A DNA stretch of 45,394 bases. Source: a virus (Duplodnaviria > Caudoviricetes). The translations under genes were made by a program, and so were the position numbers. Location: the IMG/VR virus record IMGVR_UViG_3300032315_000882, positions 1 through 45,394 of that record; one strand, 5' to 3'. Below the pieces are notes generated by a model. The model saw nothing but the letters and a program-made list of their open reading frames with translations. It had not been told where the DNA came from and did no database searches. Shown here one piece after another: positions 1 to 45,394 of the stretch. Every line of letters starts with the position of its first letter. Position 1 is the first letter of the stretch.

Positions 1-123
1 GACCGGCCTTGGCTGGCGCAGGCAACTCTTCGAGCTTGTCGAGCGCCGACGCCAAGGCATTCAGGCACAGCGTTTCGGTCACGGGGTATGGGTCACGCGC
101 AACGACTTCCCGCGCAGCGGAGA
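1..123. repeat. Terminal direct repeat, left copy (123 bp); circular assembly overlap or genome terminal redundancy
   Basis: 1-123 (gaccggccttgg...gcagcggaga) is identical to 45272-45394. Confidence 0.95.
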
Positions 124-313
124 TGTATTCTTCGGCGACGCCCAGATTAAGCGCGATGGGGAGCCACCTGTCCCAGTAGACAGGGTCAAGGACTGGGCGG
201 CAGGCGATCAGCACGACGGTGATGTATTCTGCCTGCTTCTGAATGGGGCGGGGAACTTCTTGCTGCAGCGGGGCCAGCGCCAGGCTCGCGGCCATGAGGG
301 TTGAAACGATCAT
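1..313 (-). CDS. Hypothetical 110-aa protein spanning the circular junction (313->1, then 45271->45252); signal-peptide-like N-terminus
   Basis: Manual translation MIVSTLMAASLALAPLQQEVPRPIQKQAEY...PAKAGQGWAGQ*. Its TGA overlaps the ATG of the Cro-like gene (ATGA) and it starts just after the stop of the 316-513 gene. Not in the ORF track because it crosses the join. Confidence 0.7.
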   Translation of the reverse strand, partial: MIVSTLMAASLALAPLQQEVPRPIQKQAEYITVVLIACRPVLDPVYWDRWLPIALNLGVAEEYISAAREVVARDPYPVTETLCLNALASALDKLEELPAPAKAG

Positions 314-315
314 TG

Positions 316-513
316 TCAGTCAATCCAAAAGAGGGAAATGACGCCAGCCAGAGCGGCCAGAATGATGATAGAGCGCGGGCGCAGGACCTCGGCCACGGCC
401 TTGAACCACAGCGGCGGCTCGTCGGAGGGGCGGAAGTCAAACCCACGGTCGGACTGGCTGGTGGCCTGGGCCGCTTTCATGCGGTGGCAAACGTGTTCGT
501 GGCGGTCGTTCAT
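316..513 (-). CDS. Small membrane protein (65 aa, C-terminal TM helix)
   Basis: ATG at 513 preceded by AAGGACAGAGACA; C-terminus SIIILAALAGVISLFWID is hydrophobic; 3' part of track ORF 316..867. Confidence 0.65.
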   Translation of the reverse strand: MNDRHEHVCHRMKAAQATSQSDRGFDFRPSDEPPLWFKAVAEVLRPRSIIILAALAGVISLFWID

Positions 514-555
514 TGTCTCTGTCCTTTTTGCTGTCGGCTTGTCCCGACGGGCTCT

Positions 556-587
556 CTCTCTATACCCGGCCCAGGCGTTGTACAAGC
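556..587 (-). promoter_or_regulatory. Leftward early sigma70-type promoter (GCTTGTAC-N17-TAGAGAG)
   Basis: Minus strand reads gcTTGTACaacgcctgggccgggtaTAGAGAg; same GCTTG-N20-TAGAGAG geometry as the rightward promoter. Confidence 0.6.
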
Positions 588-620
588 ATTTTCTCACATG
601 CATATTTTTCACAACCAAAC

Positions 621-652
621 GCTTGACACCCATTTCGGACAGGCCTAGAGAG
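621..652 (+). promoter_or_regulatory. Rightward early sigma70-type promoter (GCTTGACA-N17-TAGAGAG)
   Basis: Perfect TTGACA at 623-628, 17-nt spacer, TAGAGA at 646-651, upstream of the first + strand gene. Confidence 0.7.
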
Positions 653-696
653 GGTGGGCAGCCGGGACAAGCCGCTGCGACAGAAGGACAACAGCT

Positions 697-1035
697 ATGA
701 CCGACCTCAAGATCGCCTTCATCATCCTGCCCCTGCGCGACAACCAGGGCCTCAAGACCACCGAGGCCCACGCCGCCCTGCGCGACGCCGTCCTCGACCA
801 CTTCGGCGGCTACACCCAGACCCTCGTGACGGGCGTCTGGCGCAACGAAGACGGCGTTGTCTTCCACGACGACAGCCTGAAATACGAGATCGCGATGGAC
901 ACCGGCGTCGGCGCTGGCAAGAAGCTGGTCGAGATCGCAGCCCAGGCTTGCCGCGACGCCGACCAGCAGTGCGTCATGATCCAGGTCGCCTCGGGCCGCG
1001 TCTCCTTCGTGAAGCAGAACGGGGAGATGAGCTGA
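697..1035 (+). CDS. Early protein, PII/ferredoxin-like fold; possible S-adenosylmethionine lyase-like anti-restriction protein
   Basis: Good RBS (GAAGGA). Motifs TLVTGVWRN and AAQACRDADQQCVMI resemble, from memory, T3 SAMase TDLTGCYRE and ARLACNEWEQDCVLV. First gene of the early arm. Confidence 0.5.
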   Translation: MTDLKIAFIILPLRDNQGLKTTEAHAALRDAVLDHFGGYTQTLVTGVWRNEDGVVFHDDSLKYEIAMDTGVGAGKKLVEIAAQACRDADQQCVMIQVASGRVSFVKQNGEMS

Positions 1036-1286
1036 TGCTCTACCTCACCGAAGATCAATGGCTCGACGCCGGGGCCCTCTTCGCCAAGCGCGTCCTCGAC
1101 ACGATGGACGTGGCGATGACCGAAATCTACGGCGTGCACACCAAGCCGGAGGGCTTAGTTCTCCCTGTAGCAGCTTGGGGCGCACGCGACGCCGACCTGC
1201 CCGTCCTGCTCAAGGCCCTCGGCGAGCAGTTCAAAAAGAACATGGACTATATGGGCTTCGCGCTCGAGAGAGAGGAGGGCAACTGA
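1035..1286 (+). CDS. Hypothetical protein (83 aa)
   Basis: TGATG coupling with the upstream gene, GGGGAG RBS; MLYLTEDQWLDAG... Confidence 0.75.
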   Translation: MLYLTEDQWLDAGALFAKRVLDTMDVAMTEIYGVHTKPEGLVLPVAAWGARDADLPVLLKALGEQFKKNMDYMGFALEREEGN

Positions 1287-1474
1287 TGCGCGACGCTCTC
1301 TTCACGCTGGCCATGCTCGTGGTCTTCCTGGCCAACCTCCTGTCTATGGGTGAGTGGTATCGCTTCGCCTCCGACAGGAACTTGAGCACCCCCCTCTTCT
1401 CGGGGGGCCTCACCGCCCTCCTGGTGGCGGGCGTGTGCCTCGAGGCCATCCTGGCCGTATGGTGGCTCGCATGA
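1286..1474 (+). CDS. Small 2-TM membrane protein (62 aa)
   Basis: TGATG coupling, GAGGAGG RBS, two hydrophobic segments. Confidence 0.7.
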   Translation: MRDALFTLAMLVVFLANLLSMGEWYRFASDRNLSTPLFSGGLTALLVAGVCLEAILAVWWLA

Positions 1475-1668
1475 CCCGCATCCAGCTCAAGGGCATGACG
1501 ACGCGCGGGCTGATCGAGTTTGCCCGTCTCGCCCACCTGAACCTGATGAAGCCTGACGGCGACCTCATCCTCGAACTGGCCGAGCGCCTCGACGACGTCT
1601 ATCCCTTCGACGCCGACGAGCAACCGCAGAACGTCTACAACGACTTTGAAAAGGAAACCATGCTGTGA
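1471..1668 (+). CDS. Hypothetical protein (65 aa)
   Basis: ATGA overlap; MTRIQLKGMTTRG...; phage-like codon usage. Confidence 0.65.
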   Translation: MTRIQLKGMTTRGLIEFARLAHLNLMKPDGDLILELAERLDDVYPFDADEQPQNVYNDFEKETML

Positions 1669-2072
1669 ACATCACCCTCGACATCAAATGCCCCGAGCTG
1701 GCCCAGGCCATCAACAACCTGGCCGCCGCCATGTCCATCCGCTCGGTCGACGGCGCGCTGCGCGACATCGTCAAGCCCGCCGAGAAGCCCTTCCTCGGTG
1801 CCGTGAAGGCGGTGTCGCCGCCCAAGGCCAAGCCCGCCCCCGAGCCGGTGGTCGAGGCCGCCGCCGTCCCTGAACAGGAACCCGCCGCCGAGCCGGTGGC
1901 CCCTGCGGCCGACTACACCCAGGTCAAGGCCGCCGTGCTGAAGGTCTCCCAGGAGAAGGGCCGCCCCGCCGCCGTCGAGCTGCTCGGTGAGTTTGACGCC
2001 AAGGTCGGCGGCGATCTGGCCGAAGAGCAGTGGGGCCCCTTCCTGGCCCGCGCCGCCGAGGTGCTGGGCTGA
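1665..2072 (+). CDS. Conserved phage protein with Pro/Ala/Glu linker (typical neighbour of DUF2800)
   Basis: GTG start with AAGGA RBS; low-complexity linker followed by helical C-terminus VKAAVLKVSQEKGRPAAVELLGEF. Confidence 0.75.
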   Translation: MNITLDIKCPELAQAINNLAAAMSIRSVDGALRDIVKPAEKPFLGAVKAVSPPKAKPAPEPVVEAAAVPEQEPAAEPVAPAADYTQVKAAVLKVSQEKGRPAAVELLGEFDAKVGGDLAEEQWGPFLARAAEVLG

Positions 2073-2293
2073 TGCGGCGGGGCATGTCCAGCCCTTCGGG
2101 CGGCGCGTTGATCTTCGGCGCAGGCCTGGTGGTGCCGGTCCTGCCCCCACCCGCCGCCCTTCCCGTGCTGCCTCGCAATGTGAAGGCGGTGCGGGTAGGG
2201 GAGGTGGACGTCATGCTCACCCGGGGTGAGCGCAAGCGCGTGCTGCGCAGACTGTTGGTTATGAAAGCGCAAAGAGGAGACATCGAAACATGA
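2072..2293 (+). CDS. Hypothetical protein (73 aa)
   Basis: TGATG coupling upstream and ATGA overlap downstream. Confidence 0.5.
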   Translation: MRRGMSSPSGGALIFGAGLVVPVLPPPAALPVLPRNVKAVRVGEVDVMLTRGERKRVLRRLLVMKAQRGDIET

Positions 2294-2760
2294 CATCCCG
2301 CTGGGAAGACATCGGCGGCTTTGAGGGCCGCTACCAAGTCAGCGACCACGGCGAAGTTCGCAACGTAAATACCGGGCGGGTGCTTACGCCTGGGGCTGGC
2401 AGCAACGGCTATTTGTTCATCCGTCTCGGCCGGGACAGCAAGGCGCACCTGGTTCATCGGTTGGTGGCGGCAGCTTTTGTTCCCGGCGACAATGCACTCC
2501 AGGTCAACCACAAGGATGGCCAACGTGGTCATAATGTCTGGACCAACCTCGAGTGGTTGTCGTGCGGCGACAATCACCGGCACTCCTACCGCGAGCTGAA
2601 CCGCAAGGAACACGCGCTGAAACGCCCCGTGCGGGTCGGCGGTGTTGTGTACGAAAGCGGCAAAGACGCTGCCGAGGCGCTCGGCGTCAACCCCGGGTCA
2701 GTCATGTCGGCGATCCACAGAAACCACCGCGTCCGTGGCCTGGAGGCAGCCTATGTCTGA
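2290..2760 (+). CDS. NUMOD4-HNH homing endonuclease
   Basis: WEDIGGFEGRYQVSDHGEVR (NUMOD4); HRLVAAAF...VNHKDGQRGHNVWTNLEW (HNH); C-terminal YESGKDAAEALGV HTH-like motif. Confidence 0.9.
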   Translation: MTSRWEDIGGFEGRYQVSDHGEVRNVNTGRVLTPGAGSNGYLFIRLGRDSKAHLVHRLVAAAFVPGDNALQVNHKDGQRGHNVWTNLEWLSCGDNHRHSYRELNRKEHALKRPVRVGGVVYESGKDAAEALGVNPGSVMSAIHRNHRVRGLEAAYV

Positions 2761-4021
2761 GGCCCCACAACACGCGATCCTGTCGGCCAGCGGCGCGCCC
2801 GGGTGGATGCGCTGTTACGGCAAGCTCGCCCTCGAAAAGCCTTTCCCTGAAAGCTCGTCGGTCTACGCCGACGAAGGCACGGCGGCGCATGAAGTCGCGG
2901 CTATGTGCCTGGAGCAGGGGCAGGACGCCGCCGCGTTTATAGGGCGGATCATCGAGGTGCCGAAGACCGGCCGCAAGTTCGAGGTTGACGAAGAGATGGC
3001 CGAGGCGGTCCAAGTTTATTTGGACCTGTGCCGTTCCTTCGGGGGCGACCGTGTCGTCGAGCAGAAGTGCGACTACAGCACCTGGATTTTGGATCAGGAG
3101 CAGATCGACGCAGGCGTCACCGCCTACGGCACGACCGACTTCGGTACGATCTTGCCCGAGCTGCGCGAGATTGTCGGGATTGATTATAAGCACGGGCAGG
3201 GGGTGGCCGTCAGCGCCGAGGAAAACGAACAGCAGCAGCTGTATGTCTGTGGCCTGATCGACCTGTTTTCGCTCGTGTACGACATCGAGGACGACTGGAC
3301 CGTGCGCCTGATTATCTCGCAGCCCAGGGCGAACAACAAAAGCGAGTGGCTGACCACCGTGGGTGAGCTGAAGCAGTTTGCCCTGCGGGCCAAGATAGCC
3401 GCGCGCCACGCTATGCACCAATACGACGGCAAGGCTGAACCCAAACTTGTGCCCGGCGCGAGCCAGTGCCAGTGGTGCAAGGCCAAGGCCGTCTGCCCGG
3501 CCCTCGCCGCCGAGACCACCGCCGTGGTGACCACCGCCGCCAGCGTCGACGACTTCGCCGACCTGACCACCGAGACCCTCCCCGCCGCCCTTGCCGAAGT
3601 GCCGAGCGACGTGCTCGCCGAGGCGCTGTCCAAGGTCGACCTGATGGAGATGTTCTGCCTCGCCGTCCGCGCCGAGACCGAGCGCCGCCTCCTCGCCGGT
3701 GTCGAGGTGCCAGGCTTCAAGCTGGTCGAAGGCAAGCGCGGCCACCGCAAGTGGGTCAACCCCGAAGAGGCCGAGCTGCAGCTGCGTTCCATGCGGCTCA
3801 AGACGGAGGAGATGTTCGAGCTGAAACTCATCTCCCCGACCACGGCCGAGAAGCTCGCCAAGGCTGGCACCATCGGCCCCCGCCAGTGGAAGAAGCTGCA
3901 GGAGCAATACGCCCAGAGCCAGGGCAAACCCTCGGTGGCCTTGGCCAGCGACAAGCGCCCCGCCCTGTCGCTCGGCGCGACTATGTCCGACTTCGCCCTG
4001 ATCGAGGAGCCGCTGGTATGA
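2753..4021 (+). CDS. DUF2800-family Cas4-like PD-(D/E)XK exonuclease
   Basis: HAILSASG..W..C, EGTAAH, GTTD...IDYKHGQG, CQWCKAKAVCP, GFKLVEGK motifs; ATG 2753 with GGAGG RBS. Confidence 0.85.
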   Translation: MSEAPQHAILSASGAPGWMRCYGKLALEKPFPESSSVYADEGTAAHEVAAMCLEQGQDAAAFIGRIIEVPKTGRKFEVDEEMAEAVQVYLDLCRSFGGDRVVEQKCDYSTWILDQEQIDAGVTAYGTTDFGTILPELREIVGIDYKHGQGVAVSAEENEQQQLYVCGLIDLFSLVYDIEDDWTVRLIISQPRANNKSEWLTTVGELKQFALRAKIAARHAMHQYDGKAEPKLVPGASQCQWCKAKAVCPALAAETTAVVTTAASVDDFADLTTETLPAALAEVPSDVLAEALSKVDLMEMFCLAVRAETERRLLAGVEVPGFKLVEGKRGHRKWVNPEEAELQLRSMRLKTEEMFELKLISPTTAEKLAKAGTIGPRQWKKLQEQYAQSQGKPSVALASDKRPALSLGATMSDFALIEEPLV

Positions 4022-4113
4022 CCTGGTTCGATTTCGTTCTCACCGCACTGGCCCTCTACGGCTGCTACAAGTTGATGATCGACGTCGTCGACACCCTCTG
4101 GCCGGTGCGTTAA
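4018..4113 (+). CDS. Small membrane peptide (31 aa)
   Basis: ATGA overlap, GAGGAG RBS, MTWFDFVLTALALYGCYKLMIDVVDTLWPVR. Confidence 0.5.
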   Translation: MTWFDFVLTALALYGCYKLMIDVVDTLWPVR

Positions 4114-4279
4114 CCCCATGTCTCGAATGATCGGAAAGCTGCCCGCCAGCATCGAGGCTCTCTTCAAAGAGGCAGCAAATACCGGCTTGCCTGGGTCTCT
4201 GGCCCGGCGTATAGCCATAGATCGTGCCTACGAAAGTGCGTTGAAATCAAACCCTGAACTCTTCAAGAAAGATACGAAC

Positions 4280-4846
4280 ATGAAAGTCAATTTTCTGGCC
4301 CGCTGCGCCTTCATCAACGTCTTCGAGCCCACGGCTATCGACGGCGGCGACCCGGCGTTCAACGGCAAGTTCATTGTCGACCCGGCCGACACGGCCACGG
4401 TCAAGAAGCTCGACGAGGCCATGCTGGCCGTGGCCCGGGAGAAGTGGGGGGCCAAGGCCCAACAGGTCTTCGACAACCTGGTCAAGACCGGCAAGAAGCC
4501 CGAGGTCGGCTTCGTCAAGGAGCCCTACAAGAACAAGGACGGCGACGCCTACGACGGCTTCGAGGACATGTTCTACGTCACGGCCAAGACGTCGACCCGC
4601 CCCCTGCTGATCGACAGGGACAAGACCCCGCTGGTTCAGTCGGACGGCCGCCCCTACTCGGGCTGCAAGGCGATCATCCAGGTCGAGTTCTGGGCGCAGG
4701 ACAACAAGTGGGGCCGGGGCATCCGCGCCCAGCTCAAGGGCCTGCAGTTCCACAGCGACGGCGACGCCTTCTCGGGCGGCGCACCGGCCTCTGCTGACGA
4801 CTTCGACGACATCGCCGACGGCGTTGACGCGGGAGACCTCGCATGA
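4280..4846 (+). CDS. ssb: DUF2815-family single-stranded DNA-binding protein (alternative start at 4118)
   Basis: YSGC...FWAQDNKWGRGIRAQLKGLQF..DGDAFSGG and acidic tail ASADDFDD; sits between exonuclease and polymerase. Confidence 0.85.
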   Translation: MKVNFLARCAFINVFEPTAIDGGDPAFNGKFIVDPADTATVKKLDEAMLAVAREKWGAKAQQVFDNLVKTGKKPEVGFVKEPYKNKDGDAYDGFEDMFYVTAKTSTRPLLIDRDKTPLVQSDGRPYSGCKAIIQVEFWAQDNKWGRGIRAQLKGLQFHSDGDAFSGGAPASADDFDDIADGVDAGDLA

Positions 4847-5016
4847 ACCGGGACAGCGCCCTCGACCTGCTCGCGGCTGCCGCGCTGCAGGGCATCCTCG
4901 CCCACGGCGGCAGCACCTACGACCACCTGGACTTCAACGAGACGGTAGAACTGGCTGCCGCCTACGCCGAAGCCCTCCTCGAGCGGCTTGACAACCCGCC
5001 CCAGGACGAGGTCTAA
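4843..5016 (+). CDS. Conserved small phage protein (57 aa)
   Basis: ATGA overlap, GGGAG RBS; MNRDSALDLLAAAALQGILAHGG...AAAYAEALLERL resembles a common phage AxxAMQG...AYxxADA pattern. Confidence 0.7.
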   Translation: MNRDSALDLLAAAALQGILAHGGSTYDHLDFNETVELAAAYAEALLERLDNPPQDEV

Positions 5017-5024
5017 CAGGAGAA

Positions 5025-5049
5025 GGGGTGGTCCTCCCGGGCCACCCCC
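5025..5049 (+). other. GC-rich intergenic stem-loop without U-tract
   Basis: GGGGTGGTCC-tccc-GGGCCACCCC between the stop at 5016 and the RBS at 5059. Confidence 0.5.
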
Positions 5050-5072
5050 GATCTGCCAGAAGGACAAGAGAC

Positions 5073-5675
5073 ATGAGCAAAGATAGAAGAAACTACAGCA
5101 TGCGCCTCAACGCGCAGCAGAAGGGCCCCGCCCTTCCCGACACGACACCCCTGAAGACTGGCGACACCCCGGTCTTCGACCTTGCGCGCGGCGACACCGA
5201 CCCCGCCCCGAAAGGCCCAACCCCCTTCCAGTATTTTGCCCGTGTCGCCAGCGACCGCCGCCGGGGCACGCCCCTCCCTCCCGAAGCCACGGGCGATCCG
5301 CACCCCGACAGGCTGGCCCGCGCCGAGGCGCTGCGCCAGGCGCTGATCGAAAGGGACAACCGCTACCGGATCGAAGGCTCGGAGGATCGCGTCGACAGCT
5401 CGCCCGTACCGAGGGGCCAGCGGTCCCAGACACCAGACATCCCCCTTCCCCTCAGCTATTACGTCGACATCCCTGCGGACGAGGCCTTCATCGAAGGGCG
5501 GCGCGGCGAGGACGTGCTCTACTTCATGACGATCTCCGACGCCGCCCGCTGCATGACCGGTGAGAGCCGGGACGCCTGGCGCACCGCCATCAAGAACGCC
5601 GCCGACGGCACCACCAAGGGGGCCTTCGGCTGGACCTGGTTGCGGCTGCGCAGCCGCAGAGGGAAGAACCGTTGA
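5073..5675 (+). CDS. Hypothetical protein with C-terminal NUMOD1-like DNA-binding motif
   Basis: GAAGGA RBS; C-terminal YFMTISDAARCM...AIKNAADGTTKGAFGWTW. Confidence 0.6.
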   Translation: MSKDRRNYSMRLNAQQKGPALPDTTPLKTGDTPVFDLARGDTDPAPKGPTPFQYFARVASDRRRGTPLPPEATGDPHPDRLARAEALRQALIERDNRYRIEGSEDRVDSSPVPRGQRSQTPDIPLPLSYYVDIPADEAFIEGRRGEDVLYFMTISDAARCMTGESRDAWRTAIKNAADGTTKGAFGWTWLRLRSRRGKNR

Positions 5676-8512
5676 CCACCTTTCACGGGGACACGGAGAC
5701 CTTCTGCGAAACGCCCCTCGCCCACGGCCTGCACCGCTACGCAGAGAAGGTCGAGATCACGGTCCTGGCCTGGGCTATTGACGAGGGCCCAGTCGAGGTC
5801 ATCGACTGCACCAGGCCCGGCTGGGAGGACAAGGTCAAGGTGGCGCTGGCCGCCGCCGACGCCGCCGACGAGCAGGTCTGGCAGAACTCTGCCTTCGACC
5901 GTACCGTCATGCGCCACGCATGGGGCTACGAGATGCCGGTCGAGAGGGTCGTGGACACGATGGTCCAGGCCCTCGCCCACGGCCTTCCCGGCTCCCTCGA
6001 CAAGCTCTGCTCGGTGCTGGGCGTGCCGACTGACCTTGCCAAGCACAAGGAGGGCAAGCAGCTGGTCCAGCTCTTCTGCAAGCCCAGGCCCGAGACCTCG
6101 AAGGTCAGGCGCGCGACGCGCGAGACCCACCCCCTCGAATGGCAGCGGTTCCTCGACTACGCGGGCTCCGACATCCTGGCGATGCGAGAGGTGCGCAAGC
6201 GTCTGCCTAAGTGGAACTACCCCGCGAACCAGCGCGAGCGCGACCTGTGGGTGCTCGACCAGAAGATCAACGACAGGGGCGTCGCCGTCGACCTGGCCCT
6301 GGCAGAGGCCGCCGTGCGCGCCACGGACCTGGCCAAGAAGGGGCTGAAGGCGAAGACGCAGGAGCTGACCGGCTTCGACCCGGAGACGGGTCAGGGGCTC
6401 GAGAGCACCACGCAGCGCGACGCCTTCCTGAAGTACCTGCTCGGTGAGTTCGACGTCGACCTGCCCGACATGCAGAAGGGCACGCTCGAGCGGCGACTGG
6501 CCGACGAGAACCTGCCGGAGCCCGTCAAAGACCTGCTCCGCATCAGGCTCATGGCCACGGTGTCGTCGACCGCCAAGTACAAGACGCTCCTGCGGGGGAC
6601 GTCGAGCGACGGGCGGCTGCGCGGGACGCTCCAGTTCTGTGGCGCTGCGCGCACCGGCCGCTGGGCTGGCCGCCTCTTCCAGCCCCAGAACCTGATGCGC
6701 CCGACGCTGAAGCAACAGGCCATCCTCGACGCCATCGAGGTCTTCCTCGCCGACTGCGCGGACCTGGTCTACGACAACGTCATGAACACGGCGGCGAACT
6801 GCACGCGCGGCGCGCTGACCGTCGGGCCCGGCAAGAAGATGGTGTCCTCCGACCTGGCCAACATCGAGGGCCGTTTCCTGGCATGGCTGGCGGGCGAAGA
6901 GTGGAAGCTCCAAGCCTTCCGCGCCTTCGACGCAGGCACCGGGCCCGACCTCTACTACGTCGGCGCGTCCGAGGTGCTGAACATACCCATCGACCAGGTC
7001 ACGGCCGACCAACGCCAGTCACACGGGAAAACACCGGAACTCGCGTGTCTTGGCCCTGATACCCAAGTGTTGACTAGCACCGGCGTGAAGCCTATTATCA
7101 CGGTTCTCGAAACAGATTTGCTATGGGACGGTGAAGAGTGGGTGAAGCACGACGGCCTTATCGACCGGGGCCAACGCCGGACAATCCTCGTGGAGGGGGT
7201 CGAGATGACCCGGGATCACCTGATCCAATGCGGAGACCTGTGGCGGAAAGCGGAACGGGTCGCCTCAAAGCGTATCTGCCGCGCCCTGTCGAGGGCCAGC
7301 GGTTCGGACAGCTTGTGGTCTCTGGCTTCGACCTTGGGCCTGCAGGAGGTCTTCGCGCGGTCAGGGTTCGCTGTGATTGCGGAGCGCCTGAACACCGCGT
7401 CCACATCAGCAACCTGCGCAACGGCTACTCGCGAAGCTGCCCCAAGTGCGCCATCAAAAAATCAGGAGCCAAGCGCAAAGAGTGGTTTCGTTACGCAGAC
7501 GTCGTGCCCGACGACGGTCATCGCCGGAGGCTATGCAACCGTATCGCGGCTTGTGTTAACCGCTGCCATAACCCCAACGATGCAGGCTGCAGGAACTACG
7601 GCGGCCGGGGCATCTTCGTCCACGCGCCTTGGCGCGCCGACCGCGCCGCGTTTCTCGCCTACCTGGTCACGCTTGACGGGTGGGATCAGCCAGCTCTGGA
7701 ACTGGACCGCGAGGACGTCAACAAGGGCTACGAGCCCGGCAACCTCCGCTTCATCACAAGACAAGAGAACTCGAAAAACAGACGTAAGGTCGGGGTTATG
7801 GAAGCCCGGATCGCGGAGCTTGAGGCCCGTCTACGATCTTGCAAATGCGGGACCGCGTAACCGCTTCACCGTGGTCAACGCGGCCGGGGAGGCTCTAGTT
7901 GTCCACAACTGCGGCTACCAGGGTGCGGTCGGCGCGTTCCAGGCGATGGCCCGCATCTACGGGCTGGAGATGTCCGACGCCCGGGCCCTCGAGATCGTGA
8001 AGGCCTGGCGCAAGAAGAACAAGCACATCGTCGAGCTATGGTACGAGACCGAGCGCGCCGCGATCCGCGCCGCAGAGCAGCCTGGCCTGCGGGTCGAGGC
8101 GGCCGGTGGCAAGCTCGTCTTCCAACGCGACGGCAGCTGGCTGCGCATGCGCCTGCCGTCTGGCCGTTGCCTCTGCTACCCCGGCGTCGCCGTCGAGGAG
8201 GGCAAGCTGACGTACATGGGCACGAACATGTACACCCGGAAATGGGAGCGGCTGCACACCTACGGCGGCAAGCTGATCGAGAACGCCACGCAGGGCGGGG
8301 CTCGCGACGTGCTGGCGCACAACATGGCCGAGGCCGAGGCGGCTGGGTTCGAGATCACACTCACGGTCCACGATGAGCTGGTCACGGAGACAATCGACAG
8401 CGGGCAGTTTACCGCGGAGCGTCTGTCTGCCATCATGTCAACCGTACCGCCCTGGGCGACGGGCCTCCCGCTCGCCGCCTCCGGGTGGGAAGGACAGAGG
8501 TATCGAAAATGA
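5672..8512 (+). CDS. polA: Family A DNA polymerase with 3'-5' exonuclease, interrupted by an intein (mature protein ~658 aa)
   Basis: ExoI DTET, NSAFDR, DYAGSD; GAARTGRWAG; motif A SDLANIEGR; motif B GKTPELA/CGYQG; motif C TVHDE. Confidence 0.95.
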   Translation: MTTFHGDTETFCETPLAHGLHRYAEKVEITVLAWAIDEGPVEVIDCTRPGWEDKVKVALAAADAADEQVWQNSAFDRTVMRHAWGYEMPVERVVDTMVQALAHGLPGSLDKLCSVLGVPTDLAKHKEGKQLVQLFCKPRPETSKVRRATRETHPLEWQRFLDYAGSDILAMREVRKRLPKWNYPANQRERDLWVLDQKINDRGVAVDLALAEAAVRATDLAKKGLKAKTQELTGFDPETGQGLESTTQRDAFLKYLLGEFDVDLPDMQKGTLERRLADENLPEPVKDLLRIRLMATVSSTAKYKTLLRGTSSDGRLRGTLQFCGAARTGRWAGRLFQPQNLMRPTLKQQAILDAIEVFLADCADLVYDNVMNTAANCTRGALTVGPGKKMVSSDLANIEGRFLAWLAGEEWKLQAFRAFDAGTGPDLYYVGASEVLNIPIDQVTADQRQSHGKTPELACLGPDTQVLTSTGVKPIITVLETDLLWDGEEWVKHDGLIDRGQRRTILVEGVEMTRDHLIQCGDLWRKAERVASKRICRALSRASGSDSLWSLASTLGLQEVFARSGFAVIAERLNTASTSATCATATREAAPSAPSKNQEPSAKSGFVTQTSCPTTVIAGGYATVSRLVLTAAITPTMQAAGTTAAGASSSTRLGAPTAPRFSPTWSRLTGGISQLWNWTARTSTRATSPATSASSQDKRTRKTDVRSGLWKPGSRSLRPVYDLANAGPRNRFTVVNAAGEALVVHNCGYQGAVGAFQAMARIYGLEMSDARALEIVKAWRKKNKHIVELWYETERAAIRAAEQPGLRVEAAGGKLVFQRDGSWLRMRLPSGRCLCYPGVAVEEGKLTYMGTNMYTRKWERLHTYGGKLIENATQGGARDVLAHNMAEAEAAGFEITLTVHDELVTETIDSGQFTAERLSAIMSTVPPWATGLPLAASGWEGQRYRK
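7046..7909 (+). mobile_element. Intein (288 aa) inserted in polymerase motif B
   Basis: Block A CLGPDTQV, block B MTRDH...WRKAE, block F PVYDLANAGPRNRF, block G VVHN followed by +1 Cys; removal restores GKTPELA-CGYQG. Confidence 0.93.
7228..7860 (+). CDS. HNH-type homing endonuclease encoded in an alternative frame inside the intein (start ATG 7228 or GTG 7240)
   Basis: GQRFGQLVV, CDCG, SCPKC, RCHNPN...NYGGRGI.V...W, LDREDVNKGYEPGNLRFITRQENSKN, typical of phage HNH/AP2-associated endonucleases; GC-rich third positions in this frame. Confidence 0.85.
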   Translation: MRRPVAESGTGRLKAYLPRPVEGQRFGQLVVSGFDLGPAGGLRAVRVRCDCGAPEHRVHISNLRNGYSRSCPKCAIKKSGAKRKEWFRYADVVPDDGHRRRLCNRIAACVNRCHNPNDAGCRNYGGRGIFVHAPWRADRAAFLAYLVTLDGWDQPALELDREDVNKGYEPGNLRFITRQENSKNRRKVGVMEARIAELEARLRSCKCGTA

Positions 8513-8826
8513 GAGAGAGCACGGTCGAAGCGCACCTGCGCAAGAAGGCGACAGCTGCTGGCGCTCTGGTCAGGAAGATGTTCTGGCCGGGGCACCGCGG
8601 TGCGCCGGATCGCTTGGTGGTCTGGTCCCCCGTCGCTCTCGGCTTTATGTCTAGCCGCGCCGACGGCGGGCCGCAGATCGACTTCGTCGAGCTGAAGGCC
8701 CCCGGCAAGAAGCCCGACCCGCACCAGGAGAGGGAGCACGCCCGCCTGCGCGGCGCGGGCTGCACAGTTTTGGTCCTCGACACCGTCGAGGCAGTCGACG
8801 ATTACATTGAGGAGAGGACACAGTGA
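8509..8826 (+). CDS. VRR-NUC domain nuclease (probable resolvase)
   Basis: RESTVE..L, GAPDR, FVELKAPG, Q.REH..L..AG..V.V. Confidence 0.9.
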   Translation: MRESTVEAHLRKKATAAGALVRKMFWPGHRGAPDRLVVWSPVALGFMSSRADGGPQIDFVELKAPGKKPDPHQEREHARLRGAGCTVLVLDTVEAVDDYIEERTQ

Positions 8827-9077
8827 ACCCTTACCACCAAATCCGAGAGCGCCGCGCCCCGAAGCCGACGGGCGGCAGCCCCGCCCACAAACCCTGGACC
8901 GCCGCAGAGTTGGATCGGGCCATACGCCACCGGCGTGCCGGTCGCAGCGCGGCGGAAATCGCCGAGAAGCTGGGCCGCACCCGCAACTCGGTCATCGGCG
9001 CTCTGCACCGGGCGGGTGAGCCAGGCGTGCTGAATAGCCAGTTCCCCGATCCTTGGAGACTGCGCCTTGTCCCGTGA
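8823..9077 (+). CDS. GcrA N-terminal-like HTH protein
   Basis: WT...G.SAAEIAEKLGRTRNSVIGALHR matches GcrA WT...GLSASQIA..LGGVTRNAVIGKVHR; no C-terminal GcrA domain. Confidence 0.75.
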   Translation: MNPYHQIRERRAPKPTGGSPAHKPWTAAELDRAIRHRRAGRSAAEIAEKLGRTRNSVIGALHRAGEPGVLNSQFPDPWRLRLVP

Positions 9078-10482
9078 GTACGTCCCCAGGCCCTGGCAAC
9101 CGGCCATGATCGACCACGCCTGCGAGGTCGTGCGCGCCGGTCAATGGGCGGGGATGGGCACGGGCAAGACCTCGGCCACATTGGCCGCCCTCGACCTGCT
9201 CCACCTCTGCGGCGAGGTCACGCGGCCCGCTCTGGTCATCGCACCCAAGAGGGTGGCCGAGCACACCTGGCCCGACGAGGTCAGGAAGTGGGACTTCTGC
9301 GCGGGGTGGCAGGTCGAGACGATCCTCGGCACACCTGCCGAACGGCTGGCAGCTCTCGGCCGTGCGCGCAAGGGCAGCTCGCCTCTCGCCACGATCAACT
9401 ACGAGAACCTGCCGTGGCTGCTCGAGAAGCTCGACGGCGACTGGCCCTTCGGCCTGGTCATCGCCGACGAAAGCACCAAGCTGAAGAGCTTCCGCGGCGG
9501 CTTCCGCACGCATGCGACCACCGGCAAGACCTACTACCAGGGGGGCGGCTCGACCAGGGCCAGGGCCCTGGGCCGCGTCGCGCACCGCACACCGCGCTGG
9601 ATCAACCTGACGGGCACGCCGTCGCCGAACGGGCTGCAAGACCTCTGGGGGCAGGGCTGGTTCCTCGACGCTGGCCAGCGTCTGGGCCGTACCTTCGAGA
9701 GCTTCAAGGAGCGGTGGTTCCAGAAGTCCTTCGACGGCTTCAGCATCGACCCCCTCCCCTTCGCGCAGGAGCAGATCGAGACGGCGCTCCGCGACATCTG
9801 CCTGACCACCGAGGTGCCGGTCGAGAAGCCCCTGTTCAACGAGATCAGGGTCGAGCTGCCCGACAAGGCCCGGGCCCAGTACCGCGAGATGGAACGCAAG
9901 ATGTGGACCGAGATCAAGGCGGTCGGCATCGAGGCGGTCAACGCCGCCGCCCGATCCGGCAAGTGCCTGCAGATAGCCAATGGAGCAGTCTATGACAACG
10001 AAGAGAACAAGGCCTGGCACGAAGTCCACGGAGCCAAACTGGACGCCTTGGAAAGTGTGGTCGAAGAGGCTGCCGGAGCACCAGTCCTCGTCGCCTATAA
10101 CTTCCGACACGACCTCGAGCGATTGCAGCGAGCCTTCCCCCATGCCATCGACCTCAGCACGTCGGCGGGCCTTCGAGCTGCAAAGGCTGGGGTTGGACGG
10201 GTCTGGCTTGCCCACCCCGCGAGCCTCGGGCACGGAGTAGACGGGCTGCAGGAGCACTGCAACATCGTCGCCTTCTTCGGGCTAGATTGGAACCTTGAGA
10301 CCCACGACCAGATCATCGAGCGCGTGGGGCCCATGCGCCAACAGCAGGCGGGCAAGAAGCGCCCCGTCTACGTCCACTACATCCTGGCCACCGGCACCGT
10401 GGATGAACTCGTACTAGACCGGCTTACCAACAAGAGGAGCGTCCAGCAGATCATGCTCGACGCCATGAAAAGGCAACCTTGA
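9067..10482 (+). CDS. SNF2-family (superfamily 2) helicase
   Basis: MGTGKT, IAPKRVA..TW, INYE, DEST, LTGTP, HG.DGLQ, QIIERV motifs. Confidence 0.92.
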   Translation: MSREYVPRPWQPAMIDHACEVVRAGQWAGMGTGKTSATLAALDLLHLCGEVTRPALVIAPKRVAEHTWPDEVRKWDFCAGWQVETILGTPAERLAALGRARKGSSPLATINYENLPWLLEKLDGDWPFGLVIADESTKLKSFRGGFRTHATTGKTYYQGGGSTRARALGRVAHRTPRWINLTGTPSPNGLQDLWGQGWFLDAGQRLGRTFESFKERWFQKSFDGFSIDPLPFAQEQIETALRDICLTTEVPVEKPLFNEIRVELPDKARAQYREMERKMWTEIKAVGIEAVNAAARSGKCLQIANGAVYDNEENKAWHEVHGAKLDALESVVEEAAGAPVLVAYNFRHDLERLQRAFPHAIDLSTSAGLRAAKAGVGRVWLAHPASLGHGVDGLQEHCNIVAFFGLDWNLETHDQIIERVGPMRQQQAGKKRPVYVHYILATGTVDELVLDRLTNKRSVQQIMLDAMKRQP

Positions 10483-10511
10483 TCTAGCGCCAAATTGTGT
10501 TAGGTTAGCTG

Positions 10512-10634
10512 TTGGCCTCACAGCCTCCCGGGAGACGGGGCTGTGGGATGAGTGACAAGGCCCTTCGCGGAGCCAGTCACGACCAAAGCTCCGGCCGCTG
10601 GTTACTTGTCCTTCCCAGCGGCCGGAGCTTTTTG
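10512..10634 (+). ncRNA. Candidate structured small RNA (three hairpins, ending in an intrinsic terminator)
   Basis: Upstream TTGATC (10479-84) and TGt-TAGGTT (10498-10506); hairpins at 10517-10547, 10552-10580 and 10585-10631; no ORF. Confidence 0.45.
10585..10634 (+). terminator. Rho-independent terminator at the convergence of the two arms (possibly bidirectional)
   Basis: 17-bp perfect stem AAAGCTCCGGCCGCTGG/CCAGCGGCCGGAGCTTT with a TTTTT run at its 3' end. Confidence 0.85.
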
Positions 10635-10636
10635 CT

Positions 10637-11260
10637 TTAGAGCACCCGGATCAGTTTGTTCACGATGATCGTCGGCTGCACGTTCTGGCTCGAGCCGCCG
10701 CCCGTCGACGTAGCGGCGGCGGTGATGCCGGTCGTCGTGCTGCCGGTGTTGACCGTGGGCGTCGCGCCGCTGGCGTCGGCGTCCTCCATAGCGGAGCCAG
10801 CACCAGTACCGCCGCGGACGTCCAAGCTGTGGACGTGACCAGGGTCTGTGATGTTGACGGTGTGCGTGTGGCCGTGCAGCCGCTCGTCACCGCCCGACGC
10901 GCCGAGCACGTCGCCGTCAATGCCCGACACCGCGGCGGTCAGGCGGTCGGCCGAGGTGCCGCCCATGTCGTCCTGGCCAGCGCCCACCCGGCCCCGGTAG
11001 TCGGGCAGGTTGAAGGTGGTCGTGCCGTTGCCGACGCCGTAGGCCGTCCCCAAACGCGCGAAGAGGGTGGCGTAGGTCGTGCGACTGACCGCCTGCCCGT
11101 AAGGGAATACCCAGGTCACACCCTGCACCACAGCGGGCTCGGCCGTGCCTGCATAGTCGATCACCGTGCCGATGGGGCAGATGATGTTGGCCAGCGCCAC
11201 GACTTCAGCGGCGGTCGGGTAGTCCTCGGCGAGCAGGGACTGAGGGACGAAGGTGGTCAT
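10637..11260 (-). CDS. Tail collar domain protein
   Basis: PIGTVIDYAG...GQAVSRTTYATLFARLGTAYGVGNGTTTFNLPDYRGRV (tail collar); HTH/HVH motifs; C-terminal NVQPTIIVNKLIR. Confidence 0.85.
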   Translation of the reverse strand: MTTFVPQSLLAEDYPTAAEVVALANIICPIGTVIDYAGTAEPAVVQGVTWVFPYGQAVSRTTYATLFARLGTAYGVGNGTTTFNLPDYRGRVGAGQDDMGGTSADRLTAAVSGIDGDVLGASGGDERLHGHTHTVNITDPGHVHSLDVRGGTGAGSAMEDADASGATPTVNTGSTTTGITAAATSTGGGSSQNVQPTIIVNKLIRVL

Positions 11261-11272
11261 GTTCTCGTTCTT

Positions 11273-11596
11273 TCAGCGGGCCCAGAAGGCATACCACGGG
11301 GCGTTGATGGCACGGTAGGCACGCTGGTCTCGCGCCTCGCACAGCTTGATGACGGCGAGGCCGTCCTTCTTGTCGCGTTCCGACTGCGTGAGGCGGCCGG
11401 TCTCGTCGAGGGCGTAGTTGCGCCAGTCGTCCAACGGCACGCCGCTGTCGGCGAGGGTAGCGTGGCCGACGACGTTGCCCAAGATGGCCTTGCCAAAGAC
11501 CGAGCAGCCTTCAGCAGGCGCTGCCACCCTGGAGCTTGCACAGCTGCTGACGAGCAACGCGCTCGCGGTCAGCAGGATCAGCTTGGCGTACCGCAT
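11273..11596 (-). CDS. o-spanin (Rz1-like lipoprotein)
   Basis: MRYAKLILLTASALLVSS-C lipobox; overlaps the 3' end of the i-spanin gene. Confidence 0.75.
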   Translation of the reverse strand: MRYAKLILLTASALLVSSCASSRVAAPAEGCSVFGKAILGNVVGHATLADSGVPLDDWRNYALDETGRLTQSERDKKDGLAVIKLCEARDQRAYRAINAPWYAFWAR

Positions 11597-11822
11597 CTTG
11601 GGCCTCCTGTACCTGGGTTTGGGTGGCGGCGTCGGCCGCCGCGTTGTTGACGGTGATCTCAAAGGTCTCTTTCGCCGTGTCGGTGCGCGCGTCGGCGATG
11701 GTGGCTTGGTCCTTGGCCTGGTCGGCAGAGGTGCAGGCTCCCCGCCACGAGAGGAGGGACAGCACGGCGACGACAACGGCCGCCAGGATCAGCCAGGTGC
11801 GGAGGGGGAAGGGGTTCTTCAT
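11511..11822 (-). CDS. i-spanin (Rz-like)
   Basis: N-terminal TM, helical periplasmic part, C-terminal Cys; follows the endolysin. Confidence 0.7.
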   Translation of the reverse strand: MKNPFPLRTWLILAAVVVAVLSLLSWRGACTSADQAKDQATIADARTDTAKETFEITVNNAAADAATQTQVQEAQDAVRQADPADRERVARQQLCKLQGGSAC

Positions 11823-12247
11823 AGCACCAGCTCGAAGTGGGGGCTGTCGCTCTCGCCCTTCTCGCGCGGCTTGCCGTCGCGATCCCAGTCAGCGCCCCAC
11901 CGGATGGTGGTGCCCAGCGTCCTGGCTGCGCCGAAGACGGCGGCGGCCATGTCGTCGAACTTGTTGAGGTCGTTCCAATCCACCGGGTATGGGACGATGT
12001 CGACCGCGTGGCCGTAGCCCGTTTCCGGGTTGATGAAGTGGTTCGACTTCAGGGTCCACGTCACCTTGTTGCCCGGCTTCGTGCGGCCCTGCGCGAAAAG
12101 CTCGGCCTGGCGTGCAGGTGTGCGGACGCCCTCGAGGACCATGAAGTCCTGCTCGGTGCGCTGGATGGCCAGCTCGAGGACGGCGACCAGCTTGGGGTGG
12201 ACGCCGCGGAGGCGGAACTTGGATTGAGCGCCGAGAGCGTAGGTCAT
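11819..12247 (-). CDS. Endolysin, M15-family L-Ala-D-Glu peptidase
   Basis: EGVRT..RQ..L, SNH...GHAVD, IRWGADWD...DSPHFEL. Confidence 0.9.
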   Translation of the reverse strand: MTYALGAQSKFRLRGVHPKLVAVLELAIQRTEQDFMVLEGVRTPARQAELFAQGRTKPGNKVTWTLKSNHFINPETGYGHAVDIVPYPVDWNDLNKFDDMAAAVFGAARTLGTTIRWGADWDRDGKPREKGESDSPHFELVL

Positions 12248-12489
12248 GGCTTCTTCCAGCTTGCGACGATGCGGGCGAGGTCGGCGGCCGACGCGCCGCC
12301 CATGTAGAGGAGGGCGAAGAAGGCCTGCGAACCGATCAGGGCCAGGGCCACGTCGCGCAGCGGCCCACCGTCTGACAGCTTCCAGACGATGCCTGCGAGA
12401 AGGATCAGGGTGACGGTCACATAGCCAATCGTCACCCAGCGCCGCCAGTGGAACGAAGGCTCGGGGAGGGGGTCTTGGTTATCGGTCAT
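12244..12489 (-). CDS. Holin (2 TM)
   Basis: Two hydrophobic helices, basic C-terminus, directly upstream of the endolysin. Confidence 0.65.
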   Translation of the reverse strand: MTDNQDPLPEPSFHWRRWVTIGYVTVTLILLAGIVWKLSDGGPLRDVALALIGSQAFFALLYMGGASAADLARIVASWKKP

Positions 12490-12776
12490 TCGCCTACCTT
12501 TCGGAGCGCGGCGGGCATCAGCCGCTCGATCAGGCTCGTCAAATGCTTGAGCTGCTCTTGCACCCGAATGACCTCTTCCCGCGTGTTGTCGTGGCTGGCC
12601 TCTTTGGCTTGCAGCGCCGCAACCACCGCAGCCAGCGCACTGATTTGCGATGTCAGCGTGGCAAGCTGATTTGTCGTAGCCGTGCCGTTGACGCGGCCTT
12701 CAAGCCGCACCAGCCAAATGATAACAGCCACACCAGCGAGGCCGAGGGTGATGAGGGGGCCGGGTTCGAGGGTCAT
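12486..12776 (-). CDS. Membrane-anchored coiled-coil lysis-cassette protein (holin/antiholin-like)
   Basis: N-terminal TM (LITLGLAGVAVIIWLVRLEGRV) followed by a coiled coil. Confidence 0.6.
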   Translation of the reverse strand: MTLEPGPLITLGLAGVAVIIWLVRLEGRVNGTATTNQLATLTSQISALAAVVAALQAKEASHDNTREEVIRVQEQLKHLTSLIERLMPAALRKVGE

Positions 12777-15472
12777 TAGGTGGCCACTCTATAGCTGCCG
12801 GTCAGCGTTATTCCAGCAACACTAGTGTCCATCGGAACTGTGGAAAAGCCTGTTGCTGCGTTGTATTGATTGATGGAAATGCCCGACGATGCTTGCGGAA
12901 CGATTGCTTCAAAAACGCTTCCGCTTGTGCCGGTTAGCCCGTTGTTTCGGATGGTTACGGCGTGGTTCAGCGTGCCGGTTGAGGCGTAGGGAAGCCCAGC
13001 CATTGCAATGTCTCCGGTTCCCGTATGTGCCGACCAGGCCAAGTCGATGGAAAAATGAACCATGTTGCCGATGCGCGTGAAGCGACCTAGCTGGACGCTA
13101 TACGTTCCGACGCCCGGCGTCGTGGTGCCGATTACGGAGGGGGTGAACGACCCCTCTTCATACCAGTCCAGCACCGTAGTAGAGGCATTGGCCACGTTGT
13201 TGAACTGTGCGCCGCCGAACAACTCACTTGGCGCAAAGTTAGTGTTAGTTTCTTCTGTAGGCGCGCCCTCTTCAAAATAGCACGACGAACCAACGTGGAC
13301 ATCGTATGCGGTGCCCGTCAAACCGCCGTTTGACAATATTAAAGAACCAAGGGTGTTGTCGTAAGTGGTCACGCCGGTCATTTGAGTGTTATCAGCCACA
13401 GGACCGATAATAACGCCATGCCCTGCGTTATCGTAGGCCACGCCGGGACCAATCACCGCGCCTTCGACACCGTAAACAAACAGCCCGCTTCCGTCTCCGT
13501 ATATATTCGTTCCGGTAGTGCCGCTGACCGACCAACCCGAAAGCACGGGCTTGAGGGCGTTTAGAATATTGATCCCGTAAGAGGTCGCGCCCCGAACGAC
13601 AATGTTGCTTCCGACGAACCCGACAGGTTTTGTTAAACCTGAGTTCGCGAGGCCCTCGACATTCAAACCAACATAGGTTTCAATGTTTCTGAACGTGGCG
13701 TTTGTCAGAGTGCAGTCGTGGCAGTCGTTAAAAACGTCGTAACCTTGAGAGGTCTTTTCGATTAAAATGTTGACCCCGGCGACTCGATCACTGTCCCAAA
13801 GTGCTACGCCGCTGTCAGACCAGTTGTTGGCCCACACGTTTATGATCGTGCTGTCGTCCACATAATCCCACCGGATGCCATTCCCGGTTGGAATACCGTT
13901 GGCCGTGGTATAGGTTGAGGTTAGGCGAAGGTTCTGGACCGATAGGCCGGTTAGCTCGGAGCCTAAAGTTCCAACCGCGACAATCGCGCCGGTTCGCGTC
14001 GTGTTTGTAGAGTGAAGCCGCGAGCCGTAGCCCTGCCCGACTATGCGAACCCCGGATTTTTGCACAATCGCCGTCGCGATGTTGAATTGACCGGCGGGGA
14101 TTTCCACCGTGCCGCCGCCAGCCGCAAAAACCGCATCAATCGCGGCTTGAATGGCCACTGTGTTGTTGGTCGAGCCATCACCAACCGCGCCGAAGTCCTT
14201 GATTGAGACGGTGTCGCGCAGTTTCGCCTGAACCGTGCGGGCAGCAGCCCCCGTTCCCGACTGGATCGACCCGACAAGCGCCGCGCCGGTCGAGGCCGCA
14301 AGGTCAGCCGTGCCGACGGCTGCCAGCGTTGTCCGCTGCGCTGCCGCGTCCACATCGTCCAGCAACGCCCGGCCAGCCGCCGTCAGGTCCGTCATCGCCC
14401 ACGCTTGCGCTCCGGTGGCGTAGGGCATCTTGTCAGCGGCTGAGGTCAGCGCGGCAATGGCCGTCAAGTCGGCGTCAAGGGGCTGTTTATTGGATGTAGC
14501 AGCGACGTCCAGCCCGGTCTGCACGCGGTCGGCGGCGGTAGCGACGCGGTCGAGCCCAGTCTGCACACGGTCGGCGGCGGTAGCGGCGACGTCCAGCCCC
14601 GTCTGCACGCGGTCCGCAGCCGTGGCCACGCGGTCAGCTTCGGCGGCGATGACGTCGAGCCCCGTCTGCACACGGTCGGCGGCGGTGGCGACGCGGTCGG
14701 CTTCGGCGGCGGCGACCGCGGCGGCCAGGTCAGCGGGCGGAATGGCGCGGGTGTAGCGCACCTGGATGCGCGTGCCGGTGGGAGGCGCGACCACGAAGGT
14801 GAGCGTGGTGCCGATCCAGGTGAAGTCTTCACCGCCGACCTGGGTTACGCCGCTGATCGACACGTCGAGGTTGGCCAGCACGGCCGGGTCTTGGGCGAGG
14901 GTGAAGGCGGTCTGCGTTCCGTTGCCGGTGAACAGCTCGAGGTTCGCGTCGGCGTAGGCAGCGACGGTGGCCAGGGACGCCGGGTTGACGTTGGTGAAAC
15001 CGTTGGCGCTCGAGTTCCAGGCGATGAGCCGGTTGGCCACAGGGTCGGGAAGGGTGGCGCTGGCCGAGGAACTGATGGGCAGCTTCAGCGAGCGGCCGAC
15101 CTGTTCGATCAGCTGCTGCGCGATGATGGTGATCTTGTCGAAGGCGTCGTTGATGACGCGCGGGTAGAAGCCGCCGTTGTTCGTCAGCACCAGGGGCTGG
15201 AGCGCCTCAACGTCGGAGGTGATTGTCAGCCTTTCGCCGGTCGGCAGGGCCGTGCCGCGCGTCACCGTGCCACCAGGATCATTGTCCTGGTTCGAGTTGA
15301 GCGTGACCGTGTAGTCGGTGTCGAGCACCAGGTCGCTCTCGACGCCGAGAGCGTTGGTGCGGACGACGCGCAGGTCGGCGGTGGTGAAGACCTTGAACGC
15401 GAACGGGAAAACCGTGGTCGCGTCGTTGCCGATGAACGGCCCGGCCTTGCGGGTGCTCGAGGATATGGCCAA
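12776..15472 (-). CDS. Tail fiber/tailspike with beta-helix (pectate-lyase-like) depolymerase domain
   Basis: N-terminal virion attachment GNDATTVFPFAFKVF; VSIKDFGAVGDG..NNTVAIQAAID...GGGTVEIPAG start of beta-helix; lower GC in the distal part. Confidence 0.85.
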   Translation of the reverse strand: MAISSSTRKAGPFIGNDATTVFPFAFKVFTTADLRVVRTNALGVESDLVLDTDYTVTLNSNQDNDPGGTVTRGTALPTGERLTITSDVEALQPLVLTNNGGFYPRVINDAFDKITIIAQQLIEQVGRSLKLPISSSASATLPDPVANRLIAWNSSANGFTNVNPASLATVAAYADANLELFTGNGTQTAFTLAQDPAVLANLDVSISGVTQVGGEDFTWIGTTLTFVVAPPTGTRIQVRYTRAIPPADLAAAVAAAEADRVATAADRVQTGLDVIAAEADRVATAADRVQTGLDVAATAADRVQTGLDRVATAADRVQTGLDVAATSNKQPLDADLTAIAALTSAADKMPYATGAQAWAMTDLTAAGRALLDDVDAAAQRTTLAAVGTADLAASTGAALVGSIQSGTGAAARTVQAKLRDTVSIKDFGAVGDGSTNNTVAIQAAIDAVFAAGGGTVEIPAGQFNIATAIVQKSGVRIVGQGYGSRLHSTNTTRTGAIVAVGTLGSELTGLSVQNLRLTSTYTTANGIPTGNGIRWDYVDDSTIINVWANNWSDSGVALWDSDRVAGVNILIEKTSQGYDVFNDCHDCTLTNATFRNIETYVGLNVEGLANSGLTKPVGFVGSNIVVRGATSYGINILNALKPVLSGWSVSGTTGTNIYGDGSGLFVYGVEGAVIGPGVAYDNAGHGVIIGPVADNTQMTGVTTYDNTLGSLILSNGGLTGTAYDVHVGSSCYFEEGAPTEETNTNFAPSELFGGAQFNNVANASTTVLDWYEEGSFTPSVIGTTTPGVGTYSVQLGRFTRIGNMVHFSIDLAWSAHTGTGDIAMAGLPYASTGTLNHAVTIRNNGLTGTSGSVFEAIVPQASSGISINQYNAATGFSTVPMDTSVAGITLTGSYRVAT
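14500..14715 (-). repeat. Tandem coding repeats (ADRVATA / ADRVQTG / LDV units) forming a coiled-coil stalk in the tail spike
   Basis: AADRVQTGLD occurs four times, with a 21-bp period in the DNA. Confidence 0.85.
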
Positions 15473-15499
15473 GATTAAAAGCTCCGAAGGACGGGCGCG

Positions 15500-15532
15500 A
15501 TCCTAGAAGCAGGAACGGCCCTTAGACATACC
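15500..15532 (-). promoter_or_regulatory. Late promoter motif upstream of the tail spike/lysis genes
   Basis: GGTATGTCT-N18-TAGGAT. Confidence 0.7.
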
Positions 15533-15539
15533 GAAAAGG

Positions 15540-18500
15540 TCACTGCGTCTTGCTGCCGGGCGACGGTGCGCCGGTGATCGCCCCGCGCACCACGTCCACC
15601 GGGCCCGTCGGTTCGACGTCCTCGTTGACCACATCGGCGGCGTAGCCGAGGGGCTTGGCGAGGGGCAACAGCGGGAGCCCCGATACCAGGCCCAACAGGG
15701 TCAGCACGTTGCGGACGTCGGCACGGTTGAACTTCTCGCCGTTGACGACGCTGTCGTAGACCGATGCGGGGGCGAGCAGGCCCCCTTCAACCACGGACAA
15801 CACCGGCGACACGGAGAGGCGGTCGTCGAAGCGGGCCTCCGTAAAGCCGCCGAGGGCGACATTGGCCAGGGGCCCAGCGATGGGGATCGACGAGAGGCCG
15901 AGCTTGAGCTGGCTCCCGAAGAACCAGTTCAGGGCCTCGTCCAGGTAGCCGTCCTCCTCATCGTCATCCCAACCACCGCGCATCAAATCCGCGATGGCTT
16001 GGCCCACGAGGGCCTGGGCGGCGAAGCCCATCAGGTAGACGTAGAAGAGACGGCCCTTGCCCTTGCCCACACCGACGCCCCGCGCCACGATCTGCGTTTC
16101 CGTGGCGTTGAGGTTGGCCAGCATGTTGGCCCAGCCGCCGAACTGCGTGAACATCCGCACGAAGGGGGAGCCGGTCTCGAGACGGGCGACGTCTTCCGGG
16201 TTCCACGACCCCTGCGTTTCGCGCAGGACGCTGTCGGCAAAGCGGACGGCGTCGGCGGTCGACTGCCCCTCTGACGTCGCCTGGTCGAAGGCGGCGGTCC
16301 AGATGATCGGGTCCATGACGTTCTGCACGGCGGACTGCATGAAATAGCCGTGGCGGATGGCCCACTGGCGGGCAGAGCCCAGGGCCGTGGGGTCCAGGTC
16401 GATGATCTCGTTGATGTTCTGGCGCGTCTCCATGATCTGGTTGTCCATGCGGACAGCCAGCGCCGTCGACAGGTTCGTCGCGGCGGTGGTGACCTCGGCG
16501 GGGTTGCGCATGAAGCGCCAGTGGGCCTGCCCAAGACGGGAGGGCTTGACGCGCACAGCCGCCGCGAAGGGACCGCCCACGACCTGCTGCGCCGTGTTGA
16601 TCACGTTGGCGAACATCAGCTGCATGCCCACCGTCCCGCGCAGGTAGCGGGCGGTTCTATCGACCCACTTGCCGCCGTTCCCGATGCCCTGCGCTTCCAC
16701 CGTCTGCTTGGCGGCGCGCTGCAGCCAAGGCAGGAGAAGGTCGGTCTGCGCCGTCGGGTCGAAGGCCTTGAGCCTGGCGGCCAGTTTCCTGTTCTTCAAC
16801 AGGCGCATGGCTTGGCGGACGGCGGGGCCGAGGTGCGTGAACTTCACGACCTTGTCGATGTGGGCTGGCAGCAGGCCCAGCTCCAGAGAGAGGGGCTGGG
16901 TGTAGTTTTCTTCGCGGCCCTTGGTGAAGCCGTTGCCCGTCGAGGGGAACATCTGCGAGGCAGAGTTGCTCTCGAGGCCGTCTTCGCCCTGCCGCAGCAT
17001 GGCGTCCTGCACGAAGTAGCTCTCGGTGAGGGCGGGGACGTAGCCGCCGCGCAGCGTGCCGAAGGGCGTGACGACAGGGTCGGCGGTGATCTCGTTGAAG
17101 TACCGGCCGTACATGACGTGGTGAGCGCGCTGCGCTCCCGGCTTCGTCTCTTCGAGCAAGTCCCAGACGCTCTGGACGAAGGCCCAGTCGCGCTCGGTGA
17201 TGACGCCTTCCCGGTGCATGCGATCCATGAAGGCCTGCCACTGGGTGTCGTCGAGGGTGCCGTCCTCGTTCTTCTTGCCCCACTTGTAGCCGAGCAGGAG
17301 CTTGGTCTTGTTGGAGAGGTTCCCCGTGTGGAGCATGGCGTGGTAGAGGACGGCCTTGCTCTTGAAGACGAAGTTGATCTCGGGGGCGGCGATGTCGCGG
17401 GGCTTCATCTCGTCGCGCACCGTCTCCATCAGCTCGTTCAGGCGGCGCATGTAGGCGGCGCTGTCCCGGCGGTAGCGGTCGGAGGCCTCGGAGATGGGGT
17501 TCCAGATGTAGCGGGTGAAGGGCCCCTGCACCCGCACGTCGACGCCGCGGGCCCAGCTCTCGACGCGGCGCAGCATGGCCCTCACGCCGAGTATCTCGTG
17601 ACCCAGGCGGTCGCTCCTCGTTGGCGTGGTTTCGGGGGCGGACAGATCGGCGTCGGGCTGGATTTCGTCCATCTGTGCGTTCAGCTCGCCGACCACACTC
17701 TCGATGCTGCGCTGCTGACCGTCGATCTCGATGAGCTTGGACTGGCGGGATTGCTGCCAGAGCTGGCGGACGGCGTCACGAATGGCGACGTACTCGCCGT
17801 AGGGCAGCTCGTTGAGGGGGCGCTCAGGGTTGACCAGGTCTCCGAAGACGGAGGACAGGTCGGCGTAGAGTTCGGGGTCGTAGGTCTGCACCGCCTGGAT
17901 GTAGCCAGACACGTCGTTCTTGACGCGGCCGATGCCGTACTTCGACAGGATCGCGCGGGCGGCGTTGACCAGGTCCATGTTGCGGCTGCGGGCGAGGGTC
18001 GCGTCCTTCGCCGTCACGATCCGCGCGAAGAGGCGCAGGTCTTTCTCGACCTCCTTGCGGGCGGCAGCCACGGCCCTGCCGGTGTGCAGGTTGATGAGCT
18101 GGGTGCGCTTGGCCGTTGCCACGCCGACACCGTCGCCCTTGGCGGCGGCCTTGCGAGCCGCCCGCGAGGCCCTGATCTGCGCAGAGATATACTGCGCAGG
18201 CTTCAGGTTCTTGAGGGTCAGGCGTGCGACGACACGGTCGGCGATGGCCTTGGCGGCTTCTGCCAGCAGCGACTTCTTGCCGACGGCCTTGGCGGCGTAG
18301 GCCTCCTCTGCTGCGACGAACTTGACGCGCGCTTCGTTGGCGACCGCCTCGTTGGCCGCCTTCTCGAGGGACTGGGGATCGGAAAGATCGCCGTGCCGCT
18401 CGAGCATGCGCTGGTCGGTGAGGCCCTTGATCTTCTCGGAGGCGACCTCGCCGTTGACAAGGTCTTCGATGAGGGCTTGGCCGCTCGGGTAGCCGAACCA

Positions 18501-21500
18501 GCCAGCGACGATGTCGGGGTGGAGGCCGTCTGTGCCGACCTCCCCATACTTCCCGCCGCGGCGCAGTTTGGTCCAGAGCGGACCTTCGGGCGCAGCGGCG
18601 AACTGGCCGAGGGGCCCCGTCGGGCGCGCGGGCTCATCGCCGTAGAGCGCCTTGAGGGTGGCCAGGTCCAGCTTGCCTGCGCCTTCGACTGGCTCGCCCT
18701 TCTCGTCCAGGCCGCGGCGCAGGAAGGCGCGGGCGCGGTTGACGGGCTCGGCCATGACTTCGGCGGTGACCTCGGCGCGGATCGCCTTGCGCAGTTCCTC
18801 GGCCTCATCTTGCAGCTGCCGCAGGGCACGGGACTTGGCACCCGACGCCCACTTCAGGTCGCGCACCGAACGGCGCTCGAGCTGTTCGACGGCCTCCTCT
18901 GTGGCGTCTCGACCGAGGGCTTGCAGGCGTGCCCACTCATCCTCGGTCATGGCTTCGGGCTTCTCGTCGTAGAGAGCGGAGAGGGCCCAGACCTGGTGCG
19001 CTTCTTCGATCTCCGCTTCCGATGCGAGCATCCGGTCCATGACGCCGCGGACGTCGTCCGTCAGTTCGACGTTCAGGGCGGTCAGCGACTTGTAGACGCT
19101 CTTCAACCAGGAGGAGAAGGTGCGGAAGAGGCTTCTCATCTCGGTGCTCGGTGCCTTCCCCTCGAAGAGGTAGGCCTCGAAGCCACGGGCGAAGCGTTCG
19201 TGGTAGGGGGTCTTCTCCTCGAGCGTCATGCCCGCCCACTTCTCGAGCGTCATGTCGGGGGCGAACCAGCGCATCAGGATGTTGGCGTCGGCGACCGAGA
19301 CGGCGTCGGCGTCGGGCATGTTTGCCAGGTGAAGGGTCGCCTCAAGGAAGAAGTGGCCCGTCTCGTGCAGGAAGGTGGAGAGGTCGGCCGTGCGCAGCAG
19401 GCTGATGACCGAGGGGGTCTGGCTGATGTCCCTGCCGAAGGCGATCTGGCCGCGGTTCTGCTGGAACATGGCGAAGCCAGACATGGCGGCGTCGCGCAGC
19501 TCGGGCGTGATCGTGAAGCCGTTCTGGATGCCGAGGGACGTGGCAGGGCGGGCCAGCTCGGTTTCGTTCGCGGCGATGTAGCTGTCGAGCCTCTCCTGGG
19601 CGCGCCCGGCGGCGTAACTGTCGCCGTCGATCAGTTGCGCGTCTGCAAGGGCCTCACGACGTACTCGTTCGCCCGCGGCGCGGTCTTTAGCGATCTGCGA
19701 GTTCTCGTCCCGCATATCCACCGGCCCGACCTTCGTGCCGAACTTCTTCAGCAGGTCGTTGGTCACGTTGACCAGGTTGCGCTCGTAGAAGAAGGAGCCG
19801 TCGCCGCCGGTCTGGCCGCCGTTCTGCTGGTTGCCGTTGATCCAGGCGATCTGCTCGAAGCCGTTGTCGACGGCGTAGCGGATCATCCGCTTCATGAGCA
19901 GGGCGTCCCAGCTCTTCTTCCAAGGAGCATCGGGGATGCCAGACGGGTCTTGGGCGTTGCGAAGGTCTTGGCGCAGCTCAGTTGCGCGCAAGTTCAAGAC
20001 ACTGAAGCCGCTGACCGCCTCCTCGACGGCGGGCGTGCGAACCAAAGCCAAAGACCCCTGGTTCAATATCCTAAAGGGGTCGATGCCTCGGCCCAGCTGC
20101 TGGCTGGCCTCTTCAAGCGCGTTAAGCATCCCTTCGATGCTTTCAAGCACTGATCCACCTGCAGCTTCTGCTTCAGGCAAAACAGCGTTCAGCTCGATGA
20201 TGCGCTCTTCGACCAGCGCGTCTACGGCGGCGGACACACGTTCGCGCGCGGCGTTCAACTCGCGGACGGCGGTGTCTTCGGCTTCGCGCAGTTCTTTTAC
20301 CCGCGCTTCGTCAACTGTCTGCTGATACCCCTCATCCCGCCCCTTCTGGTGCCAGTCGCTCTGCAGCTCTTCGATGAACAGCACGCGCTTGCCCGCCGCG
20401 TCCTCGCGGCCGGTGATGCGCGCGTGGGCGACGACGTTCTGCTTGTCCCAGTGCGTCGAGGGGCCTTCCACGTCGGGAAGGCTCAGGAGGATTTCGCGGT
20501 AGGTGTCGTCCGCACCGGGGAGCTTGTAGTCAGAAAACTGGGAACCTTGTGCGTCCAGCGCGGTTTCGGCCTCGGCGTAGCTCCCGTACGAAGCGCGAGC
20601 GTTGCCTTCAAGGTCTGTGATTTCGTACTCGGTTTCGCCGTCCTCGCCCTCGTACTCCTGTATGCGCAGGTCGCCGGTCAGCACAGTCTCTTCCAGCTGC
20701 ACGCCGTTGGCGCGCACGAAGCCGAGCACTGCGTCCTTGGTGATGTTGCCCTTGGCGTCGACCTGGCTCGAGGCAGCTTTGAACTCCTCGGTCTGGTTAG
20801 CCAGCCCGTCGAGGTAGTCCTGCAGCCCCGTGATCTCGATCTCTTCCTTCTTCACGCCGGGCGTCTTGGAGAGCGTCGCCATCCACTGCGCCGCTGGCGC
20901 TTTAGTCAGCGGGCTGTCAGCCACAGCGCGTTCGAGCGCCGAGTAGAAGGGGTCGGCCTGGTAGAGGATGTTGGTCTCGTTGGGGTCGAAGAAGCCGCGG
21001 TTGAGGGTGGACTTGATCTGGGTCGGCTGGACCGGGATGAAGAGGTCTTCGGTGTATTCGAGGTCGAAGAAGTCGCGAACGATCACACCGTCGTTGCCCG
21101 CCGCCACGGCCTCGGCCACGATCTCTTCCAGCAGGTCGCGGGGCAGCATGCCGTCGTCGGACTGCTCTTCCGTGAGCCGGTCCTCGAGCTGCTGCTGCGT
21201 GATCTCCAACGGGTTCTGGATCGACAGGTAGACGGGCATGGTCGAGCCAGCGCCGCGCGCGAAGAAGCTCGCGTGCTCTGCATTGGGCGTGAACATGTTG
21301 AGAACGCCGTCGCCCCGGAACGAGTTAAAATCGTAGGGCGTGCCGTGGTAGACGACCAGCGGATCACCGGCCTCGTTCTTGACGACGCTGTTACCGAACC
21401 AGGTCTTGAAGGCGGGCGTGCCGACGGCAGGCATCTGGGGGCCGCCCTGTCGCCAGTTCGGTATGTCCAACTGGAACAGAGCGCCCGTGCCCGGGATTTC

Positions 21501-24500
21501 GGTGAAGTAGTCCTCGGGCCTGGTGTCGTATTGCGTTATGCCCACGGCCACGTCGATGTGGCCGTCCTGGTAGATCACCCCTTTGTGGGTGAGGACGCTG
21601 TGCTGGTTGTACCTGTCGCCCAGTTCACGGGCCTGCTTCTCGGTGATACCGACGACGGTGAAGCCCGGCTCGATCTGGCCGTAGCGGCCGACCGAAGGTT
21701 GGAAGTCATAGCCAGCAGCTTCGAGGTCGGCGGCCAGCTTGGCGTTCGCCGCTTCGTTCTGCGCCGCCGATGCGTTTTGGCCCTGCGGGTTGGCAGCCGT
21801 CAGGATGGCCCAGTCGTCCTTCTCGAGGATCGAGCCGATGTTCTCCGGGGAGAAGTAGGCGTCTACGGTGCGGGGGGCGGGGCCTTGGTTGAAGACGCCG
21901 CCATCCGCCGGGAAAGCGCGATTAGCCGGGACACGGCCTCCATCTCCGTCATCGGGGTCGATGCCTTTGGATCGGAGGAGCTTGGCTGCTCCGCTTGAGT
22001 TGGTGCCTTCATTTGTCCGTATCCCTTGCGCGGCCCAGAGCCGCTTTTCAAAAAACCACAGCAGAGCCTGAACGTCGCCCGTCGGAAGATCGAACTCCTC
22101 CACCAGGTCGCTTGTCAAACGGACAATCGCCCTCCGGTCAACGCCGTCATCCTTTTCACTAGGCTGCGCCACGATGCCGGTCTTCGGGTCGATGGGGCCC
22201 TCAAACAGGCGGCCAGTGTGGCGGCGATAGGTGCGAATGTACCACAGATCGACGGTCACGTCTTCAGGGTCGATGTCGTAGCCTTGGAGCCCCATCGTGT
22301 AGGGGCCGAGCTTCAGGCCGAAGACGAGGTAGCCGGGCTTGTCTGGCCCCGCGATCTCGGCCTTGGTCGTGTAGCGCCCAGCCTTGTATATGCCGCTGTC
22401 GAGCATCGCCGCGTTGATGTCGGTGCGCGACTGCGGCGTGATGAACCAGTCCATCGCCGCCTGAAGGCTCCCCTCGCGCTCGACGAGGTGTGCCACGATG
22501 GCGAGCATCTTGTTGTTGTCGGGGTTGCGAGGCCCCCAACCCTTGGGCTGGGTGACCATCTCCCCTGTCTTGTTGGACTTGAAGGTGGTCATCTGCACCG
22601 GGAGACCACGGGCGATCCACGCTGCCTCGCGGCTAGACGGGATGACGCCAGTGGCGAGGTAGGCCTCGTATGCCTCGGACGCCAACATGAAGGCTTGGTC
22701 TGGGTCCAGGCCACTGGAGAAGAACCCGGCGAAGGTCAGGTACAGCGAGCGGTGGGAGGGTTCCGTCAGGAGCTTCGGGTAGACCCGGCCCGCCATCTCG
22801 ATGGCCTTCTGCACGTCGGCAGAGTACCAGCCCACACCAGAGTTCGGCTGCAAGAGTTGCGCCCTGACCTCGGCGATGAAGGCGTCGCGGACGCGGGCGT
22901 AGTCGGCCTCGTCGTTCTCGGGGTAGAGCTTGCGCCCCTCCGTCGCCATGTGGTGATCGGTCAGCGCCTTGGCGACGGCGTTGATCGTGAGCTTGCCTTC
23001 GACCGGCAGGGGGTTGTCGAGGAGCGGCACGCCCGTCTGGGCGTAGCTCGAGCCGAACAGCTCGGAGAGGGCCTGTTCGCGGAAGTCTTCGGGGGGACGG
23101 GTCGCGACGCTCTCTTCGGGATCGGTGCGCGCGGCGAGCCGCGCCAGGCGATCCTGTTGTGCCAGCTCGCGCATGCGCGCGGCAAGCCGCTGTGCGTCTT
23201 GCGCGGTGCGGACGGGCCCCATCGGCTCCATGTCGACGGCGTCGAACATGGCCACAGCGCCGGGGATCATGGCGTCGCTGCGGTAGCCGCTAAAGCCTGC
23301 GGCCTGGATTGCCTTCTCGTAGGCGGTGGCGATCTCCATCGCCGTGCCCTCGGTGGGCTTCAGGCCCTGCGGGTCAGCGTCAAAGTCGTAGAGCTTTGAG
23401 GCGGGGACGCGGGCCTGGTAGCGGAACGACCTGCCACTGATACCAGTTTCCGGTTCGCCGTTGTAGACGCCTCGCACCCCGAAATAGGTGCGGCCCGGCG
23501 CGCCTGCATTGCGGCGCTCCCGTTCGCCTTGCGGCGTCACGCCTGCGGAACCCCAACGAGAGGGGTCCGAGGTCATGATCCCCGGCATGCTGCTGAAGTG
23601 GATCAGGTCGACGGTCTCTTCCTGGGCGAGCGTGTTGTCTTGGTTCGTGCCGGGCAGCTCTGCGTTGAACTCCAGCGGCAGAAGCTCTGCCATCTGCTCT
23701 GCCGACATACCGCGGCGAGCGCCGAGGGTGGAGTAGAAGTTGGCGACAATCGCCCCGTAGCGTTGGTTGACGTCGGAAGTGAAGCGGCCGGTGGCGTTGA
23801 GCTTCGCCGCGATCTGGCCCGCGACGACGTCGCGCGAGGCCATCGCCGCCTCGGTCTCTGCCGACCGCTCGAAGGCCTTGGAGAAGTCCTGTTGGATCGT
23901 CTCGTCGAGGTTGGCCAGCTGCTCCTTGGCGTCGGCGCGGCTCATCCCCAGGGGGTCCGTGCGCAGGTGGTCGAGGAGGGTGGCGTTGGCCTGCGTACCG
24001 GCGACGTGGGCGGTGTACTCGCCGACCGTCATGCGGATGTCGGAAGCGCCGGAGCGGATTTGCTCGGCGACGTGGGGCACGGCGGCGGCGAGGGCGTCGA
24101 GGTCGAGGTCGGTTTCGTTGGCCGACTGGAAGAGGGTCTCGCTGGCGATGTAGATGTCGGTCACGTCGCCGTCTTCGGCGGCCATGTCGACGAACTGCTG
24201 GAAGGTCTGCGCTTCACGGGCGTTGAGCTTGGAGGCAGCAGCCAGGATGCCGAGCTGCTCGACCATGCGAGCGCCGCTCTCGGCCCTCTGGCTTTGCGCT
24301 TCTGCTCTTGCGCCGCGGTTCAGCTGGTCTTCGATAGTGGCGGTAACACCGCGCACCGTCGCACCGAAGGGGCCGCCGATCACAGCGCCTTGCGCCGCCC
24401 GGTCAAGAGCTGTTACCGGGTCAAAGCCCGCCTCCGTACCGACGGTAGCACCGGCGTATTCGATGACGCTTTGCGCCGTTTCCGTCCCCAGCTCGACCAC

Positions 24501-25532
24501 ACCGGCTCGCCCCGACGCCCCCGCGACAGCGCGAAGACCGCCGCCGACAAGTTCGTCGCTGATGCCGAGCATGCCGCGACCGCTGAGTTTGTCCAGGTAG
24601 GAAGACGCCACGGCGGCAGGCAAGGCGGCCACGAGGTCACCTACGGTCGTGATTTCCCGCCCGTCGTTCTCAGCGCGTTGGCCCCCGATGTCGCCTGTTT
24701 GGGAAGCAACATAGAACGGCGTGGCGAAAACCGCGGCGATCATGTCGGGGAGCGAAGCGATGCCTTCCTCGAGTATAAAAGGTATCGCGCGCTCGACAGG
24801 GCGTTGTTTGAACTCTTCCCAGGTTGTGCCTTGGGGGACGGGGTTCACGTCGTCCAATGCGTTAGCCAAACGCAGACCGCGCGCGTATGTCTCGGGGGTG
24901 CTGCGCACGATAGAGATCGCGCCGGTGGTTTCGTCACGCACGGCGTCGAACGAAGGGATGCCAGCGCGGTCAAGTTGCCGTCGAACGAACGGCTCGACGC
25001 CACCCATTGTTGTCTCGGCCGTGCCCGCAAAGTTTGTGACAATCTGCCCCGAGCGTTCGCCCAGGCGCGATATAAGACGCTCAATGCCGGAACCGAAACC
25101 TCCGTTCGGGGCAGGCTGCATCGGGCCCGAGAAGGCGTTGGGGCCGTACTCTGCGAGGATGCGTGCCTGGCGGCCCGGGTCCGCCGGGGCGGCGGGCGCG
25201 CGTAACGCCTCGCCCCCTGCCAGCAAGCTCTCCATGTCCTGCAGCGTCACGATGTCGTCTTGTGCCAGGCCCGCGTTGACGGGGTTGGACAGGAACTCGC
25301 TCGTTCGCGGCGACGCGGCAGGCAGCTCCGACCAGTTCGGCGGCGGCAGCGGCACGCTTGCCGTCCGCGCTGCCCGGTAAGCGGCCAAGGACATACCTCG
25401 TGCCCGCGCCTCGGCGCGGTCGCGCGCGAGACTGTCGGGCACTTCCACCACACCCATACGCAAAGAAGCCTCCAGCTGGCGGCGGCGTTCCTCGGCAGCG
25501 GCGTCTTGCGGTGTCATGTTGGCAGGTGGCAT
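15540..25532 (-). CDS. Giant (3330 aa) internal virion/ejection polyvalent protein
   Basis: Position after the ejection proteins. ART-PolyVal-like motif (FKTWFGNS...VVYHGT...VYLSIQNP...DGVI...QIKS), HExxH (FLHETGH...HERFARGFEAYLFEGKAP) and other modules. Confidence 0.85.
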   Translation of the reverse strand: MPPANMTPQDAAAEERRRQLEASLRMGVVEVPDSLARDRAEARARGMSLAAYRAARTASVPLPPPNWSELPAASPRTSEFLSNPVNAGLAQDDIVTLQDMESLLAGGEALRAPAAPADPGRQARILAEYGPNAFSGPMQPAPNGGFGSGIERLISRLGERSGQIVTNFAGTAETTMGGVEPFVRRQLDRAGIPSFDAVRDETTGAISIVRSTPETYARGLRLANALDDVNPVPQGTTWEEFKQRPVERAIPFILEEGIASLPDMIAAVFATPFYVASQTGDIGGQRAENDGREITTVGDLVAALPAAVASSYLDKLSGRGMLGISDELVGGGLRAVAGASGRAGVVELGTETAQSVIEYAGATVGTEAGFDPVTALDRAAQGAVIGGPFGATVRGVTATIEDQLNRGARAEAQSQRAESGARMVEQLGILAAASKLNAREAQTFQQFVDMAAEDGDVTDIYIASETLFQSANETDLDLDALAAAVPHVAEQIRSGASDIRMTVGEYTAHVAGTQANATLLDHLRTDPLGMSRADAKEQLANLDETIQQDFSKAFERSAETEAAMASRDVVAGQIAAKLNATGRFTSDVNQRYGAIVANFYSTLGARRGMSAEQMAELLPLEFNAELPGTNQDNTLAQEETVDLIHFSSMPGIMTSDPSRWGSAGVTPQGERERRNAGAPGRTYFGVRGVYNGEPETGISGRSFRYQARVPASKLYDFDADPQGLKPTEGTAMEIATAYEKAIQAAGFSGYRSDAMIPGAVAMFDAVDMEPMGPVRTAQDAQRLAARMRELAQQDRLARLAARTDPEESVATRPPEDFREQALSELFGSSYAQTGVPLLDNPLPVEGKLTINAVAKALTDHHMATEGRKLYPENDEADYARVRDAFIAEVRAQLLQPNSGVGWYSADVQKAIEMAGRVYPKLLTEPSHRSLYLTFAGFFSSGLDPDQAFMLASEAYEAYLATGVIPSSREAAWIARGLPVQMTTFKSNKTGEMVTQPKGWGPRNPDNNKMLAIVAHLVEREGSLQAAMDWFITPQSRTDINAAMLDSGIYKAGRYTTKAEIAGPDKPGYLVFGLKLGPYTMGLQGYDIDPEDVTVDLWYIRTYRRHTGRLFEGPIDPKTGIVAQPSEKDDGVDRRAIVRLTSDLVEEFDLPTGDVQALLWFFEKRLWAAQGIRTNEGTNSSGAAKLLRSKGIDPDDGDGGRVPANRAFPADGGVFNQGPAPRTVDAYFSPENIGSILEKDDWAILTAANPQGQNASAAQNEAANAKLAADLEAAGYDFQPSVGRYGQIEPGFTVVGITEKQARELGDRYNQHSVLTHKGVIYQDGHIDVAVGITQYDTRPEDYFTEIPGTGALFQLDIPNWRQGGPQMPAVGTPAFKTWFGNSVVKNEAGDPLVVYHGTPYDFNSFRGDGVLNMFTPNAEHASFFARGAGSTMPVYLSIQNPLEITQQQLEDRLTEEQSDDGMLPRDLLEEIVAEAVAAGNDGVIVRDFFDLEYTEDLFIPVQPTQIKSTLNRGFFDPNETNILYQADPFYSALERAVADSPLTKAPAAQWMATLSKTPGVKKEEIEITGLQDYLDGLANQTEEFKAASSQVDAKGNITKDAVLGFVRANGVQLEETVLTGDLRIQEYEGEDGETEYEITDLEGNARASYGSYAEAETALDAQGSQFSDYKLPGADDTYREILLSLPDVEGPSTHWDKQNVVAHARITGREDAAGKRVLFIEELQSDWHQKGRDEGYQQTVDEARVKELREAEDTAVRELNAARERVSAAVDALVEERIIELNAVLPEAEAAGGSVLESIEGMLNALEEASQQLGRGIDPFRILNQGSLALVRTPAVEEAVSGFSVLNLRATELRQDLRNAQDPSGIPDAPWKKSWDALLMKRMIRYAVDNGFEQIAWINGNQQNGGQTGGDGSFFYERNLVNVTNDLLKKFGTKVGPVDMRDENSQIAKDRAAGERVRREALADAQLIDGDSYAAGRAQERLDSYIAANETELARPATSLGIQNGFTITPELRDAAMSGFAMFQQNRGQIAFGRDISQTPSVISLLRTADLSTFLHETGHFFLEATLHLANMPDADAVSVADANILMRWFAPDMTLEKWAGMTLEEKTPYHERFARGFEAYLFEGKAPSTEMRSLFRTFSSWLKSVYKSLTALNVELTDDVRGVMDRMLASEAEIEEAHQVWALSALYDEKPEAMTEDEWARLQALGRDATEEAVEQLERRSVRDLKWASGAKSRALRQLQDEAEELRKAIRAEVTAEVMAEPVNRARAFLRRGLDEKGEPVEGAGKLDLATLKALYGDEPARPTGPLGQFAAAPEGPLWTKLRRGGKYGEVGTDGLHPDIVAGWFGYPSGQALIEDLVNGEVASEKIKGLTDQRMLERHGDLSDPQSLEKAANEAVANEARVKFVAAEEAYAAKAVGKKSLLAEAAKAIADRVVARLTLKNLKPAQYISAQIRASRAARKAAAKGDGVGVATAKRTQLINLHTGRAVAAARKEVEKDLRLFARIVTAKDATLARSRNMDLVNAARAILSKYGIGRVKNDVSGYIQAVQTYDPELYADLSSVFGDLVNPERPLNELPYGEYVAIRDAVRQLWQQSRQSKLIEIDGQQRSIESVVGELNAQMDEIQPDADLSAPETTPTRSDRLGHEILGVRAMLRRVESWARGVDVRVQGPFTRYIWNPISEASDRYRRDSAAYMRRLNELMETVRDEMKPRDIAAPEINFVFKSKAVLYHAMLHTGNLSNKTKLLLGYKWGKKNEDGTLDDTQWQAFMDRMHREGVITERDWAFVQSVWDLLEETKPGAQRAHHVMYGRYFNEITADPVVTPFGTLRGGYVPALTESYFVQDAMLRQGEDGLESNSASQMFPSTGNGFTKGREENYTQPLSLELGLLPAHIDKVVKFTHLGPAVRQAMRLLKNRKLAARLKAFDPTAQTDLLLPWLQRAAKQTVEAQGIGNGGKWVDRTARYLRGTVGMQLMFANVINTAQQVVGGPFAAAVRVKPSRLGQAHWRFMRNPAEVTTAATNLSTALAVRMDNQIMETRQNINEIIDLDPTALGSARQWAIRHGYFMQSAVQNVMDPIIWTAAFDQATSEGQSTADAVRFADSVLRETQGSWNPEDVARLETGSPFVRMFTQFGGWANMLANLNATETQIVARGVGVGKGKGRLFYVYLMGFAAQALVGQAIADLMRGGWDDDEEDGYLDEALNWFFGSQLKLGLSSIPIAGPLANVALGGFTEARFDDRLSVSPVLSVVEGGLLAPASVYDSVVNGEKFNRADVRNVLTLLGLVSGLPLLPLAKPLGYAADVVNEDVEPTGPVDVVRGAITGAPSPGSKTQ

Positions 25533-25536
25533 GCGG

Positions 25537-27720
25537 TCAGTTACCCAGGGTGTCGACGAGATAGTTGCGGTAGATGTCTTCTTCCGACGGGTTCCGGGAG
25601 CCGCCGCGGCGCGGTATCACACGCCGGTAGTAGTCCACCCGGTCCTGCGGCATTTCAGAGAAACTTGTAGCCACGCGCCGCCCGCCGCCTTGGAACATAG
25701 AGGCGTTCCACTGCAGCCCGAGCATGCGGTTGCGGATTTCGTCGCTGATCTCTGTGGGGGTCAAAACCCTGCCACGGGAACGCTGCTCTGCCTCGACCCA
25801 GGTGCGCAGGCTCTGTTGGAGGTTGACCTGGTCTCGGGCCTGTTCTGTGCCCGCCTTCGCTGGGGTTTGCCCCATCCGGGTCATGTTATCGCGCCAAGCG
25901 GCCGCGAAGTCCGTGGCGTTCACCGTTCCCAGATCAGCCAGCAGCGCCCGCGCCGCGGTGTTGGCGCTGGTTTCTTCCCGGTAGAGATCGCGCTGGTAGT
26001 TGGCCAGATCGCGGTCGTTCAAGCGGCCGTTGGCGAAAACCGCGAACTCTTGCCGGGTCATGCCCTCCCACTGGTCAGGGTTGGCGATCAGGAAGTTCTC
26101 GAACTCTGGGTCGCTGTTTACCGTCGGCGGTCTGCGCCTCGTCTCCAGATAGGCAGTCACCGTGTTCAACACGCCCGGCTTCAAGCGGGCCAGGACCGAA
26201 GCGGGAGGCATCGCCTTGTTGGTCTCGATGAACTGGTAGGCCTCAGCCAGCGCGGTCTCGAAGCCTTGGGCTTCGGCCTGGTCGAACTCGGTGTAACGGC
26301 GGCGGACCTCGGCCTCTGTGGCGCGAACCAAGGACGGTGGCGCGCCTGGCCCAAGCTCGGCCCGGGCGGCGGCGACGGCCTGGGTGACCGTCATGGTCGG
26401 CGCGCGGCTGGGGCCCGCTGGCGTCTGGCCGAGAGCTTCCATCTCGACCTTGTCGGCCCGCGCCAGCCAGCCTTCTAAGAACTGGGCGCTCGATCCGTCG
26501 GCGTCGCCCGCCGCAATCCGGCGGTACTCGGCGCGGCGCAGGTCAGCAAACTTGGCCACATCCCCGTCGGCCTGCGCCAGCAGCTCCCTGGCTTTACCCG
26601 CGCCCATGTTGACCGCGGTGTCAAAGGCGATGTGCGCCAGGCCTGCGGGCAGGTCGTCCGCGCCGATGGCGTCCCAATAGTCGCGCTTGTAGATCGCGTC
26701 CGCCTCTTCGCGGGTAACGTCGCCGTCGGCCCAGGCGGCCGGGTGCGAGCGTTCCGTGATGCCGTAGCGAGCCCGCCCTGCCCCGTTGTCGTCAGGCACG
26801 AGGGCCGTGCCTTCGGACGACCGGATAGAGACCATCGACTGGTCGAAGCTGGACGCGCCGCCTGGGGCGGCCACCACGTTCCCCAGCCTGGGGCCAAACA
26901 TATCGGCGACCGTGTTGGCGGTGCGGGCCTCGCGCGCGGGCATCAGCGCCGTGCGCGCTTCGTCCCTTTGCTGGGCCGTCATGCTGTCTTCGTTGGCCTT
27001 AAAGAAAGCCTCGGCCTTGACGACGTCTTCGTCGGCCAGGTCTTTGACGACGGCGAGAAGGGCCCCTCCGACGTTGTTGCGTTCGGCGATGGCGGCGGCA
27101 GCCTCGGGCAGGCCCAAGTCCCTGGAGCGAGCGGCGGTCAGCACACGCAGCTGCGCGACGCTGTCGGCGACCACGTCGGGGTTATCCCAGTTCATGCGGA
27201 TCGCTTCGGAATGAACGGCGACACCGCTCTCGTAGACCTGCCCTCGGTAGACGCCGCCCTGCGTGGCGAAGTGCGTGTCCAGCGCGCCTCGGTAGCGTGT
27301 TGTCAGGGGCTGGAGGCGGGCGTTAAACCGCTCCTCTTGCACCGGGGTGAGTCTCATGTCCGCGCGGATCGCGGTGAGCTCTTGGTCGAGGCGCGGGACA
27401 TAAACGTCTTGGAGAGCGCGCCCTTCCTCTCCCACACGAATGGCTGCCTCTCCCTGAAGGGCGGTCGCCTCGGAGAGGGAGGTCTGGGCGGCAAGCGTCG
27501 CCCGGTTCAGGGCGTCGTTGACGCGGGCCTCGTTGACCTCTTCTGCCTCTTTCGTCCAGATGTCGGCGGCCAGCTTACCGGCCTGCGACACGGCCTGGCC
27601 CGTCTGTTGCATTTGGCGCGAAGCGAAGTCTGCGCCGCGCGAGGCGTCGGGCGCGCTGAACTGGCCCGGGGCTTGGCCCGGGGCGACGCGGCGCGTGTCG
27701 TCGATACGAAGGTTGGCCAT
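25537..27720 (-). CDS. Internal virion (ejection) protein with GH108-like lysozyme domain
   Basis: SEG...DDNGAGRARYGIT...EADAIYKRDYW...FDTAVNMG...FLEGWLAR at ~26455-26835. Confidence 0.8.
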   Translation of the reverse strand: MANLRIDDTRRVAPGQAPGQFSAPDASRGADFASRQMQQTGQAVSQAGKLAADIWTKEAEEVNEARVNDALNRATLAAQTSLSEATALQGEAAIRVGEEGRALQDVYVPRLDQELTAIRADMRLTPVQEERFNARLQPLTTRYRGALDTHFATQGGVYRGQVYESGVAVHSEAIRMNWDNPDVVADSVAQLRVLTAARSRDLGLPEAAAAIAERNNVGGALLAVVKDLADEDVVKAEAFFKANEDSMTAQQRDEARTALMPAREARTANTVADMFGPRLGNVVAAPGGASSFDQSMVSIRSSEGTALVPDDNGAGRARYGITERSHPAAWADGDVTREEADAIYKRDYWDAIGADDLPAGLAHIAFDTAVNMGAGKARELLAQADGDVAKFADLRRAEYRRIAAGDADGSSAQFLEGWLARADKVEMEALGQTPAGPSRAPTMTVTQAVAAARAELGPGAPPSLVRATEAEVRRRYTEFDQAEAQGFETALAEAYQFIETNKAMPPASVLARLKPGVLNTVTAYLETRRRPPTVNSDPEFENFLIANPDQWEGMTRQEFAVFANGRLNDRDLANYQRDLYREETSANTAARALLADLGTVNATDFAAAWRDNMTRMGQTPAKAGTEQARDQVNLQQSLRTWVEAEQRSRGRVLTPTEISDEIRNRMLGLQWNASMFQGGGRRVATSFSEMPQDRVDYYRRVIPRRGGSRNPSEEDIYRNYLVDTLGN

Positions 27721-28235
27721 CAGCCGCCCGCCTTCTTCATACCGTAGTAGCTTGAGGCCATGCTGGTGGCGCTACCCAGAAGGCTGGTCGCCGCCACGCC
27801 CATCGGGTTGATGCCGCGGGCGTTGGCCCGGGCGGCGACGCCCTCGTTGCGCTTGTTGGTGGCGTCGGTGCGATGGCCGAAGGCCTCGCGCACGGCGTTG
27901 ACCCGCGCCTGCTGCGCGTCCTCGGCGGTGACCAGGTCGGTGCCGGTGACGATGGCCTGTGCGGTGGTGCTGCCGAGGGCGATGCCGCTCGCCCCCATCG
28001 CTGCGCGCTGTGCGCCTTTCTGCCGGGCACCGCCGCGCTCAATCTCTTGTGCCTGATAGGCTCCCTGCTCGAGGGAAATCTGCGCCCGGCGTTCTGCCAG
28101 CTGCGCGTTCATGTCGGCCATCTGGGCCTGGAACCCGAGCGCGCTCTTCTGGGACTTGGCCGAACCGTAGGCTCCGATGGCCGAGGTCGCCGCTCCGGCC
28201 CCCTGGAGGGCCATAATCGCCATCGGGTTACACAA
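27720..28235 (-). CDS. Internal virion protein (T7 gp14-like small ejection protein)
   Basis: TTG start giving MCNP...; Ala/Gly/Gln-rich; QRAAMGASGI motif; synteny. Confidence 0.7.
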   Translation of the reverse strand: MCNPMAIMALQGAGAATSAIGAYGSAKSQKSALGFQAQMADMNAQLAERRAQISLEQGAYQAQEIERGGARQKGAQRAAMGASGIALGSTTAQAIVTGTDLVTAEDAQQARVNAVREAFGHRTDATNKRNEGVAARANARGINPMGVAATSLLGSATSMASSYYGMKKAGG

Positions 28236-28710
28236 GGGGGCCTCGCATCTCAAAGCGGTGGAAGGGGAGGCCTTCGACACCGAAGGGTTGGGCTTCGCCG
28301 ATCCTGAACCCCAGTCTCTTCAGCCAGGAAATGCTCGTCGTATTACGAGCGTCAACGTGGTTGAACAGAAGGGGGTATTCGGCCAGCACGGCAGCACAGT
28401 ACGAGCGGGAAAGCCGGTTTAACATACGGGGCACACGGCCCAGGCCGGGCGTGCCGACCAGCCACGGGTAGGCGGTGTTGGACAGGGCCGCCGCTGGCAC
28501 GAAACCGAAGAGCGCGACGATCTCGCCTTGGTGCTCGGCGACAAAGGACATCGGGCCCAGCCGACCGTGCGACAGCTCGACCGCCTCACGCAGCTGGCCG
28601 AGCACGTCGGGGCCCGAGGCGGCGACCAGCTCGTCGCGGTCGGAGCCCCGCAGGTTCGGCTCGATGGTGTCCGCGTCCGCGATCCGGGCGAAGCGCACCT
28701 CAACCGGCAA
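28228..28710 (-). CDS. GNAT-like protein (T7 gp13-like)
   Basis: LRGSDRDE, PWLVGT, LFNHVDARNTTSISWLKRLGF. Confidence 0.75.
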   Translation of the reverse strand: MPVEVRFARIADADTIEPNLRGSDRDELVAASGPDVLGQLREAVELSHGRLGPMSFVAEHQGEIVALFGFVPAAALSNTAYPWLVGTPGLGRVPRMLNRLSRSYCAAVLAEYPLLFNHVDARNTTSISWLKRLGFRIGEAQPFGVEGLPFHRFEMRGPLV

Positions 28711-30754
28711 GGACAGTCTCCGCGGAGATCGACAGCACGGTCAGGGGAAGGGGGTCGGACTGACGGATGCAGATTTGCCCGTTGGTCGACCACTGCGGCC
28801 CGATCTTGATGGCGATCTCGTCGGTGGTCAGGTTGGGCGGCGCGCCGTACACCTCGGTGGTGCGCTGTTTGTACTCGGTCAGGCTGGTGAAGCTCGGGCC
28901 CGCGAACACGCCGGAGCTGCGGTAGACGCGCAGCCACACCTCGTTGACGTTCTTCGGTCGGCCCTGGCCCGCCCCCGGCATCTCGACGGCGAAGGGCAGG
29001 GTCTGCAGGTCGGCCTCGATAGGCAGGCCGATGATGATCGTGGAGGCTTCGGCGGGCAGCGGCTCGGGCAGGCCACCCGCCGAGACCGTCTGCTGCGGGC
29101 AGACAGCGCCGTCGGCCAGGATCGACACGGTCTCGCCGTTGAGGTGGGCCAACCCCGACGTCACTTCGTCGATGGCCGTGCCGCTGTAGTAGACACCTGC
29201 GTCTACGAAGAAAGCGTCGGCCGCGTCGCTGAACGCCCGGCTGCGCATGCGCTCGACGTAGCGCACCGAGCTGCCGTTGATCTCGCGCCGGATGATGGCG
29301 TAGAGCGCCGTCTCAGTGCCCTCGCGCACGGCCGCGATGCTCTCGAAAGAGCCAGCGGTGTCGTGTTGGTGCCAGCCAGACACCTGCTGCTCGGGGATGT
29401 AGGTCAGGCCCAGCAGCTTGCCGCTCGAGCTGACGAACCAGAGGACCGGGTAGGGGGACTTGGTCTGGGCGGTGTCGACGATCTCGTAGGTGTCGAACAG
29501 GTGCGGTGCGCGCAGCGACAGGTCGCCGGTCAGGTAACCGGCGGCGGTGTCCTGATACGACATCTCGCGGATGTGGCCAGCGGTGTCGGCGAAGATCAGG
29601 TTCGAGCCGGTGGTGATCGGGGTGGCGGGGCCTGCGCCGACGAACGACTGCGGCCGCACGCTGAAGCCGCCCGGCGTCAGGGCGTTGCCGCCAGAGGAGA
29701 TGCGCCACTCACCCGCCTGGGTCATGACGATCAGGTCTTGAAGCGGGACCAGGTGGATGATCTGGTTATAGTCGCGTGCCGCGATCTCGAACTGGATGCT
29801 GTCGTCGTCGCGCGGCGGCACCGAGAAGTTGAAGTCGACCTCCGACCCGGTGCGCGTGGTCCAGATGTTCTGGGGCTGTGTCGTCGAGCCGCCGAAGACC
29901 TTGCGCTGCTCGAAGTAGGTCACCGCTCCCGGGTAGTTGCTGGAGGCGAAGGGGTCGGAGGCTTGGGGCGGCGTGATGCCGCCGTTGGCGGGCAGGTTGT
30001 CGTCGATCACGCTGACCGTTGCGTTGCCGTCGAGCACCGCGATCAGGTAGAAGAGGCCGCCCGCTTGGCGGTAGACCCGGTAGCCCGTGGCCCCGGTGCG
30101 TGCCGTCCAGCTGACCGTGTTGTAGGTGTTGGCGGCGCTCAGGTTGTTGGACGCCGTGACGGCCGCCGACGCCGCGCTTTCGACATCACCCTTGACCGAG
30201 GTCACGACGTAGGCGTCGTTGCGCAGGAAGCTGGCACCAGCCGTGGTCGGCACGACTGCCAAGCCTGCGGGCGCGGTGATGCCGGGGCCGGTCGTGGCGT
30301 TGGCCAAGGCCCAGCTCGTAGCGCCGGAGCGACGCAGTTCCTGCGTGACGTAGTCGGGGTGGACCAGCGTCAGCACATCCGCCGACTGCACGAACTTGAC
30401 GTCGAACAGGTCGGCCTCTGCGTAGCTGTTGGCGACCTCGTAGGGGCTGCCCGACGAGAGCACTGTCCCGCCCTGGCTGTGGAAGCGGAAGTAGCCCGCC
30501 CCGAACTCGATGACCACCGTGTCGGAGACGCTGAAAGTGAAGGGCAGGAGGCGGGTCTTCTTGGTGCTGTCCTTGACGGCGCGCACGAACTGGAAGCCTG
30601 CGCGGTTCTGCGCTGGCCCGTGGGGCAGGGTGATGAAGTTCCGGCACAGGGCGAGGCCCGTCTGGTAGCGGACGTCGTCGATCCGGCCGTACATCTCGGG
30701 CGTGATCTCACCCCCGGCCATCGAGCGGAAGTTGGTGCGCGTGGTGGCACCCAT
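28700..30754 (-). CDS. Tail nozzle / tail tubular protein B
   Basis: GGEITPEMYGRIDD..Y..G...CRNF...HG, YPGAVTYFEQR, EQQVSGWHQH; ATG at 30754 coupled to the upstream stop. Confidence 0.85.
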   Translation of the reverse strand: MGATTRTNFRSMAGGEITPEMYGRIDDVRYQTGLALCRNFITLPHGPAQNRAGFQFVRAVKDSTKKTRLLPFTFSVSDTVVIEFGAGYFRFHSQGGTVLSSGSPYEVANSYAEADLFDVKFVQSADVLTLVHPDYVTQELRRSGATSWALANATTGPGITAPAGLAVVPTTAGASFLRNDAYVVTSVKGDVESAASAAVTASNNLSAANTYNTVSWTARTGATGYRVYRQAGGLFYLIAVLDGNATVSVIDDNLPANGGITPPQASDPFASSNYPGAVTYFEQRKVFGGSTTQPQNIWTTRTGSEVDFNFSVPPRDDDSIQFEIAARDYNQIIHLVPLQDLIVMTQAGEWRISSGGNALTPGGFSVRPQSFVGAGPATPITTGSNLIFADTAGHIREMSYQDTAAGYLTGDLSLRAPHLFDTYEIVDTAQTKSPYPVLWFVSSSGKLLGLTYIPEQQVSGWHQHDTAGSFESIAAVREGTETALYAIIRREINGSSVRYVERMRSRAFSDAADAFFVDAGVYYSGTAIDEVTSGLAHLNGETVSILADGAVCPQQTVSAGGLPEPLPAEASTIIIGLPIEADLQTLPFAVEMPGAGQGRPKNVNEVWLRVYRSSGVFAGPSFTSLTEYKQRTTEVYGAPPNLTTDEIAIKIGPQWSTNGQICIRQSDPLPLTVLSISAETVLAG

Positions 30755-31416
30755 CAGCGTGCCCCCACCCAGGGGGCGACGTGGGCGTCGCGGACGCGGC
30801 TGGCGCGGCGCTGCTTGGCGTCCATGACCTGGGCCTGGTTCAGGTAGACGCCCATCGTCTGGAGCATCTGGGCGGCAACCGTGCGGCCCGTCTCGCCCTT
30901 CAGCACCGGGCCAGCCAGGAAGCTGGCCAGGAAGTAGGAGAGGGCAAGGGTAAAGAGGGGCGGGAAGAAGCTGGGGATCGTCACGGCGACGGTGTAGCGG
31001 ATGCGCGCGTCGACCACGTTGGTGTAGAGCACGCGCGTGTTGTCGGAGAGGCCCTCGATCTCGAAGTCGTTGACCCCGTTGATGGCGGCCAGAGGGCCGT
31101 ATGTGGTGCCGACGAAGTCGTCGGTGTCTTCCGCACCCTGAACGGCGAACACATTCAGCACGTTGGAGGGCAGGGCGTAGGCATAGGCCCACTGCGTGTT
31201 GGGCTCTTCATCAAGCAGGGCCAGCGTCGTGCGGCGCAGCGCGAAGTTCCAAGGGTACATCTCGAGCAGCGCGTCGCGCGCGATGGGGTAGAACAGGGCG
31301 GCCTGCTCGGCCTGCGCGCTGCCCTCCGGGGGCTCGAGGTTCACGACGGTGGCGTCGTCGCCGAGGTGCGACAGGGCCAAATTCGCAATCGCTACAGAAG
31401 TTGTCACGGAGGTCAC
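30754..31416 (-). CDS. Tail adaptor / tail tubular protein A
   Basis: IANLALSHLG, ARDALLEMYPWNFA..R..L, WAYAYALPS. Confidence 0.85.
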   Translation of the reverse strand: MTSVTTSVAIANLALSHLGDDATVVNLEPPEGSAQAEQAALFYPIARDALLEMYPWNFALRRTTLALLDEEPNTQWAYAYALPSNVLNVFAVQGAEDTDDFVGTTYGPLAAINGVNDFEIEGLSDNTRVLYTNVVDARIRYTVAVTIPSFFPPLFTLALSYFLASFLAGPVLKGETGRTVAAQMLQTMGVYLNQAQVMDAKQRRASRVRDAHVAPWVGAR

Positions 31417-31419
31417 CTC

Positions 31420-31455
31420 AAAGAAAAGAGCCGGGGGCTTGTGGGCCCCCGGCTC
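31420..31455 (-). terminator. Intrinsic terminator after the capsid gene cluster
   Basis: Minus strand GAGCCGGGGGC-ccacaa-GCCCCCGGCTC followed by TTTTCTTT. Confidence 0.85.
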
Positions 31456-31487
31456 GGAACCCCTACGGGGAGGGGGCTATCTCTGGC

Positions 31488-31817
31488 CTAGACCAGGTCG
31501 GCCTGCTCTTCGCCAGCTTCAGCGGCTTCGGCCAGGGCCTGTTCCACTTCGGCGGGGAAGGTAGCAGCCGCAGTGACCAGAACGGGCTTTGCCCGGGCCA
31601 CCTTGCGGGGAGCTTCGTCTTCGACAACAGCCATCCAGTCGACGATGCCGTGGCCTTCGGCGAGCTGGAACTTCGAGCCCACCGGGCGGAAGTGGTTGGC
31701 GGGGTAGACACCCGGGTGGATAGCTTCCACCCAGGTGTTTTTCCCAGCCTTGTCGTAGACGCGGCGGCCTTCAGCGTCGAAGCGTCGGCCTTGTGCGTCA
31801 ATGCGGGCTTTGCTCAC
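31488..31817 (-). CDS. Hypothetical virion-cluster protein (109 aa)
   Basis: GTG start with AGGGG RBS; coding-like codon usage; between cement and adaptor genes. Confidence 0.7.
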   Translation of the reverse strand: MSKARIDAQGRRFDAEGRRVYDKAGKNTWVEAIHPGVYPANHFRPVGSKFQLAEGHGIVDWMAVVEDEAPRKVARAKPVLVTAAATFPAEVEQALAEAAEAGEEQADLV

Positions 31818-31828
31818 GTTTCAGCCCC

Positions 31829-32302
31829 TTAGACCGGCATCGCGTCAGGGTAGGCGCGGTGGGCCGGGTACGGGCTCGTCGAGAGCCAGGCGTTGATAGC
31901 GCCAGCCGTCACGGTCGTGGTGGCGATCACGGCGAGAACGCCGAGATAACGCTCGTAGACCGCGCCCTGCGGGAGGGAGATGGAGCAGATCAGGCCACCA
32001 GCGTTGAGGCGGGCGTCGTTGGCTGCAGCATCGTCCGTCACCAGGGTGCCCGTCGAGATGTGCGTGGTCGGGGACGTGGCCAGGTTGGCCGTGCTGTCCG
32101 AGGCCAGGCGGAACTCGATGGTGCCCGCGGAACCGCCGGTGATGATTTCGGTGGCGGTCTGGATGATGAGGTACAGGGGTTCGCCAGCGCCAATGTCGCG
32201 CGAGGCAGCACCCAGGTCGATGACATCGCCGATGAGGGCGGTGCCTGCCGCAGCTGCCACCGAAACGGCATCTGCGAACTCGTTGCGTTCGTCGAGGATC
32301 AT
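31829..32302 (-). CDS. Capsid cement/decoration protein (BPP-1 Bbp16-like)
   Basis: MILD....F, DVIDLG...RDIGAGEPLY, ERYL, TAGAINA; directly after the major capsid gene. Confidence 0.8.
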   Translation of the reverse strand: MILDERNEFADAVSVAAAAGTALIGDVIDLGAASRDIGAGEPLYLIIQTATEIITGGSAGTIEFRLASDSTANLATSPTTHISTGTLVTDDAAANDARLNAGGLICSISLPQGAVYERYLGVLAVIATTTVTAGAINAWLSTSPYPAHRAYPDAMPV

Positions 32303-32326
32303 GGTCTTGTTCTCCAGGGGCCCCGC

Positions 32327-33331
32327 TTACGCGGCGACCTTTGCTTCAGTGTGCAGCAGGCTGTCGACCCGGCGAACCGGGAAGCCGTCGAAGGTCATCA
32401 CGGACTGGCCAGCGACGTCCGACATCATCAGGGTCGAGTTCTTGACCTTGTTGACCATCTGGCGGCGCAGGAAGCTGTGAACGCGGCGGCTGCAGTAGAA
32501 GGCACCACGGATGCCGGTCAGGTTCGGGATGAACGAGGCGACGTCGGTCATCAGGTCGATGAGGTCAGCGCCGGTCGCGGCATCCTTCGTCAGCTCGGCG
32601 AAGTCAACCTGGATGCGGTAGACGTAGCGCCAGTCCTTGAGGACCAGGCCAGCGTCCATGCGGTAGTGCGTGCGGTAGGCTTCCATCCGGCCACCGGCAC
32701 CATCGACGTTCTCGATGGTGATCTGGCCCTTGTCGTCGGTCTTGAGACCGGCAACGGAGCCCTTCGGGTAGGTCATGAAGCAGGAGTTCGGGCCCCAGCC
32801 AATGAACCAGATCGAGGTGTTGGTGGAGTTCGAGCCGTCGGCGGCCGAGGCGTTGATGTTCTGGCCGTTTTCGGCGGACAGCGAGGAGTAGCGAGCGGCG
32901 AAGCCCGTGAACTTCTCGGGGGTGACATCTTCGTCGGCGTAGAAGATCGAGGAGGCGAGGTCTTGCGACATGCCCTCGATGTGGGCGGTGTCTTCCGACA
33001 GGCGGAAGGCAGCGGTGTTGCCGTTCAGGTCAGCCAGGGCCTTGTCGACCTCGGCGTAGGCTTCCATCATACCGGCGTTGTCGGTCACCTGGGCGGTGCG
33101 CGACTTGGTCGGCTGAACGCCGCCGTACAGCTTGCGCCAGGTCGGGGCAGGCAGGCCGGTGCGGATGGTCGAGCGGTGACCCGTCGGCAGGTTGCCTTCG
33201 ATGTACACGGCGTCGGCCAGGATTTCGTTGGTCTGGGCGAGGATTTCGACGATCTTGTCGACCTTGCCGTTCGGGTCCAGACGCTTGGAAACGTCCAGCA
33301 GAGTGGGGTGGGTATCCGTAAGGGTGGCCAC
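32327..33331 (-). CDS. Major capsid protein (BPP-1 Bbp17-like)
   Basis: PTLLDV.KRLDP, TGLPAPTWRKLYGGV, EVDKALADLNGN.AAFRLSED, FDGFPVRRVD. Confidence 0.92.
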   Translation of the reverse strand: MATLTDTHPTLLDVSKRLDPNGKVDKIVEILAQTNEILADAVYIEGNLPTGHRSTIRTGLPAPTWRKLYGGVQPTKSRTAQVTDNAGMMEAYAEVDKALADLNGNTAAFRLSEDTAHIEGMSQDLASSIFYADEDVTPEKFTGFAARYSSLSAENGQNINASAADGSNSTNTSIWFIGWGPNSCFMTYPKGSVAGLKTDDKGQITIENVDGAGGRMEAYRTHYRMDAGLVLKDWRYVYRIQVDFAELTKDAATGADLIDLMTDVASFIPNLTGIRGAFYCSRRVHSFLRRQMVNKVKNSTLMMSDVAGQSVMTFDGFPVRRVDSLLHTEAKVAA

Positions 33332-33344
33332 GGTAGTTCTCCAG

Positions 33345-33995
33345 TCAGTTCATGTTGGGGAAAAGGGTCTTGGCTGCGTCCTGGGCGGGAGAGGACTTGC
33401 CCCCCGCCACGAACGTGTCTTCGCTGATGGCCTTGCCGACACGGAACATGAACCGGATGACTTCCGGGTTGTCGCCGAGGCGGTGTACGTCCAGCAGTTC
33501 GCGGAGTTCTGGCGTGCCGAACTGGTCGACTGCCTTCTTCGCGACCGCCAAGTTGGCCGGGAGAGCATCGCCCCCGAACTCCTTGTCGGTTTCGGCACGG
33601 CCCTTCCAGTCGGCGAACATCTCGCTCGTCGCCTGTTGGCTTTCAGCGACCCACTTCTGGGCCAGCTTCACGCCAAGGTCCGTGACCTTTTGCGCGGCGT
33701 CCTGCGGCAGGTTGAGTTCCTTGGCGACGTTCTTGAACTCACCGAGCAGTTCAGCGTCGAGTTCGACGCCTTCCGGCACGGAGAAGTCCTCGTAGGCTTC
33801 GGGCGCGCCCTGGGGTGCGTCTTCGGCCTTGTCGCCTTCGGCCTGCTGCGCCTGTTCGCCTTCGACCGGATCGGTCGGGGCGGCTTCGGCTACCGGCTGC
33901 TGTGCGGTGGCGTCGGTGTTGGCGACGTCGCCCGCGGTCTGCGATGCGGCTTCATCGGTGGTCGTGTTGGCCGTCATCAGCGTCGTGTCAGTCAT
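33345..33995 (-). CDS. Scaffolding protein
   Basis: Acidic N-terminus, APEAYEDFSVPEG, LGDNPEVIRFM.RVGKAISED; directly before the capsid gene. Confidence 0.8.
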   Translation of the reverse strand: MTDTTLMTANTTTDEAASQTAGDVANTDATAQQPVAEAAPTDPVEGEQAQQAEGDKAEDAPQGAPEAYEDFSVPEGVELDAELLGEFKNVAKELNLPQDAAQKVTDLGVKLAQKWVAESQQATSEMFADWKGRAETDKEFGGDALPANLAVAKKAVDQFGTPELRELLDVHRLGDNPEVIRFMFRVGKAISEDTFVAGGKSSPAQDAAKTLFPNMN

Positions 33996-34299
33996 GTCCG
34001 AAATGCTCCTGCATCATGGTCTGGAAGCCCAGCGGCGCGGCCTTGGCGACCTTGCCCTGGAACTCGAGACCGATGGCGCGCTTGCCTTCCCTAAAGAACG
34101 TCTCACTGTTGCCAGTGAAACTTGAGACGTAGAGACCCGTGGCCTCGAGCAGACGCCAGACAATCCGGCGGCCCCGAGGCGTGGCCATGAGCCATTCCAG
34201 ATCGGCCTTGTCAGTGTCCCTGCGGTTCCGAGCGTCCTGGGCTCTCGCCTCGGCGCTCTTGTGCTGGGTCTCCAAGTCGGTCGGGTCTTCCTGGCTCAT
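33988..34299 (-). CDS. Conserved head-cluster protein (BPP-1 Bbp19-like)
   Basis: DLEWLMATPRGRRIVWRLLE..G...SSF......F.EGKRAIGL. Confidence 0.8.
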   Translation of the reverse strand: MSQEDPTDLETQHKSAEARAQDARNRRDTDKADLEWLMATPRGRRIVWRLLEATGLYVSSFTGNSETFFREGKRAIGLEFQGKVAKAAPLGFQTMMQEHFGHD

Positions 34300-34305
34300 A
34301 GCGGG

Positions 34306-34338
34306 AACCTACGTCGCGCGCGTAAGGGAAGACATACC
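34306..34338 (-). promoter_or_regulatory. Late promoter motif; probably yields a leaderless mRNA
   Basis: GGTATGTCT-N18-TAGGTT, then 6 nt to the ATG at 34299. Confidence 0.7.
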
Positions 34339-35511
34339 GCGCTCGAGCCGGGCCAGCGAGCAGGTGTGCTTTTCGACCTCGCCGTCCAGGCGGTGGTAGG
34401 TCTCCGCATCCATCGACCGCACCGACCGATAGCCGCTTGCGTGGCTCCAGATGTCGGGGGCGGCGAGGGTGCGTTTGTATTTGACCGTCACGCCCGGGTA
34501 GTCCTTCTCGTCGCCGTGGTGGACGTGGCCGACGTACCAGACGCGGGAGCCGTGCTGTGAGGCTTGCCACAGGTCGGGCACGTCGACGGCCATCAGCAGG
34601 GGGAGGTCTTTGCCCTTCGCCCCGTCGCCGTGGGTGGTGCCAATCAGGTTGGTGCCGAAGCCCATGAACCAGTAGGGGTTCGGGCTGGTGACGACCGTGA
34701 CCCTGGGCTCGTTCTCGTAGAGCAGCGCCAGCATCTCGGCCAGCATGATCGCGGTGATGCCGTCGTGGTTGCCGGGGTTGATCCGCACGGTGAGGTAGAG
34801 GTGCTTCTCGAGCATGCGGGCGATGTGGTGGCGCTTGCAGCGGATGCTGGCGCGGACGACCTCTGCGTGGCGGCCGTGCGTGTCGAGATGGTGGCCGCTC
34901 TTGGTGCGGCTCGCGTTGTTGTCGGCGTGGAGGCTGTCGCCCAGATCGATGTAGAGGGCGTAGGTCGAAGAGGGCGTAGAGGCGACCAGCCTGTCGATGG
35001 CCGCCTTGGTGATGCGCTCGAACTCGACCAGGTCGAAGGTCTGTCCCGTCTCTTCCTTCCAAGAGTAGAGGCCAGCGTGCGGATCGCCCTGTGGGTAGAC
35101 CGTCAGCAGATCGTCGTCGGTGTGTGCGGGTGGGGCGAGGGGTTTGAGTGGTTCCAGTCCCTCAAGTAGCGCCGCCTTGATAGCCAGCAGCCTTTCGGCC
35201 TGCGCCTCGGCGTCGGGCGACTGACGCTCCCACACCCGCTCGACGCCGTTGGGGCCGCGCTGGACTGTGACCTTGCCCATGCGGTAGCCGGGGGCGACGC
35301 CCTCGTTGAAGTGGCCCGGCGCGTGGCCACGGCGGGCGGCCTCTTTCTGGTAGCGGTCAGCTGCTTCCTGAACGGCTGACTTCCCCAAGCCCAGCGCCTC
35401 GGCGGCTTTGCGGATGCTGCCGTGCTTTTGGACCGCCTCAGCGGCCCGCCACTGGGTGTCTGTGGCCCAATCAGGTTTGCAGTCGTCGGGAGGAACAAAC
35501 ATCAAGGCCAT
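34309..35511 (-). CDS. HTH plus calcineurin-like metallophosphoesterase
   Basis: GSIRKAAEALGLGKSAV (HTH); GDPH, LGDSLH, PGNHD, HGD, GHVHH. Confidence 0.8.
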   Translation of the reverse strand: MALMFVPPDDCKPDWATDTQWRAAEAVQKHGSIRKAAEALGLGKSAVQEAADRYQKEAARRGHAPGHFNEGVAPGYRMGKVTVQRGPNGVERVWERQSPDAEAQAERLLAIKAALLEGLEPLKPLAPPAHTDDDLLTVYPQGDPHAGLYSWKEETGQTFDLVEFERITKAAIDRLVASTPSSTYALYIDLGDSLHADNNASRTKSGHHLDTHGRHAEVVRASIRCKRHHIARMLEKHLYLTVRINPGNHDGITAIMLAEMLALLYENEPRVTVVTSPNPYWFMGFGTNLIGTTHGDGAKGKDLPLLMAVDVPDLWQASQHGSRVWYVGHVHHGDEKDYPGVTVKYKRTLAAPDIWSHASGYRSVRSMDAETYHRLDGEVEKHTCSLARLERGMSSLTRAT

Positions 35512-35533
35512 GCTTCACTTCCATGCTGTTGTT

Positions 35534-35857
35534 TTAGCGCTCATGCTCAGACGACCATCCGCTAACGTGCGCCATCTCGTGACACATTAGCGTAGCATAG
35601 CCGTCACCCCAGCGGCAGGGGTTTGGCACATAGATCGTCCCGCCGACCGTGCAGCCCACGGCGTAGCGAACTTGGGGGCACATACGCTGGACCCTTGCCT
35701 CGGTCGTGAACACAACGCCCGCCGTTGCGTCGCGCTGGTAGCGGGTCGGGGGCCTGTCTCGCCAGTCTGAGCCACCGGATGGCAGCAGGGTAAACAGCCA
35801 CCACCAGAACAGGCCGGAGAGGGCAAACGCGGCCAGCAGTCCGAGGCGGCGGGTCAT
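35534..35857 (-). CDS. Small membrane-anchored protein with HExxH motif
   Basis: N-terminal TM; four Cys; CHEMAH. Confidence 0.6.
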   Translation of the reverse strand: MTRRLGLLAAFALSGLFWWWLFTLLPSGGSDWRDRPPTRYQRDATAGVVFTTEARVQRMCPQVRYAVGCTVGGTIYVPNPCRWGDGYATLMCHEMAHVSGWSSEHER

Positions 35858-37164
35858 GGCGCGGTCAGGGCTTGGAGTTGAGCGTCAGTAGCGGCAAACG
35901 GGAGGACGCGGATACGGCGGATGTATCCGTTGACCCATGAACCCGTGCCCGCGTCTCCTACGCCTACGTTAAGCTGCGTGTAGTTGGCGACGGCAGTTGG
36001 CGTGTTACCCGAAGACAGCGTTCCGTTTGACGCGGATATGGAACGCCCCGGCGCGACAGTTATACCAAGCCGTCGAATGCCAAGCGGTGCGCCACCCGTA
36101 ATGTCTCCGGGGTTTGCATTGACGCCGCCAACAGCCGCCCGACTTCCGACGTTTGACGTGCCTTGAACCCGGAAAAGGCTGATGCGATTACTGATCGTCG
36201 CATCAGAAAGCGTCGAAACGAACTCATTTGCCGTAGCTGGTGCCGCGCTGGTGAGAAACTCAACATCAGTAACCAAAGTCACGCCGCTGCTGTATGTCGG
36301 CACACCAAGGTTCACAGGAACATCAGCCCCCCGCGTCCCCGCCGCTCCTGTGGTGATGATGGGGGAGGTGGCGAAGGCTCCGAGTTCCATCTGGGGAAGT
36401 GAAATACGAAGGGTAAAATCGACGGTCTTGCCGGTGCCGGGGGTGATGACGATGTAGGGCGCAACAAAAGCGGTAGTTGCTTGGTTCGTTGTAAACGTCA
36501 CCGATCCGCGCGTCATTGACGCCGACCCCGCAACCGCCACGGCTGTTGAGTTCCCGACGTATGCGGGAACACTATTGTTCATGTCAAACTGAAGAAGAGG
36601 GCCAGAGGTAAATCCCGACACTGACCCGGCGACCAACGCCGCATAAACCGACGCGGTCCACGCTTGTGCGTTCGTAGCCGCGATACCGCCCTCAAACTTT
36701 ATTTGTGAGCCTGTGTTGTTAACGGTCGTGCCAGAAAAACGGACTTCAACAAAGCCCGTGCCGGTGACGCTATCAGTTCCAACCGCGACGATTTGCGGAG
36801 AAAGGCCGTTACTACCAGAGAACGTGGTCCAGTTAGTAGGAAGCGTTCCCGGCGTCCCGACGACAGCGCCCGCCGCCACACTGTTACGGATGCCGTTCGT
36901 CCGCGCTTCCTCAACCAGTATCCCCCGGTTCGTGATGCGGGGGACGCCCGTGGCGAACTGGATGACGTTCCCCGCAAGGTCCAGCGCAGTCGCCGTGCCG
37001 TTCGTGTCAGTGCGGGAAAATGACCAGCCAGTAGGGAAGGCAGGCAATCTCGGCCCGTTGAGGGCGTAGACGCCTTTAGCGAAGTCCAGGTCCAAGCCTT
37101 GCGTAGCCGCCAGGCGCGAAAAGACACCGAGGCCCCCCAGACCTATGCCAAGGGCCGTGCTCAC
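35854..37164 (-). CDS. Head fiber/spike protein with lectin-like domains
   Basis: GTG 37164 overlaps the upstream stop; LDLDF, FSR...AT...G....A..PR....G.LVEEARTN, QMELGAFATSPI.T.....TRGAD, GYIRRIR; lower GC. Confidence 0.7.
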   Translation of the reverse strand: MSTALGIGLGGLGVFSRLAATQGLDLDFAKGVYALNGPRLPAFPTGWSFSRTDTNGTATALDLAGNVIQFATGVPRITNRGILVEEARTNGIRNSVAAGAVVGTPGTLPTNWTTFSGSNGLSPQIVAVGTDSVTGTGFVEVRFSGTTVNNTGSQIKFEGGIAATNAQAWTASVYAALVAGSVSGFTSGPLLQFDMNNSVPAYVGNSTAVAVAGSASMTRGSVTFTTNQATTAFVAPYIVITPGTGKTVDFTLRISLPQMELGAFATSPIITTGAAGTRGADVPVNLGVPTYSSGVTLVTDVEFLTSAAPATANEFVSTLSDATISNRISLFRVQGTSNVGSRAAVGGVNANPGDITGGAPLGIRRLGITVAPGRSISASNGTLSSGNTPTAVANYTQLNVGVGDAGTGSWVNGYIRRIRVLPFAATDAQLQALTAP

Positions 37165-37412
37165 AGGTAGAGCGCCTTGATGTCGGTGGCCGTGGTGTTC
37201 GTGGCGTTCACCCGGCGGCAACGGACAGGCAGGATCGTGCCGCTCGCGACGTTCTTGAACGTCTCGACCACCGCGCCTGCGAAGTTGTCGACGCCGACCA
37301 CGACCACGTTGCCGCCGACACCCACGAAGAGGGCCGAGGCAGCACCACCCGCAAAGTCGGTGGTGTCGTGGGGTGTTACGGCTGCGAAGCTGCGCGCGGG
37401 TCCGTCGGACAT
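37161..37412 (-). CDS. Head spike base protein (GTA Rcc01079-like)
   Basis: AVTPHD.TD....ALFVGVGGNVVV...TFKNV..GTILPVRCRRVNATNTTATDI.ALY. Confidence 0.7.
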   Translation of the reverse strand: MSDGPARSFAAVTPHDTTDFAGGAASALFVGVGGNVVVVGVDNFAGAVVETFKNVASGTILPVRCRRVNATNTTATDIKALYL

Positions 37413-37421
37413 GTCGTTCTC

Positions 37422-39116
37422 CTAGTAGCTGTACGGCGCTGGCGAGCCGTAGCCGGTTAGCTGGTTCATGACGTCGGCACCTGCGTTCGAGGCACCGTTC
37501 TGCGTGGCGACGCCGCCCAGCTTGCCCATGCTCTCGGCGGCCTGCTGCGCGGTGGCTGCTGCCTGTTGCGCCGCCTGCTGGTCGGCACGGGCCTTGCGGA
37601 CGAGGGCGACCTCCTCCTTGCCGACGATCAGCTCTGGGTCGACGCCGATCTGGTCTGCGTAGTTGTCCACCCAGCGGTCTGCGTCGAACTTGTCGAGCAC
37701 TTCGGGCTTGATCTGGGCCATAGCGCCGAGGTTGCCGACGAAGCGGTCGGTGCTATTCGCGCCGATGGCACGTTGGGCCTGTGCCAGGATCGAGACGAAC
37801 TCGACGTCGAGGTTCACGCCGATCAGCTCTTCGGGCGGGGGCGGCAGCGCACCCGCCTGCAGCAGGCGCTCGAAGGTGATCTCGATGAGCGGGTCGAGCA
37901 GCTCGTTGTGGAGACGCTCGAGCACGGGGCCGAGCATCAGGAGCTTCTCCTCGTGGCGCTCTGCCACCTCGGTGGCCGTCATGTTGGTCGAGACGGCCTG
38001 CGAGATCATCAGGAAGAGGTCGGAGTACATGCCCTCGCGGATGCGTTGGCGGACGTCCTGAATGTCCATCAGCAGGTGGTTGAGGTCGAGGCCCACCTGG
38101 AAGAGGGGCTTAACGCCACCACCGGCAGAGGCCGTGTCGGCGACGGTGTAGCCGCCCGGCAGGATGTCGACCTCCTCGCCCTTGAGGCTCGAGGGGCCCT
38201 GGAGCGGCGGGCGGGTCTGGTAGTCGATGCCCTGGCTCTTGCGCAGTTGCTCGTGCTGGAGCTGCTTGATGTCGCCGAGCACTTCCATGCCGGGGCTCTG
38301 GCCGTAGACGTCCTCGCTCGAGGTGTACCAGCGAGGGGCCAGGACGCGGAACCGCTCGAAGCCGCTCTCGCGCAGGAGCTTGTCGCCGTCGCCGCCCTTC
38401 TCGAAGTAGCAGCTGGCCCAGGGCATCTGGCTGCTCTGCTTCGAGCGGATGTCGCGCTCCTTGCGGGGCTCGATGGCGTGGACGATGGTGACCCAGCTGT
38501 CGCCGTTGCCGTTGGAGACCATGTTCCTGACGGCCGACGAGACATTGGTTTCACCAAATTCCTGTACCAGCTGGCGTGCGGTCTTCTGCAGCTCGCGGTA
38601 GGACGTGTCGACGTTGCCCCTGAAGTCGGTGGCCAGGGCATAACGCCCCACGGTGTTAGGGTAGAGGTGGATGCCTCGCTCGAAGTCATCCATCATCAGG
38701 GTGTTGGCCGTGCCGAAGGCACCAAGCTCCTCGTAGAGCTGGTGCAGGGCGCGGTAGGTGTTGGACTGGCCGAACGTGGCCTGCATCTTGCGGGTGACCT
38801 GGGCCAGCCAGACCTTGACGGGCTGATATTCCATGAGCGCGTCGTCGGGGATGCGCAGCCGGAACCAGGGGCGCGCGGGGCTGGTGACGCCCGACATCAT
38901 GCCCGCCGCCAGGATGCGCAGAGCGCCCGTGCCGGTGCGGTCGTAGATGTTGTTGTGGCGCTTCTTGCCGTCGTTGCGGTCGGTCACGGAGAAGCGGCCA
39001 GCGCGAGGGAAGAGTTGCGTCGACAGCTCTTCCCAGTGCGATACCCACGACGACCGCTCGGTCTCGAGCATGGACCATCGCTTCTGGTAGTGCTGCTTCT
39101 TGGGGGTCTCGATCAC
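37422..39116 (-). CDS. Portal (head-tail connector) protein
   Basis: [47 protein letters not shown]; GTG 39116 overlaps the HNH stop. Confidence 0.92.
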
Positions 39117-39742
39117 AGCCGGTTCCCCTTCGCTATGTTTTCGCGGGCTGGGATGCACTGCAGGTTCCAAGGAACGTGCAGCCCGCAGACGGTCTTGCCT
39201 TTGAGGGGCACGATGTGGTCGACGTGGTGCCGCACGCCGGTCAGTTGGCTCAGGTGCTCCGACCGCTCGTAGATGGCGACCAGGGCTTCACGGCTCACGG
39301 TGGGCAGGGTGGCGCGGCTTTGGCGGGCTCGCCGCTCGCCGCAGCACGCAGCCCGCTTCTCTTTGTTGGCCTCGCTCCAAGCCTTGCCAGACGCCTTGCC
39401 GTACGAGGCCACTTTTTCGGGGTTGGCCGCGCGCCATGCCTTGGTGGCCGCAGCCCGCTTCTCTTTGTTGGCCTCGTAGCAAGCCTTGTTGGCCGCAGCC
39501 ACCTTCTCGGCGTTAGCCTCGCGCCATGCCTTGTTCACCACAGCCGCCTTCGCCTTGTTGGCCGCGTGATATGCCTTGATAGCCGCAGCCCGCTTCTCTT
39601 TGTTGGCCGCGTAGTAGGCCTTCTGTTGCTCCGCCACCTTCTCTTTGTTGGCCGCGCGGTATGCCTTCTGGTACTCGGCCGCCTTCTCTTTGTTGGCTGC
39701 ATAGTACGCCTTCAGGTACTCGGCCTTCTGTTCGCGGGTCAT
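39113..39742 (-). CDS. HNH endonuclease with N-terminal tandem 15-aa helical repeats
   Basis: [36 protein letters not shown]; about 8 repeats of KA(Y/W)xAANxEKxA. Confidence 0.88.
39350..39730 (-). repeat. ~45-bp tandem coding repeats within the HNH gene
   Basis: Recurring ttctctttgttggcc / gccgcagcccgc on the + strand. Confidence 0.8.
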
Positions 39743-39903
39743 AGCGGCGACCCGAGGTTCAATCGGACCATCTTAAGGCACGCCTGGAAAAGCACCTCAT
39801 CGCTGCGGCCGCGGCGCTGGACGCCGCATGCCAGCGCCAGCTTATCGATTTGCGCGGTGGTCAGGGTCGGGGTTGGGGTCGGGGTCAGGGTCATGTTCAT
39901 CAT
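39739..39903 (-). CDS. Hypothetical protein (54 aa), TP repeat at N-terminus
   Basis: ATGA overlaps at both ends; [27 protein letters not shown]... Confidence 0.5.
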
Positions 39904-40199
39904 CCGCCGAGCAACACGTTCCTACCCAGGGCCATATTCTGCAGTGGGGCACCGCCTGGGCCTGTGAGCAGCGTGGCGGCAGCCGACCCCACCTTGTTGG
40001 CCTTGAAGAGCGAGGCCAGGTTGGGGGCCTGTCGCTGCGCCTTGGCCTCTGCCTGCTGCGCGTCGGCCTGCGTCTTGGCGGCGGCAGCAGCCGCCTCGCG
40101 CTGGGCAGCGTCCTGCGCGCGCAGCGCCTTGCGCTGATCGCTTGCAGCGCCGAACACAGCGGCAACAGGGGAGAGAAGGCGAAGCGGGTTACCGCACAT
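39900..40199 (-). CDS. Small virion-associated protein upstream of portal
   Basis: MCG start, Ala/Gln-rich, TLLTGPGG...LG...LLG C-terminus typical of this slot in podophages. Confidence 0.75.
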   Translation of the reverse strand: MCGNPLRLLSPVAAVFGAASDQRKALRAQDAAQREAAAAAAKTQADAQQAEAKAQRQAPNLASLFKANKVGSAAATLLTGPGGAPLQNMALGRNVLLGG

Positions 40200-40215
40200 G
40201 GTTCAGGCCTCGGGC

Positions 40216-41802
40216 TTAAGCGAGCGGATCGTAGTCGCGAGGCTTCCTCGAAGACATACCGGGCATGTTGCGCATCTTCGGGGTGTTGATGCAGGCGAGG
40301 GCCAGAGCGGATAGGTGGTCGGGGCTGCGCTTGATCCTGTCGACGATGTCCTCCCTGCTCTCGACGTAGACCTGGGAGCCACGGAGCTTCCACTTCGGTG
40401 CGCAGAGGTCTGCCAGGAGCCTCTTCGAGGGGGGCAGGGCGATGTTGTTGTTGGCCTCTGGGTCGAGCAGCTCGCGCAGCCGCCAGATGTGCTCCGACCG
40501 CTGATTGAAGAAGCCCAGACGCCCCGACTTGTCGCGTGCCCCCGACTTCTCCGAGACGTTGACGCCGAGCACCTGCTGCCTCGCCTCCTTCAGGAAGTCG
40601 TAGGGGCTCGAGCCCACGCCGATGACGTCGATGTGGATGGGGCTGTGGTTGCGGTTGGCTGCGATGGCCAGGCCCGCCACCATCGGGCCGTTGGGCGTCT
40701 CTGCTCCCGGGTACTCGAGGGGCTCGTCAAACCACCAGCCCTCATGCCTGCGGTAGATCACGGTCTTGTCCTTGCCCCCTCGCGCCACGTCGACACCGAG
40801 CGACACCATTTCGGGCTTGGGGGAGAGGGGCTTCCAGCGGGCCTGTGCCAGCTCCACCCAGCGGGTCGGGATGACCTGCCAGATGTCGTCCTCCATGCCC
40901 GCCTTGAAGTCGCCGTTCAGCATCTGGCTGCGAAGGGGTTCTGGCAGCGCCTGTAGCGTGCTCATGTAGCCGGTCCCGGTGAGGAAGGGGTTGTCTCGCA
41001 CTCGCGAGGGGATGAAGGTCCGAGACATGGGCTGGATCACCAGGTCTGGGCTCTCTGCGTAGTCGGCGGGGTTGAAGTCGTAGTCGGGCTCGCCGTCGGC
41101 GATGACGAAGGGCTTGCCGCTGTCGACCTCGAGGTCATTGCCAGCGACGGTCGCGAACCAGCGCAGCTCGCCGGGGACGGCGGGGTTGGGGTGCTTGTCG
41201 TCGAGCCAGGGGCCGAAGAAGTCGACGATCCAGCGGCCCTCTGCGCTGGTTGGCGGGTTGAAGGTCAGCAGTGCCTGGCAGCGTTGGCCGACCACCGTGG
41301 TGCGCAGCCAGCCCAGCAGGAAGCGCACCTGCAGCTCGAGGAAGTTGGCAGCCTCGTCGAACACGATCAGGTCGTGCGGCCGCCCCTGGTACTTCTTCTC
41401 GTCCCCGGCGTTGGGCACAGAGCCAAGCTCGATCTGCAGGGCCTTGCCGTCGCTGCGCGTCTGCCGCCAGATGCCCTTCGTCGAGTTGTATCCGTCCTTG
41501 GTGCCGAAGAGCTCCTCGAGCCTGTCCTCGATGGCGGAGAGCTCTGTGCCGACGCGGCGCAGGATCATGATCTTGCGGTGGTCCTCGATGCTCTTACCGC
41601 AGGCCAGGTCGGTCTTGCCGCCGCCTGCAGCACCACCGTAGCCGATGATGTCCGCCGTGCTCTGGTAGGCATCGGTCTGTGGCCCAGGGAGGGGCCGCCA
41701 GCGCTTCTTGTCCCGGGCGAGGAGGGCGAATAGGTCGGCGCGCTCCCTCTCGCTCAGGTGGGGCAGGAGTGACTGGACCTCGGCTGCCGAGGGGGGCGTC
41801 AC
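40216..41802 (-). CDS. terL: Terminase large subunit
   Basis: Walker A GGAAGGGKT, Walker B FDEA, TFNPP, nuclease GVDVARGGKD, IDVIGVG, SPD. Confidence 0.93.
   Translation of the reverse strand: MTPPSAAEVQSLLPHLSERERADLFALLARDKKRWRPLPGPQTDAYQSTADIIGYGGAAGGGKTDLACGKSIEDHRKIMILRRVGTELSAIEDRLEELFGTKDGYNSTKGIWRQTRSDGKALQIELGSVPNAGDEKKYQGRPHDLIVFDEAANFLELQVRFLLGWLRTTVVGQRCQALLTFNPPTSAEGRWIVDFFGPWLDDKHPNPAVPGELRWFATVAGNDLEVDSGKPFVIADGEPDYDFNPADYAESPDLVIQPMSRTFIPSRVRDNPFLTGTGYMSTLQALPEPLRSQMLNGDFKAGMEDDIWQVIPTRWVELAQARWKPLSPKPEMVSLGVDVARGGKDKTVIYRRHEGWWFDEPLEYPGAETPNGPMVAGLAIAANRNHSPIHIDVIGVGSSPYDFLKEARQQVLGVNVSEKSGARDKSGRLGFFNQRSEHIWRLRELLDPEANNNIALPPSKRLLADLCAPKWKLRGSQVYVESREDIVDRIKRSPDHLSALALACINTPKMRNMPGMSSRKPRDYDPLA
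40228..40260 (-). promoter_or_regulatory. Late promoter motif embedded in the terL 3' end, upstream of the portal cluster
   Basis: GGTATGTCT-N18-TACGAT. Confidence 0.7.
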
Positions 41803-42308
41803 GCCAAATCCGATCCATCTTCGGGCTCACCGTCACGGCGCGCTTTGGCAAGGGCCAGGAGCGAGGCGATCTTGGCAGAGGCGGCGACGTCGGAGAACTC
41901 GACGGGGCCGCCCTCTGGGTTCGACAGCTGGATGCCCGACTGCGGGCGGTAGCGGTGCGACCACTTCTCGAGCAGCTGCATGCGGGTCCAGACACGCAGC
42001 TTCGAGCGGGCGATCCACTCGGCGTTGGCCTTGGGCCCGCGGTCGGTCTCGATGGTGTCGTGCTCTGTCTGGTCGGCGATGCGCATCACGTCGTTGGCGA
42101 TGGCGTCGAAGCCCTGGTCGCGGGCCAGCTCGTAGGCGGCAGCGAACTCGGGGTTGGTGGTGACCCACTGGTGCACCGTGTTGCGGGAGGGCATGCCGGG
42201 CGACCGGCAGATGTCGACGAGCGTCTCGCCCTCACGCAGCCGGTCCAGGATGCTGGCCGCCAGTTCGAGGGAGTACCGGCCTTCTGGGTTTAGGAGAGGT
42301 CTAGCCAT
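41799..42308 (-). CDS. terS: Terminase small subunit
   Basis: ILDRLREGETLVDICRSPGMPSRNTVHQWV...FAAAYELAR....DAIA...IAD...RSKLRV.TR..LL.K. Confidence 0.88.
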   Translation of the reverse strand: MARPLLNPEGRYSLELAASILDRLREGETLVDICRSPGMPSRNTVHQWVTTNPEFAAAYELARDQGFDAIANDVMRIADQTEHDTIETDRGPKANAEWIARSKLRVWTRMQLLEKWSHRYRPQSGIQLSNPEGGPVEFSDVAASAKIASLLALAKARRDGEPEDGSDLA

Positions 42309-42318
42309 TGTGAGCGGG

Positions 42319-42352
42319 AAGGTACGGCACGCGAACCGCACTTAGCCATACG
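42319..42352 (-). promoter_or_regulatory. Late promoter motif upstream of terS
   Basis: CGTATGGCT-N19-TACCTT, then CCCGCT as in the 34306 copy. Confidence 0.6.
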
Positions 42353-42371
42353 TCAGTTTTGGTCGTACCCC

Positions 42372-42548
42372 TCATCCCTGTTTCCTGATCCTGAATGTGA
42401 TGATGTCGGCGACCGTCGCTTTGTGCATATCGAACTTCTTGGCGAGCGTGCCGTAGCTCCAGCCGCCCTCCTCATACATCGACCGCATCAGCTCGACCTC
42501 TGCGTTGGTCAGCTTCGCGTCGTGGTGCTTCTCGCCCAAACGTGCCAT
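42372..42548 (-). CDS. Small HTH DNA-binding protein (candidate late activator)
   Basis: AGGAG RBS; GEKHHDAKLT..EV..MR...SYGTLAKKFDMHKATVADI. Confidence 0.7.
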   Translation of the reverse strand: MARLGEKHHDAKLTNAEVELMRSMYEEGGWSYGTLAKKFDMHKATVADIITFRIRKQG

Positions 42549-42564
42549 TTTTTGCGTGCTCCTG

Positions 42565-42825
42565 TGGTGTAACGCCAAGTGTTGCGACCTGTAACGACCT
42601 ACGTTGTTACGCCTTAAACCCAGTCACAGTGGGGGTTTGCGGCGGGTGTAACGACCGCAACAGTGGTTTTTTCTCTACCTTTGCCCGGAGCGCCCGCCCC
42701 ACCCCCTCCTATATATATATAACCTTTTAATAGGGTTATAGGTTGTTACGGTTGTTACAACGATGTTTTATATGAGCTTTTTGCTGTTACAGAGGTCGCT
42801 ACAGCGGCGTTACGGGGCGTTACGC
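42565..42825. other. Putative replication origin (GTTAC/GTAAC iterons around an AT-rich core)
   Basis: About ten TGTAAC/GTTAC-type repeats in both orientations flanking ctatatatatataaccttttaatagggttata; directly downstream of the primase-helicase. Confidence 0.75.
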
Positions 42826-45029
42826 GCCCACCTCCGAACGACCTTCCCGTCCACTCTCTGCACTTTACTGCAGAAACCGATGGCCTTGAGGGCCTTCGCT
42901 GCCCTCATCTCGTCCGTGCGTTTTATTGCGTGTTCGCGGAAGTTCAGTGCTTCCGTCAGAACCTGGTGCGTCGAGAAGCCCTCTGCCCCGGGCAGAGACC
43001 CATCCAGCTCGGGGGTGGCCAACCACTTTTCGATGGTGTCTTCCCAGGTGTCTTGCACCCGGTAGCCCCCGTGCTCGCCCTTGGCGAGGGTCTCGGCTTC
43101 GCGCCATGCGACGCCACCCTCCTCGAACAGCACCCTGCCTTCCGCCCAGAGCTGGTCGCGATCCCGGGCGATACCCTCGACGTCCACCACGCCCGAGGCC
43201 ATCGGCAACCAGCGCCGCTCGCCCGTAGGGTCGTCGAGGAACTGACCCTCGTTGGTGGTGCCCTGGAAGGCACAGCGGCGCAGTAGTGTGGTCGAAAACT
43301 CCTTGTACTTCGGCACCCAGTCCTCCTTGCGCCGGGCGGTCCACGCCTTGATCTCTTCGATGGCCTTGGTCTTGAGACCAGACAGCTCGCCCAGCTCCAC
43401 CATCAGGCACCCGCGCATCAGTCGAGCCCGGGCATCCTCGTTCTGGTGGAAGTTCATCTCGCGGAAGGTGTCGAAGGGGGCCATAGCCTCGATCCCCGAG
43501 GACTTGCGCTGTCCCTGCTCGCCGGTGAGGATCGGCACCATGTCCGCCTTGACGCCTGGCACCATCACCCTGCCCGCCATCGCCGTCCAGATGTAGCGCG
43601 AGACGGCGCAGGCATAGGGGCCGATGGGGACGCCGAAGTAGCGGGCATAGAAGCCGTCGACCCGGTTGACGCCGTCCCACTTGAGGCCGTTGAGCCAGAC
43701 CTGGGCGCTGTCGACCGGTTGCATCTGGGAGATGTAGTCGACCACGTCGCGGATCAGCTCGCGGCCGACGGGCTTGAAGCCCAACCTCTCCAGGGTCAGC
43801 CGCAGCTCGACGGCGTGGTGGTCCTTGAAGGCGAGCCACTTGTCGGGACTGTCAACGTCGGCGTAGACGATCTCGTCCCTGAAGGTGTCGTACCTGATGT
43901 CCATGCCGCAGACGTCTGGCCGCAGGAGGGCCGAGCGTACGTTGCCGAGGACCGCCTCGATCCTGCCCTTGCCGTCACGCTCGAAGGAGGGGAGGAGCAG
44001 ATCGACCTGCTCTCCCTCCAGCACCACCGGCGTCAAGTCCTCGAAGTCATCGGCCGAGGCGACGTCCTGCCACCCGTGCTCGCGAGCCTTGGCGAAGATC
44101 GTGCGCTCGGTGATGGGGCTGGCGGTCTCGCCCTTCTGGTCGAGCCAAGCCCAGACCTTGATGGCCAGCTCGTCCTCATCGAAGTGCGGGGCCCTGGCCG
44201 AGAACTCGAGCGCCAGGGCATAGCCCTCATCGCTCCCGCCCGTGGCGTGATGGATGCCCGAGATGATGTCGCGCCACTCGTCATAGCCCAAGGGGCTCGT
44301 GTCGTTGGGGATGGCGGCCAGGGCGTCGCGCAGCTGGTTTAGATCGCCATCCGAAAACACAGTTACGCTGTGCGTTTCCCGCACCGACCGCTCGAGCACC
44401 GGCACAGGGGCCGAGACTGGCCAAGGCAGCAGGTCATGTGCGTACTCGCGCGGCATCACCTCGTAGTCGAACATGGGCTCGAGCGGTGCGCTCTTGCCAG
44501 CCAGGGGCAGGATGAACTGGTTCCCGAAGCCCTGCTCCGGCACGCTGTCCTGTTTGGGGAAGACCTCGGCCTCAAAGTTGGCCACGCCCTTCGCACCGTC
44601 GCGCAGCCCGACGCGGGACAGGATGACGCGCATCAAGCCGCGCACCGAGTGGGCGTCCTGGGGCTCGGCCCAGACGGCGAACAGGTGGATGCCGTTGCCG
44701 CCCGTCGAGCGGAAGGGGACCAGCTCGACGTGAAACGTGCGCGCGGCGTTGGCCAGGCCTTCGGCCACAGCCACCATCTCCTCCCAAGAGGTCTGCCCCT
44801 TGTGGCTGTCGAGGTCGAACAGGGCGATGCGCGTCGTGCTCTCGCCCGCCTTGATGGGGCAGACGCCTCGGGGCATCGTGCCGTCGAGGTGGCGCTTCAA
44901 GCGCGCCTCGGTCAGGGGCTCGCGGGTCCAGGCCATGCCGGTCTGGGCCTTGATAGCGGTCACGTCCGTGCGGGCGCGAGATGTCAGCGGCTCGAGAGCC
45001 GCGATGAGGTTGTCCTTCTCGGTGGTCAT
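42810..45029 (-). CDS. Primase-helicase (AEP-like primase + PriCT-2-like + VirE/VapE-type helicase)
   Basis: FDLDSH, RSTGGNGIHL, EVFPKQ; YDEW..I..GIH; GEQGQRKS, ELGEL, GTTN..FL.DPTGERRW. Confidence 0.88.
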   Translation of the reverse strand: MTTEKDNLIAALEPLTSRARTDVTAIKAQTGMAWTREPLTEARLKRHLDGTMPRGVCPIKAGESTTRIALFDLDSHKGQTSWEEMVAVAEGLANAARTFHVELVPFRSTGGNGIHLFAVWAEPQDAHSVRGLMRVILSRVGLRDGAKGVANFEAEVFPKQDSVPEQGFGNQFILPLAGKSAPLEPMFDYEVMPREYAHDLLPWPVSAPVPVLERSVRETHSVTVFSDGDLNQLRDALAAIPNDTSPLGYDEWRDIISGIHHATGGSDEGYALALEFSARAPHFDEDELAIKVWAWLDQKGETASPITERTIFAKAREHGWQDVASADDFEDLTPVVLEGEQVDLLLPSFERDGKGRIEAVLGNVRSALLRPDVCGMDIRYDTFRDEIVYADVDSPDKWLAFKDHHAVELRLTLERLGFKPVGRELIRDVVDYISQMQPVDSAQVWLNGLKWDGVNRVDGFYARYFGVPIGPYACAVSRYIWTAMAGRVMVPGVKADMVPILTGEQGQRKSSGIEAMAPFDTFREMNFHQNEDARARLMRGCLMVELGELSGLKTKAIEEIKAWTARRKEDWVPKYKEFSTTLLRRCAFQGTTNEGQFLDDPTGERRWLPMASGVVDVEGIARDRDQLWAEGRVLFEEGGVAWREAETLAKGEHGGYRVQDTWEDTIEKWLATPELDGSLPGAEGFSTHQVLTEALNFREHAIKRTDEMRAAKALKAIGFCSKVQRVDGKVVRRWARNAP

Positions 45030-45030
45030 G

Positions 45031-45255
45031 CTATCCCAGCACCTTCTCTGGGTTGACCAGGTTCGCGGCGGGCACGCCGAGCCGCTCGTGGATGGCCTGG
45101 GCGTGGCGCACGGGCATCCAGCGGGCACCATTCAGCCAGCCGCTGACGGCCTGCTGCGAGACGCCGAGGAGGGCCGCCAGCTTCACCTGACCACCGGCCA
45201 GGGCGATGGCCTGTGCGATGTGCTTTCGCACGGAGGGGGTAGATCGTTTTCTCAT
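45031..45255 (-). CDS. Cro/YdaS-like HTH regulator
   Basis: AIALAGGQVKLAALLGVSQQAVSGWL; ATG 45255 with AGGA RBS. Confidence 0.85.
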   Translation of the reverse strand: MRKRSTPSVRKHIAQAIALAGGQVKLAALLGVSQQAVSGWLNGARWMPVRHAQAIHERLGVPAANLVNPEKVLG

Positions 45256-45271
45256 TGTCCTGCCCATCCCT

Positions 45272-45394
45272 GACCGGCCTTGGCTGGCGCAGGCAACTCT
45301 TCGAGCTTGTCGAGCGCCGACGCCAAGGCATTCAGGCACAGCGTTTCGGTCACGGGGTATGGGTCACGCGCAACGACTTCCCGCGCAGCGGAGA
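45272..45394. repeat. Terminal direct repeat, right copy
   Basis: Identical to 1-123. Confidence 0.95.

Follow-up and report, generated by a model that had tools for sequence, protein, structure and literature searches.

The polymerase gene and its intein

The window (the whole 45,394-nucleotide stretch of viral DNA analysed) carries on its plus strand a Family A DNA polymerase precursor gene at 5672..8512 (946 aa; PF00476, phrog_17), whose frame is uninterrupted throughout, as the preliminary description had stated. Positions 7046..7909 of this strand are a class 1 intein of 288 aa, judged by its motifs, modelled Hint fold and precise in-frame insertion; splicing is predicted, and removal of the intein leaves a computed polymerase of 658 aa. 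The intein begins with C1, carries T55-x-x-H58 as block B and D264 in block F, and ends in H287-N288 (7904-7909), followed by the +1 Cys of the C-extein (7910..7912, plus strand). These residues (C1, T55, H58, D264, H287 and N288) are invariant in all 31 inteins aligned. Three intein-free alleles (L031-L033; 1974 nt) have 95-96% aa identity to the window polymerase and lack the in-frame insert, and the proposed ELA/CGY site in polA motif B was borne out at the DNA level.

In the predicted structure both ends of the intein, the Hint parts, have pLDDT values of 95-97. Structural matches comprised 29 chains at Z of at least 8, including the Mtu RecA intein 2imz (Z 14.4, rmsd 2.8, 119 residues). 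The linker (approximately residues 100-255) is predicted to be disordered, with pLDDT below 50 at residues 101-253. The Ser/Thr/Ala-rich composition reported between blocks B and F was also recovered, the overlapping part being 49.5% S/T/A/P. The in-frame endonuclease that defines a canonical bifunctional intein is absent between these blocks. A weak search of eight longer relatives gave no in-frame intein-nuclease fusion, and Pfam and NCBIfam profiles had no match to either frame of the insert.

The nested nuclease reading frame

Frame +3 of the same strand (equivalent to -1) is open from 7135 to a stop at 7858-7860, and encodes a 240 aa nuclease at 7138..7860 (phrog_374, E 3.9e-31). All of the Cys-rich nuclease motifs listed earlier are present in this frame. 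The predicted protein comprises an N-terminal extension, an SH3-like Zn domain (CxC…CxxC), a His-Me-finger core (D190-R191-Y198-N202-N211) and a C-terminal helix. The preliminary description had placed the ORF at 7228/7240-7860 with about 210 aa; the ORF and its end stand, but GTG 7138 is the likelier start, so that about 720 nt rather than 630 would be read in two frames and all of block B is covered, not just its end. The GC-richness of third positions claimed for the nuclease frame is real but modest (GC3 0.70 vs 0.66 and 0.51).

The likely start, GTG 7138, is built from the third base of the E31 codon and the TG of W32 of the intein. Among 37 family members the W32 codon yields ATG in 27, GTG in eight, CTG in one and TTG in one, and in the CTG and TTG members an open ATG lies five codons upstream and is served by a strong Shine-Dalgarno (SD) sequence. 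Between W32 and W66 only three frame +3 stops were observed vs 47.7 +/- 6.1 expected, with 35/37 members open and a stop 3' of W32 in two, while 5' of W32 there were 71 vs 56 expected; all six control inteins have frame +3 stops in the W32-W66 region. SD energies at W32 are -6 to -7 kcal/mol in 45/46, and at W66 the SD is weak or absent in most. A second in-frame GTG, at 7240..7242 (plus strand) with GGAG upstream, is the start first proposed and is a possible alternative. The W27 ATG was rejected as a general start, as a stop follows it in 13/46 members, the window included. The pattern used for intein extraction missed L028, L111, L118, L119, L124, L139 and L140; L111, L139, L145 and L147 were inspected by hand.

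Predicted expression signals within intein codons

A promoter and an SD both appear to be written in the codons of the intein, and these predicted signals are enriched across the family. The putative sigma70-type promoter, TTGACT-17-TATTAT, lies at 7070..7098 (plus strand, intein codons 9-18), and no other site on the two strands of the 45.4-kb genome matches at 10/12 or better. It is followed at 7124..7140 (plus strand) by an SD-like GGGACGGTGA and the GTG, the SD being formed from the codons of W27-D28-G29-E30. The family score at the fixed promoter site is 8.32 vs 7.41 +/- 0.18 under synonymous resampling, a null that overstates significance because the members are related. The L9 codon is TTG in 23/33 vs 46/181 for other Leu codons, and 17/37 members reach no more than 8/12 at the site.

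An RNA hairpin predicted at 7091..7143 (plus strand; z -3.1) would, in read-through mRNA, mask the SD together with the GTG, and is not conserved among relatives. The idea that RBS masking by a hairpin is conserved was dropped, since opening costs more than under the null in only 10/37 members and the consensus fold has 0 pairs; no conserved RNA structure was found at 7085-7150 across the family.

Dual coding and selection

The suggestion that the intein frame is kept stop-free held across the relatives: there are no polymerase-frame stops over the nuclease match in 30/30 viral loci (some redundant) and in 22/23 metagenome loci. In the remaining locus, L139, the intein is split and the nuclease ORF intact, which implies that separate translation of the nuclease is needed there. 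Synonymous resampling of the nuclease gives an expectation of 3.5 intein-frame stops per element, and none were observed in 35 elements. The window has a separate same-strand endonuclease ORF together with a stop-free intein frame, the arrangement of a non-canonical intein.

Purifying selection shifts to the nuclease frame over the middle of the intein. In the core, the nuclease frame has a low pN/pS (0.038/0.323 for L008/L010; 0.035/0.427 for L022/L023) and the intein frame a ratio greater than 1 (0.110/0.088 and 0.130/0.097 respectively), and the pattern is reversed at the intein ends. The window is not among these pairs because it has no equal-length partner above 62% identity. Among the 40 of 119 differences listed between the window and the alleles of runs X2-X4, 15 fall inside the ORF, of which nine change the nuclease and six are silent, so constraint on the window's own allele is less clear. 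Two lineages, L021/L134 and L122, have a stop in the nested ORF.

Compensating frameshift errors, named earlier as a possible cause of the layout, are excluded by the absence of indels in eight runs and by gap-free contigs from three other studies, and the nuclease has the same phase relative to the intein in all contiguous homologues. These sequence comparisons confirm that the out-of-frame overlap is real, common in phages and not an artefact.

Nuclease identity and active site

The ORF had been described as HNH-type. It does encode a predicted His-Me-finger nuclease, but HNH is an imprecise label, since an invariant arginine stands in place of the canonical histidine. The catalytic His general base (DH motif, I-HmuI type) is absent and Arg stands there in 35/35; the active-site R and Y are both invariant in 35/35. 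The spacing of R191-Y198-N211 (7, 13) equals that of R93-Y100-N113 in PacI, a group 20 His-Me finger (PMC5714182, PMC3765158) which also has Arg for His, the match being one of spacing and not of residue superposition. In the structural comparison PacI matched the core best, though weakly (Z 4.8, below 8; rmsd 4.0; 90 residues), and it differs in being a restriction enzyme with 19% identity over 90 residues and other accessory domains. SETP3, Ent2 and SO-1 lack the His that corresponds to PacI H42. Foldseek returned nothing at E 0.001 or better for the nuclease, and no relative of the nuclease turned up when solved structures were searched by sequence. PHROG matches are to HNH families rather than endonuclease VII, and EndoVII is not among the 50 fold matches listed. 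The spacing suggests a PacI-like His-Me finger, with Arg for His, an omega-loop Tyr and a metal-binding Asn.

Empty alleles and homing history

The 27 nt preceding the intein (7019..7045, plus strand), which contain the motif B lysine, are a foreign stretch of the 5' extein and likely represent a co-conversion tract. The 30 nt before the insertion site have 11 mismatches to L031 vs a gene mean of 1.5 per 30 nt, and from 7019 onwards the empty alleles of runs X11 and X20 part from the window sequence. The evidence from these two runs, X11 being presumed to be RNA, consists of contigs, and those of X20 leave out the intein. L045 has a 5' tract too, and brought along its own +1 Cys. In a quick tree the extein of the window falls within a group of six empty alleles (support 100), and the foreign tract together with the coexisting empty alleles points to homing. 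Where a joint bypasses the insert, its letters are those of the empty allele, showing that such joints are DNA alleles rather than spliced RNA. The nucleases closest to that of the window (64%) belong to polymerases whose exteins share just 38-50% identity with it. Overall, however, extein identity correlates with nuclease identity (Spearman 0.57), which indicates that part of the history was vertical or clade-limited; the nuclease tree (FastTree) has weak deep support.

Proposed mechanism and alternative explanations

We consider it probable that the insert in this phage family A polymerase is a class 1 intein with a frame +3 His-Me-finger nuclease, likely made as a separate protein from GTG 7138 (probably from an internal sigma70-type promoter) and likely driving homing into empty polA alleles; splicing, expression and cleavage are predicted. 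The precursor would splice out a 288-aa intein carrying a disordered loop, and the promoter, SD and start would be borrowed from conserved intein codons (L9-T10 and 16-18; W27-D28-G29; W32). The nuclease, through its PacI-type Arg/Tyr/Asn site, may cut or nick empty alleles on the 5' side of the insertion site, with repair copying the intein and a short 5' tract. The likely origin is invasion of a mini-intein, out of frame, by a free-standing phage nuclease gene, which would have occurred more than once because related nucleases occupy frame +2 in sister inteins.

The nuclease could instead be translated only from the long polA mRNA, at 7138 or GTG 7240, with the promoter match a by-product of conserved residues. 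L9-T10 is structurally conserved, so TTGAC arises easily, and control frame +2 inteins score 5-9/12 at the promoter site. Nuclease-frame conservation starts at W66, where N+TG is ATG, GTG or TTG in 41/46, and W32-W66 is under intein-frame selection. Stop depletion nevertheless begins at W32 and not W66, the strong SD is at W32, and the promoter match is unique in the genome; we regard this account as unlikely, though a serious competitor. The preliminary description had left open whether the separate nuclease arises by its own start or by frameshifting. The sequences support a separate product and favour its own initiation. A programmed -1 frameshift in the N-terminal part of the intein, giving an N-extein/IntN/nuclease fusion, would suit a nested frame that is -1 and open for 34 codons before the conserved core, but in-register slippery heptamers occur in only 4/37 members, at differing places and not in the window, the open region starts exactly at an ATG/GTG with an SD, and the RNA structure is not conserved, making this very improbable.

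It is also improbable, if less so, that the nested protein is a DNA-binding protein or relic kept for a non-homing reason, with the intein spreading by ordinary recombination. The missing canonical His, the stops in two lineages and the failure to find a solved or assayed close relative would fit this, but purifying selection acts on the ORF, R/Y/N fit the PacI catalytic set, and the distribution is sporadic with co-conversion tracts. A group I intron is scarcely credible, as is a pair of compensating assembly indels displacing an in-frame nuclease. The former follows the GenBank note for SO-1 ('type I self-splicing intron'), but no Rfam intron match was found in 6800-8200 down to E 10, the insert has the Hint fold with full catalytic motifs, and the insert-skipping joints are DNA alleles; the latter is ruled out by the independent gap-free contigs and shared phase.

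A stronger form of the preferred homing model is proposed tentatively, and may well prove wrong: that splicing-domain codons were co-opted as a full expression cassette (sigma70 -35/-10, SD, start) for a nested PacI-type tyrosine nuclease, the inteins of SETP3, Ent2 and many other Jerseyvirus records, listed as lacking an endonuclease, then being active in homing and belonging to an endonuclease class not yet characterised. If so, one DNA stretch would be splicing domain, promoter/RBS and nuclease gene. The intein is matched by 145 Salmonella and 11 Escherichia phage records, and phage polymerase inteins in large number, from culturable phages, would move from 'no endonuclease' to mobile. The loci also form a natural series in which the evolution of inteins can be followed, with empty alleles, frame +3 and frame +2 nucleases, a broken nuclease and a split intein among them, and they supply a candidate homing nuclease that uses tyrosine chemistry.

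Comparison with known systems

The overlapping layout by itself is no longer surprising. A literature check had been advised, and the general layout proves to be already published for other inteins. Same-strand out-of-frame endonucleases in inteins were reported by Gosselin 2025 (10.1101/2025.01.02.630785), with, as here, a contiguous intein, a same-strand endonuclease ORF in frame 3, a stop-free intein frame and a proposed origin in which a free-standing nuclease invaded the intein. Those inteins probably differ in having an EndoVII-like nuclease, and their endonuclease ORFs are typically outside the splicing domain; PolA is not among the 19 host proteins of that study and the word 'promoter' is absent from its main text. 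In Phillips 2026 (bioRxiv 10.64898/2026.09.14.751524, citing Gorbalenya 1998), the cyanobacterial DnaX intein likewise has an out-of-frame endonuclease under purifying selection, a putative SD upstream and coexisting empty and occupied alleles, but the enzyme is a LAGLIDADG type in a +2 ORF of a cellular host gene, and a promoter is not discussed there. No paper on a nested nuclease or internal promoter in a PolA intein was found, in a search whose scope excluded most subscription journals, InBase and bioRxiv supplements.

The ShiLan domain (Arsenault et al. 2025, PMC11855218) also hides an HNH in frame 3 of a stop-free insertion, but involves no intein, has a canonical His-containing HNH without a match to the profile of the window nuclease family, and no RBS was found there. 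Intron endonucleases with their own promoter inside the intervening sequence are similar, and the window allele shares a predicted RBS-masking hairpin, although those elements are introns using T4 late or middle promoters and the window's hairpin is not conserved.

The polymerase inteins of APSE-1/APSE-2 (P45) and Caulobacter phage RW have a related splicing domain and a related nuclease nested out of frame (P46; E 1e-23 to 1e-26), but in frame +2, at another insertion site (YGGK[LS]/C) and starting after block B. Members of the same intein family (approximately 30-39% intein identity) occur in the Jerseyvirus/Dhillonvirus phages SETP3, Ent2, SO-1 and EP23 and in Pseudomonas phage MR14. The nested ORF is already annotated in GenBank as APSE-1 P46 and as SO-1 gp39, the latter as an intron-encoded HNH; Ent2 is annotated as an intein 'encoding splicing domains' and SETP3 has no such annotation. 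These five inteins are inserted three codons upstream (K-A/C-E-L), but share with the window an intact frame +3 nuclease (SETP3 E 3.9e-78) and a promoter-like site, with ATG at W32.

The host phage and its polymerase intein

The window is a complete phage record of 45,394 bp with direct terminal repeats. Genes for head, tail and terminase proteins are present, and the replication genes form a block that comprises a DUF2800 nuclease, SSB, PolA, VRR-NUC and an SNF2 helicase. The closest cultured polymerases to its PolA (53-58% identity) are those of the E. coli 689R2 group and Bordetella BPP-1. The structural module includes a 3330-aa ORF (15540-25532 (-)), and an Endonuclease VII-like ORF (phrog_1035) at 39113-39742 (-), between the terminase and portal genes, is a possible free-standing homing endonuclease.

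As the preliminary description had stated, the polymerase frame is open throughout: the PolA precursor ORF (5672-8512 (+)) encodes 946 aa without a stop. The intein occupies 7046-7909 (+), PolA residues 459-746, and is missing from the empty alleles L031-L033 (1974 nt, 95-96% identical to the window PolA), whose DNA junction confirms the proposed ELA/CGY site. We take this site to be motif B of a Leu762-type enzyme, by E. coli Pol I numbering (K758, F762, Y766). The intein was called complete, and its catalytic residues (C1, T55-H58, D264 and H287-N288) are all present and invariant in 31/31 relatives; the +1 Cys of the extein follows them. Its ends are predicted to form a Hint domain (pLDDT 95-97; Z 14.4 against the Mtu RecA intein). 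The Ser/Thr/Ala-rich middle was also borne out: residues 101-253 are disordered in the predicted structure, and Ser, Thr, Ala and Pro make up 49.5% of the intein frame in the overlap region, because wobble positions of the nuclease are second positions of the intein.

At window 7019-7032 motif B reads SHGKT, whereas the empty alleles and the occupied alleles of sequencing runs X2-X4 have AQGKV; these are allele-specific changes around the catalytic lysine. In the close empty alleles L034, L035, L039 and L042 the N-terminal part is 66 nt longer (2040 vs 1974 nt).

Two genes in one stretch of DNA

In frame +3 (-1 relative to the polymerase) the reading is open over 7135-7860, and its PHROG matches are HNH families (phrog_374, E 3.9e-31). 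Across the nuclease match the polymerase frame has no stop in 30/30 viral loci, some of them redundant, while the unused frame has 3-24; all 30 are PolA inteins. The dual coding originally proposed is supported. The same frame is stop-free in 22/23 metagenome loci and in 2/4 genome loci; the other two, which have 12 and 1 stops, are distant homologues that are not inteins. When nuclease codons are resampled, 3.5 stops per element are expected in the intein frame, and none was observed in 35 elements.

Two compensating assembly indels could produce such an overlap from a conventional in-frame endonuclease. This reading was rejected, as contigs of runs X2-X4, from three other studies, cross the intein gap-free at ~96% identity, and no indel against the window was listed in any of the 8 runs compared. 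A group I intron was likewise rejected, Rfam giving no intron match for the insert region.

In the core of equal-length pairs, the nuclease frame has a pN much lower than pS, and in the intein frame pN equals or exceeds pS (L008/L010: 0.038/0.323 vs 0.110/0.088); at the intein ends this pattern turns round. A point against such constraint is that among 40 of the 119 differences between the window and X2-X4, 15 fall inside the ORF and 9 of these change the nuclease, mostly conservatively. Stop avoidance holds for the intein frame, but the nuclease frame carries a stop in two lineages, L021/L134 and L122; these decay intermediates (L021 (=L134, L091):2768-3643; L122:59-685) keep the intein frame open. 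The overlap is real, under selection and widespread.

Predicted expression signals of the nested ORF

Fifty-two distinct inteins were extracted, 46 with a frame +3 nuclease and 37 after redundancy removal. Between intein residues W32 and W66 these 37 hold 3 frame +3 stops (47.7 +/- 6.1 expected; open in 35/37), against 71 upstream of W32 (56 expected); control inteins not using this frame have stops there in 6/6. A candidate start codon begins at the base before W32 (ATG 27, GTG 8, CTG 1, TTG 1), preceded by an SD-like sequence formed by the W27-D28-G29 codons; in the CTG and TTG members an ATG with GGAGG and an open frame lies five codons upstream. Stop depletion and start signals together indicate that the window ORF most likely begins at GTG 7138 (240 aa), and not at 7228/7240 as first suggested.

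A promoter-like site, TTGACT-17-TATTAT (7070-7098 (+)), is the only match of at least 10/12 on either strand of the genome. At the same site 20/37 members score at least 9/12 and 17/37 at most 8; the mean of 8.32 (7.41 +/- 0.18 with synonymous resampling) and the use of TTG for L9 in 23/33 (46/181 for other leucines) come from related members, which inflates both tests. A predicted hairpin in the window (z -3.1) would hide the SD and the start codon when the mRNA is read through from upstream; a transcript start near 7105 would cut it, lowering the predicted opening cost from 19.6 to 9.8 kcal/mol. This resembles the RBS-masking hairpins in read-through mRNA described for T4 endonucleases, released by an internal start (PMC2988022); the hairpin is not conserved in relatives. 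In-register slippery sites occur in 4/37 inteins, the window having none. A split version, L139, has a closed intein frame and an intact nuclease ORF, which shows that the nested ORF can exist as a gene of its own. There (L139:726-3809) the halves of the fractured polymerase intein overlap the nuclease ORF, which has ~80 extra N-terminal residues.

Probable mobility and rival alleles

In a quick tree the window extein groups, with support 100, with six empty alleles and a further allele that has another intein, while its closest nucleases (64%) sit in exteins 38-50% identical. Over the last 30 nt before the site on its 5' side, the window departs from L031 at 11 positions (gene mean 1.5, maximum elsewhere 8) and L031 from L032 at 1; of this tract, X2-X4 alleles have in common with the window just the portion where most changes are synonymous. 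The intein allele L045 (562-1422) differs from near-identical empty L049 over ~60 nt of foreign extein on the 5' side and over a few nt on the 3' side, and imports its own +1 Cys, where the empty alleles of that clade (L049/L055/L109) have Leu. Run X11 holds both empty and occupied alleles.

A different, 250-aa intein, whose frame +2 encodes a related nuclease, occupies ELA/CGY in L036/L037 (4441-5190; polymerase 79% identical), and it and the window intein are two rival alleles for one site. Run X4 has an alternative 771-nt insert there (joint at window 7018-7904). A second insertion site is held by frame +2 versions in APSE, Caulobacter phage RW, L002 and L003; the last two (L002:4040-4822, L003:4064-4984) carry two inteins per polymerase, with nucleases in frames +3 and +2. 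The use of two frames suggests that out-of-frame capture may have happened repeatedly. In L110, L112, L117, L123, L127, L128 and L016 the same intein family sits two to three codons further upstream (K[AV]/CEL, KVA/CLAL), which reads as a target-site shift within motif B.

The nuclease and comparison with known systems

A structure model from 7240 on (pLDDT 85) combines a Zn domain of SH3-like fold with a helical His-Me core and a helix at the C-terminus. The HNH-type assignment is a loose one, as the canonical His is replaced by an invariant Arg. The R191-Y198-N211 spacing equals that of R93, Y100 and N113 in PacI (PMC3765158), where Tyr replaces His (PMC5714182, PMC3384342). PacI is the best structural match to the core, but a weak one (Z 4.8, rmsd 4.0, 90 residues), and its H42 has no equivalent in the SETP3, Ent2 and SO-1 nucleases. 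Phage genomes often carry relatives of this nuclease elsewhere than in polymerase genes (728 matching phage records in all); a weak search among 8 longer relatives found no in-frame intein fusion (0/8). Two close relatives, P0001 and P0003, are in-frame fusions in which the nuclease part precedes a ThyX (PF02511) domain.

SETP3, Ent2, SO-1, EP23 and MR14 carry the window element as their polymerase intein. In GenBank the nested ORF is annotated as an intron-encoded HNH in SO-1 and as P46 in APSE-1, and is without annotation in Ent2 and SETP3; the available portions of PMC8425127, PMC8785237, PMC7313666 and PMC8594841 do not mention it. The layout, for which the preliminary description had asked for a literature check, is already known: Gosselin et al. 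(bioRxiv 10.1101/2025.01.02.630785) describe actinophage inteins whose frame 3 encodes EndoVII-like HENs, and an out-of-frame LAGLIDADG is reported for a DnaX intein (Phillips et al., 10.64898/2026.09.14.751524, citing Gorbalenya 1998). The hidden HNH without an intein of Arsenault et al. (PMC11855218) is of another family. What is new here is the occurrence in a PolA family, together with a PacI-type site and a predicted internal cassette of promoter, SD and start.

Follow-up and report, generated by a model that had tools for sequence, protein, structure and literature searches.

What occupies the gap where the two gene arms of this phage converge, and why do complements of a single loop within it recur at early gene starts elsewhere in the genome? 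The stretch of DNA analysed (45,394 bp, IMG/VR record IMGVR_UViG_3300032315_000882, hereafter the window) is a phage record that is both complete and circular; its ends overlap by 123 bp, its G+C content is 65%, and its gene set and gene order match those of BPP-1/APSE-like podoviruses. The rightward arm comprises small genes, an exonuclease, SSB, a DNA polymerase A with an inserted endonuclease, a VRR-NUC protein, a GcrA-like HTH protein and an SNF2 helicase, while the leftward arm encodes two small genes, a Cro-like protein and a primase, and then the terminase and virion genes. The element considered here lies at the convergence of these arms, outside both early leaders. In relatives it is directly preceded by a GapR-like gene, which is absent from the window, where the junction of the loss falls exactly at TTGATC, the -35 box of the element. 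The best cultured-phage matches of the GapR-like gene of the relatives are Brevundimonas phages (~80%), which makes a host among the Caulobacteraceae likely.

In the BPP-1 layout cI lies beside cro, and xis/integrase follow the helicase. We found no tyrosine integrase, resolvase, S24 repressor domain or ParA in any of five clade records, three of which are at least 90% complete; the PHROG/Pfam matches of the window include no antirepressor, and no cI was found. Scans of GTDB genomes gave no match with the polymerase alignment and no close prophage with the helicase (best relative 55%). The clade has no cultured member. Among the small early genes, gene 697 has a weak SAM-lyase-like match (E 4e-5, below the cut-off), and an ESM Atlas search with gene 5073 gave no usable match.

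A structured element behind a predicted promoter

The sequence-only reading described the gap as free of ORFs and as holding a promoter-like TTGATC...TG-n-TAGGTT, two hairpins and a terminator with an unusually large 13-nt loop. Three hairpins do fold as described within a predicted small RNA of ~121 nt on the plus strand (10514..10634, both ends of which we infer), with a folding energy of -68.3 kcal/mol and z = -5.0 against 300 dinucleotide shuffles. Hairpin 1 (10517..10547) contains an invariant U-G pair, hairpin 2 (10552..10580) is highly variable in sequence with its fold retained in per-sequence folds, and hairpin 3 (10585..10633) has a 17-bp stem and a U-tract and is terminator-like. 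The 13-nt putative seed loop of hairpin 3, UUACUUGUCCUUC (10602..10614), has a computed opening cost of 0.13 kcal/mol, against a median of 12 for the other 13-mers of the RNA. The predicted sigma70-type promoter upstream (10479..10506, plus strand) is composed of TTGATC (10479-10484), a 16-nt spacer and an extended -10, TG-n-TAGGTT (10498-10506). A consensus scanner lists neither this promoter nor the terminator, and we retain both calls because they are conserved in relatives: TTGATCT, GTG, TA and the final T of the -10 are invariant in 14/14 sequences while the spacer varies, the -35 box being partly coding in relatives, where it overlaps the end of the GapR-like gene.

The element is present in 17/17 loci with helicases 78-96% identical, and our alignment holds 14 distinct sequences, window included, which are related to one another and not independent. 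Loop conservation and covariation in related phages had been named in the sequence-only reading as checks on its proposal. Twelve of the 13 loop bases are invariant in 14/14, the exception being the last base, which is U in one lineage (L011). Ten of 28 pairs have changed on both sides (3/12 in hairpin 1, 2/4 modelled pairs in hairpin 2 and 5/12 modelled pairs in hairpin 3) and 94% of cells pair, compared with ~44% for slid partners; the observed value was reached by 0/500 shuffles on four of five measures and by 45/500 on the fifth.

Strand preference is seen in hairpin 1, which has 18 G-U pairs on the plus strand against 4 that would be G-U on the minus strand, and in the tail, which is richer in T on the plus strand in 12/14 sequences and equal in 2/14, although it is weak (3-4 T in 8) in three relatives (L007, L010 and L099). 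Wobble pairs of hairpin 3 show no strand bias (4 vs 5). The consensus folding energy is -41.8 for the plus and -30.1 for the minus strand, the plus value including a helix inside the promoter, and single-sequence energies favour the plus strand in only 8/14. Relatives occur in four wastewater runs, available as contigs only, which cannot show transcript ends, strand or level. Downstream of the invariant promoter boxes there is no conserved ORF; the gap is not strictly ORF-free, as it holds a 30-codon ATG frame, but this frame is not conserved. A small peptide was considered and rejected: although an ATG follows hairpin 1 in 13/14 sequences, no more than 7/14 share an intact frame running through the loop, and the unit is therefore non-coding.

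A covariance model (R1) built from the alignment detected no homologue in 93 distant loci, none in 18 loci with a bare loop match (chance matches without the stem) and none that was convincing in 76 further loci, where the best hit scored 22.7 bits and lacked the loop hairpin. A scan of all loci longer than 9 kb for large-loop hairpins matching their own gene starts gave nothing comparable outside the clade, and blastn against 50,697 phage records returned only chance 31-nt matches. Rfam yielded no family at gathering score and 14 sub-threshold matches to E 10, from which sar, CcsR1 and miRNA identities were rejected as scoring far below threshold. Caulobacter phage Jess A has the same layout without the element, and carries a plain 7-nt-loop hairpin in a 49-nt gap; the available text of PMC11053796 places Jess A-like phages outside Rauchvirus and mentions no such RNAs. 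As far as sampled, the family is restricted to this clade, and the element itself is, on this comparative evidence, a real structured element conserved as RNA.

A shared tag at early gene starts

Complements of the loop had been listed at or near many early starts, and every listed motif was found at its place. The best target, GAAGGACAAG (5059..5068, plus strand), lies before gene 5073 and has a computed pairing energy of -13.0 kcal/mol, the best of 49 starts. Also on the plus strand, GAAGGACAA (683..691) covers the Shine-Dalgarno (SD) sequence of gene 697; TGGGAAGGACA (8486..8496), which contains GAAGGACA (8489), falls within the last part of the polymerase gene, ahead of VRR-NUC, which starts at 8509 (-8.6 kcal/mol); and AGGACA (8815..8820), located by motif search and the pairing model, precedes the GcrA-like gene at 8823. 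On the minus strand, AAGGACA (520..526) occupies the SD position before gene 513, and AGGACAA (45255..45261) is found at the Cro-like start (-5.1 kcal/mol). A further minus-strand copy of GAAGGACAA in codons 4-7 of the primase (45010..45018) is a possible target, but is not independent evidence and is given little weight because the K-D-N that it encodes is conserved at the protein level in relatives.

Starts were chosen by hand in the window and with a simple caller in relatives. AGGACA lies within -30..+25 of 7/19 early and 0/29 late starts (p = 7e-4), it is the best-ranked of all hexamers for the early-versus-late contrast, and it occurs in 1-3% of random coding-strand windows, so that the proposed enrichment over background is borne out. 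The accompanying caveat, that part of the match is simply the SD core, was also well founded: half of the seed is SD core, and while shuffled loop letters reach 7/20 early starts in 328/20000 trials, loops shuffled with the anti-SD core TCCTT held fixed match equally well in 1594/20000 (8%). Because 8% of core-fixed shuffles do as well, the single-genome case for the match between tags and loop is suggestive and only moderately convincing, and the main weight of the case comes from the relatives. Pairing energies with opening costs, calculated with a home-made seed-based model and not with IntaRNA, place early genes bound by the loop at the five best of the 49 starts and at seven of the best nine; the duplexes are short (7-10 bp), and with the cost of opening included five of seven come to -5 to -8 kcal/mol.

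In four relatives the tag precedes 13/76 early and 1/76 late predicted starts (hand tally, p = 0.001), the sole late-strand bearer being an accessory gene in G003. Among distinct AGGA-bearing leaders of the clade, CA follows AGGA in 31/97, against 13/254 in 56 GC-rich GapR-bearing phage loci; we rely on this de-duplicated count, as an earlier one (106/330 vs 16/332) contains duplicate contigs, and three truncated clade loci (L004, L006 and L027) were removed from its outgroup. No enriched leader hexamer was found in Jess A. The tag is thus specific to the clade and not a generic SD of such phages. Its positions are constant (behind both early promoters, the SSB block, the polymerase and VRR-NUC), and the genes that follow it are often unrelated. 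RAAGGACAAG occupies the position before gene 5073 in 11/11 matched loci, and GAAGGACA precedes VRR-NUC in 10/12 loci, missing in L008 and L085; the AGGACA position before the GcrA-like gene is kept ahead of different genes in relatives, missing in L013 and L172, and AGGACAA at the Cro-like start is present also in L003 and L005.

The tag consensus is (G/A)AAGGACA(A/G). When 45 site strings, which include one spurious in-gene match and in which the AGG core was fixed by the search pattern, are compared with the loop, the three positions just 3' of AGGA match in 93%, 87% and 60% and the next in 38%, a decay which suggests a working seed of 8-10 nt. The invariant UUA on the 5' side of the loop is matched by 0-24% of targets and is unexplained. 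The loop is near-invariant, offering a single variant for comparison of co-change between seed and targets, and no divergent homologue with a changed seed was found. This variant (L011/L175, with U in place of C) is accompanied by AAAGG at 4/6 sites, and phages with the C loop (L013 and L172) have AAAGG too. A DNA operator was rejected as an explanation of the tags, since these lack symmetry, always read in the sense direction and, on each of the two divergent arms, occupy the SD position.

A second copy of the tag, away from the SD, sits in hairpin loops of the early leaders. The predicted rightward early promoter, TTGACA-N17-TAGAGA (623..651, plus strand), was read from the sequence and is at the same position in 8/8 control regions; its leader (659..696) opens with a GACAAG-loop hairpin (GGACAAG, 665-671), followed by GAAGGACAA over the SD of gene 697. 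On the minus strand, the putative leftward promoter TTGTAC-N17-TAGAGA (557..585), also read from the sequence, precedes a leader (514..548) with a GTCGG-GACAAG-CCGAC hairpin (GGACAAG, 538-544) and then AAGGACA before gene 513. That a GACAAG-loop hairpin opens both divergent early leaders is new here: all the minus-strand sites listed earlier are present, but the copy at 538-544 had been missed, and the copy at 665-671 had been noted without its being recognised as a hairpin loop. The GACAAG loop is retained in three different stems (both leaders of the window and the rightward leader of L175), and in left leaders the first, hairpin-loop site is found in 5/8 and AAGGAC at the SD position in 8/8. 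In the window, the rightward leader arose by recombination between two AAGGACAA sites, which shows the tags serving as points of exchange.

Early genes are linked through overlapping or abutting frames into chains that run from 697 through the exonuclease, from 5073 through polymerase, VRR-NUC and GcrA-like genes to the helicase, and from 513 through 313 and cro to the primase. Three of four chain heads are tagged, SSB being the untagged one, and no tag was found at the starts of the exonuclease, SSB, polymerase or helicase genes themselves, nor ahead of the primase start. This tagging of heads of chains that run on to polymerase, helicase and primase is likewise new here.

Proposed regulation and its rivals

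We favour a trans-acting antisense RNA that blocks early translation, to which we assign a probability of roughly 65%; comparative support for a multi-target antisense role of the element is strong, and the sequence-only proposal of a plus-strand RNA whose loop addresses several early start regions is in this respect well supported. The plus-strand promoter would give an RNA of ~120 nt, whose open 13-base loop would pair with AAGGACA(AG) tags over the SD region of the phage's own early leaders, excluding the 30S subunit and keeping the tagged genes from being translated. A first loop-loop contact of 6-7 bp may be provided by the GACAAG hairpins with which both leaders open. As the tagged genes head chains of overlapping frames, repression would spread downstream, reaching polymerase, helicase and primase by translational coupling or polarity. 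Silencing of replication genes, as claimed earlier, would accordingly be mostly indirect, the exonuclease, SSB, polymerase and helicase being untagged.

A stable RNA, supplied by a host-polymerase promoter and by read-through out of the early operon, would accumulate during infection and cap early expression. The outcome could be a lytic timer or a copy-number-dependent brake in a BPP-1-like genome, BPP-1 itself carrying cI and integrase. A timer or brake is more likely than a dormancy switch, because no lysogeny genes and, among the GTDB genomes, no close prophage were found, and a carrier state is the less likely alternative; the repressor-free dormancy control that had been offered as one outcome gains no positive support from the five clade records, with no integrase, resolvase, S24 repressor or ParA in any, or from the GTDB genomes. 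Speculatively, the late transcript, which ends on the opposite strand next to hairpin 3, could titrate the RNA. A more far-reaching version, in which a purely RNA-based regulon replaced the cI and integrase of BPP-1-like relatives, inheritance of tagged leaders recruits new early genes, cells with much of the RNA become immune to superinfection or enter a carrier state without a repressor, and titration of the RNA falls to the convergent late transcript, we regard as doubtful.

Among the rivals, the one that survives best, though it is decidedly unlikely, takes AAGGACAAG/GACAAG as the site of an RNA-binding protein, either a translational repressor or an N/boxB-like antiterminator acting at the leader hairpins, and makes the minus-strand hairpin a decoy with which the late transcript would end, much as the sequence-only reading had alternatively suggested. 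Hairpins with a GACAAG hexaloop open each of the two divergent leaders and look like protein operators, several conserved early proteins, that of gene 5073 among them, are without known function, and the last stop of the late operon (10637) is only 5 nt from the stem of hairpin 3, so that late RNA would carry the loop GAAGGACAAGUAA. A decoy, however, leaves the conserved plus-strand promoter, the U-tail and the G-U bias unexplained, and in L012 the late operon is parted from the element by an insert that itself forms a strong hairpin. The site moreover occurs in unlike structural contexts (6-nt loop, open SD and 13-nt loop), and no RNA-binding protein has been identified.

It is less probable again that the RNA is real but directed mainly at host mRNAs with AAGGACAAG-like SDs, damping host translation by mimicry of the anti-SD, with the phage tags secondary. 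The end of the seed loop, UCCUUC, resembles the 16S anti-SD, and the UUA left unmatched could be there for other targets; two phage sRNAs that act on host mRNAs, PreS and VpdS, are described in the available text of PMC12197685. Against this, the early leaders of the phage are strongly enriched for the complement of the loop, which a host-directed RNA would be selected to avoid. Slightly poorer still are the prospects of a reading in which the tag does no more than serve the clade as a strong RBS and as a junction for gene swapping, while the element is a bidirectional terminator, its loop matching by descent or chance. The site at the convergence of two arms, the recombinant rightward leader and the 8% chance level with the SD core fixed are all compatible with it, but a terminator needs neither an invariant 13-nt loop nor two upstream covarying hairpins and a promoter, and at the equivalent spot Jess A makes do with its plain hairpin. 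Least probable of all is that the RNA pairs with the tags and promotes expression, by mRNA protection or as an orthogonal anti-SD adaptor: at 12-14 nt upstream of the starts the tags do occupy the binding place of the 16S tail, and early genes need high output, but pairing over the SD normally excludes the 30S subunit, as in c4 and SviR, and we know of no adaptor mechanism of this type.

Relation to known RNAs and leader tags

Phage antisense RNAs known so far mostly control, to our knowledge, one operon. Should the antisense reading hold, one RNA addressing a whole early-gene class through a shared RBS tag would constitute a distinct way of timing infection without a protein repressor. With trans-encoded base-pairing sRNAs in general the element shares a conserved structure with a conserved single-stranded seed. 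The cuckoo/CcsR1 RNAs (RF02791) are alphaproteobacterial anti-SD loop sRNAs with C/U-rich open loops on stable hairpins, in which they are like the element, and they belong to the same host class as presumed here; their repeated CCUCCUCCC loops are, however, absent, and the Rfam score is 13.4 against a cut-off of 65.3.

The c4 RNA of P1/P7 is likewise phage-encoded and trans-acting, with a loop complementary to the RBS region of its own mRNA, but the available portions of the sources describe it as a processed 77-nt RNA that acts on one operon, encoding an antirepressor, beside a protein repressor (PMC12197685, PMC8546580). The element shares the loop-displayed RBS complementarity, as computed complementarity only; in contrast to c4 it has one seed loop for 7 scattered starts in two divergent operons, its targets are 2-10 kb away, no co-transcribed antirepressor operon was found, and C4 is not among the 14 Rfam matches to E 10. 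In P4, too, an RNA (CI) and not a protein restrains the phage's own replication genes, through two sites in a leader, but CI is cut from the leader that it controls and, as far as the accessible text goes, acts by premature transcription termination in the integrated lysogen (PMC4825925). Unlike CI, the element does not lie inside a regulated leader between seqA and seqC; it is 10 kb away with its own predicted promoter, and its sites cover SDs. Lysogen maintenance has no counterpart here, no tyrosine integrase or resolvase being found in 5/5 records.

SviR of the Vibrio cholerae PLE satellites comes nearer in having multiple targets, near 5' UTRs, which it blocks at the RBS and which persist across variable accessory loci; the parts of that report available describe a satellite-encoded RNA with two seeds that acts also on the helper phage (bioRxiv 10.1101/2022.04.08.487710). 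The present element has one seed and no satellite, and is proposed to be a brake that an autonomous phage applies to its own early genes.

Among published patterns, the nearest is SAS in cluster K mycobacteriophages, an extended-SD tag upstream of many non-structural genes and ahead of different gene families, with a single opposite-strand copy in three genomes (PMC3203893, PMC12699233). Both features, a tag upstream of non-structural starts and a reverse copy elsewhere, recur in the window (cf. available text of PMC3203893). SAS differs in being a 13-bp sequence, GGGATAGGAGCCC, present in 11-19 copies in temperate phages and paired with 17-bp inverted repeats, according to the available text of PMC3203893 and PMC12699233; here the consensus GGGATAGGAGCCC is not found, and the opposite-strand copy is part of an RNA structure that covaries and that follows a conserved promoter. 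For SAS a partner, either RNA or protein, has been proposed; its function was still listed as unverified in 2025 in the accessible part of PMC12699233, and no partner RNA is described in the available text of either paper (PMC3203893, PMC12699233). In the accessible literature we found no description of a phage RNA repressing its own early genes as a class via a shared RBS tag; the 38 uncharacterised phage sRNAs tabulated in PMC12197685 could bear on this. The far-reaching RNA regulon regarded above as doubtful would, if real, be a clear example of the missing partner for SAS-type tags. The antisense reading offers a concrete, testable answer to the purpose of extended-SD tags such as SAS.

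As a separate observation on the late arm, the leaders of late genes 33331, 32302 and 37412 carry GGAGAAC, at 33336, 32309 and 37416, respectively.

Tags as recombination points in the rightward leader

The leader of the rightward early arm in the window (683-696) is a recombinant of two leaders: on its left side it corresponds to the first leader found in a related phage (L005) and on its right side to the leader of gene 697, the two being joined inside AAGGACAA. This recombination deleted the small gene or genes that lie between the two leaders. The tags, AGGACA-type complements of the predicted small-RNA loop at ribosome-binding sites, thus serve also as recombination points. Gene 697 itself (697-1035), the first of the rightward arm, shows a weak match to S-adenosylmethionine lyase (E 4e-5, below the cut-off), and in two relatives (L013 and L172) its homologue is found at the head of the leftward arm instead, with the tag still present. 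Among the starts compared, the only tagged one on the late strand is that of an accessory gene located 3' of the tail spike in the relative G003 (L249, 19308).

Surroundings of the predicted small RNA and of its best candidate target

A GapR-like gene that follows the helicase in relatives is absent from the window (10470-10484), where the -35 box of the predicted small-RNA promoter is now overlapped by the helicase stop codon. Immediately 3' of the element, the related locus L012 carries an insert (8225-8380) that combines a TTGACA box of its own with a GAAGGACAG tag, an ATG-AAC-TAG frame of two codons and a strong hairpin; this insert is possibly a sponge RNA or the leftover of a deleted gene. 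A conserved hairpin (5024-5047) lies immediately 5' of the best predicted target in the window, and contains CTCCCGGG, identical in its letters to the top of hairpin 1 of the element.

Predicted rightward promoter and other genes

A ACAACCAAACGCTTGA box (610-628) overlaps the -35 of the predicted rightward promoter in the window, as it does in L003 and L008, and two copies (3198 and 3236) are present in the control region of L175. It is possible that this box represents an operator for the Cro-like protein. Elsewhere in the window, the DNA polymerase contains an endonuclease-bearing insertion (7049-7910) that most relatives do without, the virion module encodes a protein of 3330 aa (15540-25532) with LPD22, DUF3293 and ART-PolyVal domains, and a gene with HTH and DNA-repair-exonuclease-like similarity (34309-35511) is located within the head module.
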